Positions 1 through 63,515 of a stretch of DNA of 63,515 nucleotides are shown here, one piece after another. Position 1 is the stretch's first letter. Each line of letters opens with the position of its first letter. A program made the translations under genes and the position numbers. The notes under the pieces were generated by a model. It was not told where the DNA came from and ran no database searches. It saw nothing but the letters and a program-made list of their open reading frames with translations. Origin of the DNA: Oopsacas minuta (Eukaryota > Animalia > Porifera). The stretch is taken from contig JAKMXF010000039.1 of NCBI GenBank assembly GCA_024704765.1, positions 1 through 63,515 on the forward strand. Reading direction: 5' to 3'.

Positions 1-779
1 AAGAAATATTTTTCAATTGAAGATGGGGTTGGTGCCCTTATACTTGGGAGCCCTCAGGCTCGGGGCCCCCTATGTAGTGGCTACTTGCCTATTGGGTAAG
101 GGCTACTCTAACATAGAAACATTATGATATATGGTTATAGGGTATTGGAATAACTAATAACGAGCAAAATATAGAATTTTACTGGAAATATTTAAAACAT
201 ATAAAATACATGTTTTTCGGATTTTTGTCCGGTCCGGACAATGAATGACATGTAGTTTTTGGGCAGCTTTTGGCAAGCCTGGAAAGTGATTAAATAGTTG
301 ACTAAATATAGTTAACTACGTATATATTAATGACGTTTTGTCAAATTTTGTCAAACAAGAGATGCTACACTTCAATCGATGAGAGAAAATTCCAAATTCC
401 AACTTTGGGAGGGCCAAACTAGACACCCGGAAAAAAGTATAAAATGAATATCTAGACTAATCTATCAATGATTAAATTGTTGTTACAATATAGATTTATT
501 ATCAGCAGATGTTTTTCACTCTTATATTTAGTATTTACATCAAATATTCTTACATACAATAGGGCATAGGGATTTGTGGTTTAAATATATATATTTCTAT
601 TATTAGAAACACATAACAAGTGTGCGTTGTTAGGATTCCTAACTGCTTCCAATGCTGATAATGATATTTTCGTACTAATTGAACTATGGAGAATTCGAAA
701 AATGCATTGAAATATGTTTTTGAAATATGCCTATATCCCCATATTGCCACAGTGTGGAGTAGACTATGAATAATCCCCT

Positions 780-1150
780 GAACCTAACCCTAACAACGTT
801 ACAGTCACCTTTGATAGCTCCTGAAAAACAAGAGTTTTCTATTCAAATATAGGTTTCGGTGCTGTTATCTCAACAGACACCAAGATGGTACTGGACTACG
901 AGATCATGAATCACCTTGCAAGAAGTGCTCTAGTGTACAGAGCAGAAACAGCAAGATAGAGCGGCCGAATATGAGAAGTGGTTGGAGCGTCATAAAGCCA
1001 AACTGTAATAGAAATTATACCAGATTTTCACAAAGTATGAAGCCAGAAGCAGTCAGGAGAATTTCGGGGCGCTCCTTAGAGAGGAATCTTTTGGTATATT
1101 CAGTGTTTGTCGGTGACTAGCATTTCAAATGTTTTGAAAATGGAAGGCAG
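780..1150 (+). pseudogene. Degenerate Mutator-like (MULE) transposase fragment
   Basis: Fragments NVTVTFDSS*KTRVFYSNIGFGAVISTDTKMVLDYEIM..C..C and NY..FSQSMKPEAVRRISGRSLERNLLVYSVFVGD* match the Mutator-like pattern 'V..DG.W..RG..S..G.G.VI......VLDY....K.C..C ... NY.G.S..ME......F.RS......Y..F.GDGD'. Stops and frameshifts are present. Confidence 0.7.
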
Positions 1151-1346
1151 AAGGATCTATTAATAGGGAACAGTTTTGAGCTGACAATGTACCGAAAAAG
1201 AAGAAATGGCCTGGGTTCGTAGACGGGGCCGTCTAACAGCGAGAGGACGTTGTGGTGTCAAGAGAAGAATCAATGAGCGTAATATCTCTCCTACCTCCTC
1301 TCAGTCTATTGATTCATCAAGCAGTTTTGACGAGTCGGATGCACTA

Positions 1347-1524
1347 TGCAGCATATGTTACCAGAGAGAACTATAACCTTTAGTGAAAAGGGAAATCGCC
1401 AGTAATGTTAACTCGGATTGGCCGTGTTGTGACGTCTGCTCTGATTGGGTGCATTGCTATTGTGCTGACGTTGATATCGATACTAACTCTGTTGCCCCCT
1501 TTTTCCTGTGACAAATGTTCCTAA
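1347..1524 (+). pseudogene. PHD-finger (C4HC3) coding remnant downstream of the MULE fragment
   Basis: CSIC...DWPCCDVCSDWVHCYC...CDKCS*, with one stop and one frameshift. Confidence 0.65.
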
Positions 1525-2332
1525 GGTTTGTTGTTTAGTTATTTTTATCCCTTAAATGTGCGAACTTTATCGTGACCATTTTCGATAATTGTATTGAAAC
1601 ACCCTTATAGCCATTTGAGCGAATCTATGACAATAAATGCATAGAATGACTCGCCCCAGAGCTTCAAAACTGACGTATTTTCATTAAGAAATTTGTCAAG
1701 TGTGCAATCATATTATGCCATTTCATTATAAAAATTTTTGTAAATTCGAGGCACGTAGTGCCGACTGCCGAGTATATCTAGTTGCGTTACCAAAAGCACT
1801 AAGATTATTAGTTTTGCTTCTTACTTCGGCTAAATTCGATTACTACCTATCGCACAGAGTTTTGTTAGACTAAGAATTATAATTCATAACCATCATTTCT
1901 GATTTTTTGTATTTTTTCCTTCCTAGTGCTCTACTTGCTAAGTGTTTCATATACCAAAGTTATTATTATTTAATTTGTATTTAGCAAAACTATTAATTGT
2001 ACTCATATGACTCTTCATAGATCACCTACTTCATCAGTGTACAAATACTGTTGGCAAAAATGGAATGTACACACTTGGCAACAACAATGCTAAATAATCA
2101 GTCAACTATTAAATAAATAGCACAATTGCTTGTAGGTATTTGGAAGGATCGGGATCATTTCAGAAAAATTATCGATCCCACTATTTCAAATAGATTGAAG
2201 TTCGTCTTCAGATCGTCAATAAGGATCTAAATCCGTTTCTTACGATCTTTGATCGAAGGATCCTAATGTCTTAATAGCAATAATTGAGTTTCCAAGAAGC
2301 TGCAAAATTCACACAAATCAATTTATCGACCT

Positions 2333-2820
2333 GTTGTATGAGGATTCAACAGCCATGAGGGTTTAACTACCTTCTATTTATGGGTTCATAACTGTATACT
2401 TCCTATTACACATCCATAATTATGCATATTTATTTTATTGAATTATAATACTCTACGAGGGAAGCATATTGTGATAATAAAAAACTTGATTTTAAAATAT
2501 ATTGAACATAAGAAATCAGTTTGTTGTATTGCTTTAAAATCTCTTTGTGCTTATAGTTTTTGTTAATATCCCGTAGCATTTATTCAGGGAAAGATCAGAT
2601 TTAAAATAGGAAACAGTTTGTGTTTGTTTATAATAAAAGAATAGTTTGTATAATTATTGATGTTTAGATAATAAATATGCATAATTATGGATGTGTAATA
2701 GGAAGTATACAATTATGAAGCCATAAATAGAAGGTAGTTAAACCCTCATGGTTGTGAAGTATCCATGGTTGTTACAATAGAAGTAATTGAATCTTCATGG
2801 TAGTTGAATCCTCATACAAC
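2333..2820. mobile_element. MITE with long inverted arms
   Basis: GTTGTATGAGGATTCAAC at 2333 and its reverse complement ending at 2820. About 100 bp of further inverted similarity (2355-2430 vs 2670-2750). Confidence 0.7.
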
Positions 2821-4866
2821 ATACCTAAAGCTCTGGAGAAAGTCTGATTTATAAGGTCAGTTCCATTGAATTGTTTTGCAACATCATTAAAAGGATCAGA
2901 TTTAACATTAAAATCTGTGTCAATCTAGTAGCTTAGATAAAATGCTAAGTCCCTAAAATTTGCTTCCTGGCCCACTGTGTTGAAACGACAAATATCGTGA
3001 CTGTCCCCCACGCCTTGAACTGTAAAGTACATGGGATTTTGGCTCCTTAATGTAAATTTTATGCACAGATAACAAAGCTAACGCAGCGACTACCATGATC
3101 TTCGTAAGGACTTGCCTGATATCCTGTATTTGAATGATTATGATAGCTCATTGTTACTGTGAATTCGAAGAACTTGGGGGTAAGGATGTGAATTTCTTGT
3201 GAATCCGATGTACATTCTAGACATTCTTTGTAATGTCCACATTGATAACAAGTCGAGAGTTCACACATTTGCCAGTTATGGCTCCCATACACAATTACCT
3301 GTAAGTGTCTGAAGTCTTGAAACTCAGTAAAGTGAAATACTGTCATTCTGTGGGGGGATGTGGCTCAAAGAAAGATGTATACTTGCTACTATTTCTTGAT
3401 TTTGATGGTGTTTGCATAATGCATAATAATTTTCTAGCCTCATTTATAAATTATCATCCAAATTAGAAATACAATAGTACTGGGGTAGCATAGCCCATAC
3501 TTAACAAATTCGCTGTTGCGAGAAAATAAGGTATATAAATTAATCCCAAATCCAAATTCCTACACTATTATCTATGCTTAGCATTTTGACCTGCATCAAA
3601 ATGTATTTGGTAGTAGTATTTTGACCCACATTAATATAGCATTATAGTCGTATGATTTCGTCCCCCATAATTTCTATTCTAGACGTTGGACTTTGACCCG
3701 CACAATATGCAATAATTATATTTGTAGGCGTTTTATCGGATGAACTTGATTCTACTTTATCTTATGACCTTAAATATGTTTTTTCTATTCTGATAATCTT
3801 GTTTCTCGTTATGTAATTTCCAGTATAAAATAAGTAAGGTCATTCAACTTTAGACTATAGTCAGATTCATCATGGAATTTCGTTGGGGGTTTTGTGAGAT
3901 TCGTTGCCATATACCTTTTAGCCCATAATCCAAGGACTTGATAAAACGATGTGGCATCTCAGTAATCCAGAATTGTTGCCAAACCTTTTGATAATTTATC
4001 ATACATAGAGTAAAATTAATTGAGCTATAATAGTATAGTTTCAAAAATGAATCGTTCATGATGTATTCAAATGAATTATTCATTATTCTTAACGGTTTTT
4101 AATCAATTAATCAAATTAAAATTATAAACAGGTAGTATATGTGCTGCGTGGCACGAGTGTAAATTCTTTACGAAAAAATTGAAAAAATTATCAACACAAA
4201 AGAGGGTGTGGATTATGTAGTACATGTTTGTGAAGTAATTGCTATTTACTGACCCCTGTGACGTTCGGAAATTTTTTGTTTTCCAACGTTAATTTTTGAC
4301 CTCTTTTTATCCCAATTACTTTGGCTACAAATCTCAAAAATGTTAATTAGGCTCCATATCTGGCTTGTGAATATATATATTACTGCTGTTGCATATTTGC
4401 GACAATTTCTCAAATAATTGCGAACATCTAACAAACCCTTTTTGTGATATGACGGATTATATGTGAATATCGGACGTTTATTGAACATAACCCTCTCGAT
4501 TTTCAATTTTTCACAAATGACCGAAACGGTTACTCTATTTCACTTTATCGCTATTATTCATGTGCATTATTGTCGAAAAGTGTGCTATGTATGCTTATAA
4601 TAGTATCCATTACTAATATCTGAGACTCTATTATTCGAGTTATGACGTTGAATAATGAACACCTATCCACAATTGGTAGTATTAAATATAAATCATGAAA
4701 TATTTACAGCGTATATATATATTGATATAAATTCTTCTCAAATTAGATTCAAATTCTGTGAAACCACAAATATGGCCATCTTAACATGCCCAGTAAATCC
4801 TGATTATTATTGACAATTCAGTCATTTATTGTATACAATGCTTCTTAATTTTTCTAGATACATATA

Positions 4867-6198
4867 CAACGGGCATTCAAAATGTTCCCGACCCTGCCCC
4901 ATATTGTTATAACTATACAGAATATACATGTACAATAGTTATATTTTCTCGAAATAATCACGATTAACTTCTATGACTCATTGTAGACGATCTAGCATTT
5001 AAAAAATACATTTTTATAGACTTCGGGCGGTATGTCTTTTAAGGATCTCCAAATTGCGTTCCTTGGGTCGATTCTGGTATCAAACTGCCTGCCTGCAAGA
5101 TCCTTTTCAACTTTGCAAAGAGCCAGAAATCACAAGTAGCGAGGTCAGGTGAGTAGGGTTGGGTGATCTAGCTCAGCAACTCTCATTCTATCCAACTCTG
5201 ACTTTACGAGCTTAGTTTTATGTGGCAGTGCATTCTCGTGCAATAATCGTATGCCTCCGCGGTCCAGACTTTGGCCTTCGCTCCTAGTAATGTTTTCCCA
5301 CTTCTGAGAGGCAACTGTTTGCATAAACGTCCCGGTAATTGTTTTCCCTTTTCGTATTATAATCTGGACAACTGAGTCATGTGCATCAAAGAAAATTGAG
5401 TATAGGACCTTCTGATCTCTGAAGTCCGGCCTAGGATTGAGAGGAGGCGCCTCACCTTTTACGGCCCATACCATATTTCTTCTTTGGATAATGGCTCGTC
5501 GAATCTTATTGAAGTCTCTTCACCAGTAATGATTTCTGCTATCCTGCTTGGATCCGAGTCTTTATACTCGGAGAGCATTATTCTTGCATAAGTTACCCGA
5601 AAGTCCTTTTGGTCCTTTGTAAGGGAATATGGGATCCACCTCGAGCAAATTTTGGTAACTCTCAGCTCAGCGATAGGTATGGAATGGACAGCTCCCGTTG
5701 AGATCCCTACACTCATCGCTAACTCCTCAACAGTGATATGAGGATCTTTTTCCACTCTCCAGCGATTTCAGAGGTGTTTTTGCTAGTGACGGCGGATCTG
5801 GGACGCCGATTCGTTCCTCATCTTCTAGTGACTCTCGTCCTTCACGAAACCGCTTGGCCCACTCCTTCACATTAGTACATGAAGGCTGGCATCTCCATAA
5901 ACGGCATCAAGTCAATGAAAATATCCTTCGTGGCAATACCAAGAAGCGTGCGAATTTTGATATAAGATTTTTGCTCAAATTTCAAATTTGAGGCCATAAA
6001 TACTGAAAAATACAAGGATAATCAAAACTGAGAGATTTGAAATAATCGTAAATAGAAAACTATTGACCATATGGTGAAAGTTAGAGTATTTCTGAATAGT
6101 TAATAGAATAAGGTTCATTATGAATACAGAGACGTAATATAATATCTTATATCTTAAAATTCTATGACCAAGGTCGGGAACCTTTTGAACGCCCATTG
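4867..6198 (-). mobile_element. Degenerate mariner element nested in the Chapaev element
   Basis: TIRs CAACGGGCATTCAAAATGTTCCCGACC and GGTCGGGAACCTTTTGAACGCCCATTG, TA at the left end, ~1.33 kb. Minus-strand fragments SRWIPYSLT, IITGEETSI, LLHENALPH, LDHP...CDFWLF. Confidence 0.88.
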
Positions 6199-6288
6199 TT
6201 TATGCACTATATATAGTATTGTAAATTTTTGATTGTTAATTTTTACTTCGAAATTCAATCCTCAATATTCCATTTGTGTTATTTCTAA

Positions 6289-8438
6289 ATGGCCATACCA
6301 ACTGAAGTATCATCTCTCTATGATAATTATCATCTTGTAATCTTTATCGAGTTTGTAGGTTTTACTATAATCGGCTTGCTCCCAAAGCTCTGGCAAGGGG
6401 ATCTCTTGGGTAACCACCTTCGCAACTGGAATCAAATAGAGCCCAGAAATATTATCAATTTAACTTTTCATCTGAGGTAGGTGATTTACTAAAACCAAAA
6501 GTGATATGTAGCATTTGTCGGCTAGATTATCTAACCTAGAAACAGGAAAATTAACTCTCAATGAATGGGAACAAGATCGCACTAATGTCGAGTTTCCACA
6601 AACTAATGAAGAAAGCCTATATAACACCAGAAGTACTATGGGATGTAACTTGAAATATCGCTGTCACATTTGTCAGATCTTTGCATCTTCTCTCAACAAT
6701 TACATAATCAAGTACAAAAATCAGGCTCCTAGACCTGGTAGGCCATTAGACCAGTCACCATGTAGACCATTGTGAAGCAAATGTGGGAAATATATGGAGA
6801 ATCTCTCTGAGAAATTTTGTCAGAGCATTATGTTATACCCACAAAAATCTTCAAAAGCCTGTGCGCTATTTGCAGAAAGAGTAGCAGCTCGAGGTTTCAC
6901 TAGTGCAGTTCCAGCAAAATATACTAAAAACACACTAATACAAGGAGACTATCTTCATATTCCAGTTAGTTTGCATCATCCTTACGATTCCGACAGTCAA
7001 ATTGTTGTATCTACAGTTAGCTATGCAGGAAGAAATTGTGTGAATACACGATTGAGGGTTGAAGCTGCTCGAGATATTCAAAGATTAGGTCACCTAGGTC
7101 TTGGAAAACATTCTTACTGGGAATTAGGTAGAATATTACATCGAGAAGGAGTTACGTTCCCTATTGGTGGAATCAAAGGGGCTTTGAGATGAAAAATGGT
7201 GTCCTTTGTGATATTTTTACTCCAGTTACACTTAAGATATATCTTCACAATATGGCCATTCCACCACAGCCGACACCATTTTGTTTTTGTATTGATGACA
7301 ATTCTTTTAAATATTGTCACAAACAACCAATACAATAGAATTTCTCGTTTACAATTACATATCGATGGGGGGAAAGATTTCTTGAAAATGTCTGTGAATA
7401 TTATCTCGATGAAGCCTAGAAGTTTATATATTCCAACTCCTAATAGTGTCATAACTAACTTTGTCATTGCCATGGGAAAGGGTCCTGAGAATAATCACAA
7501 TCTGAAACAACTGTTTACTATCCATCAATACATTAATTATTCACTTTTGATTTCCCGTCTGAATTACTTGTGTTTTAAAGTGGCAGCTCTGCTTGTTGGA
7601 ATCCAACAAGTTTCCAGCAATTTCCATTGTCCCTTTTGTTTGTGGCGTAATGATGCTTTATGTACCAGTATACCTGATGAATCGAGGAAGTGTGAAGAAT
7701 TGTTATTAGATCTTTCCAAATAACATCAGAACGTCGACAATGAACCTTCAATATTTGGACTGAGTCAGTTTTGGAAAAAATTGCTCTCGCTCCATTACAT
7801 ATTCTATTGGGATTGATTAACAAATTATACATTATTGCCAGGACTAGTGATTGTTCATCGAGGAGAGGAGAACGCAAACTTTTCAAACTTCATTGTGCAG
7901 CACTGCACAATTATAATATCTTCAGATCAGAATATTGGAATGGTACTCTCTCGGGCAATTTATGTTCAAGGCTCTTAGACAATTTGGAATGTATCCCATT
8001 CCCGAAAAATTTTCCAAAATTCGTGTGCATTAATTGCATTGAAGCATGGAAAAGAGATGTATCTATGCAATGTAAGGAAATTTCGATGGCAAGACAGCAT
8101 TAGAAATTTTCGTGAGGCATGACATAATACAGGTTTGTCATGGTTTTTGAAATCTCATATTCTCAGGTCATTATGAAGAGTATTTCTATCGTTATCAAAG
8201 TATCCTTGATGCAGGAGCAGCCATTAGTTCTGAGCAAAGTGGTGAAATGCTTCATTCACGATTACAAAGAGTACGGGATCCTCGCTTCAAGGCAAGAGCA
8301 GAAAATCCTATTTTCTCACAACGTCTTGTTGATTGGATGGCCACATACAATTATAACATGGACTGGGATAGAGCTTTGAGATCAAACACAGAAAATCTCA
8401 AAAAGATATTCAGGAAATGGAGATTGATGACGAATTGA
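6289..8438 (+). pseudogene. Fragmented Chapaev/Transib/RAG1-like transposase
   Basis: Motifs spread across frames: CHIC..RPGRP (N-terminal Zn/AT-hook-like), HIDGGKDFLKMSV, KVAALLVGIQQVSSNFHCPFCLW, LAPLHILLGLINKL, LSGNLCSRLL, SEQSGEMLHSRL. Confidence 0.75.
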
Positions 8439-9596
8439 TTGAAGAGGATGAAGAGAGAGTAGAGTTTCATAATTGGCTCACCGATTCTGAGAACTCAAAT
8501 CTAAATAATTCAGATTGTTAGTAATTATTACATCCACTCTCACAACTCCAAAGATTGGTTTTGCTCAACTATGTACGTATCTAATAATATAAGACATTAT
8601 AACATATATTATACGCTGTAAATATTTTATGATTTGTGTTTTATGCAACCAATTATGGATAGGTGTTCATTATTCAACATCATAACTCGAATAATAGAGT
8701 CTCAGATGTTAGTAATGGATACTATTATAAGCATACATAGCACACTTTTCGACAATAATGCACATGAATAATAGCGATAAATTGAAATAGAGTTCAGCAA
8801 ACGTCCGATATTTACATATAATCCGCCATATCACAGAAATGGTTTGTTAGATGTCGTAATGATTTGAGCGATTATCGCAAATTTAGAATAACGGTAATAT
8901 ATATGTTGACAGGCCAGATATGGAGCCTAAATATCATTTTTGAGATTTGTAGCCAAAAAAATGGGGCTAAATACAAGTGCCTATTAAAAAACAAATTTCC
9001 AGACGTCACGAGGTCAGTAAATAGCAATTACTTACTTAACAAACATTACATTACATAATCCATACGCTCTTTTGCGTTGACAATTTTTTCAACTTTTTCG
9101 TAAGGAATTTACATCCGTGGTGGAGAAATCATTAATTGATATAGAATATCTTGACTTGTATATTTATTGAACTTTTGGGGATTTACTTTACTTTTCTTTT
9201 GTTTGCCTTTGAGAACGTTGAGATATTTGATCGATAACTGCGAGACGGGTGAACGTGATATTTGAAGTTTAATGCTTTAGTGTTCTTACGCGCAAAGAGA
9301 AAATGGGTGTAACATCTGAAATTTCATAAGGTCTCAAATAGTTATGTTTCTCATTTATCCAGTTAACCCCTTTGCTTACCTAATTTCTCAACTATTATCT
9401 GGCCAATTTGGACTTGCGGAAATTGTTTCGGTGAATTCTAGTGAGGTATTCAGTTTTAAGAAACGATATTACATCTACTTTACAAGCCAAGGTGGAAAAC
9501 AAGCAAAGAATATTCCAAGAACGCTGAATATCACATGCATTGTAACGTCTAACTAATTTTGAGCAGCGTTTAATCTCTCCTACACACATATATAGG

Positions 9597-9780
9597 TACA
9601 ACTATAGAATCCAACATCCCCAACATTTTTAATGCGGCAAAAATCCCTATATGCACCGTTGACGAACTCGTTGAGAGAAGCTGATAGAGCTTTAGAACTC
9701 CAAAATTGAATGAGAACTGACGAAGTTACGAAAAGCCTCCTAAATAAGCCAAATCCTATGGAGAAAATTGTATTAGCACT
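9597..9780 (+). repeat. Older diverged copy of the Merlin-element terminal repeat
   Basis: GGTACAAC...AAAATCCCTATATGCACCGTT...AAGCCAAATCCTATGGAGAAAATTGTATTA aligns with 24235-24420, with many substitutions. Confidence 0.75.
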
Positions 9781-9781
9781 A

Positions 9782-10173
9782 CAGGGTGTGTAATGATTGA
9801 TGCGCTATATTTATATTTATGTATAACCTTAATATTTACACTAGTAAAATGATTCTAGTTTAATGTATCTTAATCTCTTACCTTTTAGCAATCAATACAC
9901 ATAATCTTTAATACTATTTCATCTAACTCGTGCCTATATTTATACGAAAATTAAACTTTGCTTTTTCTTGAAATTAGTCTATTAAATATGGTCAAAGAGC
10001 ATCCTCTATCTTCTCGAAATCGAGCTATTGGGATGTTAGAAGAAGGATTTACGCAAAGAAAATGCGCTAAGTTAATAGGGGCAGATATTAGCACAATCAG
10101 ACGTTGGTGGAGTCGGTACAAGAAAGGGGAATCCCTTCAGAATAAAGAGGGCCGTGGACCAAAATCATCCATC
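9782..10173 (+). mobile_element. Tc1-like element 5' part, truncated at N
   Basis: TA|CAGGGTGTG start. ORF from 9988, MVKEHPLSSRNRAIGMLEEGFTQRKCAKLIGADISTIRRWWSRYKKGESLQNKEGRGPK, is a Tc1 paired-type HTH. Confidence 0.75.
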
Positions 10174-10624
10174 NTTATAGTATTGGACTACTATAGACTA
10201 ATAATAATAATCTGAAAAATGGTCGGTTAGTAAACAATACTGTTCGATTTATAACGACTTCAATCGAAGTACTGAGGAGGAAAAAACTTTTGAGACACCC
10301 TGTACAGTAGTAATGATACCAAACAAGTTTAGTAAAAATACTAATGATTCATGAAAAAGAAACTTCTAACTAATATTGACTGAATCTTTATGATTTTACA
10401 AACTGATATAATTGAATCATCCATAAGGATATAAACCGGGTCAAGTCAAAATCACTGACCCGGTTCAGATCCGAAATTTATTGAAAATACTGACCCGGTC
10501 CAAGCCTGGTTCCATAGTTACAACACAGAGAAGATTTAGAAGATTCTATAACTCTAGAACTGCTCCTAAACCAGATACCATCAAAAATATTGTCAAGAGG
10601 TTTGAGAAGAATGGTACTGTAGTT

Positions 10625-13091
10625 CAATGTTCCGCAACCTCTTTCAACCACGGCCCCCTTTTTGTTCCATTTCTAACCTTGCGGACCCCTAACAATTGAT
10701 TTGTATTTATTTCCAAATATTATGGTTAAAATCTATTAATTTTCTTAGACCACAATCAAGTGATATAAATGATGTTTGCTATTACAATGAAAATGTCTCA
10801 TATTGTAATATGTTTCTAGTAATTAATGGCTTGGATGCAATGTGTTAATTTTTCAAAATTGGGCGATATTTTAGTAAGTGCAATCCGGAAATCATTGTGG
10901 ATATCAAATCTATTTCTTGATTTTGTTTTAATCATTGTCACAGCACTGAACGCATTTTCCGCAAAGTAGGTAGTCGCAAATAGCAAAATTGTGTCTTTGA
11001 TTGCTACTGTGGCTAGAGCCGGTGCAAGTTTCCTACCTTGACTAATCCAGAAATCTACATATCCAAATTTCCCGAGATGACGTTGTGCAATCATGTTTAC
11101 TTGGATGTCAATTAGTTCTTCCTGTGCTTTGTTGCCAATTTCGGCGGTAAAAGGATTGACAACAAAGTTCAGCTTGGTAACGTTTTGAATGTCATCAAAT
11201 CTTCGATTGATCTCTACTCCCAGATTGTCCATATGCTGGATAAATATTAGAGACAACTCGAGTGGAAATTTGCATTTAGCCAATTCTGATAATTGTGGAA
11301 ACATGTCATATTCCCCACGTTCAGCTTTGTTTTCCAAAGTTTTAATCGTCCACAGAAACTATTCATGACTTACATGCAATCGATGAGTGTGATGTTTTTA
11401 CCTTGGAGTTTGAGGTTGATATGGTTATAGTGATCAAAAATGTCTAAGAGATAGCCCAAACAGATGACAAATTGAATTTTCTCAAAAAACGCAGAATATT
11501 CACTATCAATATTTTTCAGAAATTCTAAGATTCTGTCTCTTAATTAAAATACTCTACCAAGTACCCGACCTCTCGATAACAATCTCACTTCTGTGTGAAG
11601 GAGTAGGTACTGATGATCTTCATCTGCACATAGCTCTGCGAATAAGCGTGAGTTGAGTGACCTTGATTCTAGGAGGTTAACGACTTTGATGCAAACATTT
11701 AACACATCACTTAGTTTTTCTGAGAGTTCTAGGCTGCCAATGCTTGCCTGTGAATGAAACAGTGAATAATTCTGCATTGGGGTGCCATTGCTTTTAGTCT
11801 CGTATTGGAGCCTTTATACTTGCCTATCATGGAAGCAGCTCCATCCGTGCAACACCCTATAAGATTTTCATATTTCAGAAGATGCAACTAAAAAATAGTA
11901 TCTACAGCTTTAAATATGTCTTCGCCTTTGGTTGTGGTTAGATTTACTGAGAATAAAAGATCATTTCGAAGTGTGTCTTTAGTAATACATCGGGGCGTAT
12001 ACAAGAAGAAGTACTTCAAAAGAGATTGTGGTGCTCTCATCTAATTGAATTGAAAAGTTATCAGACGCTCGAATTTCATTTAATTACTGTTCTTAACAAT
12101 CCATAGCTATGTCGTCGATTCTTCTCTTTACAATATCCGCTGATAATGGTATCAATTGCATCTTTTTGGCTGCTTCATCGCCTCGGAGTATGGATACCAT
12201 TTCGATAGAGCAAGGCTTTATCAGCTCTTCCCCAAAATTATGGGATTATTAGCCTTGGCAATATTGAAACTGACATGATAGGAAATCTTGGTCGCTAGTT
12301 CGAGATCTTTATTTGTCTTACTTAAAGAATCCTTAATCATAGAGGAGCCTGTTAGATAGATAGAGTAACCTTTTCCGCTCAAAAGGTTGAATCTCCAGGT
12401 TCAATGTACTTGAGTGTTTTGTCTCTTGGTGACGTTTTAGTTTGGATGGTTTCATCGCATCATTAGAAAGTATTTCTCCGTAGATTACACATTCTGGTTT
12501 TGAAACATTAACTTTTGATTCAATAAAACCAAATTTGAGATATGTTGGACTCAGACTTGGGGTTGATTACTGGTGAGTGATTATGATTATGATTATGATT
12601 ACAGGAAAAGTTGTAATTGATTACAATTGATTACGATTGTAATCATGATCAGCCCCAGGCCTGGTTGGACTGTATATACGGGATTTGATATGAAATGAAA
12701 CTGTTTATCCACTTGAGGCCATCTCAATTTTATTACAATATATTAATGGAAGCTGTATTCGTCAGATTTGTTAAATATTAGAAAAGACAATGAACCGTAA
12801 ATAAAACGAAGCGTAGCTAGTTTGTATGTCAAAATTAAACAGGATGATTTTCAAATACTACTCTTATATACTCATTGCAATAATCTATAAACCGCCCAAA
12901 TCATATTTTAAGAACGCAGCCAATTGAGGTTTCTGATATTAATATTCGCGAAACAAAAAGACATTGAGTAAATTTCCAAGGATATTTGGATGCTTATTTA
13001 ACCAAAGTAAATGCTCTCACGGACCCCTGCGGACCCTTAAGCCAATGCGGACCCCTAAAATCATCATACGGACCCCCGTTTCGGAACACTG
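10625..13091 (-). mobile_element. hAT (Charlie/ZBED5-like) element, degenerate
   Basis: TIRs CAATGTTCCGCAA and TCGGAACACTG. 8-bp TSD ctgtagtt/ctatagtt (7 of 8). Minus-strand fragments SRSLNSRLFAELC, LLLHTEVRLLSRGRVL and FATTYFAENAFSAVTMIKTKSRNR. Confidence 0.87.
12551..12663. mobile_element. Small MITE with GATTAT/GATTAC tandem motifs inside the hAT
   Basis: CAGACTTGGGG...CCCCAGGCCTG termini with internal (gattat)n. Confidence 0.5.
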
Positions 13092-14959
13092 CTATAGTTG
13101 ATACAGCTAGATCAGGACCATGCCAGACAATGAGGACCCCATCAACATCGGAAAAGTGAAGCGGTAAATTGCGGATTCACCACATCGTTCATCAAGGAGG
13201 CTTTTAAGAGAACTTCAATTGTCCAGGACAACAATCAGGAAGATTCTTGTAGATGATCTCAATCTCTTCTCATATAAATACAGTCCTACAGATGCAATCA
13301 ACAGCACAAAAAGAGAAGAGATTGACTTTTGCAAAACTTATCGCAGGGAAGGTTGAGAAGAATGAAATTGACATCGGTAATATTGACTGGAGTAACGAGC
13401 TCATTTTCACCTTTCTGGACATGGCAATAAACAGAACATGAGGATTTCGAGTGAGGAAAAGCCAGATCCACTTGATGCTAAGCCTTTAACACAAGAAAAG
13501 GTCACTGTTTGGTGTGCAGTTGGGTCCAAGAGGATTATTTGTCCGTATTTTTATGTAACTAATGAAGGGTCAAGAGTGACCGTGAATTGTGTCCGATACC
13601 TTGATATGTTAAAGTCCTACAACATTCCAACTTTCAGAAGACATAAGGAACTTGGCGGTATAACATTTCAACAAAATGGCGCACCCCCACATATAGCTAA
13701 AGTTATTAGTGACTTTCTTAGGGAAAAATTTGACAAACAGCTAATTTCACGAAACTAAGACTTCTTTTGGCCAACTTACAGCCCAGATCTAAACCCATGT
13801 GATTTTTATTTATGGGGATACCTGAAGGCAAGGTTACTCTAATCCTATCCCTGAGACTCAAGAGAAACATTCCCCGTGAAATAAGACGGAACAAGGCAGA
13901 AACATGAAGAAAGTGTCAGAAAATATCCTCACTAGATTCAAAAGTGATATCTTTAAATGGGAGTTGAATCGAGCATTTTATTAATGGATAGGTGCTCTAC
14001 AAGATGAAAATATCCCTTTACAAACCTTAGTATACTTTTTACAGAATTGACTTATCTTTTTGTGTTTAGAAATTATACAAAAATTTGTTTCAACCGGTTT
14101 CCCGAGGCCCACCTTGTATATCATGAGTATTTGTCAAATGAGTCTCTAGTTGACTGAAATCTGTTTCTCGGTGCTGAGGGGCAGAAGTTATTGCACTTTT
14201 ATTAAATATAGAATATATTGAATAGCAAGCTCGCTCATAGTGAATCTCGAGGCTTCCCATAGATTTATTATGACACTAATTAACTTCTGTCTAGCCTATA
14301 GCAAAAAATTATGAAAGGAATGGTGCCAAATATTCACAATTTTCGAAAGAGAAAAATATTCGACGCTTACGTACTCTTCTAGAATTTTATATTGGTCATA
14401 GTTTTTTGCTCAAAGCAAATGAAAAATATTCATTTTATAGCTTTTATCTCATCGGTAATAATTTCATTGTTCTTAGATGTTAAATAATTATTTTGTAAAC
14501 AATTGGTACATCTAGTGCTATATAATTTGGATTCATTGATATCTATATTTAACGGTAGCTTTAATCATTTGTATTATATTTATGAATAAAGTCTTTTTCA
14601 ATTAACCATGGATAATTTAAAAGATATGTATCTCCCCGAATATATAACCTTTGAATACTAGTAGAAATTGTTCCAAACAGCAAAAAGGGAGTAATTTAAT
14701 ACGCCGATTCCGAATTTTATACTCTTGAATTTGTACCAATCTAATCTCCAGTATTCCCTTCTATTAATATTTTTTAGTCCACTGATAATGATTGCGAACA
14801 AATTGAACATTATATGGACTGGATAATCATAGTAAATTGTAAATATATTGATTGATTAATTTGAAATCCTCGCTCCACTCGAAAAAAATGTAAAATTACA
14901 ATCTGTGCAGACAGCTTGGTCTATTAATTTAATGTTTATAAAGTGCACTATTAATTTCA

Positions 14960-15880
14960 AAAAACACTACTTGTGCAAGTTCGCGATAAGTGAACTCATT
15001 GCCAAAAGAATCAAGCTGTTTACTGATAGAGAATTTGTAAAGGAATGTCTTCTAACATCGGTTGACCTTGTTTGCCGTGAGAAATAAAGTCTGTTCGCTA
15101 ACATTAGTCTTGCTACACGAACTGTCACACGCAGAATTGAAGGTCATTAAAAGTGTATCAGTTGAAAATGAATTGGCCACATTCATTAGAGAAAGGGGTA
15201 TAGAAGTTCCGGAATTTAGTGATACAAAATGGTTGTCAGATTTGGCTCTTCTAGTGGATATTTCCAATCATTTAAACAATTTCAACTTGAAGCTACAGGG
15301 CAAGAACCAGTTAGTTAATGTCCTTTATGAATATGTATCCGCATTTCAAGCCAAGTTGCAACTGTGGTAGTTTTAATTGAAACAACAGAATTGTGCACAT
15401 TTTCATACTCTTTATGCAAATCAAGCAATTGATAACATATTATTCGACTTTTATAACGAATCTAAGTGAAAACTTGACATCCGATTTGCTGGCATTGTGA
15501 ATTAAGGGAATTTCGTTATTTCGCTACTCCATTTGATGTCGATTATTTTGAGGCTCAATTAGATGCATTCGGAGTTCATTGAGCTTCAAAATTCTGCTGA
15601 GCTCAGGTCAAGGTCCCGGATCTTTCGCTTGTGGAATTCTACCGTAAATACTTAACTAATAACAAATTTCCAGTACTGAGGAAGCATACCAAGACAATTG
15701 CAGTACTTTTCGGTAGACTTATGTTTGCGAGCAATTGTTTTCAAGAATGAAATGCTCAAAAACAAGCTGAGAACGAGATTAAAGGACGACTATTTGGAAA
15801 ATAAGATGTGATTATCAACATCTATTCTGTCACCTGATATTAAACACTGTAAATGTAGGACTGCATAAAAATCACATTAA
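14960..15880 (+). pseudogene. hAT (GTF2IRD2/EPM2AIP1-like) transposase remnant
   Basis: IAKRIKLFTDREFVKECLL; KWLSDLALLVDISNHLNNFNLKLQGKNQLV..LYEYVSAFQAKLQLW; downstream TY.CEQLFSRMK..K motif. Many stops and an internal deletion. Confidence 0.8.
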
Positions 15881-16243
15881 TTTTACTCGATTCTAGTATC
15901 CTAACATTATTGAAGATCATTATTTATTATGTATTCATAATTACCCATACTATAATGCAGTGGTTCTCAAACTGGGGTACGCCAGCACTTTTCCTAGGGG
16001 TATGCCGGTGTTTCACCTAACATATCAATTCTGTAATAATCATATACAAATATTTCGAGTTACACACTATCATGTCAACAGACTCAGCACATAGATAGTA
16101 ATTTCATGCCAGATAATTAATATGTATCAGTTACAATGGTTTCATCACTAATTATTATCACCCTTGAATATTTATTGTTTGAGGTTATGCTAATTAAGGA
16201 TTCCATTGTTCGTACATATGTGTCAATTCAAATTGATTTGACN

Positions 16244-16373
16244 TGTCAATTTTAATCCGATTTTGGATTTCTTTAGCTCTATCAACTTCTCTCAACGAGT
16301 TCTTGAACGGTGCATATAGGGATTTTTGACCACATTAAAAAAGTTGGGGGGTGTAAGATTCTGCAATTGTACC
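16244..16373 (-). repeat. Merlin-element right TIR end at a block start
   Basis: Matches 27651-27780, including the 6-G run. The left TIR at 24235 has only 5 C at the equivalent position. Confidence 0.9.
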
Positions 16374-16914
16374 ATACTTCATATTATAAACTGAAATCAG
16401 AAAACAAAACATATCGCAAATATTATAAATCCAAAAAGGACCAGTACACTACCAGTACTTCTGAGGAGGAGCTTGGAACTCCCTGACAAATCATCCAGGG
16501 AATTCCCTGGATCATTTTACTTCTCACTTATAAACCAGTTTGGAAGTCACCATTATGGAGTTGTTCTGAGATAATTCGTATACATTATATGCATAGACAT
16601 ATCGGAGATATTATAAAACTCAACAAGTACCCGTACGTCTGAGGAGGAGCTTGGAACTCCCAAACTAAAGATTCAGGGGAATATCTGGATGATCCAGGGA
16701 AATCTCTGGATCTTTTTAGGTTATATATAATGTAGTTCTGAAGATTAACTTATTGATTGTTATGTAACACTTATAGTTATTGACATCGTAGTTGAAAATT
16801 CATAATTTACCTGGCCGATACAAACTTTCGAATACCTGGATTTTCCAGTAAATCCCTGGATCAGAGGTCAAATCCCGGGGTAATCCAGGGATCCCTGGAG
16901 GGTTTGCAAGTCTA
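16374..16914 (-). mobile_element. 5' end of the hAT whose transposase lies at 22254-24234
   Basis: Ends ...GGGTTTGCAAGTCTA, a reverse-complement match (12 of 16) to CAGACTTACCAGCCCT at 40497. Shares subterminal CCCTGGAT motifs. On the minus strand it ends ATG AAG TAT, in frame with GAA GAG TGG across the Merlin insertion. Confidence 0.75.
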
Positions 16915-17032
16915 TATTAGGAGTGTTTTGCTACCAAAATGTGTATTCATGGATCAGGAGACAAATAATAATTGCTATTGAAATTATGGTACCCGACGGC
17001 CCTACCTATTTTTATGGTGTTTAGAATAAGGC

Positions 17033-17273
17033 ACCGTAAAATGGGTGTACTTTGGCCTACTGGGTTTGGTTTAGCCCAAATATTCAGTTCTAAATGAATT
17101 TCGAAGTGATTCAGGATTAAACTTCAAAATGACAAGGCAAATTATAAATAGATATTCAAATACAAGTGGTCATTTTGAAGTGTAATAATACTGAATTACT
17201 TCGAAATTTCTAAAGAACTCCAATATTTGGGCTAAAGCCAACCCAGCGGGCTAAAGTTGCACCATTTTAGGGT
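17033..17273. mobile_element. MITE (second copy at 53608-53807)
   Basis: TIRs ACCGTAAAATGGGTGTACTTTGGCC and GCTAAAGTTGCACCATTTTAGGGT. Same TTTAGCCCAAATATT subterminal motif as 53608-53807. Confidence 0.7.
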
Positions 17274-17479
17274 ATTCAAAAGTAATTACCAAGTAATCAG
17301 CGCATGCGCGCCAAAAGTACCTAGCCCACCTACTGAAATTATTCATTTAGTTGTTTAGATACACATTAGTAACAAATAATATTACTACCTCCATTCTCGT
17401 GATAATTTGAATAATTATATAACTATAATTTAGTATATAATTCAGTAACAAATAACTTATACATAGCTCAATTATACTA

Positions 17480-17625
17480 TAGTACAGCTTTTGTGTATTA
17501 GCTTTTCTATGTTCCAGGAAAGGTCATTTGTTAGGCCTAATGAAAGTCACCTTTTGGGAATGAGGGTATGGGGTTTTTGTATTACAAAAAACTGTACTAT
17601 ACTATAGTTGAGCTATCTATAAGGA
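17480..17625. repeat. Dispersed repeat; inverted copy at ~54030-54165
   Basis: tacagcttttgtgtattagc...gaatgagggtatggggtttttgtattacaaaaaactgta matches the reverse complement of tacagttttgtaatagaaaaacccataccctcattc...gctaatacaaaaaaacta. Confidence 0.65.
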
Positions 17626-17981
17626 ATCTGATTCAGTGATATGTTTAGATCTTGTGTCCTATTAGCATTCTCTTAGCACAATATAATTTGATATTTGGAA
17701 AGATATACTCTTTTCGGAAGCCTCCTACACGGTTTCAACTTTATCACCACCTCCAAAGTAGTATCTTGACATCGGACAGTAAATAATCATCAAACAACAA
17801 CTCGATATATAGTGGTATAATTCACAACATCCATAATAGCGTCACTTCAGAGTATTCAGAGACATTAGCGAATGGGTTTAGGTTGAATTGTTAAGATATA
17901 AGTTTCTTGGGAGATCCTACGAACCTGTGAAAATATTTATATATATATATATTAGTTTGTAATCCCAAAACAGAAAAATGA

Positions 17982-18182
17982 ATAAGAGAACTGAAGGAAA
18001 CGTTAAGAGCATCTTTTGCAGCTGTCAGAAAGTTCACAGAACTCACAGGTGAGCAAGTAGGGATCGTTTTCTCCTGGAAGGGTAAGAACACCATCGTCGG
18101 CAAAGAGCCTTTCAATGGGTTTGTTAGTTGCCATTGCGGGGAGATTGAAAGATCATTGATCTCTTCTTTCAACTCGGGATAA
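17982..18182 (+). pseudogene. Start-less ORF resembling an NRF1/EWG-type DNA-binding domain
   Basis: IRELKETLRASFAAVRKFTELTGEQVGIVFSWKGKNTIVGKEPFNGFVSCHCGEIERSLISSFNSG*. By-eye similarity to NRF1 'VGQQAIV...FGAAPLENVV...MILEDL'. An out-of-frame ATG sits at 17978. Confidence 0.35.
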
Positions 18183-18639
18183 GACACCTACAGAATCCAT
18201 CCTATCAGCTCTACATCTCTGCAGTTCATCTGATGCCACTGAACGTGAGGCAGTAAAATTATTACATTAATTAAGTATTTTAAACAGATGGAAGGAATTT
18301 TTGGCGTAAGAAGACATGTTATAGTTGGTGGGATAAGAGCATTGAGAATGAAATTACTAAATCAGGGTACAGCAAAGAAACTCTAATTCGACTTGTTAGA
18401 GGTTAATAGAAGACGCATAACTTGCATCAATCCTTGATCGACCTCCTACTAATTCTCTCCCTCGTGCCTCCGAGCTAGTAGTACTACAATAGAAACACGA
18501 ACCAGGTCTATGAGCCATCCTTACCTCCACCTCCTGACTAGGGTGTTCTTCTTCACCACCACAATCCAGTATCTCAGATTTGGATGACGTTGGGCAGGAA
18601 GTAGAAATACATCCGATAGTAGCTTCTCAAGCTTGACAG

Positions 18640-19738
18640 GGTAAACAGAGACAGGACCAACCACGGTTTAGAGATTCGTTCCGAAGCAATAGGGATGCTA
18701 AAGTGTGGTATTGCACAGCAAAAGGTAGCTCTCGATCTGGAGGTTTCGGTAAGATCTGTCAAGAGGTGGTGGAGTACCTATAAAAAGGGAAAAAGTCTCG
18801 AGACCAAGACCCGTTCTGGCAAGCCGCCGATTTTGAATAGGGTCAGAAAATTATTATCTCCATACTTTAGGTAAAAGAGGGCAATCAACTAGCGAGATCG
18901 CAAAGAGGTTGGATGTAAGTAGTGACCTTGTTTCTCACATTATACTCTATCGGAATTTGAAGGATTCTGTTGGTGAATCAACGTTTAAGAGACATAAAAC
19001 CCCCGGTTTATTAACAAAACATTCAAGACCGACTAAATTTTGCCAAGAAACATCAAAATTGGGGATGGAAGCATGGAAAAGAGTTCTTTGGTCTGATGAG
19101 TCTCCCTTTGAGTCGTACGCAACATCAAATCGGCACAATGATCGAGTTAGGGCTAAAACAACCAAAGATGTTCCACGCATCTTGTCAGTGAAATTTCCTC
19201 AAAAAATTCAGGTCTAGGGACCTATGTCGCATCGAGCACTCTCTGGACTCCACAGAATTCCGCAGGGACAGACTACAAATTCGCTATATTCCAAGATTGA
19301 AATATTAGCCAACGCAAGTAGACATGCCATCAATCGTACCGCAAATACTGGACATGTTTGAGAGCGGGCAATGCTGGAAAACATGTCCGATTTCATTTTT
19401 ATGCAAGATGATGCTCCACCTCATACGACAAAGTTCACTCAGGAGTGGAGACGGAATAATCTAAACGGGTTTTGGTAGAAAGCTTACCTGCCTGGGAATT
19501 CTCCGGATCTAAACCCAATTGAAATCCTTGACGAAAATGGCCAGATGACAAATCAGGACCAGTTAATTGGAAAACTAAAATTAGCATGGCACGAAATAAC
19601 TCCAGAGATTATGGAAAATTTTGCGGCAAGCATGCCGAATAGAATTAAAATGGTTCTAGAAATAGGGGCGATTACAAAATCAAATGAATGTAGTTTATTT
19701 CTAGTAATCGTAGGAGACAGTACATTTGTTACACCCGG
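18640..19738 (+). mobile_element. Degenerate Tc1-like element
   Basis: GMLKCGIAQQKVALDLEVSVRSVKRWW (HTH), WKRVLWSDESPF, FMQDDAPPHT, PGNSPDLNPIE. Right TIR GTTACACCCGG|TA. Left TIR not found. Confidence 0.8.
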
Positions 19739-19850
19739 TAATTCACTATGACCATAGAAGAGCGTATTGGCATGTATCTAGTGCGGATCACCATGGCAAA
19801 ATATATTCAATTCTATGTTCGATATCACTTCAGAACAAGTTCATGTACTA

Positions 19851-21968
19851 CAGGGTTGAGCATAAGTTCTGCCACATTTTGAATAGCTATATTTTCCGAT
19901 TGATATATTGTATTGTGTTGAAATTCGGTATGTACTACTAAATATGGTATATACAAGGGTGGGCCACGGGAGTCTGATCCAAAGTAAATTGCTCTCATTT
20001 GAAAACGAAACAATCAAACTTAGTTCCGTAAAAAGATTTCAAAAATATAGATGAATAGTTTTGTGAATACATCATCCTTTCTTCTTCAGCCATTAATCAG
20101 ATGCTCGATCCATGCCCCTTTCCTACCCAGCACTCTTTGTAGTCTGACAAGTACGTTATCGTACACATTAGCCAGAGTTTCTCCATTACTCTTCTGGATT
20201 TCTCTTCTGATGTTCTTCTTGAGGTCCTCTAGGGGCCTAGGAACAGGATCCCTGTACACAACTGACTTCAGGTAGCCCCACAGGTAAAAATCGCAAGGAT
20301 TAAGGTCCGGGGAATATGGGGGCCAGAAATTGTCAAATCCATGACCAATCACCCTGTCACTAAACTTCTCTGGTAGCCAGTCGCTAACTGATTGGCATAG
20401 TGTGGGGGTGCTCCATCCTGATGAAAAGTATAGTATTCAGTTCACCATGTCTCCTGATATTGGGAAGGTAGAATCTTTTCAGCATTGCCAGGTATCTCCA
20501 CCGGTTTCCGTACAGGTTTTACCATCCTCATCTTCAAAAAAGTACGGCCTATGATCCGGTCATGGGCAACTGCACACCAGACAACCAACTGTTCAGTGCT
20601 CAAGGGTCTCTGAGCAATAGGTTCTGGCTTCTCCAATGCCCAGAACCTCATGTTCTGCTTGTTAACATGTCCTGAAAGATGAAAGTTTGCCTCGTCAGAC
20701 CCATGTACTTCAGTGATCTTCAAAAGTTTTTCCTCAATCATCTTGGAAATGTACGTAGCAAATTGGACCCTCTTCTTCTGATTTGATTCTCTTTGCTTTT
20801 GCTGCATCTGTATTTTGTAAGGAAAGGCTCCAATGGCATCATTAAGGATCCTCTTCACTGAGCTCCTACTGATTGCAGTCTCTGCAGATAGCCTTCTTGT
20901 TGCGCGATGTGGTGGATCTGCCAGTTTCTTCTTGATTTTTTGAATGTTTTCATGCGTTCTAACAGTCTTCTTGGGTCCCTTTCGTTTTCTATTGCCTACC
21001 GTACCACCCTCCTCCATCTTCTCGACAATAATCATGATTGTGTTCCTAGCAGGAGCCTTCATTGTCTTGTAATCCACCTTGAAAGCTCGTTGGGCCGAAA
21101 CAACACTTCTCCCGTTTTCAATATACCAGTAGAGTAACTTCACTTTGACATCCTGCTGGAGTGACATTACATAAACCTAGGGGTAGTTTGGTTAGTATTT
21201 TTAAAAAAATATTTATCGCAGCTTTAAGATGAATGGTGAATCACTGAAGTCTGACAAAAATTGCACGTGCTAGAGCAATTTACATTTGCTCAGTCTTCCA
21301 TGGTCCACCCTATAGATTCGCAGATACATTAATTATTCGATGTATCCTCCTTTACTTTCAATTACACCCGTTTGGTCTCTTAGGGAAGGCCTCTACTGCG
21401 GCACGGAGTATTTCTTGAGGTATTCTCTCCCATTCTCGACACAAAGACTTTTTCAGGGAGTCTACATTGGTGTGAGACAGCAAACATCCCCTCGTTTCCA
21501 AAATGGAGCAGATAGAATAATCCATTGGATTTAAATCGGGGCTGTATGGTGGCCATTCTTCCTTTTGAATAAAATCTGGATTATTACTTCGAAGCCAGGC
21601 CTGAGTGGCATTCGATGTGTGGGCTGGAGCACCATCTTGTTGGAACACGAAAGGGTTCCCAGAAAACATAGTTTTAGAGAGATCTTGTACTCCAGGTTCT
21701 AAAATAAGCCCACGGTAGGTTTGGGTGTCGACTTTTACGCCCGCTGGCACGAATATGAGTGGTGTCTGGCCAATTGATGATGTTCCCGCCCAAACCATAA
21801 CTGAAAATGGCTTTTGTATACGGCTGACATATCGAAGTTCTTCTGGGATAGAAGAAATTGAGGATGAGATAATGCGATCATTTTGAGGGTTCGTTGCTTC
21901 CTCAATGGTGAATATTTTCCTATCTGAGAACAGGAATGATTTGAGACCATGGATCTCGTGCCTCTTAA
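19851..21968 (-). mobile_element. Tc1-like element (3' part), interrupted by a Tc3-like element and cut at N
   Basis: TIR TA|CAGGGTTGAGCATAAGTTCTG resembles the one at 48956. Transposase C-half MVWAGTSSIG...FQQDGAPAHT...WPPYSPDLNPMDY at 21358-21798. Confidence 0.8.
19954..21312 (-). mobile_element. Tc3-like element with near-complete transposase (frameshifted)
   Basis: TIRs CAAGGGTGGGCCACGGGAGTCTG and CAGTCTTCCATGGTCCACCCTA, TA flanks. ORFs 20442..21167 (DUF4817-like HTH, SDEANFHLSGHVNKQN, VVWCAV) and 20086..20352 (WPPYSPDLNPCDFYLWGYLK). Confidence 0.9.
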
Positions 21969-21969
21969 N

Positions 21970-24234
21970 CCCTTCGTTGATAATTCCCTGGATTGAAATC
22001 TTAAAATCCCTGGATTTTTAACAATTTCCCTGGATTTACGGGCCCAATAATTGAATATATAAAATACACTTTATATTCTCCCATTTAGAATAATTCTAGT
22101 ATTTATTAATACCTATAAGTAATAATAGGGTCTGCACTGTGGCTTTCGGCCCTCGATTGGGTGAAAAGCTACATACAAAATTCGAAAGTAGTTTACTTTT
22201 CAAGAAGTAACAATAGTCTATAAAAGTATAGTTATGAATGATATCTAAAATATTCAATTCTCCTTTTCAAGGCTTTTCCGGGTAGCTTTCTTGGCAATCT
22301 CTATCAATTCTTCAGAAATAAGATCCTGACTTAAGTTACAAGCTGTATCGTGATTCATCTTTATATTGAGCAGATCACATGTTGTGGATGGGCTCAGTAA
22401 AGAACAGGAATCAGTCTCAATTTTTTTAACCAATGCTGAATAAACGTTCTGGATCAGCATTTGAATGCGGTAGGGTAAGAAGTATCTTTGAAAGTTTTGA
22501 TAAGTTAGAGTAAGCAAGAGGGGAATCAGAAAGATCTACTGAAGTAACCACTTACAACCTGCTCATTGTTGACCAGAAATGGTCAATAGCAGCTATATCT
22601 GTTGGGTTATATGATGGAAGCTGATTATCTGGTGTGATCTTATAAGCAACAAACTCTTGAATTATTTGGTCAATTTCCTCAGAAGTAGTAGTCATGAATT
22701 GTTTACAGAGGCGTGTAATGGATTGGATACAACAATGTGTACGATTACGAGGGTTAAGAAACGCTAAATCGCTTAATGTATCGTTCCTGTGAGGGAACTT
22801 AGCGAGCATTTTTGAGACAACAGTCTCAGAAAACAAGCAAACACTATCGTAGAACCTGTCACCCATTAAGGTGCCATGTATTTCATCTTCAAACTCTGAA
22901 ATAAGATCTAAAGTGTCATTCCCAACCACTAGACTATTTCTAGGTAACTGGTTCACTTTGTTACGATAGTCAATGGTTAGAATATCAGCTGTAGTGATAA
23001 TAATTTCAGGTTGTATAAAATTAGCTAAATAACCACGAAGAAGTAATAGTGTATCTTCTTTTATGGCACCGATGCGGCTAGCATGAGTTTGAAATATTAT
23101 AGTAAATTTGTTGAGTGGCTGAAGAGCGAAGTGTGTAAATGCACAAATTAATTTTACCTTCAAACTATTTAAAGAGTCAGCGACTCTTTTAGCACGGTTG
23201 TTTTTCGGTTCTATATCCATTTGCCTGTCAAAATATGCTCTCAAGGCTGGCCACTGTTCAAGCAAGCGTTTGAGGCACCTAAATAGGCTCAACCACCTGG
23301 TTGTGCAGTGCTTCAAAACTCTCACTGGTTTGATTTCCTCAAACTCAGCTTGGACAACAGAAAATTCTTCCTATCTCTTAGCACTATATTTGAAGTGGTA
23401 AAAAACATCAATAAGTAAAACATCCACAGATAAAGGGAGAGACTTTAGTGCAGCAGCAGCACCACACAAGTGAGCCAAGTGGCACAAGCACCCGAGACAG
23501 AACACGCGTGGTTGCTTTTCACGTATTCGATTAAGTACTGAGTTACGCGCTCCAACCATAACGTTTGCGGTATCTGACGCAAATCCGATCACATTTTCCC
23601 AAGGAAGATTACGTTCTTCGAAAACAGTGCTTAGAGCATCAAATAGATTTTGAGCTGTTGCAATATTACAAATTGGCATTGCCAGAAATCGTGTCATAGC
23701 TTGGTTGTTTCTATTGCACCAATATCTCACCAGGACAGTAAAATATTTATGATCTGTCATATCATTACCGCCATCACAAAGGATTGAAAATGGTTCAGAG
23801 CGGTATTTATCATTGACCATATTTCTAAGAGATGGAGGCAAAGCGTGAGTGATAATGGCTGTTGTTTTTGTTCGGGCACATGAATAAGAATGAGCAATGT
23901 GGCTAACAGGAAACATAACTTTAGTCAAATGAGTGAAGTGGTCTGCGACGAGGAAGGGCAAATTATGTTCTGCGATAAATAAGGAGAAATATATTTCTGC
24001 TGACATAACTTGTTTGTTCAAGGGGCTCAAAGATGCTGCAGCCACTAGTGCAGTAGAAATAGAAAGTTGTTCATCTACTTGACCTAACAAACTTTTATGT
24101 TTCGCTGTCTTTAGGTGACGATCTACTTCATGTTTCCCACCACCAGAAATACAAATATCAACTTGGCAAATCGTACAAAACGCAAAACCAATGCCATTCT
24201 TGCTTAGTTTCATTCTAACGCTGGCCCACTCTTC
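21970..24234 (-). mobile_element. hAT element (BED-finger transposase pseudogene plus 3' end)
   Basis: FCTIC...RHLKTAKH (BED-like), ILCDGGND, FASDTANVMVG, CLCHLAHLC, TRWLSL, LPHSNADPERLFS. In-frame stops at 23371 and 22552 and a +1 frameshift near 22430. Confidence 0.9.
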
Positions 24235-24690
24235 GGTACAATTGCAGAATCTTACACCCCCAACTTTTTTAATGTGGTCAAAAATCCCTATATGCACCGT
24301 TCAAGAACTCGTTGAGAGAAGTTGATAGAGCTAAAGAAATCCAAAATCGGATTAAAATTGACAAAGTTACGAAAAATTTACTCCCTAAGCCAAATCCTAT
24401 GGGGAAAATTGTATTACTCACTATAGTCAAATTGTATTCATTTATACATTACAATTACCATAGGAATGCTCATACTGTTGATATTGCGGTTATACACGCC
24501 TGTTACTCTACTCTTTCATGCTCATTTGTTTGCTATTCAGTGTATTTCACTGCAGGTAATTCTTGTTACTTTAAAGGAAAGCTGGTTATTACATAATTCT
24601 GTCTGCAACACTAAATATACAATGCAACATTTCATTTCATATTATGCATGCAACTAAATTGCATCCTGTATGTGAAGTCGTTCAAACGTA

Positions 24691-24916
24691 CCATACTTGC
24701 CAACTGTTTCGTTGGTTGGCGGGACACCACGATTACTCGCCCCGAATATGCGTTGACTGCCAATGAGGCTAATGTCCAGCCAAAACTTGACAAAACCCTT
24801 AATTGTCCCTCTATTTTGTAGTCCAGTCTAATACAAATATGCTGTATCCGACGATGTCCCACTCAATTAGCCCCTTCTGTCCCGCATTTTATCCTCACTC
24901 ATGTTGGCAAGTATGG
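24691..24916. mobile_element. MITE inside the Merlin element
   Basis: CCATACTTGCCAAC at 24691 and GTTGGCAAGTATGG ending at 24916. Confidence 0.55.
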
Positions 24917-25989
24917 GGTTGACACTTGCCCTGTAATACCCCGATAATGTTTAGCCAGTGCAGAGCAAAAGTATCAAGTTTTGGATAGCTAATATCATAC
25001 GGGTGGTATTTCTTGCCTGAACCAGATGTGCGGGGTCAAATGTCTATTATAGATAAACATGAGCAAGTGTAATCAGTTTGTAACTGCAACACATTCTCAT
25101 TATAACGAAGTGTTCTGGACTGGTACGGAACCCGGTTACATTTCGTGATCTGCAGCAGGTTTATGGATCACTTTGTAATAGCGTGAGATTAGCCATATAA
25201 TTGATATTAGCTTATGACGGAAGTTTACAGAACAGGGCTTTATGAGGTGGTGCAACAGGTTCGGCGGTCGCTCCGAACCAATAATTAGCAATGTATATTA
25301 TTGGTGAGATGTGATGAATGCTGCAACAGTAAGTTTGTGATTCCTGCGTCCCTACAATGCCAGTATTATTAGACAGTCAACTCCGCTTAATTAGGACAAA
25401 TTCAGGTAACCGAGTGAAATTAGTAACTCACTCAAGACGATTTTCTCTTGATTTAGGAAGTTGTAATAAGCTACGTACTAGGTACATCGCCTAATTTGGG
25501 ATAAATATGGCCAAATCAAATTCTATTTACTACTTATTGTTATCGGAAGACAATATAACGATCCGAATGAGAAATTTATTTGATTATGGGATTATTTACA
25601 TAAATTTTCTTTACAACCAACAATCACCTAAAATATGGTAAATATGCTTGAGATTAAACATGAGAAGTGTGGTAAAAATATGTGGTTTCAGATGTAATTT
25701 CTATTGTATAGATTTGTTGATGTGTTCATAGTTCTGCCAGTATCTATTACATACGAAATTTAGTATAATTGGAATGCTGTTTGTCTGGTTACTGAGTTGA
25801 ACAACAAATGGTTTAGGAAAGTGGCATGCAAACCACATGTAATTATTACCTATACTTAAAGAATACATTCCAAACGATCATACAATGTATTTCGATCAAT
25901 CTTAAGTCAAGTATAAAAGGAATATCAGGGAAATAGAACTAACAAATCCTAATTATTCGAGTTGTGATATTTCTATTATAAAACCCTTA

Positions 25990-26910
25990 ATGGCAGTTGC
26001 TCCATCGTTTCAACCTCTGCTGGTTCCTACAATATTTCCAGTTATTGAAGAAATTACCTTAAAACAACTTTTTCGTAATATCACTATTGATAAAGATACT
26101 TGTATAGCATGGCTCAAAAGTAACGGACTTTTAGCTACCGGGATGATGTGCAAATGCGGTAGAATTATGAGACCCGGAACATTTTCAGGTTTTGCAGATG
26201 GAAAGGGGTGGAGGTGCCCGGAAAAGTCATGCAAGAAATTCGCTTCGATGAGGATTGGCTCATTCTTTGAAGGTGCTCATATACCGTTAACTGAGTTGGT
26301 AGAATTTCTCTATTTCTGGGCCGATAATATGCAAACTACTGCCTTTTTACACAAGAATCTAGTGTGGGGAGAGCATACTATAACAGACTGGAAGAACTTC
26401 CTCAGAGACCTATGTGTTGAGGAATTTTTAGTCAATCCTCAACCAATTGGAGGGCCTGGGCATATTGTAGAAATAGATGAATCAAAGTTTGGACATCGAA
26501 AGTATTCAAGAGGTCGTATGCTATCAGGTCAATGGGTATTTGGAGGAATAGATAGAGAGACAAAAGATATCTTTATGATACCTGTTCAAGACAGGTCGGC
26601 TGCAACATTAGTCCCTCTCATCCAGAGATATATTCTTCCGGGCACTACCATACTTTCTGACGAATGGGCTTCGTATAATTCTATCCCCGCTGCAAGTTTT
26701 CAGCATCTCACCGTCAACCATAGTCTCAATTTTGTTGACCCTAATACAGGTGTACATACGCAAACAGTTGATAGTACATGGGGTGGTGCGAAGAAATGGC
26801 TGAGGAATTGCATGACTACTAACCCCATACCTTTAGATACTCACTTATCTGAAGTTTGTTGGCAGAATAATGTGGAGAAGCTAGTTTCTCCAACCTTATC
26901 ATGGAAATAA
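25990..26910 (+). CDS. Merlin/ISXO2-type DDE transposase (probably frameshifted near the C-terminus)
   Basis: N-terminal CxC...WRC..C finger, IVEIDESKFG.RKY.RGR...QWVFGGIDR, TTILSDEWASY, HLTVNHS.NFVDP.TGVHTQTVDSTW. Asp occupies the expected third catalytic Glu position. The expected C-terminus (FSNLIMEIRKQYPVV*) is in another frame, ending at 26933. Confidence 0.9.
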   Translation: MAVAPSFQPLLVPTIFPVIEEITLKQLFRNITIDKDTCIAWLKSNGLLATGMMCKCGRIMRPGTFSGFADGKGWRCPEKSCKKFASMRIGSFFEGAHIPLTELVEFLYFWADNMQTTAFLHKNLVWGEHTITDWKNFLRDLCVEEFLVNPQPIGGPGHIVEIDESKFGHRKYSRGRMLSGQWVFGGIDRETKDIFMIPVQDRSAATLVPLIQRYILPGTTILSDEWASYNSIPAASFQHLTVNHSLNFVDPNTGVHTQTVDSTWGGAKKWLRNCMTTNPIPLDTHLSEVCWQNNVEKLVSPTLSWK

Positions 26911-27780
26911 GGAAGCAATATCCAGTTGTCTAACTGTACCATACTTATGCTTTGGTGATTCTTTTGTAGCAGTACTTGTTATATTGTAGATTTGTAGTTA
27001 AAGTAGTGGATAGAAAGCTTAATACTAATTAGTTACTCCAAATATAACTACTACCCATAGTATTATATCCAGCCATGGGGTGTCATATATTTAATATTCT
27101 GTCTACTATCATAAGTAGAAATCCATGAAAACTTTGTTCCAACATTACTAACGCACCTGGAGAGAAGCTGGATCAATAACTATGCGATTAAATAGTACAT
27201 GAATTATTTCTAACATTGATACGAACACAAACGAACGATCAAAATTGGTTTGCCTTGACCGGAGTAATACAAATTAAACTACCATTTTAGGAAACAGAAT
27301 ATATGCAAATATATGTGTCATATCGGGAATTCCATTAACTAGGTCGAATTATCGAGGTGCCACTGTATAAAATATGAAATGAAATGTTGCATTGTATATT
27401 TAGTGTTGCAAAAGGAATTATGTAATAACCAGCTTTCCTTTAAAGTAACAAGAATTACCTGCAGTGAAATACACTGAATAGCAAACAAATGAGCATGAAA
27501 GAGTAGAGTAACAGGCGTGTATAACCGCAATATCAACAGTATGAGCATTCCTATGGTAATTGTAATGTATAAATGAATACAATTTGACTATAGTGAGTAA
27601 TACAATTTTCCCCATAGGATTTGGCTTAGGGAGTAAATTTTTCGTAACTTTGTCAATTTTAATCCGATTTTGGATTTCTTTAGCTCTATCAACTTCTCTC
27701 AACGAGTTCTTGAACGGTGCATATAGGGATTTTTGACCACATTAAAAAAGTTGGGGGGTGTAAGATTCTGCAATTGTACC

Positions 27781-28119
27781 GAAGAGTGGGCCAGCGTTAG
27801 AATGAAACTAAGCAAGAATGGCATTGGTTTTGCGTTTTGTACGATTTGCCAAGTTGATATTTGTATTTCTGGTGGTGGGAAACATGAAGTAGATCGTCAC
27901 CTAAAGACAGCGAAACATAAAAGTTTGTTAGGTCAAGTAGATGAACAACTTTCTATTTCTACTGCACTAGTGGCTGCAGCATCTTTGAGCCCCTTGAACA
28001 AACAAGTTATGTCAGCAGAAATATATTTCTCCTTATTTATCGCAGAACATAATTTGCCCTTCCTCGTCGCAGACCACTTCACTCATTTGACTAAAGTTAT
28101 GTTTCCTGTTAGCCACATT
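27781..28119 (+). repeat. Inverted copy (339 bp) of 23896-24234, ending at an N
   Basis: The translation EEWASVRMK...VMFPVSHI is identical to ORF 23371..24297, and the copy stops exactly at N28120. Confidence 0.9.
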
Positions 28120-28377
28120 NACTTGAAGATTTCTGTCTATTTGAATTGCAATCCTAAGATTCCGGTAATATTGTACATAGTAGGTTTGCCGATAAGATTA
28201 AGACACGAAAACTTAATTGATGATTGCAGTTACTATACCTGAAGACATAACATGACTCTCACTTGTAGTATTCCAAACATTTAGTATAATGACCACCTCT
28301 ATTAACTCTATTTAGAAGGTTTTCTAATAGACAAATAACTCTTTTAAGCCTACATAGTATATAAATAAAATTTTGAT

Positions 28378-28482
28378 GGGTCATGACCTATTAACGCATG
28401 ACCCATGACCCACTGACCCATCTTAAAAAAGTGACCCATCTGACCCATTGACCCATGGGTCAGTGACCCATTTGCAGCTCTG
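28378..28482 (+). repeat. hAT-like element end with tandem TGACCCA motifs
   Basis: About eight TGACCCA/TGGGTCA units followed by TTTGCAGCTCTG (a CAGAGCTGCAAA-type terminus). Confidence 0.6.
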
Positions 28483-30439
28483 AGGCTAGGTCTCTTTCAC
28501 TCTTTTCGATGCATACCTATCTATCAGGAAATGATGGTTGGACTCGCCCCTGATGAATTCCCATTTTATAATAACACATTTCTCATGTCTAGGCAGTTTA
28601 GCTCAAATTAGAAAGCTATATTTCGAGTTTGACATTATAAAATTATGGGGAAAGGTATGAAAACAACATAAATCACTTTCCACAAATAATTTATGTAAGG
28701 TAATATCGCCAATTGACTCCCCCAGGTTATGACTTTCTATTCAATAATAAAACTAAAATATTAATACACTTGATAATTCTAGAGATAATGTTTGACCCTA
28801 GTTTGAATACTTGACATTTTCCAATTTTGTTTCTTTTGTCCAGAATAAATTCCTGTGAAAAATCAAACAAATTTGTTTGTTATACTATGAAAATTACGTA
28901 CTGGGCCACTTACATAGCATATTCTAGTCAGGGTATACATTACTAATAAGTCTGCAGGGTTGCCAACTTTCCCCCTTTTGGTTTATTTACTCCCCCCTCT
29001 CCCGACCTCCCACCAAAAAATTTAAATTCCCACTGTTTTGGAATTATTTTCTATATTTAGATATGTGACATATATTTAGAAAATAATAATTTTTTGACTC
29101 TTATTACAGAATTTTTGATTTATTAAGCTAAATAAGACATCTCAAAGGAATTAGCTAAATTATGATGGCAACCTTTCGAATTTACTGAGTGTAAAGCTTA
29201 ATTATTTTGTGCCATGCTTTGATAATGAACTTAGTAAAAACTTTTGAAGATTTCCAATTCAGCGACATCCATTTACCACAAATAACACTAGTATGGAAAA
29301 CTAATTAATTATTAATCTAGCAATTTGGTTTTTGTTATATTATGTTCATACGAGGGTGAGGGAGAAATTTAAAAGGAAAACAATACATTAGGAGTATCAT
29401 AATCTTAGATATCCAAACATAATATATAATGGCATTTTATCGTTCTAATCAAGGATAAATGAATATAATAGTACATGCTTTGAGACCTCCGATTTTGGTC
29501 AACTCCTTCCAAAATTGTAAATACCTCGCGCTTTTTGGTTTTGAGATGTTGGCATCCCAGAGTCTGTAGATTTATTCACCTTACTTTCAATTATCTTAAG
29601 TCCTAAGTAAGTAGGTGACAATTAGTATATCCAAATTCTTAAGTGGTTATTTTACAATGGTTCATTATGGCATTTCTGCTCCTGTAGGGTGTATTCTCTA
29701 TAATTTATTCATTTTAGGATTCGATAAGACAGCTTTCAATTTACGCACTCGAATCAATGTTTATAGTTGAATATAACCGGTATCTTTCATCTTCTGAATT
29801 CTTTGATAACTTAATTTTTGGACTATTCAGCTACCTTACGAGTCACGAATTATCGATTATTATGAAATCAGCAAAGCAATTATGAGTAGTTATATGGTCG
29901 GAGTGGAGTATTCGTACCCAGATAATTGAGGTAATCACAAGATATGAGATGTAAAATGATCAATCTGAAATCAGATTCAAGGAAAAAGGCAACTGAACTC
30001 TTGGTATCCGATGGCCCACAATTTTTATGGCGTTTTTGAACTGTACTCACTGTTTTAGTTCTCATTATTATTTTTCTCTAAATATCATGTATCCATATTT
30101 ATAAACAATTTAAATTTTGCTTCCATATTGATCCTGTACAGTTATTGACTCCTGGGGCTGTAGGCGAATCCTCATTATCTAAGATCCGGGTATCGAATTC
30201 CTGAACACAGAATACCCGAGTATAAGCGGGTACCCGGGTATTTGAATTACAGTTAGATTACACGCTTATTTTCCTACCAAAAGAACAATAAGTCAAATAT
30301 TTTTAGAATCGCATTTATCATGTTCTCTACCCTTTATACCACAATATATGTTAGTCAATCATACTAAATAGCAATATGATTTAATACAATCGATAACCAA
30401 AGACTTATCGCATTATCTTGTTATCTACTAGTAGTAATT

Positions 30440-32330
30440 ATTCTGCCAGTCCACTATTTTTTAGTATTCCTCAAATCACCTTCCAGAAAGAATAATGCAT
30501 CCAAGGAGGAGTCACTTAAACAAGATCTTAACTTTGTGTTAAAAGTGCCTGCTGCCGAAAATACTCTGTCAGCTTCTACACTGATAGGAGGGATTGTTCG
30601 AGCAACTGTAAATTCAAGGATTTACTACCAGTGACCTCAAAAGGGCTGAATTCTTTAGCCAGAAAATGAAAGTCATCTTAAAGAATTTTGTTTGTACTTG
30701 TGATTGTGGATTTGCTAATAGATTCTCTTAGTTAATCGAGCATTAGATGTTTAGAAGGAACAAGATTCAAATTTGATAATTCAGCGGTGTTATTAATTTG
30801 TGTTGTGTTAGCCTCAATAATATCATTAGTCTCCACTTGAATTGGGTATAGACGTTTAAGTATACCTTTAGCAGTCTTTAGCAGGTCGGATTACTTTATA
30901 GAATTATTGATAGATGCTGGATTAATGAGATATTCATTAATGCAACTATTTCAATTCATCTTCTGTCATCCATACGTTCCTTTAGGGTTTGAAATATATC
31001 AAGTGCCAGTTGTGATCCAATATTATCTATTTGTGAATACATGAAATTATATAATCCTTCTGCCGTTAATAGATTAGAATCTCGGCTACATAATGAAGCA
31101 ACTTCGATTTCTACAGGCTTCAGACATTCGTGGGTATCATCAAATATTTCCCATTCATATTCATAGATGACAATGCTGCATGCTACATCAATTAGTGCTT
31201 TACTTAATGGTTTTTCAGTTCCAAAAAAGCGCTCAATCGTAGTGCGTAAACTGCTTGATCTAGTTTTGCAATCAAGGATTAATTTCAATTCCTTTCCGTT
31301 TCGAATTTCCTTAACATAACCTTGGAGGATATCTTTTTGTTGGAGATTTTCTAAACAACCTTGCAATTATTCTGACTATTTATTACAAGGTTCAAATGAT
31401 ACTTTAGAATCGGGAATAAGATTTCTACATCATATAGGTCACAAATTTCATTATCATCATGAAGCATGTGATCGTGAAGTTCTTCATTAAATTCAGGGAT
31501 GAATTTCCGAGTATATCAACATTATCTTTAGTATTGGGATCATAGAGGACATCACAAACTGCAGGATTGATGGCATGAACAAAGCACATTTGGTGAATTG
31601 GTTTACAAAGTTTCCCATTTTGGCCATAACTGAGGCACCAGTTATCACTGCTACAAAGTGTTCATTTAGGTGAATATCGAATTCCTCAAGTTTAGATTCA
31701 AGAATTCCTTTTGCACTTTCAGCTAGAATGGCGTTTAATATTCTAGCAAGTCCAAGGATCCAAACTTGGAGTTTAAGATGGAGATTGACATTCATGCACC
31801 GTCTGTTGCAATTTAAGTGTATTCATCAAGAGTTATACTAAATCGAGCATTGTTCTCGAGTATTTCGGCCAATTCTTGCTAATAGAAGATTTCACTTATA
31901 AACTTAACTCTATAACTTTTATTGATATAGTAGAATGGCTCTTCGGTGACATAAAACCCTTTTGCTGATAAGGAGGACCTGATAAACCTACTCTGGGAAA
32001 TTCTTAAATAACTAAATCCTTCTTCTGCAGCTAATCGGGATAATATTTCACCTAGAGATTGCTGATTAGTGTAATCAAGTAGAGAAACTTGCTTATCATC
32101 CACTTTGATCCTCATACTTGAAAATGTGTCCCCCTTATCTTCTTGAGCATCATCGAGGTTGATGTTGAGTACAGAAAATATATATTTTTTAAAAGCACTT
32201 GTACTTCCACCACTACAGCTGAGAATATTACATGAAATGCATAGGGAACATTTTGCTTTTTCGTCATATCTCACTAAATGCATCGAAACAAATGATTCAG
32301 ATTTAGTCATTGCCATTTATCTTTCAACTT
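30440..32330 (-). pseudogene. hAT (ZBED4-like) transposase remnant
   Basis: AKCSLCISCNILSCSGGSTS (BED), LILDCKTRSSSL..TIERF, ECLKPVEI...LCSRDSNLLTAEG. Reverse complement near 30560-30610 reads SIPPISVEADRVFSAAG (dimerisation motif). Confidence 0.8.
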
Positions 32331-32404
32331 GATTATCAGTATTGTGTTAATTTTGAATAGGACTAAAAATTAATTTAGTATTCATAATCTATTTATTATA
32401 AATT

Positions 32405-32545
32405 CAGACTTACCAACCCTTCGTTGATAATTCCCTGGATTGAAATCTTAAAATCCCTGGATTTTTAACAATTTCCCTGGATTTACGGGCCCAATAATTG
32501 AATATATAAAATACACTTTATATTCTCCCATTTAGAATAATTCTA
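32405..32545. repeat. hAT terminus copy ending at N
   Basis: CAGACTTACCAACCCTTCGTTGATAATTCCCTGG... matches 21970-22097 and 40497-40648. Confidence 0.9.
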
Positions 32546-32945
32546 NCGGCTGATCAAGAGGTTCCGTCATTGTAAGTTATAATTTCAAAGATATATTGTG
32601 ATGATTGTAATGAGAAAACGAATCTGGGTTAGAACTAGATCATTTTCTATTTATGTCCGAGGATTGCAAATATCACACGTGACCACACCCTGTTTGCTAC
32701 ATTCCTCTTTACCAAATATAGCTCTAAGAGTATTTACTTCGTGTGTGTTTACTTAATACTCACTATAACAATCTTTAGAATTCATATCATTAAATGGATT
32801 CATGGAATCATGTCATCTAAAATTAGAATTATCTATCCAATTAAGACTTTCCGTGTGCAGAAATAATTCTTAGAAAATTGATTATTAACGTGTACTTAGA
32901 TTAAATTAATTAACTAATATCATATTAAATTGACCAATTAAATTA

Positions 32946-33021
32946 GGTGCGAATTGTCGGTGGTGCGAATTGTCGGTGGTGCGAATTGTCCGGTGCGAAT
33001 TGTCGTGGTGCGAATTGTCGG
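32946..33021. repeat. Tandem array of GGTGCGAATTGTC units (5 copies)
   Basis: Directly visible, with 14-16 bp period. Confidence 0.85.
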
Positions 33022-34520
33022 TATCCGAGTGCTATATAATCTATACCAATAAAAGAAAGTATTCCGTGTATGTATGTGTATATACATGGTACTATGTCCA
33101 GGATTGATGAAAAAAACTGGAAGGCCCCCAAGGAATGATTTTGGCATGGCTCCGACAAGTTTGAGTCTTGGGTGAAAATTCAAACCTATTACGAAATTAT
33201 GAGATAATTGTCAACTTTAGGGAATTTCGAAAAATCACATTCCTAGCCACTGCACAGAATAAAACATGATGGAAGTTTGAAATTTGAATTACAGTTACCC
33301 CACAATGGGGCAAATGTACTGACATCACAACTTTGAACAACTACAAACTCATCATAGGATTATTACGTCATAATGACTGTACAAATAAACCAATCCCCAC
33401 TTTTCGATATTTTGAGGATTCCATAATTTTTGAGACATGAAGTGCCAAGATTAATAACCTAAAGATACTTAAGAGGTCCTTTATTACCACAGAAGGCCAT
33501 TAAAGTGAAATTGGATAGCCCATGGATAATACACCAAAAATTTCCCCCGAGGCACTTAGTGCTGAGTACATCCCGTTGCTTATTGACCAATGGATGAAGA
33601 AATGTAGCTGTTGAATACTTAAGCTAACCTGAAGCCCCTAACCTGTCGCGAAGCGACCTAGGAAGCGCTAGTGAAGATTATTCATAAAGTTTTACAAAAA
33701 TATAACCAATACAATAATAGAAGTCTACAAAGTGTAGAATCTTTCTCTTTCAATATGGGTGAATGTTGGTGCTTTTGCCTTCTTAATTTATTGCTAGAAG
33801 CCAGGTACATTAAATAACTACCGTCCTGGTTTCACTATCCATCTGCGGTCCCTCTAAAAATGCTTCGCGTCCACTAAGGACCGCGCACCACAGTTTGAGA
33901 ACTCCTGGTTAAGAGTGTGAAATTCTTAGGGTAGATGATCATCGAATTAATCCATGTAGTTTCTAATCTTTTTGACCAATAAAATTGATCTCGAAATCTG
34001 GAATTTTGATCATTTCAGAAATCAAAGAGGGCAAGAAAATAGAGGCAAAAGAACAAGAAATGCATCAGAAACTGAACATTTGTATATGATTAAGGTAGCA
34101 AAATACGATGCATAAAAACAATAGTTTTGGATTTAAATTGAATTAGGGAGAAACAAGTAATGCAAGTAGGAAAAAATGCCAGGCGGGAAAATACCTGATT
34201 TGAGTGTACTATTAATTTCAAACTTAAGCTTTTCGATCTTTGTTTATTCGTAGAAGGACAATGACCAAATGTTATAGATCTAACAGAGTCCATTCATAGA
34301 GTGAAAATTGTGATACATTGCAGGGTCGTAGCCATGAAAAAACAAGTGATCCTGTTAGATACAGGAAAACAAGTTCATGTGGTCAGGTAAAGATCTATAT
34401 TATAGGGGTGTCGGAAATGCCGCGATTGCCGCTGCAATAATTTCCAAAATTGTATTATCTTGCAATTGTTAAATGTTTGTAACTTGTGAAAGATTCTTGT
34501 AGAGAAGGAATATGGATATA

Positions 34521-36525
34521 TAATGGAACCCACTTAACGGCCAACCCAGAATAGGAGCCAACTCGATTTACCGGCCACTTTTTAAAGTCCCGTTTAATAT
34601 ACTACAGACATTAATATTAATTTATTTCAGAATTCCGACCACTCCGCTATTCCGAATTATGGCCATACTTTTAGAACGAAACCCTATTTTAACCTCAAAA
34701 TTACGACCAATCTTAACAATAGGAATCACTATTGGATGTTTGAAAACGAGAACAATTTCTTGACAATTCAATAAGAATACATTGGATTATATACATATAA
34801 ATGCAAAGCAGATTAATGAGACAGTAATTCATACGTTATTAATGGCATCGAGCAAACGTAATGAGTTGGATCCCAAACAAAAAAGTGGAGTTAATTCATA
34901 ATTCTTCTGGACAATGGCATCGGCAATTGGCAATAAGATTCAATATAGGAAAACCCAAGTATCTTCCATACTTAAACGAAAAACAGAGTATTTGACCGCT
35001 TATGAGGAAAATCAAAGAGGAGACAGAAAGCGGCATTGCTATTCCAACGAATTTAATGTACTAGATACTGCTATGTGGGATTAGTTTCAATCTGCTCGTT
35101 CAAAAAACATACCCGTCTCCGGGCCCTTGATTCAAGAAAAGCTTTAGAATTCTCAGCAACTTTAAAGATTGGCGAATTTAAAGCTTTAAAGGGCTGGCTA
35201 AATCGTTTTAATAAACGTCATAATTTAGTGTGAAAAATAAGTGAAGAACGGAGATCAGTAGTGATACTACAGTGATAGAATGGAAGGAGAGATTGCCATC
35301 ATTAATTACAGGTTGTCAATTGCAAGATATATTCAACATAGACGAGACGGGCATATTAATCCGTACCCATCCAGACAAGACTATGCATGAGCGGGCTAAA
35401 AGATGTGCTGGAGGAAAATGCTCGAAAGATCGAGTGACTTGCTTACTTTGCGTTAATGCGTTGGGAGACTTTGAGCAGACATTAATTATTAGACATCTCT
35501 AAATCCCAGATGTTTTCAGTACATTCCATCTTTCATTTTCCCGTAACATATCGTGTAAATAAGAAAGCTTGGATGACTAGCGCACTGTACAATGAGTGGT
35601 TAAATGCTTTTAACGCCAAAATGCGTAATCAAAATCGGTATAACCTAGTGATTTTAGATAATGGATCATGTCACCAAGAGGAGCTTCTTTCACCAACATA
35701 AAATGAATATTCTTACCAGCAAATATCACTTTTGTTTTACAGCCATTCGATCAAGGTATTATCCAGTGTATGTAATTGCATTATAGAAAACGTCTTCCCC
35801 GTTGTGTGCTAAACGAGATCAATAATGGTTGTGGGACTGGAACAGTAGGGAAAAGCATTAACATCCTAGATGCTTGCCACTGGATAGCAGCTGCAGTAAA
35901 GGAAATACGTCCTAGTACAGTACAGAAATGTTTTCAAAATGTGGAATAAATTTGAATTTAGAAGATGATGCAGCAAATAACGAAGATGAAGAAATGCTAA
36001 CACTAACGAAATTGCTCAAGATTTACTCAGAGCAAAACATTTGTGATAATGTTATTGTTGATCCTCAATCATATGTCAACATGGATAGTGAAATTCAAGT
36101 TGATGACAATTTAGAATGAGAAAGGGAATCGTATATTCTAGAAAACTTCCAAGAAAATGAAACATAGGAATATCTCTCTGACGAAGGTGAACCAATTGAG
36201 CACCCAGAAACCGGATAATTTGCTTTCAGCGATGCTTTATCCTGGTTCACGAATCTCAAAGTATTCTTGAAAGATAAGTCAATGAGTGATTACCTTACTA
36301 TGATTCCTCTTTAGAAGATAGAGTTAACGAAAAGGCCATTTCGGAACGTTTTTAGAGAGCAACAATCAAAGTTAGATGCATATTTTAACTAATAATTATG
36401 TAATAGCATGTTATAAATATTATAGTATGGTAAATATTAATAGAATATAGTTTCTTTCAAAAGGTTTTACAATTACGGCCATTTTTCTCGGTCCTGAGGG
36501 TGACCGTATTTCCGGGGTTCTACTC
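34521..36525 (+). mobile_element. Tigger/pogo-like element, degenerate
   Basis: Termini TAATGGAACCCAC... and ...GGGGTTCTACTC|TA. CENP-B-like HTH fragments, DIFNIDETG, SKDRVTCLLCVNA, KKAWMTSALYNEWL..FN, LVILDNGSCH. Confidence 0.85.
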
Positions 36526-38498
36526 TATATGATATCATAAACAGAATTGATAAATCCTTTGAGTGACAACTGGGACGGTCAAATTCTAAAAGTCTTTGTA
36601 TAGAAAATTTGAATATTATCTGAAGAATCACAATAATTAAATTACGTCACCAAATAAAGAGAGGTTAATGTGATCATTTTTATAACACAGTGGGAAGTGA
36701 TGGAAACCTCTCAATATTTTGAGAACACAGAAATATCCCCTAGAGCGAGAATCTTGATATGTTAGAAGCATACCTTATCTATACTACGCAGTCATGCTAT
36801 ATTTCATAAAAGTAAACCTGTACCAAGTTCAACCCAAGGGCTTTCTCATAACATTGTGCCAAATCAGACTGAAAATGAATCTACCATGCTCAATGATGTA
36901 TAATCTACTTAATGAGCACCTCCAAGTCGATTAAACTTTTCACGACGCCACCGCCAGAAACCACACTGGAATTTCTTCCAATCATCTACTTGGGACGTCA
37001 TCGCGAGAAATCACACCAGAATCTTGCTAAACATACATGTAGACTCGAGAAACCCACATGAAATGTATTATCAGTTCATGATAAATGCTTTCTAAGAAAC
37101 CTATTTAATAACGTATACAATTCAAATGGCTTCACATTTTATCATTATGACGTCACTGCCACAAATCATAGTGACTATCAAGTTCAACTTCAAATTAGAT
37201 TCGAGATACACTCATATAATATTGTGAATTGTAAATTTATCCGAAATGCTCCCGAAATCGTAGAAGCAGGGTTATGAGAAACATAGGGTGCATGTTTTTT
37301 GAATACATAATAGTAACTAAATTTCACAACACATTTCCAGCATTCTGATAATAGTAATCATCTTGTTGCTTTGTGACCCTTTGGATTCCAAAGGGAAACT
37401 GTTGGAATACGCAAGTGGGAATAGGATGGGAAAGGGAATTGAAATTCAGTTCCTAGGGGAACCGTGGTGTGTACTGTGGAATGACACGCTGATCCTTCTA
37501 TAATTCTCCAAATGAACACGATTCAAAATTCATTAAAATTATCAAACTTGAGGAATTCACAAATCTGTATTCAGTTCTTCATGGAATTCAAATATTCGAG
37601 GCGATATTAAGATAACCTTGCTTCAATAAACGATTAAATTCTAGTTAGTCAGTATAATTGGGTTACAATATAATGGTAAATTCACCTTAGGGAAATATAT
37701 GCACAAAATATAATATCTACGCTCTCCAATCAGCAAACATCGATGATCCAGAATGGAATGAAAAATGAAAGACGAATGGTCCTAAAGCAACAACACTTAT
37801 TTATCAGAATGCTGAATGAGTGTTGTGAAAATTTAGTTACAATAAATGTAACAAAAACATCACCCTATGCCACTCATAACCCTACCTCTACGATCACCGA
37901 TAGCAATTCGGATCAATATAACATTCACTGGTAAAAAGGTTACGAGTATACCTCGAATCTACTATAAGTTGAACTAGATATTCAAATGTGATTTCAGGCG
38001 ATGATATGATAATGACGAAATGTGTAGCCATATTAATGATATAAGTTATCAAATATGTTCCTTAGGGTCGATTTAGCATACACTGATAAAGATTGAATGT
38101 GCATACATGGTGTCTAGATATAGGTTCAACCAGATATTCAAGGGTTATTTCTCGTGGTGACATCATGATAACAAAATGTGGAGCAATATGAATGAAGTTA
38201 TCAAATATGTTCCTTAATCCGATTTACTATACACTGATAATACACTGTATACTTCCCAGTGTTCTCGCGAGGCCTTTTGGGGGGGCGCAGCCACCCCTTA
38301 TTGTGATTATGCACCCCCCTATCGTGTCTAAATAGACATAGTGTACCCCTCTATCGTGGATAAACAATGTTATATATTCACCCAAAAAACGGGCCATCAT
38401 CTTTTTTTCCTTAAGGGTGTATTTTTACGCGTATTGTGCACAGAGTGTGTACGGCGCACCCCCCCTATTACATAATCCTGACGAGAACACTGATATTC

Positions 38499-38685
38499 CA
38501 GTGGTGTAGACAGGGTGGCGCAATTGGCGCTTTTGGGCCACCTCTAGTTTCTTTGCGCCAGGTAATGCACACTTGTTTTATGTTGCTCCAGGTAATGTCC
38601 CACAAGTGCTCCGATTTTGCGCCACTTATACCAATCAATGCGCCACCTATGCGCCAACACTAAGTCAATGCTAGCTACGCCACTG
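38499..38685. mobile_element. MITE with CAGTGGTGTAG / CTACGCCACTG termini
   Basis: Terminal inverted repeat and internal TGGCGCA/TGCGCCA motifs. No convincing TSD. Confidence 0.6.
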
Positions 38686-39388
38686 TGTACGTCTATCTCG
38701 AGAGTAAGTTGCTGATTATCTCGATTTTCAATTTGATCTCTTTTAGGGTCACTAACGGAATTGTGCATAACTCAAAAGGAAATTCTGTGGCGTAATTAAA
38801 ATTTCCCATAAAAAGAACTACTTAAAAGGAAAATGTACAACAACAAAAATTTACTACAACCAAAATGTTTTATTTGATAACATTCATTGTCCAATGATGA
38901 GACATAGAATTAATTAAGAAAAGTTCATTCCTCGCTAAGATATCAATACTAGAATTATGAATGACTTTGTTGAGCCAAGTTATGTTAGTTTGGAATGTAT
39001 CATATTAACATAAAGTACGTATGCTGTGTAACTATACCACATTTTCAATTATGCGATGTCCAGTTCATTGCCCAGTTATTTAATCATTACTGTCCAGGAA
39101 TGTCCAATATGTTTCTGAAATAATGGAAAATCTTCGATGAGCGCAAAGAATAAGAATTTTCACCTTGAAAATTTAATGGTGAATAGAAAAATGAACTATT
39201 CTTCTTTAACTGTGCATCTTGGGGGGCCAAAAACAAATTTCTACTGCATTGGTTTTGTACATTATGAGGTGAATTCCTGTCCCGATGAAGGCGCCTGAGA
39301 TGTGGCTATGTAAAAAAGCAACATGCCGGCGCCCTGTGGATTACTATGTAAGAAAGCAAAACAAATTTTAAAAATATATTTTTCTGAC

Positions 39389-39772
39389 CTTTTGCAAGTG
39401 CAAATGATTGAGGCCAGATACAACGTCTCTAATAACAGACATTAATTCGTCCTCAGATAATCCAAAACCATTCTCCGGATGATCAATGATATTGTATAAG
39501 CTACCACCTGTACATAACTCCATAATTATAACACGACGTTTACTAGAAAGTTCTGTTTCCATAGATATAAATTTCACGATATTATCGTGCATTGGAGTAT
39601 TTTTCAAAATGTCCAATTCTCTCCAGAAGGAATTAGTTTCCGTATTGAAAACCTTAATGGCAACAGAATTACCCGTTTTCATGTGGCGTCCTTTGAAAAC
39701 TCCACCAGTAGCCCCCTTGCCAAGAGAATCAATAGTATTCCAAAGATAATTATCCGATGAAGAATAATGCAT
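39389..39772 (-). CDS. TBK1: TBK1/IKK-epsilon family Ser/Thr kinase, first coding exon (128 codons, kinase N-lobe)
   Basis: MHYSSSDNYLWNTIDSLGKGATGGVFKGRHMKTGNSVAIKVFN...IMELCTGGSLYNIIDHPENGFGLSEDE...LNHLHLQK. Contains the Gly-rich loop, VAIK and the TBK1-typical 'ME.C.GGSLY...PEN.FGL.E.E'. Ends at a phase-0 donor (AAG|GTCAGA). Confidence 0.93.
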
Positions 39773-40496
39773 AGCTAAAAGAAATATTCAAGGGTTAAAT
39801 TACCTCAACATATTCATGGAAACCTGAATTCAAGGCAGTGCCAGTGCCTTAGAGTATAAGAGTGGTATAGGTCATGCAAATTTAAAAACGTATTCTGAGG
39901 TTTTCGATAGTGTTGATTAAAATTATGAAGTAATATGATAACCATGATTTATTAAATTTGCAAAAAATTGGCTTAATCAACCTTGTTGCCCCACTCTGCA
40001 TGTATTGCAATTTAGTGATGAACACATACATAGCACATACACATATGAATACGAATTGGATTCCAGATTATCCCGATAATATCATAGAGCACTTATGCGC
40101 GAGGGGTATGAAATTACGTGGGATCCATTCCAGTTATAAATAGGTACCATAGCTATACTAAATGCCATGATGTCCAACTTAATGTAGCACGTTAGCCCCA
40201 TTTTGCATCAATTTCCCCTTGCAAGCCAATTCTGTAAATCATTCATCACCTGAATTCAATGTTTAAATTTTAGCCTTGAATATAAAACTAGAGGACGTAA
40301 TTGGTTTTGCAGCAGAGTAACCCTTGCTGGGACAAAGCCTCTGCTTGAAAGTGTATCACAGACATCATGTAAGCTTGAGTTATCTATCCTTTAGCACTTG
40401 AAATCGCACCCTAAGATACTGACACTCATAAGTAATAACTGAATCTGAGTGATCTTGGTGGCTCTAAGTCTCTAACAGTATTGTCTTCACTATTAG

Positions 40497-40648
40497 CAGA
40501 CTTACCAGCCCTTCGTTGATAATTCCCTGGATTGAAATCTTAAAATCCCTGGATTTTTAACAATTTCCCTGGATTTACGGGCCCAATAATTGAATATATA
40601 AAATACACTTTATATTCTCCCATTTAGAATAATTCTAGTATTTATTAA
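40497..40648. repeat. hAT terminus preceded by TATTAG, ending at N
   Basis: CAGACTTACCAGCCCTTCG... overlaps 21970-22108. The flank TATTAG (40491-40496) recurs at 16915-16920. Confidence 0.9.
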
Positions 40649-40649
40649 N

Positions 40650-41546
40650 CATATCATCTGTCTCTTATACACATCTTATTCTATTTATGATCAGTTATGT
40701 GAATTTCTAGATCAGAAACATTTCTTCGAGACAGAAGAGTTTTCATCGATCTATTTCAAACTGAAATTAACTTATCTTACTGAAATCTTCTCTTACTATA
40801 ACCTGAGTAATCTTAAGTTGCAGGGAGATGGGATTTTTCTTCAAGCGGCTATAGAAAATGTGACTACATTTCAAAATAAGTTGAAATTCTTTCGTATACG
40901 TATACTGAGCAACCAATGGAACATGTTCCCACGTGTAGAAGCAATTCTTTCTCTTTCACCACATCTTAAAGATAAATTTACTCCCCTTATTGAAGAACAT
41001 TTGATGAATCTAGTTACTGATTTTTCCAATCGCCTTTCGGACGTTACATCAATCCCTAAATACCTGCTAACCCCGATGGATATGTCACTGGAAGATATGA
41101 TGAACTTAGAAGACATCCTGGTAGGCGAGTTGTTATATTTACAGGCAAATGAGGAGGCAAAAGCTAAATATTCTTGTGCTAACAAAACGAAATTCTGGTT
41201 TTTAGTGAAGGGGATAGCACCAAATCTTTTCAAAACAACTGAAAGTTTGCTTTTGCTTCCATTTCCACAACATATTTTTGTGAGAAAACAATTTCTTCAG
41301 CAAATTTTCTTAGGTCAAAACACCGCAGGCAACTTGACTTCAGGGAAGATTTAAGGATACCAGCATCAAGTTATAGTCCAGATATTTAAATATTAGCATC
41401 TAACAAGCAATTGCAAGGTTCGCATTAATTACTGTTAATTTGAATTAAAAAAAACTAATTTCAAATTATTTGGGGAGAGGGGGGGGCCAAAAGGGAGAGT
41501 AAACTTCATGGGGGGGGGGAAGGCTAGAAAAGGTTGAGAACCACTG
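40650..41546 (+). mobile_element. hAT (Charlie-like) element 3' part
   Basis: NLKLQG...AAIENVTTFQNKLKFF...LQANEEAK...FW...LLLPFP.TY.CE..FS. Terminus GGTTGAGAACCACTG. Confidence 0.8.
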
Positions 41547-42218
41547 CATTATATTATAGCATTTCATTTTGTGTATTGTAAGAGTAAGTAAATAAATTCA
41601 CAATGACATAGTTTTGTCATAAGAATTTCGTGGGGGGGGCCATGGCGCCCCTGGTCCTCCCCTTGGCTACGCCATTGTTGGCAATTGTACTAAGGAGTTG
41701 ACTATGCCTTTTGTCCTATTAGAGTACATAGAGTAGCATTATGTATATTGACTCAGAATGTAACATTATGCATAATACCTAGGCATTTGCAAAATGCGTC
41801 TACCAACGGATTTGTTCTCTCTATCCGGAGTTCTTATTAACCGGACTGGTACCAATTAAATAATCACTAAAATCTAAAGAATAACCTCTGAAACTTAATT
41901 TTGTGTATTTTATATTATTTATTCGTCATACCTTGAAGTCCTTATTATCGCAGTTCAACTACATGTTCATGTATGTATGCATGTGCAGTGTAAAATCAAG
42001 TTTTGTGTTATTTCAATAGCACCACCACACTCGCAATCACACCAAGTATTAGTTGATATCACTGTTTCAAAATAAAATTCTATAGAAACCAAGTTTGCCC
42101 CTGGCATGTAAGAGCCCGTTATTTATGCGTATGCCTGCTGTTTTATATTCGTATACTGTATATTTCAATTTTCAACTCTTATTATTACATTCCAATAATC
42201 ATTTAGAATTTGTTAAAC

Positions 42219-42427
42219 TAGGGCGTCCAATAAGTCCTGCGGGTGATATCATAGAATATGATACAAACACTACACACACTAATTCACTATAACATTAATT
42301 CAAAGTAATCCCCTCCTGCAGATACACAAAGTTTTAACCTTTCCACCGACTTGTAAAACACATTTCTGTACTCTTCTTCGGGGATGGATTTGAAGTAGTG
42401 GTACAGGCCCGTTCCGAGGGCTTATAA
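42219..42427 (-). mobile_element. Mariner 3' end, cut at N
   Basis: TIR TAGGGCGTCCAATAAGTCC. Minus strand GLYHYFKSIPEEEYRNVFYKSVERLKLCVSAGGDYFE. Confidence 0.8.
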
Positions 42428-45400
42428 NTTACTTGTTGAATCAGAATGAAATTACTAATTTCTAGGTTTGAAACGATTGTGAATTCAATGATAATAAGGA
42501 AATACAATTCTGAGGGGGTAAAAATTTCATGCTATTTCCAGCAAAAAGCCCACTGTGCTTTACTTCATGTATTGTTAAAAAGTCAATATTATATGGGGAT
42601 AAAGAATGTGATGAGATAGTAGTAGAGTCATATATTTATATACTGCAAATAAAATGTACAAATAAATACCGTCCGCCGTCTTAGTTTCTGAAGAAATTCA
42701 GGATGAGAAACAATGAATAAATTGTATATGGCGTAATGTCAACTAGTCAAAGTTTTCAAATATGGGTCAGAATATATACTAGTTTGATGATTCTATTGGT
42801 ATTAATCGTCAAACTTAAAATTTCAATTGATTATTTCATAAAGTATATAAAGAATAGATTGTGGTTTGTAATTGAATAATAATTCCAATGTAAATAATAT
42901 TATATTTAAAATGAATGATTGTGTTTCAATAGCAGGGTGGGATCGATATTCTGATAGCAGAAAATGAAGAATTAAGATTCGACAATAAATTAGATAGTAT
43001 ATTTCTCAATTTTGATGCTCCGAAAAATAGCAGTTTATCCGCTTGCTCCGCTCGTATATGCAATATATATTTATAATTCTGTATTTGTGACAAATATTCA
43101 GAAGTGGTAGACCTCTTATGCAAAATAGAATTTGCTTGTACCCGGCACGGAGAATCATCCCTGCTAGAATATCGCGAGCCGCCTACGCTCATATTCGGCT
43201 ACGGGCCATGTTGTCATCAACCTCAATAATACGACTGGGTGGTGTACATTTGGTCAATCTCTTTGGGAAGGGATGCAGCCATATATCAGCGCAATGGATC
43301 GAGAAAATAGGTCATTCAACTGGCAAAATAGATCATTTTGAGGAGAGGGAAACATATATAAGCGGGAGTAACAAATGGGGCATTTTAGAGATAATAGGCC
43401 TCATACGATTGAGGTTTACCTCCATAAGTGGGGAATCCAAAAAATATTAGATTGATTTGTATTATCAATTTTTGTGCGATATTAGGAGAGAAAATATATT
43501 CATGGCTATGATGAATAAACATTCCTGGTTTCTCGGAAGAAAATCTCTTGCAAATAGTAATATTCAAATATCATTGAAAAACTGTCGTTGGAGGAAAAGG
43601 ATATACACATTGACTGAAAAATTTCTGTTTAGTGGAAATTTAACTAAAAATTCTAAATGGGGAATGGGAGTAATCTGGAAATTCTACACCCAGAACTACC
43701 TCACAATTAGAGGCTCTACGCCGAGAGCTGATTTTGGATAGCGGGGGATTTCGGAACTGGAAGGAACATGTTCGAGCTATGGAGAAAAATTAGCACTTAT
43801 GACGAAATTATGACGTAATAGTCAACCTTTTGGGTTTTCAAAAATCTCATTATTAATTAGAAAACAGTTAAATAGACTTTCTTACCAAATTCATAATAGG
43901 GCAACATGAGTTTTACATTTGGCCGACGTAATTGTTCGATGCAAGAAATTTATGAAGAAAATTTTATACCCTTCATTTGTGCCTATAAATCTAGTCGAGT
44001 GTACTGTTGTATTCACAATATTTAGATTTCAAAGCTGTCCGCAGTGTGCCCCAAACGGGAAATAGAGAAACGCCAAAACTAAAATGCATCAATTTAGACA
44101 CTAGGCAATATATCCCCTGATATGCATCGAATTGATCATATGTATAAGCCCGAAAAGAAAGCTATTTGATTGAAGGATTAGTTTCAAAAATAAAGGTAAA
44201 TAGATGTGACGTCATCCCAACTTAACATCCCCAGAATTATCATGTATGAGCTCCAAATCTGAAGACACATGAGTTGTAATTTCCATGAATATCAAACATT
44301 AATAATATATAATACTCATAATTTAAACGACTTCGCAAATAAGAATTAAATGTAGACAGCGCGGACACTTTAGTGCCTCAGGTTAGTTTAAGTAATCAAA
44401 AACAAGATTTCTCGCTGCATTTGGTCTATACGCGGAGGGACATACTTGGCATTGCATGCTTTTAGTGAATAAAATAGCAGAAAACGAGATAATCAAAGGG
44501 TAAAAAATAATTTGTATATTAGCTGGCCGATAAAAACAATAATAACAAAAGAAATACAGCCTGCCTTGTGAGTTTCCGAAGAAATTCTACATGAGAAACA
44601 GGTGCCTTGTGTTCTGGTTCCCAGCCATTTGCTAGTCCAAATTTTTCAATGTCCCAAATAATCATCTAAGTCGAACTTATCGGCTTATACAGCGTAAGCA
44701 ATATCGATGATTATTCTGAATTTTCAAAACGTTATTTGTGCCGGACTCTAATGATTTTTGAGGAGAATAATTGGTCCAAAAACTATTGTATATAACTGAA
44801 AGTCATCTGAAATTCTTCTTGATATATAACATTACCCAACGTTATCCATCCTTGGCATTGAAACCAAAAGTCCTCTGAAATTTTTAGTTATATTTTATGA
44901 AATCTTGGAAAGAAAGATTTGTTGCAAAATATATTCCTGGGATCATTGATAATTTTGGCAAACATATAATAACAAGCACTAATTTAGATTCGTATGGCAG
45001 GATAATGTATATGTCGGGATCTAGCTCCTAAATTGTATCGACAAAATAATAAAAAGATCATTGAAGAAGGGGTCATTGGAGCGAGTTGCAATATAGATTG
45101 ACAGTAAAATCGGGATAATGTGCAAAAAATTCCAAAAGAGTGCGGACAAATTCATAATCATACTATAATACACTTGTTTGCAGCATTATTATTGTTTACA
45201 TACAACTTTGGAAAAACCGTATACCTAGATTCTATATTATTAGTTCAATACTTTTCGTGAATGCAAAAGAAAATATATTGTAATCGTATCAATACTTTTC
45301 GGATAGGAGAGGGTGTGTGACAATATTGTAGTCCTAGAAAATATCCTCGATTGGTAGGAACAATAACCATAGATTGGGCAAACTGATATCTAAATTTCAC

Positions 45401-45430
45401 AAATCAAACTGCAAGATATTAGAAACAAAC

Positions 45431-45689
45431 CTGTAATAACATGATAAAATGTAGCACCAATGCTCCAAAGGTCCACGTTTCTTGTAAAAGTCTTCCCTTT
45501 ATTCTTTCTTAAGACAGCTCGCTCGTACATATCCGGATGGAGATATTCTTCAGTACCATAGAGTGAAGTAAATGTATCAGTGGGATCTAATTGCCTAGCT
45601 GCACCAAAATCAACTAATTTATACACGTGGGATCCGTCCTCGACAATACATCGCATGATATTTCCAGGTTTTATATCACGGTGAATAAT
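45431..45689 (-). CDS. TBK1: TBK1/IKK-epsilon kinase, second coding exon (catalytic and activation loops)
   Basis: Acceptor tctttacatag| then [87 protein letters not shown], then donor G|GTTTGT. Phase 0 in, phase 1 out, 259 nt. [21 protein letters not shown] is the TBK1/IKKe signature, and the activation-loop Ser is kept. Confidence 0.95.
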
Positions 45690-46669
45690 CTATGTAAAGA
45701 ATTTGAATATAAAAACATAAAAAGAAGGTAGGTAACCCAAGGTAAGAAAAGAAAATCAGCAAGAGGGAAAAGGTCCAAAGAGTAAATGGAGCTTGGAAAA
45801 CTAAAAATGACAGAACATATTGATATTATAAGGAAGAAAATTACAAAATAGGTATGCAGTTTGGCACATAAGCAACAACAACAAAAGGAATTCAGAAAAT
45901 CCATAAACAGAGGAGAAAGAAAATTTCGAAGAACTAAGTAGAGTAGGGAGGATTGGGGATATAGTTGCCCCTATCATCGCACAAGATATTGCAGTGCTGT
46001 ATCAACTTGTTGGAATATTTTTTAAAATGAATAAGAAAAAATCCACAATACCGATTGTTGATAATTTCGTAGATTTATAGATGTACATGTAGTAATAATG
46101 AATAAAAATGATCAAGATTATAATATTCAGGAACACAGAATAGGTAATGCAGAAAGATGCCATTTTTGAAGTCAACAAACTAGCATTCCGATAATTTACT
46201 CTTTGACGAAAAGATTAGTGTGTATAGAAAAAGTGGATCAATTTGGGACTGAATTTGAATAGTATCAGTATATTCATTAGAATTTGGAAATATTTGAAAA
46301 TAGTTGGTGTTAAAGAACATAATTATAGACAATAGACGAATAAGCGTATTTCATATCAAGATCTTCATGTATAGATTCCAGGTTAGGAATTTACATATCC
46401 TAAACGTCCTAATGTAAAATGAGAGCTTTGGACATCGAGTTAACAATGGAGACTTAAAAAGTGAGTTCCATTTAATATAAGTCAAGTTAGAGCCTAGTGA
46501 ATAGACTGTGGGTTATTTGAGCACTTTACGGGAAGTAGATATGAAGTTAATATCTTAGCAGATGAAATCAAATGTTTATAGTAAATCTAGGATAAATAAT
46601 CAATTGGTACATCAGAATCCATCTACAAGCAGTATATTATATAGATAAGCATGAAATATTCTCCTAGAC

Positions 46670-46864
46670 CAGGGCTGTATCAACTCATTTTGAGTTGGCA
46701 AAATCAACTCATTTTTTTCTACCAACTCATTCAACTCATTTATTTCATCTAGCTTATGTAACCAACTCATTTCAACTCATTCAACTCATTCAACTCATAT
46801 CAACTCAATCAACTCATTTCAATTAATTCAACTCATTGAATATAATGAGTTGATACAAGCCGTG
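46670..46864. mobile_element. MITE filled with CAACTCATT tandem motifs
   Basis: TIRs CAGGGCTGTATCAACTCATT and AATGAGTTGATACAAGCCGTG, with about a dozen internal CAACTCA units. Confidence 0.75.
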
Positions 46865-46994
46865 ATGTAATACGCATCAAACTAGTCAAAGTCCCGATTC
46901 CCAACCCTGGTAATATGGCTGAAAGTGATTTTTATCAGTAAAATAGATTATAATTAGAGAGAAATATAGACTAAGAGTCAAGATAATCAACTCA

Positions 46995-47193
46995 TAAATG
47001 CACTCGGATAAGTAAAGTATTAGTAGTATTAGTCATCGCACTCTTCTGACGTTGTAACCAATGCTTTAGGGTAACGAACATCTCCAGAGTAGATATTTCT
47101 AAAGTAGCTCGATGAGGTCGACAAATCCGTCCTGCAATACTGAAGACTCGCTCATTTTCAGCAATTGATGGGGTTGGTAATAAATAAATTTCA
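46995..47193 (-). pseudogene. hAT dimerisation-domain fragment
   Basis: EIYLLPTPSIAENERVFSIAGRICRPHRATLEISTLEMFVTLK. Cut at N47194. Confidence 0.75.
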
Positions 47194-48955
47194 NGAACAT
47201 GCTCGAAAGAGCAAGTGTATAAAGCACTTTTGAGAGGATACAATGTTATTTTTGTCTGGTTTAATCATCCTGGGTTGTGTTAAATTGTGCAAAATGATAA
47301 TTCTGTTATTTTCACTAGCAATCATTGTGTTATTACATGTAATGTTTTGTTCTGCACAGCCAAAATTAGCCAAAATGACAATTACGGGTTGTTGTGTGCA
47401 TATGTCATATCTCAAAACGTGACGTGTTAGAAAAAATCTAAGGCCAGATTTGGATTCAGCATGGCCATATTAGGCTAGGTAAACTTGAAACGAGCAAGGA
47501 ATAAAAAATAAGTTGTAAAATGTTGTCCAGTGTTATTAGCAATAAAACAAAAATTTTAGCATCATTTCAAGTAATATGCAAAAAAGGTGTTAAAATATAA
47601 TAATTTATATAATAAATCTGTGAATTTATAACTCTCAGACTCTGAAATTCTCAAAATAGCTCTCTAAGCCCCCCAATTACCCCGACAACATGTTAAAACC
47701 TAATCTCTAGCTCGCTTTTGTATTACATAGGATGTTTGAAAATATGATCAATCACCAAAAGGTGTGAAATATTCACTTTAGAAAACATTCATACGCTAGG
47801 TGCAAATCTCCGACCAAAATGTATATGTAGGCCAATTTTCATGTTAATTGGACTGTTAGATTTCGCACGACGCAGGGATGGAAGCCGACCTCGCACATCG
47901 TCCATGTACGTTCATGCCATTAGGGAATCTCACTCTAGGAGCTGCGCTACTAACAGGGCTAATGACAGACTAACCGGACTCCTCAAGTGGAACTACATCA
48001 ATGGTAGTGTTGTAAGAAAGGGATTTTATCTAACCCTGGATTCACAGAATGTATATATTCAGTAATTGATTTGATTCATACTGTGTGGTTCTAACCTAGT
48101 CAGGGAATACTTATTTGGTTTAATTTACTGTCAGTATGCGACTTGTACTAGGACTCGTATCCTTGTGCAGTGCAGTAATAATTATAAATATCGTTAATCC
48201 TCCGCAACTACTTGCTCCCTTAAGGACAAGATCTTCGGATCCCTCCTGTCGAGAAATGGTCTTACATTGGATAGATGGTGTGTCTACATCGATGTATCCA
48301 TGGCACAGTGTGCAGTACTTTGGGTATATCATGAATCAAGCAGGTTGATGTTTCCACATAGTTTGATATATTTCAAGCTTGGATGCACTCCTGCTAGTTC
48401 GCGTGTTACCTTGCTTGGTTTCTCCAGTTAAAGTGAATCCTTAGGTTTGTTGGTTCTTGCTAGTTGGTGCTGGGGCTCTGGGGTTTTTAACTACGCTTTA
48501 GTAGAGTTTACCCCTAGCTTATATTTTTTCAGTGGGTACATGGTTGGTGGACTAGGGGATTGGTGTCTGAGGGTCGCGTATGGGCCGCTGGTTCGCCAAG
48601 CACAACTGCTCTTGCCCAGGTGGGCTTGTTCCACTGCTCATGTGTGTCTTCTGAAATGAGTTAAGTGGCGGCCTCCTTCAGTAACAAGTGAGGATGAATA
48701 ATTAAACAGCGGGAATATTAAAGAAACCAGCTTTAGGGCGATGTGCAATGGGAGCACCGGTGGTTGTTATTGCAACTAGGTCATCTGTGGATCCCTCCAG
48801 CAGCATTCTGGTATTATATGTTAAATGTGACTCCCTGATTCGGTACAGGTTTTGCATTCTTCCGGAAACTCCGTGATGTATCTGTCGTAGCATTCAAGAG
48901 GCATGGGAATTAACAAAATAGGTCAAAAGCTGCAATAAGCTAATTAGAAGATATA

Positions 48956-50230
48956 CAAGGGTGGGGCATAAGTTCTGTTCCATATTAAATAGGATATTTT
49001 TTATTCAAAACTATTCTGATTAAATTAAAACTTTCATAATCGTGTTTACTATATTGGTTGAATTTACATAATATCATCATGTTCGATATAGCTACCTTTC
49101 TTATAAATAGCAGCCTGAAGTCTGGGTCGGAATTGGGATACGGCGTGTCGGAAGTGATCCTGGGGGATTTTCAACCATTCTCGTTGCAAACAAGCTTTCA
49201 ATTAGCAAATACTCGTATGAGATACAGCGCAGGCTTTTTGCTCAAGAATGGAGCAGACACGATAATCAATGGGATTCAAATCTGGTTGGAAGGTGGCCAT
49301 TCTTTGGAAATAAAGTCGATTTTTTGGTCCCGAAATCACTGCTGAGTAGCATTAGCTGTGTGCGCTAGTGCACCATCTTGCTGGAAGGTCCAATTTGTGT
49401 TTCTAAAGTGTTTACGACTTGTAGCTTTCACTCCAGCATCCAATATCAGTTCTTGGTAAGTTTTATCATTAATTTTCACACCTGAAGGTACAAATATGAG
49501 ATTCGTCCTGAAATTTTCGGAGATACCAGGCCAAACCATGACTGAAGCGTGCTTTTGAGAGCTGGGAATAAATCGAAGGCAAAATCCTATCGTTTTGGTT
49601 ATTACTTACCTCTTCTATAGCAAATAGCTTCTTGTCAGTAAATAGTATGCGGTCCACAACTGAAAGCGCGGTACGCGATAACAGTAGTCGGAATCTTTGC
49701 TGCCTCTTTTCTCTAAGAGTCCTTATAAGCAAGGGAACCTTCCTTCTTTTGAGAGACATTAATCCTAGGTCACCATGCACAAGGCGTCTAAGCGATCTCG
49801 AGTTTACTCCAAAGTCTCTGGCCATTTTCGCATCGAACGTCGTGGATTTCGCCAAAATCTCTTCTTGACCTGTTGTTGCTGGCACTTAGTCCTAGTAGTA
49901 CGTTGAGGCCCACTTCTAGCTCTGTCTTGCATGCTTCCAGTTTCCCTATATCTTTTGAAAGCGCGATAGACAAATTTCTGGAAAACTTCATCTTCTTTGA
50001 GCGATGTACAAATTTCGGTTACAGATTTTCCCCCTTGAAATAGGCCTATATTTTCCGCTCTTTTGGCTTCCATAACAATAATATATAAATTATATAAGAT
50101 GATCCCAAATCGGTATGGCAATCAAATAGAGACATACCAATGTACTTTATGGGCTGATTTCATTCTAGTTAATCAATTATTAGCATGAAAAGTATATCAA
50201 ACTATGGGACAGAAATTATGCCCCACCCTG
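48956..50230 (-). mobile_element. Full-length degenerate Tc1-like element
   Basis: TA-flanked TIRs CAAGGGTGGGGCATAAGTTCTGTTCCATA and TATGGGACAGAAATTATGCCCCACCCTG. Transposase fragments KRYRETGSMQDRARSG, ILFTDKKLF, MVWPGIS, FQQDGALAHT. Confidence 0.9.
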
Positions 50231-51493
50231 TAGGGAACATTTAGGCAGGAAGACATCTTATGAAGAGAAATTAAGTGACTTTGTAAAAGACTCGCATCTA
50301 AAAGTAATCAAGTGAGTTTAGAATTTCGATCAAATTAAGATGTAAAAAATTTGGAGAAGAGAGTCACACTAAAACAGCGGGTCCCAACTTCGGGGTCGCG
50401 GGCCCCATAGGAGACGCGATTGCATTCCTTGGGTGTCATTTGATAGACTCACGCACTTACAGTATGCGTCGTACTAGATAATTTTAGGTGGTTGTAGCGA
50501 TAACGAGAGTCTTTGCTAAGGAAACAATTTTGGCTCCTCTACTGCCGTATCCCTGTCAAATTTGAGACATCAATCACTGGACATAACCCAATTTCCTCTA
50601 CACTTTGGGTGAAATATAAATTAATTGTTCAGGGAATCCATGGATGCAATAATTATGAGAATTTACGAACTACAAAAGTCTAGAATATATTAAATAATGT
50701 TCGATAATAGGTCTATGTTCGTGAAACACAGTTACCCTACTATCAGTGAAGTTCCTGGGATGTTGGCAGGTATGTACTGGTTCTCAGCTTGCCGAAGGGT
50801 AGTAGAAAGAAAAATTTTACATAATTTAGGAGCGGATCCAGGATATATCTAGGGAGGAGCGAGTGAGAAGACGATTGCAGGGATGGTCGTCCCTATAAAT
50901 TCGATTCTCAGATCTCCAGGTATCGATTTGTAACCATTCTTGGATCCATTAGAGTAGCGAATTCATACTCACATACATAGGCCTAGCTAGCATTTCACCT
51001 TTAGGTTTCTGGGGATTTAAGAAATACCAATGAGGTTACTGAAAGCTTAATAATACAGAGATTGCAATCTCCCTCAGTAATCCAGAGGTTGTTGACAATT
51101 GCAATGGGGTTACATGAAGCAGGAACCCATTACAGCAACCTAGATAAGCCATGCTGACAAATATTAATTAATTGCCAATAGAGTTGAAAAATATATCTTA
51201 TAACCTGGGTCTTCTCAAATTGTCTAGCAGTGGTAATGGGGTCCGAAGTGGACAATTAGAGAAGGACTACTGCATTATACATAAAGCACTCGTATTGGTT
51301 CTTTGACTACTTATCATAGACTCATTTGATAAGGACTGGAGGCAATAAAGACTCAAATCTTATGAGTTGTGATGAATTTGTAAAAATATGCAATCCATGT
51401 TTCCTTATGTATTTGCCAACTTTATCAAGTCAAACTCTAATAATTTGTGAAAATATCATTAGATCATTAAGTATGAATTCTGAATTCATATAT

Positions 51494-51784
51494 CAGGGCA
51501 TTCAATAAGTCTTGTGGGTCTTGATATATCTTAGGAATTAGTCAAGTAATATATCTAACTTTCATATATTATAAGCCCATACAGTTAAACTCCATATGCT
51601 GAAAGTTTCAAGCTTATTCAATACAAATTATGAATTTAAGAGATAGTTACATGCAGTCAATTTATACCCACTGTTGAATTTATGACTTCAAAGGATGATA
51701 ATTTCAACCTCAAATGGCGAGCTTACATAGAGTTTCGCACAATACTCAAGATCCAGCCCGTACAGATCTTCAGCGAGTTCCAGG
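51494..51784 (+). mobile_element. Mariner 5' end, cut at N
   Basis: TIR CAGGGCATTCAATAAGTC. ORF start MTSKDDNFNLKWRAYIEFRTILKIQPVQIFSEF. Confidence 0.75.
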
Positions 51785-52563
51785 NGAAACGTTGATTTAT
51801 TTCAGATGGCTATCATGTAAGAAGACAAAAAGACAGCCACTACCATAAAATAACAGGAAAAATTTAGGAAATACATAAAAATCGTTGACTTGTAGATGGA
51901 AAAAAAACTGGACGTACTGGAAAGAATCTGAAAGCAGATTTGAATTCAGCGTAAAAAACTAGCTTAGAAAATGTCAATATAATACTTGATGAGAAAATGA
52001 AGTTAAATTTTGTTGACCTGTGTAATTCATTGCAATAAAATTAGATTGGTTCAAACACTCAAATCCAATAGATCAATATATTTTGACTCACAGAGTTTTT
52101 GAGATATCACTTAAACGTTGGATCTTGTTCCTAGATGTATAATATTCCACAAACATTACAAATTTCAAGTAACTAACTCATTACAGTTCCTCAATCAATT
52201 CCAGACGAACAAAAAACCATCGACAAATTGATATATAGATATAACGTAAAGGGAAAATACAGCATACGCGAAATTCAAAATGGATAATTCAGAATCAACA
52301 ATTTGTATTACTACACCTTTGTTGAATTTAGAGCACCCTCAATTTTGAATTAGGATAAATCCTTACTTTATTGGCGCAAGTAAATTATTAAGATTGGAGC
52401 CAATGGGTTTGGGTCTCAGGACTTTAAAACAATATTAGTTGATAACGAGCAAAAACCTCTCTCACATTCGTATACCAGTGGTTACTATTTGATGGAGCAA
52501 ACATAGAATGTATTGAATATATTTCCCAGAAATGTTGTAGTATGTAAGAGATCAACAAATTAC

Positions 52564-52937
52564 CCTTTCTTTCAGTTGAGCAAACCAATTGGAACTTGTT
52601 GGTTTTGGGTCCAAGTATATCTTTAGAAATGATGAATTGAACAAGCAAAAAATACTGACACATTTCAATGATGTTATCAAACGTATTTGATCAATAAAAT
52701 CTGGGAACGTCATACAATTCTCGGGATTAGACTCTAAGATTCCAACAAGGATAGAAGATAAAAGTAGTCTAAAGTGAGCAAATGATGAGATGTAGTCGGG
52801 AAGACTTGTCTCCCAAAAGATTTTCCCATTTTGTTCATTTTGAGAGGCAGAAATAACTCCTGATCTCTTTTCACCAGTCATTCGAAACATTGTTTGTTGA
52901 TCCAAACGTCCCAAATATGGACGGAAAGGCAGCCTAC
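52564..52937 (-). CDS. TBK1: TBK1/IKK-epsilon kinase, third coding exon (kinase C-lobe end and start of the ubiquitin-like domain)
   Basis: Acceptor ttttcttttttgatatttgtttgcaatctag| with phase-1 entry: (G)RLPFRPYLGRLDQQTMFRMTGEKRSGVISASQNEQNGKIFW...LLSSILVGILESNPENCMTFPDFIDQI...SIFCLFNSSFLKIYLDPK. Aligns by eye with human TBK1 GSLPFRP...GKPSGAISGVQ...NGPIDW...LANILE...HVFSL...KIYI. The 3' end at donor AGG|GTAATT is less certain. Confidence 0.88.
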
Positions 52938-53095
52938 CTAGATTGCAAACAAATATCAAAAAAGAAAAGTCATCAAATACATTGGCTAGATGTGCGGATC
53001 TGGTCCATTCAACAAAAAGACAAGATATCAGTTAGAATGTATTAAAGAACAACCTAAAATACAATACACAACCGACTACAGTAGATATCGATTAC

Positions 53096-53606
53096 TAGGG
53101 CATTCAATAAGTTTCGCGGGTGATATCATAGAATATGATACAAACACTATACACACTAATTCACTATATTATCTATTCAAAGTAATCCCTTCCTGCAGAT
53201 ACACAAAGTTTTAACCTCTCCACCCACTTGTGAACACATTTTTGTACTCTCCTTTGGGGATGGATTTGAAGTACTGGTACAGGCCTGTTCTGAGTGCTTG
53301 TGATTTGCTAAAATATTTGCCTTGAAAGTGATTTTAAGCTTGGGGTATAGCCAAAATCACAAGGAGCTAGGTCAGGTTAGTATGGTGAATGGGAAGTAAT
53401 TCTAACCCCTCTGCATCCAAGAAATCTTTGGTTAGCTTAACTGTGGGGAATGTTGAAATCATCATACTTTGAATGCATAAATTGAACAGTAAGTATCAAT
53501 TGACTACACGTAACTATCTCAAAAATTCATAATTTGTATTGAATAAGCTTGAAACCTTCAGTATATAGAGTTTAACTATATGTGCTTATAATATATGAAA
53601 GTTAGA
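53096..53606 (-). mobile_element. Internally deleted mariner (same family as 42219 and 51494)
   Basis: 53097-53290 matches 42219-42427, and 53497-53606 is the reverse complement of 51552-51663. Confidence 0.8.
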
Positions 53607-54446
53607 TACCGTAAACTGGGGCTACTTTGGCCCACTAGGTTTGCTTTAGCCCAAATATTGAAATTTGCTTACGTATCGAATAGATATTGTATTTGTATTC
53701 GAAATTGTCTACCGATATTTGAAAATTCGTTAAAAATTCGGCAAGTCATTTTCAAGCATAATACTGAATCTAATCTAGTTTCTTCGAAACTTTGATATTT
53801 GGGCTAANGATTTAGTATATGTAAGTATAATTGTGGCGATAATACAGATTCATTTACCTATTTCCCCATTATGGCCATTTTGCCACACTGTGCATTATAT
53901 ACTATTATGATTTGGAAATACCTCTACAGGGAATTCTCCAGAATCCTATCAAAGGAACATATTACCGTAAAATATATGCATTTGTAAAGATAGAGATAAG
54001 AGATTAGGTGTATAAAGCAGAGCTTAAGTATACTACAGTTTTGTAATAGAAAAACCCATACCCTCATTCGAAGAGGTGAGTCTTCATTAATCAGAAAATG
54101 ATCTTACTTACAAGATAGAAGAGCTAATACAAAAAAACTATACTATTATTTTCATAGTTTAGTAGTATATCCTAGGGTAGATGCTGACATGTAGAATATA
54201 GCAACATCTACCTCAGAAAAGTACACATTATTATTATCATGCTATACGCCCAGGATTTCCGTGAGTATGGGAAAGGGAATCAATTTCTTGCTATAGGATA
54301 ACTAATGGGAATGCACATGAGGAAAACCCCTTGGAATTGTCATATGGGAAAACCTATGGGAATTCCATTGATGAAACCTTGGATTCCCATGTATTCTCTA
54401 TACCATCCCAAGTCATTCTCTTGAGGGAATTAATTCATATTTTCAG

Positions 54447-54503
54447 GATTGCCAGCCGAATGGGTATCGTTTTCTCTCTAAGGGAATTGAATTCCATACC
54501 CAC
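54447..54503 (+). CDS. Candidate small exon (DCQPNGYRFLSKGIEFHTH), possibly a ubiquitin-like-domain segment
   Basis: ttttcag| acceptor and |gtaaag donor, phase 0-0. P/R/G spacing matches ubiquitin GIPPDQQRLIFAGKQL. However, it lies inside a probable MITE (about 54259-54505), so the match may be chance. Confidence 0.25.
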
Positions 54504-55382
54504 GTAAAGCCTGTATTTCCTAGTAAATATTAAATGGCTTGATATAGATAAAAGGTATTTTAGGGTTCTGAAATGCAAGTGTAAAGACACTAATACTTTC
54601 CGATAAAACATATTAGTTCAGTCAATCTCTTGGTTCGACCTTGAAGTAAATATTACACTACCATGTTTTTTCACAGATCACTATTTGCTATCTGTAAAAA
54701 TATCAAAAAAGTTCACGAAAACCCATCATCAATAACTTGGTATTTTGCCACTTTTGGACACATTTTAAAGATTAGAAATTCATATAACGCCTTGAGTTTA
54801 AATGGGAATAACTTTACAAGTGATATCCGTGATTAGAGAAGGACTTCACGAAGTCAAATGATTTATTGTTAATATTCATAAAAAAAAAAACAAATAGTAG
54901 ATGTAGAGACTTGCTGTTAACGACAACAATGGGGTAACAAAGTAACTAAATTCGAATTTTGTACTTTCAAGTTCCTAATATGTAAATATATTGTTGGTTT
55001 CATGAAAATATAGTAAACAAATATTTGAAATATATATGAATTCACTCTGCAATTTTAAAAATTACTAAAATCGAGGTACAAATGCCGAGTCCATGCTAAC
55101 ACAAAGTTTTTGCAAGGCGCGCATCGCGGAAGCGGATAGTTTATTATAAAGGATTATTATAATAAATCAGGTGACAGGCAATTCAAAGAGAATTACAAGT
55201 GCTCGATAAATAAGCTGGCTTGGTAGAAATAGCAATCAAATCCCTAACTTGTGGGCTTAATTAAGAAATAATCTCCAAAATATGAACGTAAACAACAAAA
55301 TAGTTGCATAATGCTTTTGCCATAAGAAATAACAAACATGAAAAATAATATATTTCTCTAATCTTATCGTTATTGAAGAAAG

Positions 55383-55503
55383 GTTAGCCAAGATTTGAAT
55401 GAGCTGAGTCATCATCGAATGTTGCCACATTCGCCAGTTGTCAAGGAAACGTCTTTCAAAATATACCCTTATGAGCCCTCAAACTTCAAGAAATTCCTGA
55501 TAG
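55383..55503 (+). CDS. Candidate orphan exon (VSQDLNELSHHRMLPHSPVVKETSFKIYPYEPSNFKKFLI-G)
   Basis: 40 open codons plus 1 nt ending at a strong donor AG|GTGAGA. The acceptor is weak (gaagaaag|) and no family is recognised. Confidence 0.3.
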
Positions 55504-55969
55504 GTGAGAGAAATTAAAATATATAAGCAAAAAAGACCATTAGAGAAATTGCAAAGTTAGAGATATATACAGAAGTTTGGGGTAAAAATCAGCAAGCATA
55601 AGGGAAATCGATATTTCAGGAAAGGATTAACATAAAAAAAGGTCAATTAAAAATAGATAGGGACAATTTACTGTCATTGTGGCAACACAAAAAAATTTTC
55701 CAAGTTTTTATCAAATCTCAAGATAAAAACCCTTAAGACACCAAATATTAACACCAGATAGAGATAATAACTACAAATATTTGAGGATAGGACAGTGCCT
55801 CTCAACGTCCGACATCGCATTCCTCCCTTAGCGACCCCAGGTTCTTCCATAGCCTTCCTATCTTTGATAAGGGGCTATTCGAGAGAATCAGGTCTTGACT
55901 AATGGATGTTGAATATTGTAGTTTGCTTGTTCGATTGAATTTGTATATTATGATCAAATGTTCTTATGT

Positions 55970-56150
55970 CGAACTTTGATCGAATGATGAAAAGAGCAAA
56001 TTTGATCGAAGTTCCACTAAATTGTTTTCAGTCGAACTTTGATCGAAAAGTGACAACTTGGAAGGAAAATGGGGAAATTTGATTGAAACACCGTGAACTT
56101 GATCGAAAAACGAGAACTTTGAACGAAAAATGAGAGCTTTGATCGAAAAA
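55970..56150. repeat. Imperfect tandem GAACTTTGATCGAA motifs
   Basis: About seven spaced copies are visible. Confidence 0.7.
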
Positions 56151-56650
56151 ATGTCGTGCTCCACGACACCACAATATTCATATTGCCTATCCTGATTCCT
56201 TGAGCTGAAAAAAATGTCCAGCCGATAGGCTGGAAGTGCAGCTAAAGGTTGTATTTGTTATTATTAGGGGGGTACCCCTTGACCTCTCATGTAATGCCAA
56301 AAAATGCACCGAACTCGACTGATTTCAATTTGAAATATGTGCAAAAAAGGTGTGAAAATATTACAAATATAGACTTGAAAATGTCAATAATGAAAATTAC
56401 ATCCTCGATTACCCCATACTAGCAGTTAAATCGAAATATCTAGCATGATTTGAATAATATGCAAAAGTTGTGAAATTATTGAAGTTATTCGTCGGGTGTG
56501 TTCTCCTCCTTTGCCAATCGATCGGACACCAAGTGCCACTATTTCGCACCTTTCGAAAGAGAAAATAATCCACACTTTTGTACTCTTCAAGAAATTATTA
56601 ACTGGTTATAGGTTTTTGTTGAAACTAAATGAAAAATATTCATTTTATAG

Positions 56651-59038
56651 CACGATGTTATCGGGAATAATTCTATTTTGTCCTCAGATCTAAAATATCA
56701 TTTGTGAAATAACGCAGGTCAACACATTATCACTTATTATTCTCAAAAAGCAAAAATAGGCATTTTCTAGATTACTTTTTGTGCTGATTTCAAAACTGCC
56801 ATTCATTCCTCTCTAACAAGTATACATTTTTTATATTCTAGCTTGAAATTTTCGAATTCAATTTCGAAATATTACATATTATATTGTGCTTAATTAATGC
56901 TAAGAGTTGTTCAACTAACTAATGTTACTTATTATTAGAGTCTCAATGTGAATATTCAATAATGAATTGAGTATCAAATTAGAATCCAACTATCTTGCAA
57001 TAGGAAATTGAAAGATTTTCACATTTGTGAGACATATACGTTGAATAAACAAAAAGAAAAATTTTGAAGACGTCAAAAACGTTGAGAGTAAGAATTTCCT
57101 TTGTAAACTTTATTGGGTTCATCCCTGTATAACATCCAGTAATAGTCCGCCATCATTCTGTCATTCCAGAAACCTTGATAGTGATTTTCCATTCTGACAA
57201 TGCCTTGGTGAAATAGTTCGCCCTGTTCATCGCTTACAGCACCAAGGTTTTCTGGAAAGAAATCAAGATGGGAGTGGAAAAAGTGTAATTTCAATGACAT
57301 ACTGTATCACACGTTTTCATATGATTGAATTAAGTTTTCACTCCCTCTATATAATTTGTTGACTTCATATTACCCAAAAAGTTTTCACAAATCCATTAGA
57401 AAGATTTCCAAGTTGTGAATTCCTTAGCGGAAAGTATATTGTCAAACTCTTCATCTTTGAGAACTTCCCGAATTTGTGGTCCAATAAATACACCCTCTTT
57501 AAGCTTAGCATCACTTAGTTTGGGAAATTTCTCCACAATATAGCGAAATCCTGTAGAATTTGTTCTACCCATTGTTTGACGAAAGTTTTCATCAATCCAA
57601 GTTATATATGAAGTGGTGGCAAAACGATATTATTCGGATCTACTAATGGTGTATATTCAATATGGATGTTTCTACTCCATAATATGTTCTCTTGAGCCAA
57701 TCACGCTTTTTGTAATGATCTATTGTTGCACAACTGTCCCATAAACAAAGAAAGTAACAATATCTGGTAAATCCTTGTTGCAATCCTATTAACAGACCAA
57801 TGACCTTAAGATCCCACATATATTCCACCTGTGCTCTATATTTGATCGCAACCAAAACCTCTTCCAGGTTTATATAGGACTCTTAAAGATGTACAGAGTG
57901 AGCAATTGGAATCGCAGGATTTTTACTTCCGTTATGCAATAAAACGGCTTTCAAGCTACGTTTCGATGAATCAATATATAGACGCCAATCAGAAATGAAT
58001 GTTCCTGTGACAATCTAGAAAACAGACTTCAATATCGTTAGAATTACAGAGAGGACCATCAACTGTAAAATATTGAGCCAAATCAAAATTTGGTTTACGG
58101 TAGTGGGACATTATAACATTCTTGTTGAGTAAATTCTTTTGTTGAAGCTTTGATGCAAGAAAATTTGCCTTTTCTTTCGACAGATCAAGATCCTTGACAA
58201 GGTCATTCAATTCACCTTCTGTGAAGGTTTAGGGTGCTAAATTACTATCTTCAGGGACGTATTCTGAAGCAATAGAAGATTCGTTCATTGAATATGACAA
58301 AGTATCTCCATCATCAGAAAGAGAATCTAATCCCTATAACGTAGGAGTAGGGACAGGCAAGGAGACATCGTGAGAAACTGATCTGCGAGCAGATTCCGAA
58401 TCTGGGTAAATAATTTTATGTTGATTTTCATCGAAAACCCAGTTGTATTTACGATGCAAAAAAGCAATCATTGTAGTGATTCTTTGGTTCCCTCCAAACC
58501 ATTGGTAATGCAAAAAGCATTGAAGTTTTTCTTTTGTTCACCCAATCACGTAAGCCACTAGAACAAGCAGAACAAATCGCATGTGACGCCCACATCTTAT
58601 CTTGGTCACCTAAAGGGCAATCAAAATAGTGGCTATATACTCTCTTGAGGTCATTTGTTGTGGTACGTCGTGATTTTAAACAAAAGGAGCCACAAACATA
58701 GCAAAACTGTCTGGTGTATTGATACATTTACGATGCATTATGAAAGAACAGATTGATTGAATCAAAAAAGGGAAAGAATAGAGCTAGTAAAGTGGGATAT
58801 ATTGCATAAATAGACAAATTGTGTTACTTTGCTATTGTAAAATTTTAAAATATTTAGAATTATATTATTGAAAAATAATGGAATAATATGGTTGGATATT
58901 ATGAAAAAGCTACAAGTGATAGATGTAAACGGAGAGCAGATTTGAAATCTGGACAAAAAATCACGTTAGAAAATCATTTATGATCTGTGATGAAAAACAT
59001 TTGTAAATTTACATTACTCTCGCCAGTATCACGAAGTG
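56651..59038 (-). mobile_element. Chapaev3-type transposon with decayed transposase (57073-58745)
   Basis: N-terminal FCYVCG...YF.CPLGDQDK.W..HAICSAC...PMVWREPKNHYNDCFF; DLKVIGLLIGLQQGFTRYC.FLCLWDS; MSLKLHFFHSHLDFFPENLGAVSDEQGELFHQ...YQG.W...MMADY.W.L. Termini CAC...GTG; end positions are approximate. Confidence 0.85.
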
Positions 59039-59553
59039 CCCTGAGTAAATAACCATGGTCTAAGGATAATACGGGAAAGATATTCAACATTTTAAAAAGA
59101 AGCTTGTAAAGTTTGGTTACAGTTTTAACCATCAACAAAATGCTGTTTCAAAAATTTATGCTAGTTAATGTTTAAGGTATGAATTTATGTGGAATTCAGT
59201 TGGTCATGGTTACGCAAAGCATAGTTACATATTTTCCCCAATGGGAAGAAAATAATATTGTTTAATATTAAATTAAAAATCATAAGAACATGCTTAAGAA
59301 ATTGGCATTTGAAGAATATTAGGAAATTGGTACTATTGAATAACACAACTCAACAAGATTTCTCATCAGAGATCACATACATTTATCTTAGCATACTTTT
59401 GAATGCTGAACTCGAATCTGCAATCAGAATTTCTCTAGCACGTCTAGCTATTCTGAAATCCAATATCCATTTTTTCAATAGTATAGTATTACCTAGTTAC
59501 TAAATTGCTATATAAGCATGCCTATTTTGATTCAATTATCTGGAATATAAATG

Positions 59554-60219
59554 NNNNNNNNNNNNNNNNNNNNNNNNNNNNNNNNNNNNNNNNNNNNNNN
59601 NNNNNNNNNNNNNNNNNNNNNNNNNNNNNNNNNNNNNNNNNNNNNNNNNNNNNNNNNNNNNNNNNNNNNNNNNNNNNNNNNNNNNNNNNNNNNNNNNNNN
59701 NNNNNNNNNNNNNNNNNNNNNNNNNNNNNNNNNNNNNNNNNNNNNNNNNNNNNNNNNNNNNNNNNNNNNNNNNNNNNNNNNNNNNNNNNNNNNNNNNNNN
59801 NNNNNNNNNNNNNNNNNNNNNNNNNNNNNNNNNNNNNNNNNNNNNNNNNNNNNNNNNNNNNNNNNNNNNNNNNNNNNNNNNNNNNNNNNNNNNNNNNNNN
59901 NNNNNNNNNNNNNNNNNNNNNNNNNNNNNNNNNNNNNNNNNNNNNNNNNNNNNNNNNNNNNNNNNNNNNNNNNNNNNNNNNNNNNNNNNNNNNNNNNNNN
60001 NNNNNNNNNNNNNNNNNNNNNNNNNNNNNNNNNNNNNNNNNNNNNNNNNNNNNNNNNNNNNNNNNNNNNNNNNNNNNNNNNNNNNNNNNNNNNNNNNNNN
60101 NNNNNNNNNNNNNNNNNNNNNNNNNNNNNNNNNNNNNNNNNNNNNNNNNNNNNNNNNNNNNNNNNNNNNNNNNNNNNNNNNNNNNNNNNNNNNNNNNNNN
60201 NNNNNNNNNNNNNNNNNNN
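59554..60219. other. Assembly gap (run of N)
   Basis: 666 consecutive N. The track ORFs spanning it are artefacts. Confidence 1.
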
Positions 60220-60900
60220 GAAATATTCCTTCTAATTTGGAATTAAAAAAGTTAGTCCAATCTTTTGAAAGTATAACACAATCACCCACGATTCTAGTAA
60301 TATTTTCCCATTCTATAAAGTTAAGTAAAAAGCTATTCGTGCTTTGTTCCATAGTGGTGGACTCGTCAATGATTACCTCATTCAGAATATCACCATCATC
60401 TAGGGTTGGGACAAGTGACACATAATTAACGTTATATTTATCGATGACAACACTAGTTTCTGAGTGACCAATATCAAGTGCAAGTTTAGATAACATGTTT
60501 GGACTGTGAATCAACCAACAACGGAATTTTTGAAGAGTTAACCGTGCCTAGTTTTTCTGACAGAGTTGAATGAAATGAAAGTATTAGATCCATATTTTCT
60601 CGAATGGATAAAGCAAAGTTAAGAAATTCCTCGAGTTGTGCAATTGTGAAAATGAGATAAGAATTTCCAAATAATCCAAAATTCGACAGTTGATATTGCC
60701 AACTAATATGAATGCTTCTAATAAGCAACTATCTCTCTTAACAATCCTGATGCTTCTTAGGTGCTCATATAGAAATTCATTAAATTTTTTGCACTCCTCA
60801 TATATTATCCCATTAATGAGCATGAACTCGCCACTAATACGTGGACATGCTGACCCTAAAAATTTCAGTGGATCTAATGTCCAAAAGAGAGTCGGTAACC
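60220..60900 (-). pseudogene. Possible transposon-derived ORF remnant (NOF-FB-like, tentative)
   Basis: FIEWENITRIVGDCVILSKDWTNFFNSKLEGI recalls a 'L...WT..F...L' motif of NOF-FB-type proteins. This is a weak by-eye match. Confidence 0.3.
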
Positions 60901-61337
60901 TCACTCTGAGGAGGAGAAGAAGAGAGGGTATTCCTCAAACTATATAGTTCAGGTTGTTCGCAACCAGATGCCAATAAACCTAAGAATTTGCTATTTGAAA
61001 CTTCCCGCTACAAGCTATCTACACTAAAATCTGTTTCTAAATGACTACTACTAATATTACTAGGATCTAAACTATTAACATAAATACTATCTGAATCTAA
61101 CCTGGTGCTAACGTGTTCTACAGCCAACTGGAATATATAAGTATCGGAATCGCTATTCAACTTACGGCTGTTACCTTTCATACTTTGTTTTACATAATCC
61201 TGAAAATGATTGCGAGTTAGTTTTCATTTTAAGTAGAGAGGAGCACGTGTGTTTGGCTTATTCTTATTGAATATGAGAATGGACAACTTTCCCCATACTG
61301 ACTTCGCCCTTCGCCTGTCTCCGTTATCCAAGGCTAC

Positions 61338-61427
61338 CTTAAGTTTATCAAAATCATTGTAGCCGAGTTGGGTAATTGCAGTTACAAAGTGTCCCAGAGA
61401 TGTCATGGTTGGAAGTAAGAACACAAT
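61338..61427 (-). CDS. Candidate orphan exon (IVFLLPTMTSLGHFVTAITQLGYNDFDKLK)
   Basis: ctttttggcatag| acceptor, AAG|GTAGCC donor, 90 nt, phase 0-0, inside the track ORF 61224..61424. No homology recognised. Confidence 0.25.
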
Positions 61428-62059
61428 CTATGCCAAAAAGAACGACTAATTTTCTTACACATTTGCATATAACTACAGTCAACTCCCCTTAAATTGGAAA
61501 CAAGGAACCGAAATAATTACTTTTATCCATGCGGATTTCGAAATAACCGATGACATTTATGTTTCTTTAACGATTTGTGACTATATTTGTATTATTTCAG
61601 ACTTCGATATAGCGAGGATTTCTAAATACCCATGTTCGATATACCGGAGTTGACTGTGTAACATTACAAAATTAACTAAGAAAGATACTGACATGGAGCT
61701 GCATGCATTTGTCAGAATTTTGAACTTTTCCTTTGTCAGAATAATTGAAGTTGGCATTTGACAGAATAGACTTTTGAAATGGTATCCAATTAGGATTTTG
61801 TAAGAATTCATATTTCTGCCACATTTAAAATTTGTTAGCTATTCTTCACCTCGAGAAGCTAATATGTTGTATAACAATCAATTTGTTATCTATGTTGGTG
61901 TCAACAATTTATTGTGAAGGATAAGGTTACACTACTGTGTAAATGCAAACACTACTTGACAATGGGATTGACTAATATAAATCCTAATTCGAATTACCCG
62001 AGGTATAATCGAAAATGGAATTCACAATACAGGAGTATAAACGTCCACTAGGTAAAGTT

Positions 62060-63300
62060 GTTACAACTCCAGATGGATACAACTATGTTCATTCAAAGAT
62101 TATCGAAGATTGTATCTATCTTAAATGCGCTTTATTCAGGTGTGGGAGCAAAGGAACAAGTAAACTAAATCGTTCGTGAAATTTAGTCATTCCGATGAAT
62201 TCACATATACATAGTGTTGATGATTATGATGCTGAGTTTTACCAGCTCAAGACAAGATGCAAAACTCTCGCTAAACGTTCACAAACGAATTTTAGGGAAG
62301 TATCCGATGATGCAACCAGAAAGAATCCACATGCAGCTGATATCTCAATTGTGGAATGCGAGTCAGTAATGTATCGCGCGAGAAGGACACTTCAACTCAA
62401 AATCCCTTCTTCTGCTGCAGAGTTCTGTGAAATGTTAGCGACTTCCACTTTTAAAGATTATTATAAATTTTCGGTATCACAGGGAATTCAAACAGCCGTA
62501 ATATTCTATTCAGATGAAATGATCACATTACTTAATGAGGCATAGAACATCCAGTTTGATGGTACCTATCAAACTGTCCCCATTCAGTTTTATCAACTAT
62601 GGACAATATTAGTCGCTGTTGGTAGACATAGGATGCCTGCAATCCACTGTCTACTTAAGTGTAAGAGTCAAGAACTATACTAGGCTATTTTGAGAGATCT
62701 AGTCTTACATGTGCCTCAATTTCAACCAATTGCATCCATGTCTGATTGGCAATCTGCTGCTCGGTACGCTTTTAGAGAATTTTATCCTCAAATGAAAGGA
62801 TATGAGTGCTGGTTCGACTGCATGCAAAGAATTTGGGCGAAAACTCAGAAATTGGGACAGAGTCAGAGTTTTAAGAACAACGCACATATCGCCAAGTTTA
62901 TACTACAACTAATGGCTATTCCTTTTTTGCCTGCTGCTCTGATCGCCCTTACATTTACTTTGATCGAAATTCCTGCAGTATCAACTGAAGACGTGCCGAG
63001 AATAGAAAATTTATATATTTCAAGAAGCGTTGGCTTCATCAAATATCCCCTAAGAACTCTCCTTACATGATATTACTATCTCTACGAACAACGGGGCAGA
63101 GAGTTATCACTCCAAATTAAGACAAGGATCAGATGCAACCAACCTCGAATATGGACTTTCATAACAAAGCTCAATGAGATAATTCAGGACACTGATGATG
63201 ACATTCGTCGCCTGATCAAGGAAGAAAATTAGCAGGCAGAGAAGTAAAAGCGATATAAGGAATTAAGCATAAAGGATTGTTTTCAACCAAAACTTAGTGA
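62060..63300 (+). pseudogene. MULE transposase pseudogene with FLYWCH-like N-terminus
   Basis: GYNYVHSKIIEDCIYLKC...HIH; IQFDGTYQTVPIQFYQLWTI; MPAIHCLLKCKSQELY; MSDWQSAARYAFREFYP....ECWFDCMQRIW. Stops are present. Confidence 0.88.
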
Positions 63301-63515
63301 TGGACAAATAAATCCATCGGAGTTTCTTCAATCGATGAGTCACACTGTTGGAACATCAAAACTATCTCTCCATCAAGTAAATCAGAATTTCCTGAAGGTG
63401 AAGATGAAGGTGATGATCGTATCTCCGATCAGATCATCTACTCCGAAAATGGGTGTCAACCGTGACGGTCTTGATGAGTCTTTACCAGCTTGTCCGAGAT
63501 GGTCTCGTGCGAGGA

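Follow-up and report, generated by a model that had tools for sequence, protein, structure and literature searches.

Reversed order of TBK1-like kinase exons in the published genome of the glass sponge Oopsacas minuta is most probably a mate-pair scaffolding artefact

In the draft genome of the glass sponge Oopsacas minuta, three minus-strand exons of a TBK1-like kinase gene stand in the reverse of the order in which they would be read, and we attribute this arrangement, with a probability of roughly 93%, to mate-pair scaffolding, the gene itself being ordinary and collinear. The window analysed here is an entire scaffold of 63.5 kb (JAKMXF010000039.1; 63,515 nucleotides), in which ten single Ns and one run of 666 Ns delimit twelve contigs (hereafter blocks) of 1.8 to 10 kb each. 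A first-pass annotation of this DNA had favoured blocks mis-ordered or flipped during scaffolding, a reading that now gains support from a library adapter, from the direction in which contigs overlap, from the same signature at other genes and from the published assembly pipeline. Our analysis supports a sharper form of it, in which the order of contigs is reversed and the strand of each is kept, which for the scaffold as a whole equals flipping each block in place. The exon order itself carries no biological novelty.

The exons are real, consecutive pieces of one TBK1/IKK-epsilon-like kinase, with matching phases and GT/AG sites. Coding exon A (39389-39772, minus strand, block 6) begins with the ATG at 39772, closes with the motif LHLQK (39389-39403) and encodes the kinase N-lobe including the VAIK lysine. 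Coding exon B (45432-45689, minus strand, block 8) holds the HRD catalytic loop, within IIHRDIK (45669-45689), the DFG motif and the serine of the activation loop that corresponds to Ser172, and ends with HVIT (45432-45443). Coding exon C (52564-52937, minus strand, block 10) holds RLPFRP (52918-52935), completes the kinase C-lobe and probably begins the ubiquitin-like domain. Read directly from the DNA, exon A is followed by a GT donor at 39388-39387; exon B is preceded by a pyrimidine tract and AG, followed by GT, and ends in phase 1; and exon C lies between an AG acceptor and a GTAAT donor. The initial observation that three minus-strand exons splice together by phase and sequence was thus borne out when motifs, splice sites and phases were each checked.

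Searches were made with each exon separately, and the best PDB match was TBK1 for all three. Exon A matched residues 4-129 of the solved human protein with an E value of 3e-31, well ahead of the next family of solved kinases (3e-13); exon B matched residues 133-218 (E about 1e-36), and exon C residues 221-334 (E 5e-12), ending inside the ubiquitin-like domain. The three exons cover, approximately, human TBK1 residues 1-132, 133-218 and 219-345, and the Pfam Pkinase model is divided between exon A (model positions 2-117) and exon B (119-191). The O. minuta exons share with vertebrate TBK1/IKK-epsilon (solved structures 4EUT, 4IM0 and 6NT9) a conserved LPFRP stretch, the serine of the activation loop and the motifs HRD and DFG. 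Each exon is single-copy across the 61,460,524-base, 365-contig assembly, where the next-best matches are other kinases at no more than 45% identity, and the first-pass statement that no second copy of any exon is visible therefore extends to all 61.5 Mb. Orthologues of exon B in relatives are 89-92% identical, share the same exon end and lie on public contigs of 0.3-1.2 Mb; no transcript fragment from the same species turned up in a word search made with this exon.

Unlike its vertebrate counterparts, the O. minuta copy was found for only about 345 residues. Neither the 63.5-kb window nor the assembly yielded a scaffold/dimerisation domain, a C-terminal adaptor-binding part or any further portion of the ubiquitin-like domain. 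Pfam TBK1_ULD gave no match on exon C and chance-level matches only across the whole assembly, as did TBK1_CCD1 (the coiled-coil scaffold/dimerisation domain), and Pfam identified no further TBK1 exon in ten minus-strand open reading frames of blocks 10-12. Short length, divergence or missing assembly could account for the 3' exons that escaped detection.

On the minus strand, the 5'-to-3' order of the exons rises with coordinate (A, B, C), and each exon occupies its own N-delimited block, both as first described; the Ns reported at 40649, 42428, 47194 and 51785 were likewise confirmed. They separate block 6 (32547-40648) from block 7 (40650-42427), block 7 from block 8, block 8 from block 9 and block 9 from block 10, respectively, and a further single N at 53808 separates blocks 10 and 11. 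Because block ends are truncated repeats, these Ns mark where contigs meet and do not stand for ambiguous bases. Nowhere does contiguous, gap-free DNA carry the permuted exon order; every step of it crosses at least one N.

The join between blocks 6 and 7 bears a physical trace of library construction. Nine base pairs to the right of N40649 lies an exact 19-mer of the Nextera (Tn5 mosaic-end) adapter (40658-40676, plus strand), the one exact match in the window against 0.01 expected by chance. Immediately right of the adapter the sequence enters the interior of a hAT-like repeat, T1, of which the 3' part is present (40677-41546, plus strand) and the left side is cut off by the adapter; eleven other copies of T1 continue upstream with conserved sequence that the window copy lacks. 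When a mate-pair fragment is circularised, its end comes to lie left of the adapter and its start to the right. The adapter and its chimeric right flank therefore identify the join as a circularisation junction, from which it follows that the start of block 7 lies upstream of the end of block 6 on the plus strand, opposite to the assembled order. The distance from the start of block 7 to the end of block 6 is about 9.9 kb if the blocks abut, and the direction agrees with that of the exons. Only one of the ten single-N joins of this scaffold carries an adapter. Across the whole assembly we counted 44 Nextera adapters against none for a control pattern, and gaps occurred within the 3-kb locus at 13 of 29 other adapter loci, compared with 0 of 50 background loci.

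Overlaps between contigs point the same way. The right end of block 5 (32417-32545, plus strand) matches the first 129 bp of block 4 (21970-22098) with 100% identity, and the right end of block 6 (40509-40648, plus strand) matches block 4 equally well over its first 140 bp (21970-22109); these are the only exact end overlaps in the scaffold, and both belong to a 140-bp repeat, R1, present in three copies. In addition, block 3 opens with 130 bp (16244-16373, plus strand) that recur with 100% identity at 27651-27780, close to the right end of block 4. Each of these links (5 to 4, 6 to 4 and 4 to 3) leads back from a later to an earlier block. As a true adjacency the link from block 6 to block 4 is doubtful: past R1, block 4 differs from the 8 bp that follow N40649, and because the continuations diverge right after the repeat we treat this overlap as a shared repeat and an unproven adjacency.

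The repeats themselves are neutral on order. The locus is dense in hAT, mariner-like and other repeats, some with copies 98-99.9% identical, and truncated elements flank both sides of N47194, where the repeat T2 ends at 47193 and a young 1.2-kb element, T3, begins at 47195 with its first 872 bp missing; block 10 closes on its right with a truncated foldback repeat. T1, T2, T3 and the foldback repeat all stop at block ends, and the sequence that follows in copies elsewhere in the genome is found at no other block end in the window, so that truncated repeats decide for neither order; sequence is missing at the joins under the assembled and the reversed order alike. The target-site duplication of T3 was considered as evidence and set aside, since the window copy is cut 872 bp in, at a contig start, and the left flank needed for the comparison is absent.

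The signature of the TBK1 locus, with strand kept and order reversed, is shared by three other scaffolds. On C135 (plus strand), positions 2-83 of the myosin head model match at 5920-6241 and positions 135-282 at 634-1325; on C102 (plus strand), positions 178-442 of the biotin carboxylase model match at 25354-26151 and positions 2-178 at 35862-36392, both cases being read from model-match coordinates. On C17 (minus strand), the regulatory domain of a PARP (16703-16930) lies below its catalytic domain (20495-18632), and a Nextera adapter is found at 22045-22063. Every multi-exon copy that we found on long contigs (C111, C44, C299, C340, C88, C110, C311, C66 and C22; more than ten genes) is collinear. 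A scan of the ABCC family (TIGR00957) scored only intronless genes and is uninformative on exon order. The GC content of sampled assembly loci was 33-41%.

The published pipeline provides a plausible setting for such an error. The O. minuta draft genome comprises 365 scaffolds, about 61 Mb and 36% GC, figures with which the assembly searched here agrees, and its construction made use of a Nextera Mate Pair library, SPAdes, SSPACE (-n 15 -k 5 -a 0.7), pilon and GapFiller (PMC10280926). According to a preprint on scaffolding, taking a pair in the opposite orientation, as paired-end instead of mate-pair or the reverse, confuses the ordering of contigs, and valid scaffolding solutions preserve relative contig strand (bioRxiv 10.1101/025650). 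The case described there for stand-alone scaffolders resembles ours in that two contigs trade places with their strand kept, in that short contigs fitting within the library insert are affected, and in that a Nextera mate-pair library and SSPACE were used for O. minuta (bioRxiv 10.1101/025650; PMC10280926). It differs in that the O. minuta swap would be chained over a whole scaffold, with about twelve contigs fully reversed, and in that a junction adapter is retained at one join.

We propose that contigs broke at transposon copies and that the scaffolder then chained them opposite to their true order, leaving each on its true strand and closing most joins with a single N. The cause was probably outward-facing Nextera mate pairs, with circularisation junctions, that SSPACE and GapFiller took as inward-facing or used untrimmed. 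For two contigs in the true order Y-X, a pair or junction read whose fragment opens at the start of Y and closes where X ends would mimic a short inward pair linking the far end of X to the beginning of Y, and this would yield X-N-Y with a gap estimate near zero. SSPACE writes a non-positive gap as a single N. Since the swap needs two neighbouring contigs together inside one mate-pair fragment, long contigs would be unaffected. Both the exact software cause and a reversal at every join of the scaffold are inferred. In the true gene, exons A (block 6), B (block 8) and C (block 10) would then follow one another, separated by transposon-filled introns of no less than 10.1 kb (between A and B) and 8.5 kb (between B and C). 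Introns of this corrected size are far above the genome mean of 341 bp (PMC10280926), an observation that counts against the artefact.

Other explanations would take the assembled order, or the separateness of its pieces, at face value. Transposon-mediated rearrangement could have shuffled the locus, leaving a real exon order and a broken, non-functional TBK1 gene, as might be imagined where near-identical hAT, mariner-like and other repeats are so tightly packed and where the 3' part of the gene was found in neither the window nor the assembly. Yet the reading frame is open in all of exons A, B and C, which also retain their catalytic motifs and splice sites; a clean strand-kept reversal with every breakpoint at an N is not what such shuffling is expected to leave behind; and the same clean reversal is seen at other genes. 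We regard this history as very improbable. The first-pass annotation had also raised the possibility of three tandem TBK1 paralogues, each left with its one assembled exon, and the region is indeed incompletely assembled, with repeats collapsed and sequence missing at each join. That proposal is contradicted by the exons themselves, which have no second copy anywhere in 61.5 Mb and are exactly complementary with matching phases, unlike three independent remnants, and by the 6.8 kb of block 6 downstream of exon A, which do not contain exon B; its chance of being correct is close to nil.

A genuinely permuted exon order, with separate precursors trans-spliced or back-spliced into a functional TBK1 mRNA, had been put forward as well. 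It agrees with exons that are intact, single-copy, matched in phase and bounded by canonical splice sites, and the evidence for the collinear order is, for its part, indirect. Against it, each step of the permutation is a contig boundary, one of which carries a library adapter; the pattern strikes unrelated genes on fragmented scaffolds only, whereas paralogues on long contigs are collinear; and the assembly pipeline would suffice as a cause. We consider it extremely unlikely that the TBK1 order is real in this sense, and equally so that the TBK1, PARP, biotin carboxylase and myosin mRNAs of a glass sponge are all trans-spliced from permuted exon blocks, which, if true, would make exon scrambling a genome-wide system in this early-branching animal. 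Ciliate micronuclear genes, permuted tRNA genes and exon-scrambled circular RNAs resemble the present locus in having coding segments on one strand in an order unlike that of the product, but those systems are seen in contiguous DNA and with RNA or rearrangement evidence. In contrast to truly scrambled genes, every break in O. minuta TBK1 is an assembly gap, and the pattern tracks fragmentation, not gene identity.

Reversed contig chaining, the reading we prefer, bears on how this genome is used. The published reference of a key early-branching animal shows an apparent systematic scaffolding error in its fragmented, transposon-rich scaffolds, and 44 library adapters are left in it. Further strand-kept, reversed-order arrangements in this genome are best treated as instances of this error. 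Genes that lie across such joins, as TBK1, PARP, biotin carboxylase and myosin do, are unpredictable as single models. The annotation pipeline capped introns at 5 kb, and the headline result of the genome paper, in which TBK1 is not mentioned, was the loss of core metazoan genes (PMC10280926). Reversed joins in combination with that intron cap could inflate the counts of missing and truncated genes in a genome noted for such loss.

Three minus-strand coding exons, each in an N-delimited block of its own, make up the 5' part of a TBK1-like gene. Exon A (39772-39389, block 6) starts with an ATG at 39772 and is followed by GT, exon B (45689-45432, block 8) is preceded by a pyrimidine tract and AG, followed by GT and ends in phase 1, and exon C (52937-52564, block 10) lies between an AG and a GTAAT. 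When each exon was used as its own query in solved-structure and family searches, human TBK1 was the top structural match for all three: A aligned with residues 4-129 (E 3e-31; next family 3e-13), B with residues 133-218 (E about 1e-36) and C with residues 221-334 (E 5e-12), extending into the ubiquitin-like domain. In the Pfam Pkinase model, A covers positions 2-117 and B positions 119-191; the catalytic lysine, HRD, DFG and activation-loop serine are all found, and the exon-junction peptides are motifs conserved in TBK1 fragments from other animals (P0003, P0005 and P0006). The sequence itself is not human. Orthologues of exon B with 89-92% identity and an identical exon end occur on long public contigs. 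Pfam scans for TBK1_CCD1 and TBK1_ULD over the assembly, and minus-strand ORFs in blocks 10-12, did not yield the 3' part of the gene; its exons may lie in blocks 11-12 but be too short or divergent to detect, on another scaffold, or in unassembled sequence.

The first-pass annotation had described these as consecutive exons of one gene, in separate blocks and in the wrong order, and its description holds throughout. Splice sites, phases and adjoining TBK1 residue ranges agree, each exon is found once in the whole assembly (61,460,524 bases, 365 contigs), and A, B and C rise in coordinate (39772, 45689, 52937), opposite to what a minus-strand gene needs.

The window makes up all of contig C39 and contains ten single Ns and a 666-N run; these divide it into twelve blocks (1.8 to 10.2 kb) and represent contig boundaries that fall at repeats. 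Block 7 starts within a hAT-like element, all other copies of which extend further upstream; block 8 stops inside a repeat that runs at least 1.5 kb further in two other copies; and block 9 opens within a 1.2-kb element, 872 bp from its start. The joins lack sequence, and a single N is therefore not a one-base gap. The hAT-like family is represented at the start of block 7 by about 870 bp of its 3' part (40677-41546), which recurs at more than 30 other loci (L018-L045) with 86-95% identity; an internally deleted derivative (L052:2353-3270) adjoins another copy of a foldback (palindromic) short repeat found in the window at 17033-17273 and 53606-53806, the latter cut short by the right-hand end of block 10. 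Only the last 343 bp of the 1.2-kb element (47195-47537) remain in the window; its copies (L046:1129-2346 and five other loci) are 98-99.9% identical, so the element was probably active very recently. Block 4 ends in an inverted copy (27371-28119) of its own 23896-24643, 749 bp long and 99.5% identical; the inverted pair is either genuine or an artefact of collapse. The duplicated sequence is the 5' portion of a hAT-like element, its second copy is cut by N28120, and the 2.7-kb stretch between the copies holds an ISXO2-like transposase ORF (25990-26910). Much of block 11 is taken up by a minus-strand cysteine-rich ORF (58449-58727) and further open frames on to about 57076, which resemble the N-terminal portion of a large DNA-transposon protein.

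Evidence on block order comes from the joins themselves. The 19-nt Nextera (Tn5 mosaic-end) adapter has an exact match at 40658-40676, 9 bases right of N40649, against a chance expectation of 0.01. Immediately to its right begins an internal part of the hAT-like element, and the join of blocks 6 and 7 is therefore chimeric. When a Nextera mate-pair fragment is circularised, its end comes to lie before the junction adapter and its start after it. Because the adapter marks this junction, block 7 begins upstream of the point where block 6 ends on the plus strand, by about 9.9 kb if the blocks abut; this order is opposite to the assembled one and matches what the exon order requires. When all block ends were compared in either orientation, only two exact suffix-prefix overlaps emerged: the end of block 5 with the start of block 4 (129 bp), and the end of block 6 with that same start (140 bp). 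In addition, the first 130 bp of block 3 recur unchanged at 27651-27780, close to where block 4 ends. All three links (5 to 4, 6 to 4 and 4 to 3) lead backwards, from a higher-numbered block to a lower-numbered one. The 140-bp repeat R1 is found at the ends of blocks 5 and 6 and the start of block 4, and past it block 4 differs from the 8 bp following N40649; as R1 is a three-copy repeat, the overlaps support the reversed order, short of proof.

The same pattern recurs elsewhere in the assembly. The adapter 19-mer has 44 exact matches, against none for a control pattern, every one a single copy with genomic DNA on either side (e.g., C16:62777-62795, C17:22045-22063, and C321:914160-914178 and 914375-914393). 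Gaps occur in 13 of the 29 other adapter loci (3-kb locus), mostly <300 bp from the adapter, and Ns in 0 of 50 background loci (185 kb). Many adapters adjoin gaps; others lie within gap-free sequence, tandem repeats included, where they probably mark chimeric joins. In family scans of the assembly, from which gene order was read by coordinates only, three unrelated genes keep their strand with their blocks reversed: a myosin head on C135 (plus; positions 2-83 at 5920-6241, positions 135-282 at 634-1325), a biotin carboxylase on C102 (plus; positions 178-442 at 25354-26151, positions 2-178 at 35862-36392) and a PARP on C17 (minus), whose regulatory domain (16703-16930) lies below its catalytic domain (20495-18632), with the adapter at 22045-22063. 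Exon order inside each single block is collinear, as are all multi-exon myosin, carboxylase and PARP genes on long contigs (C111, C44, C299, C340, C88, C110, C311, C66 and C22). The strand-kept, reversed-block pattern is systematic in the assembly.

We consider the reversed TBK1 exon order an assembly artefact with a probability of about 0.93. The mis-ordering of blocks during scaffolding that the first-pass annotation favoured is borne out by the adapter at the block 6/7 join, the direction of the overlaps and the recurrence at three genes, whereas real exon scrambling in the genome, with transcripts joined by trans- or back-splicing, found no support and is very improbable. As a cause of the artefact, outward-facing mate pairs, or untrimmed junction reads, may have been misread as short inward-facing links: if the true order were Y then X, a fragment running from the start of Y to the end of X would link X's end to Y's start, and the estimated gap would be close to zero. 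For such a gap SSPACE writes a single N. The swap would be possible only where neighbouring contigs jointly fit inside one mate-pair fragment, and long contigs would therefore be unaffected; adjacent block pairs in the window sum to 6.5-16.2 kb. The Oopsacas minuta data comprise Illumina paired-end, Nextera Mate Pair and PacBio reads, assembled with SPAdes, followed by SSPACE (-x 0 -z 0 -k 5 -g 0 -a 0.7 -n 15 -p 0), pilon and GapFiller (PMC10280926). According to a scaffolding preprint (10.1101/025650), contig ordering is confused by pairs of opposite orientation, and relative strand is retained in valid solutions.

The published genome, about 61 Mb in 365 scaffolds with 36% GC, has 1.59 introns per gene (PMC10280926), in line with the many intronless genes in our family scans. 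C300:386341-389430, likewise without introns, is a single open frame of 1434 aa in which a kinase domain precedes a complete myosin head, a myosin-III-like architecture. Once the order is corrected, the TBK1-like introns span no less than 10.1 and 8.5 kb, which is unusually long for this genome, and are filled with transposons. Two tandem intronless ORFs (L008; C210:98356-100430 and C210:101767-102426) have open frames of 692 and 764 aa; because the first, the sole one checked, is closest to canonical IKK-alpha/beta (E 4e-53) and not TBK1, one or more IKK genes seem to accompany the TBK1-like gene in this sponge. The three exons belong to a genuine TBK1/IKK-epsilon-like gene in a glass sponge, and this gene is a new addition to a known family.
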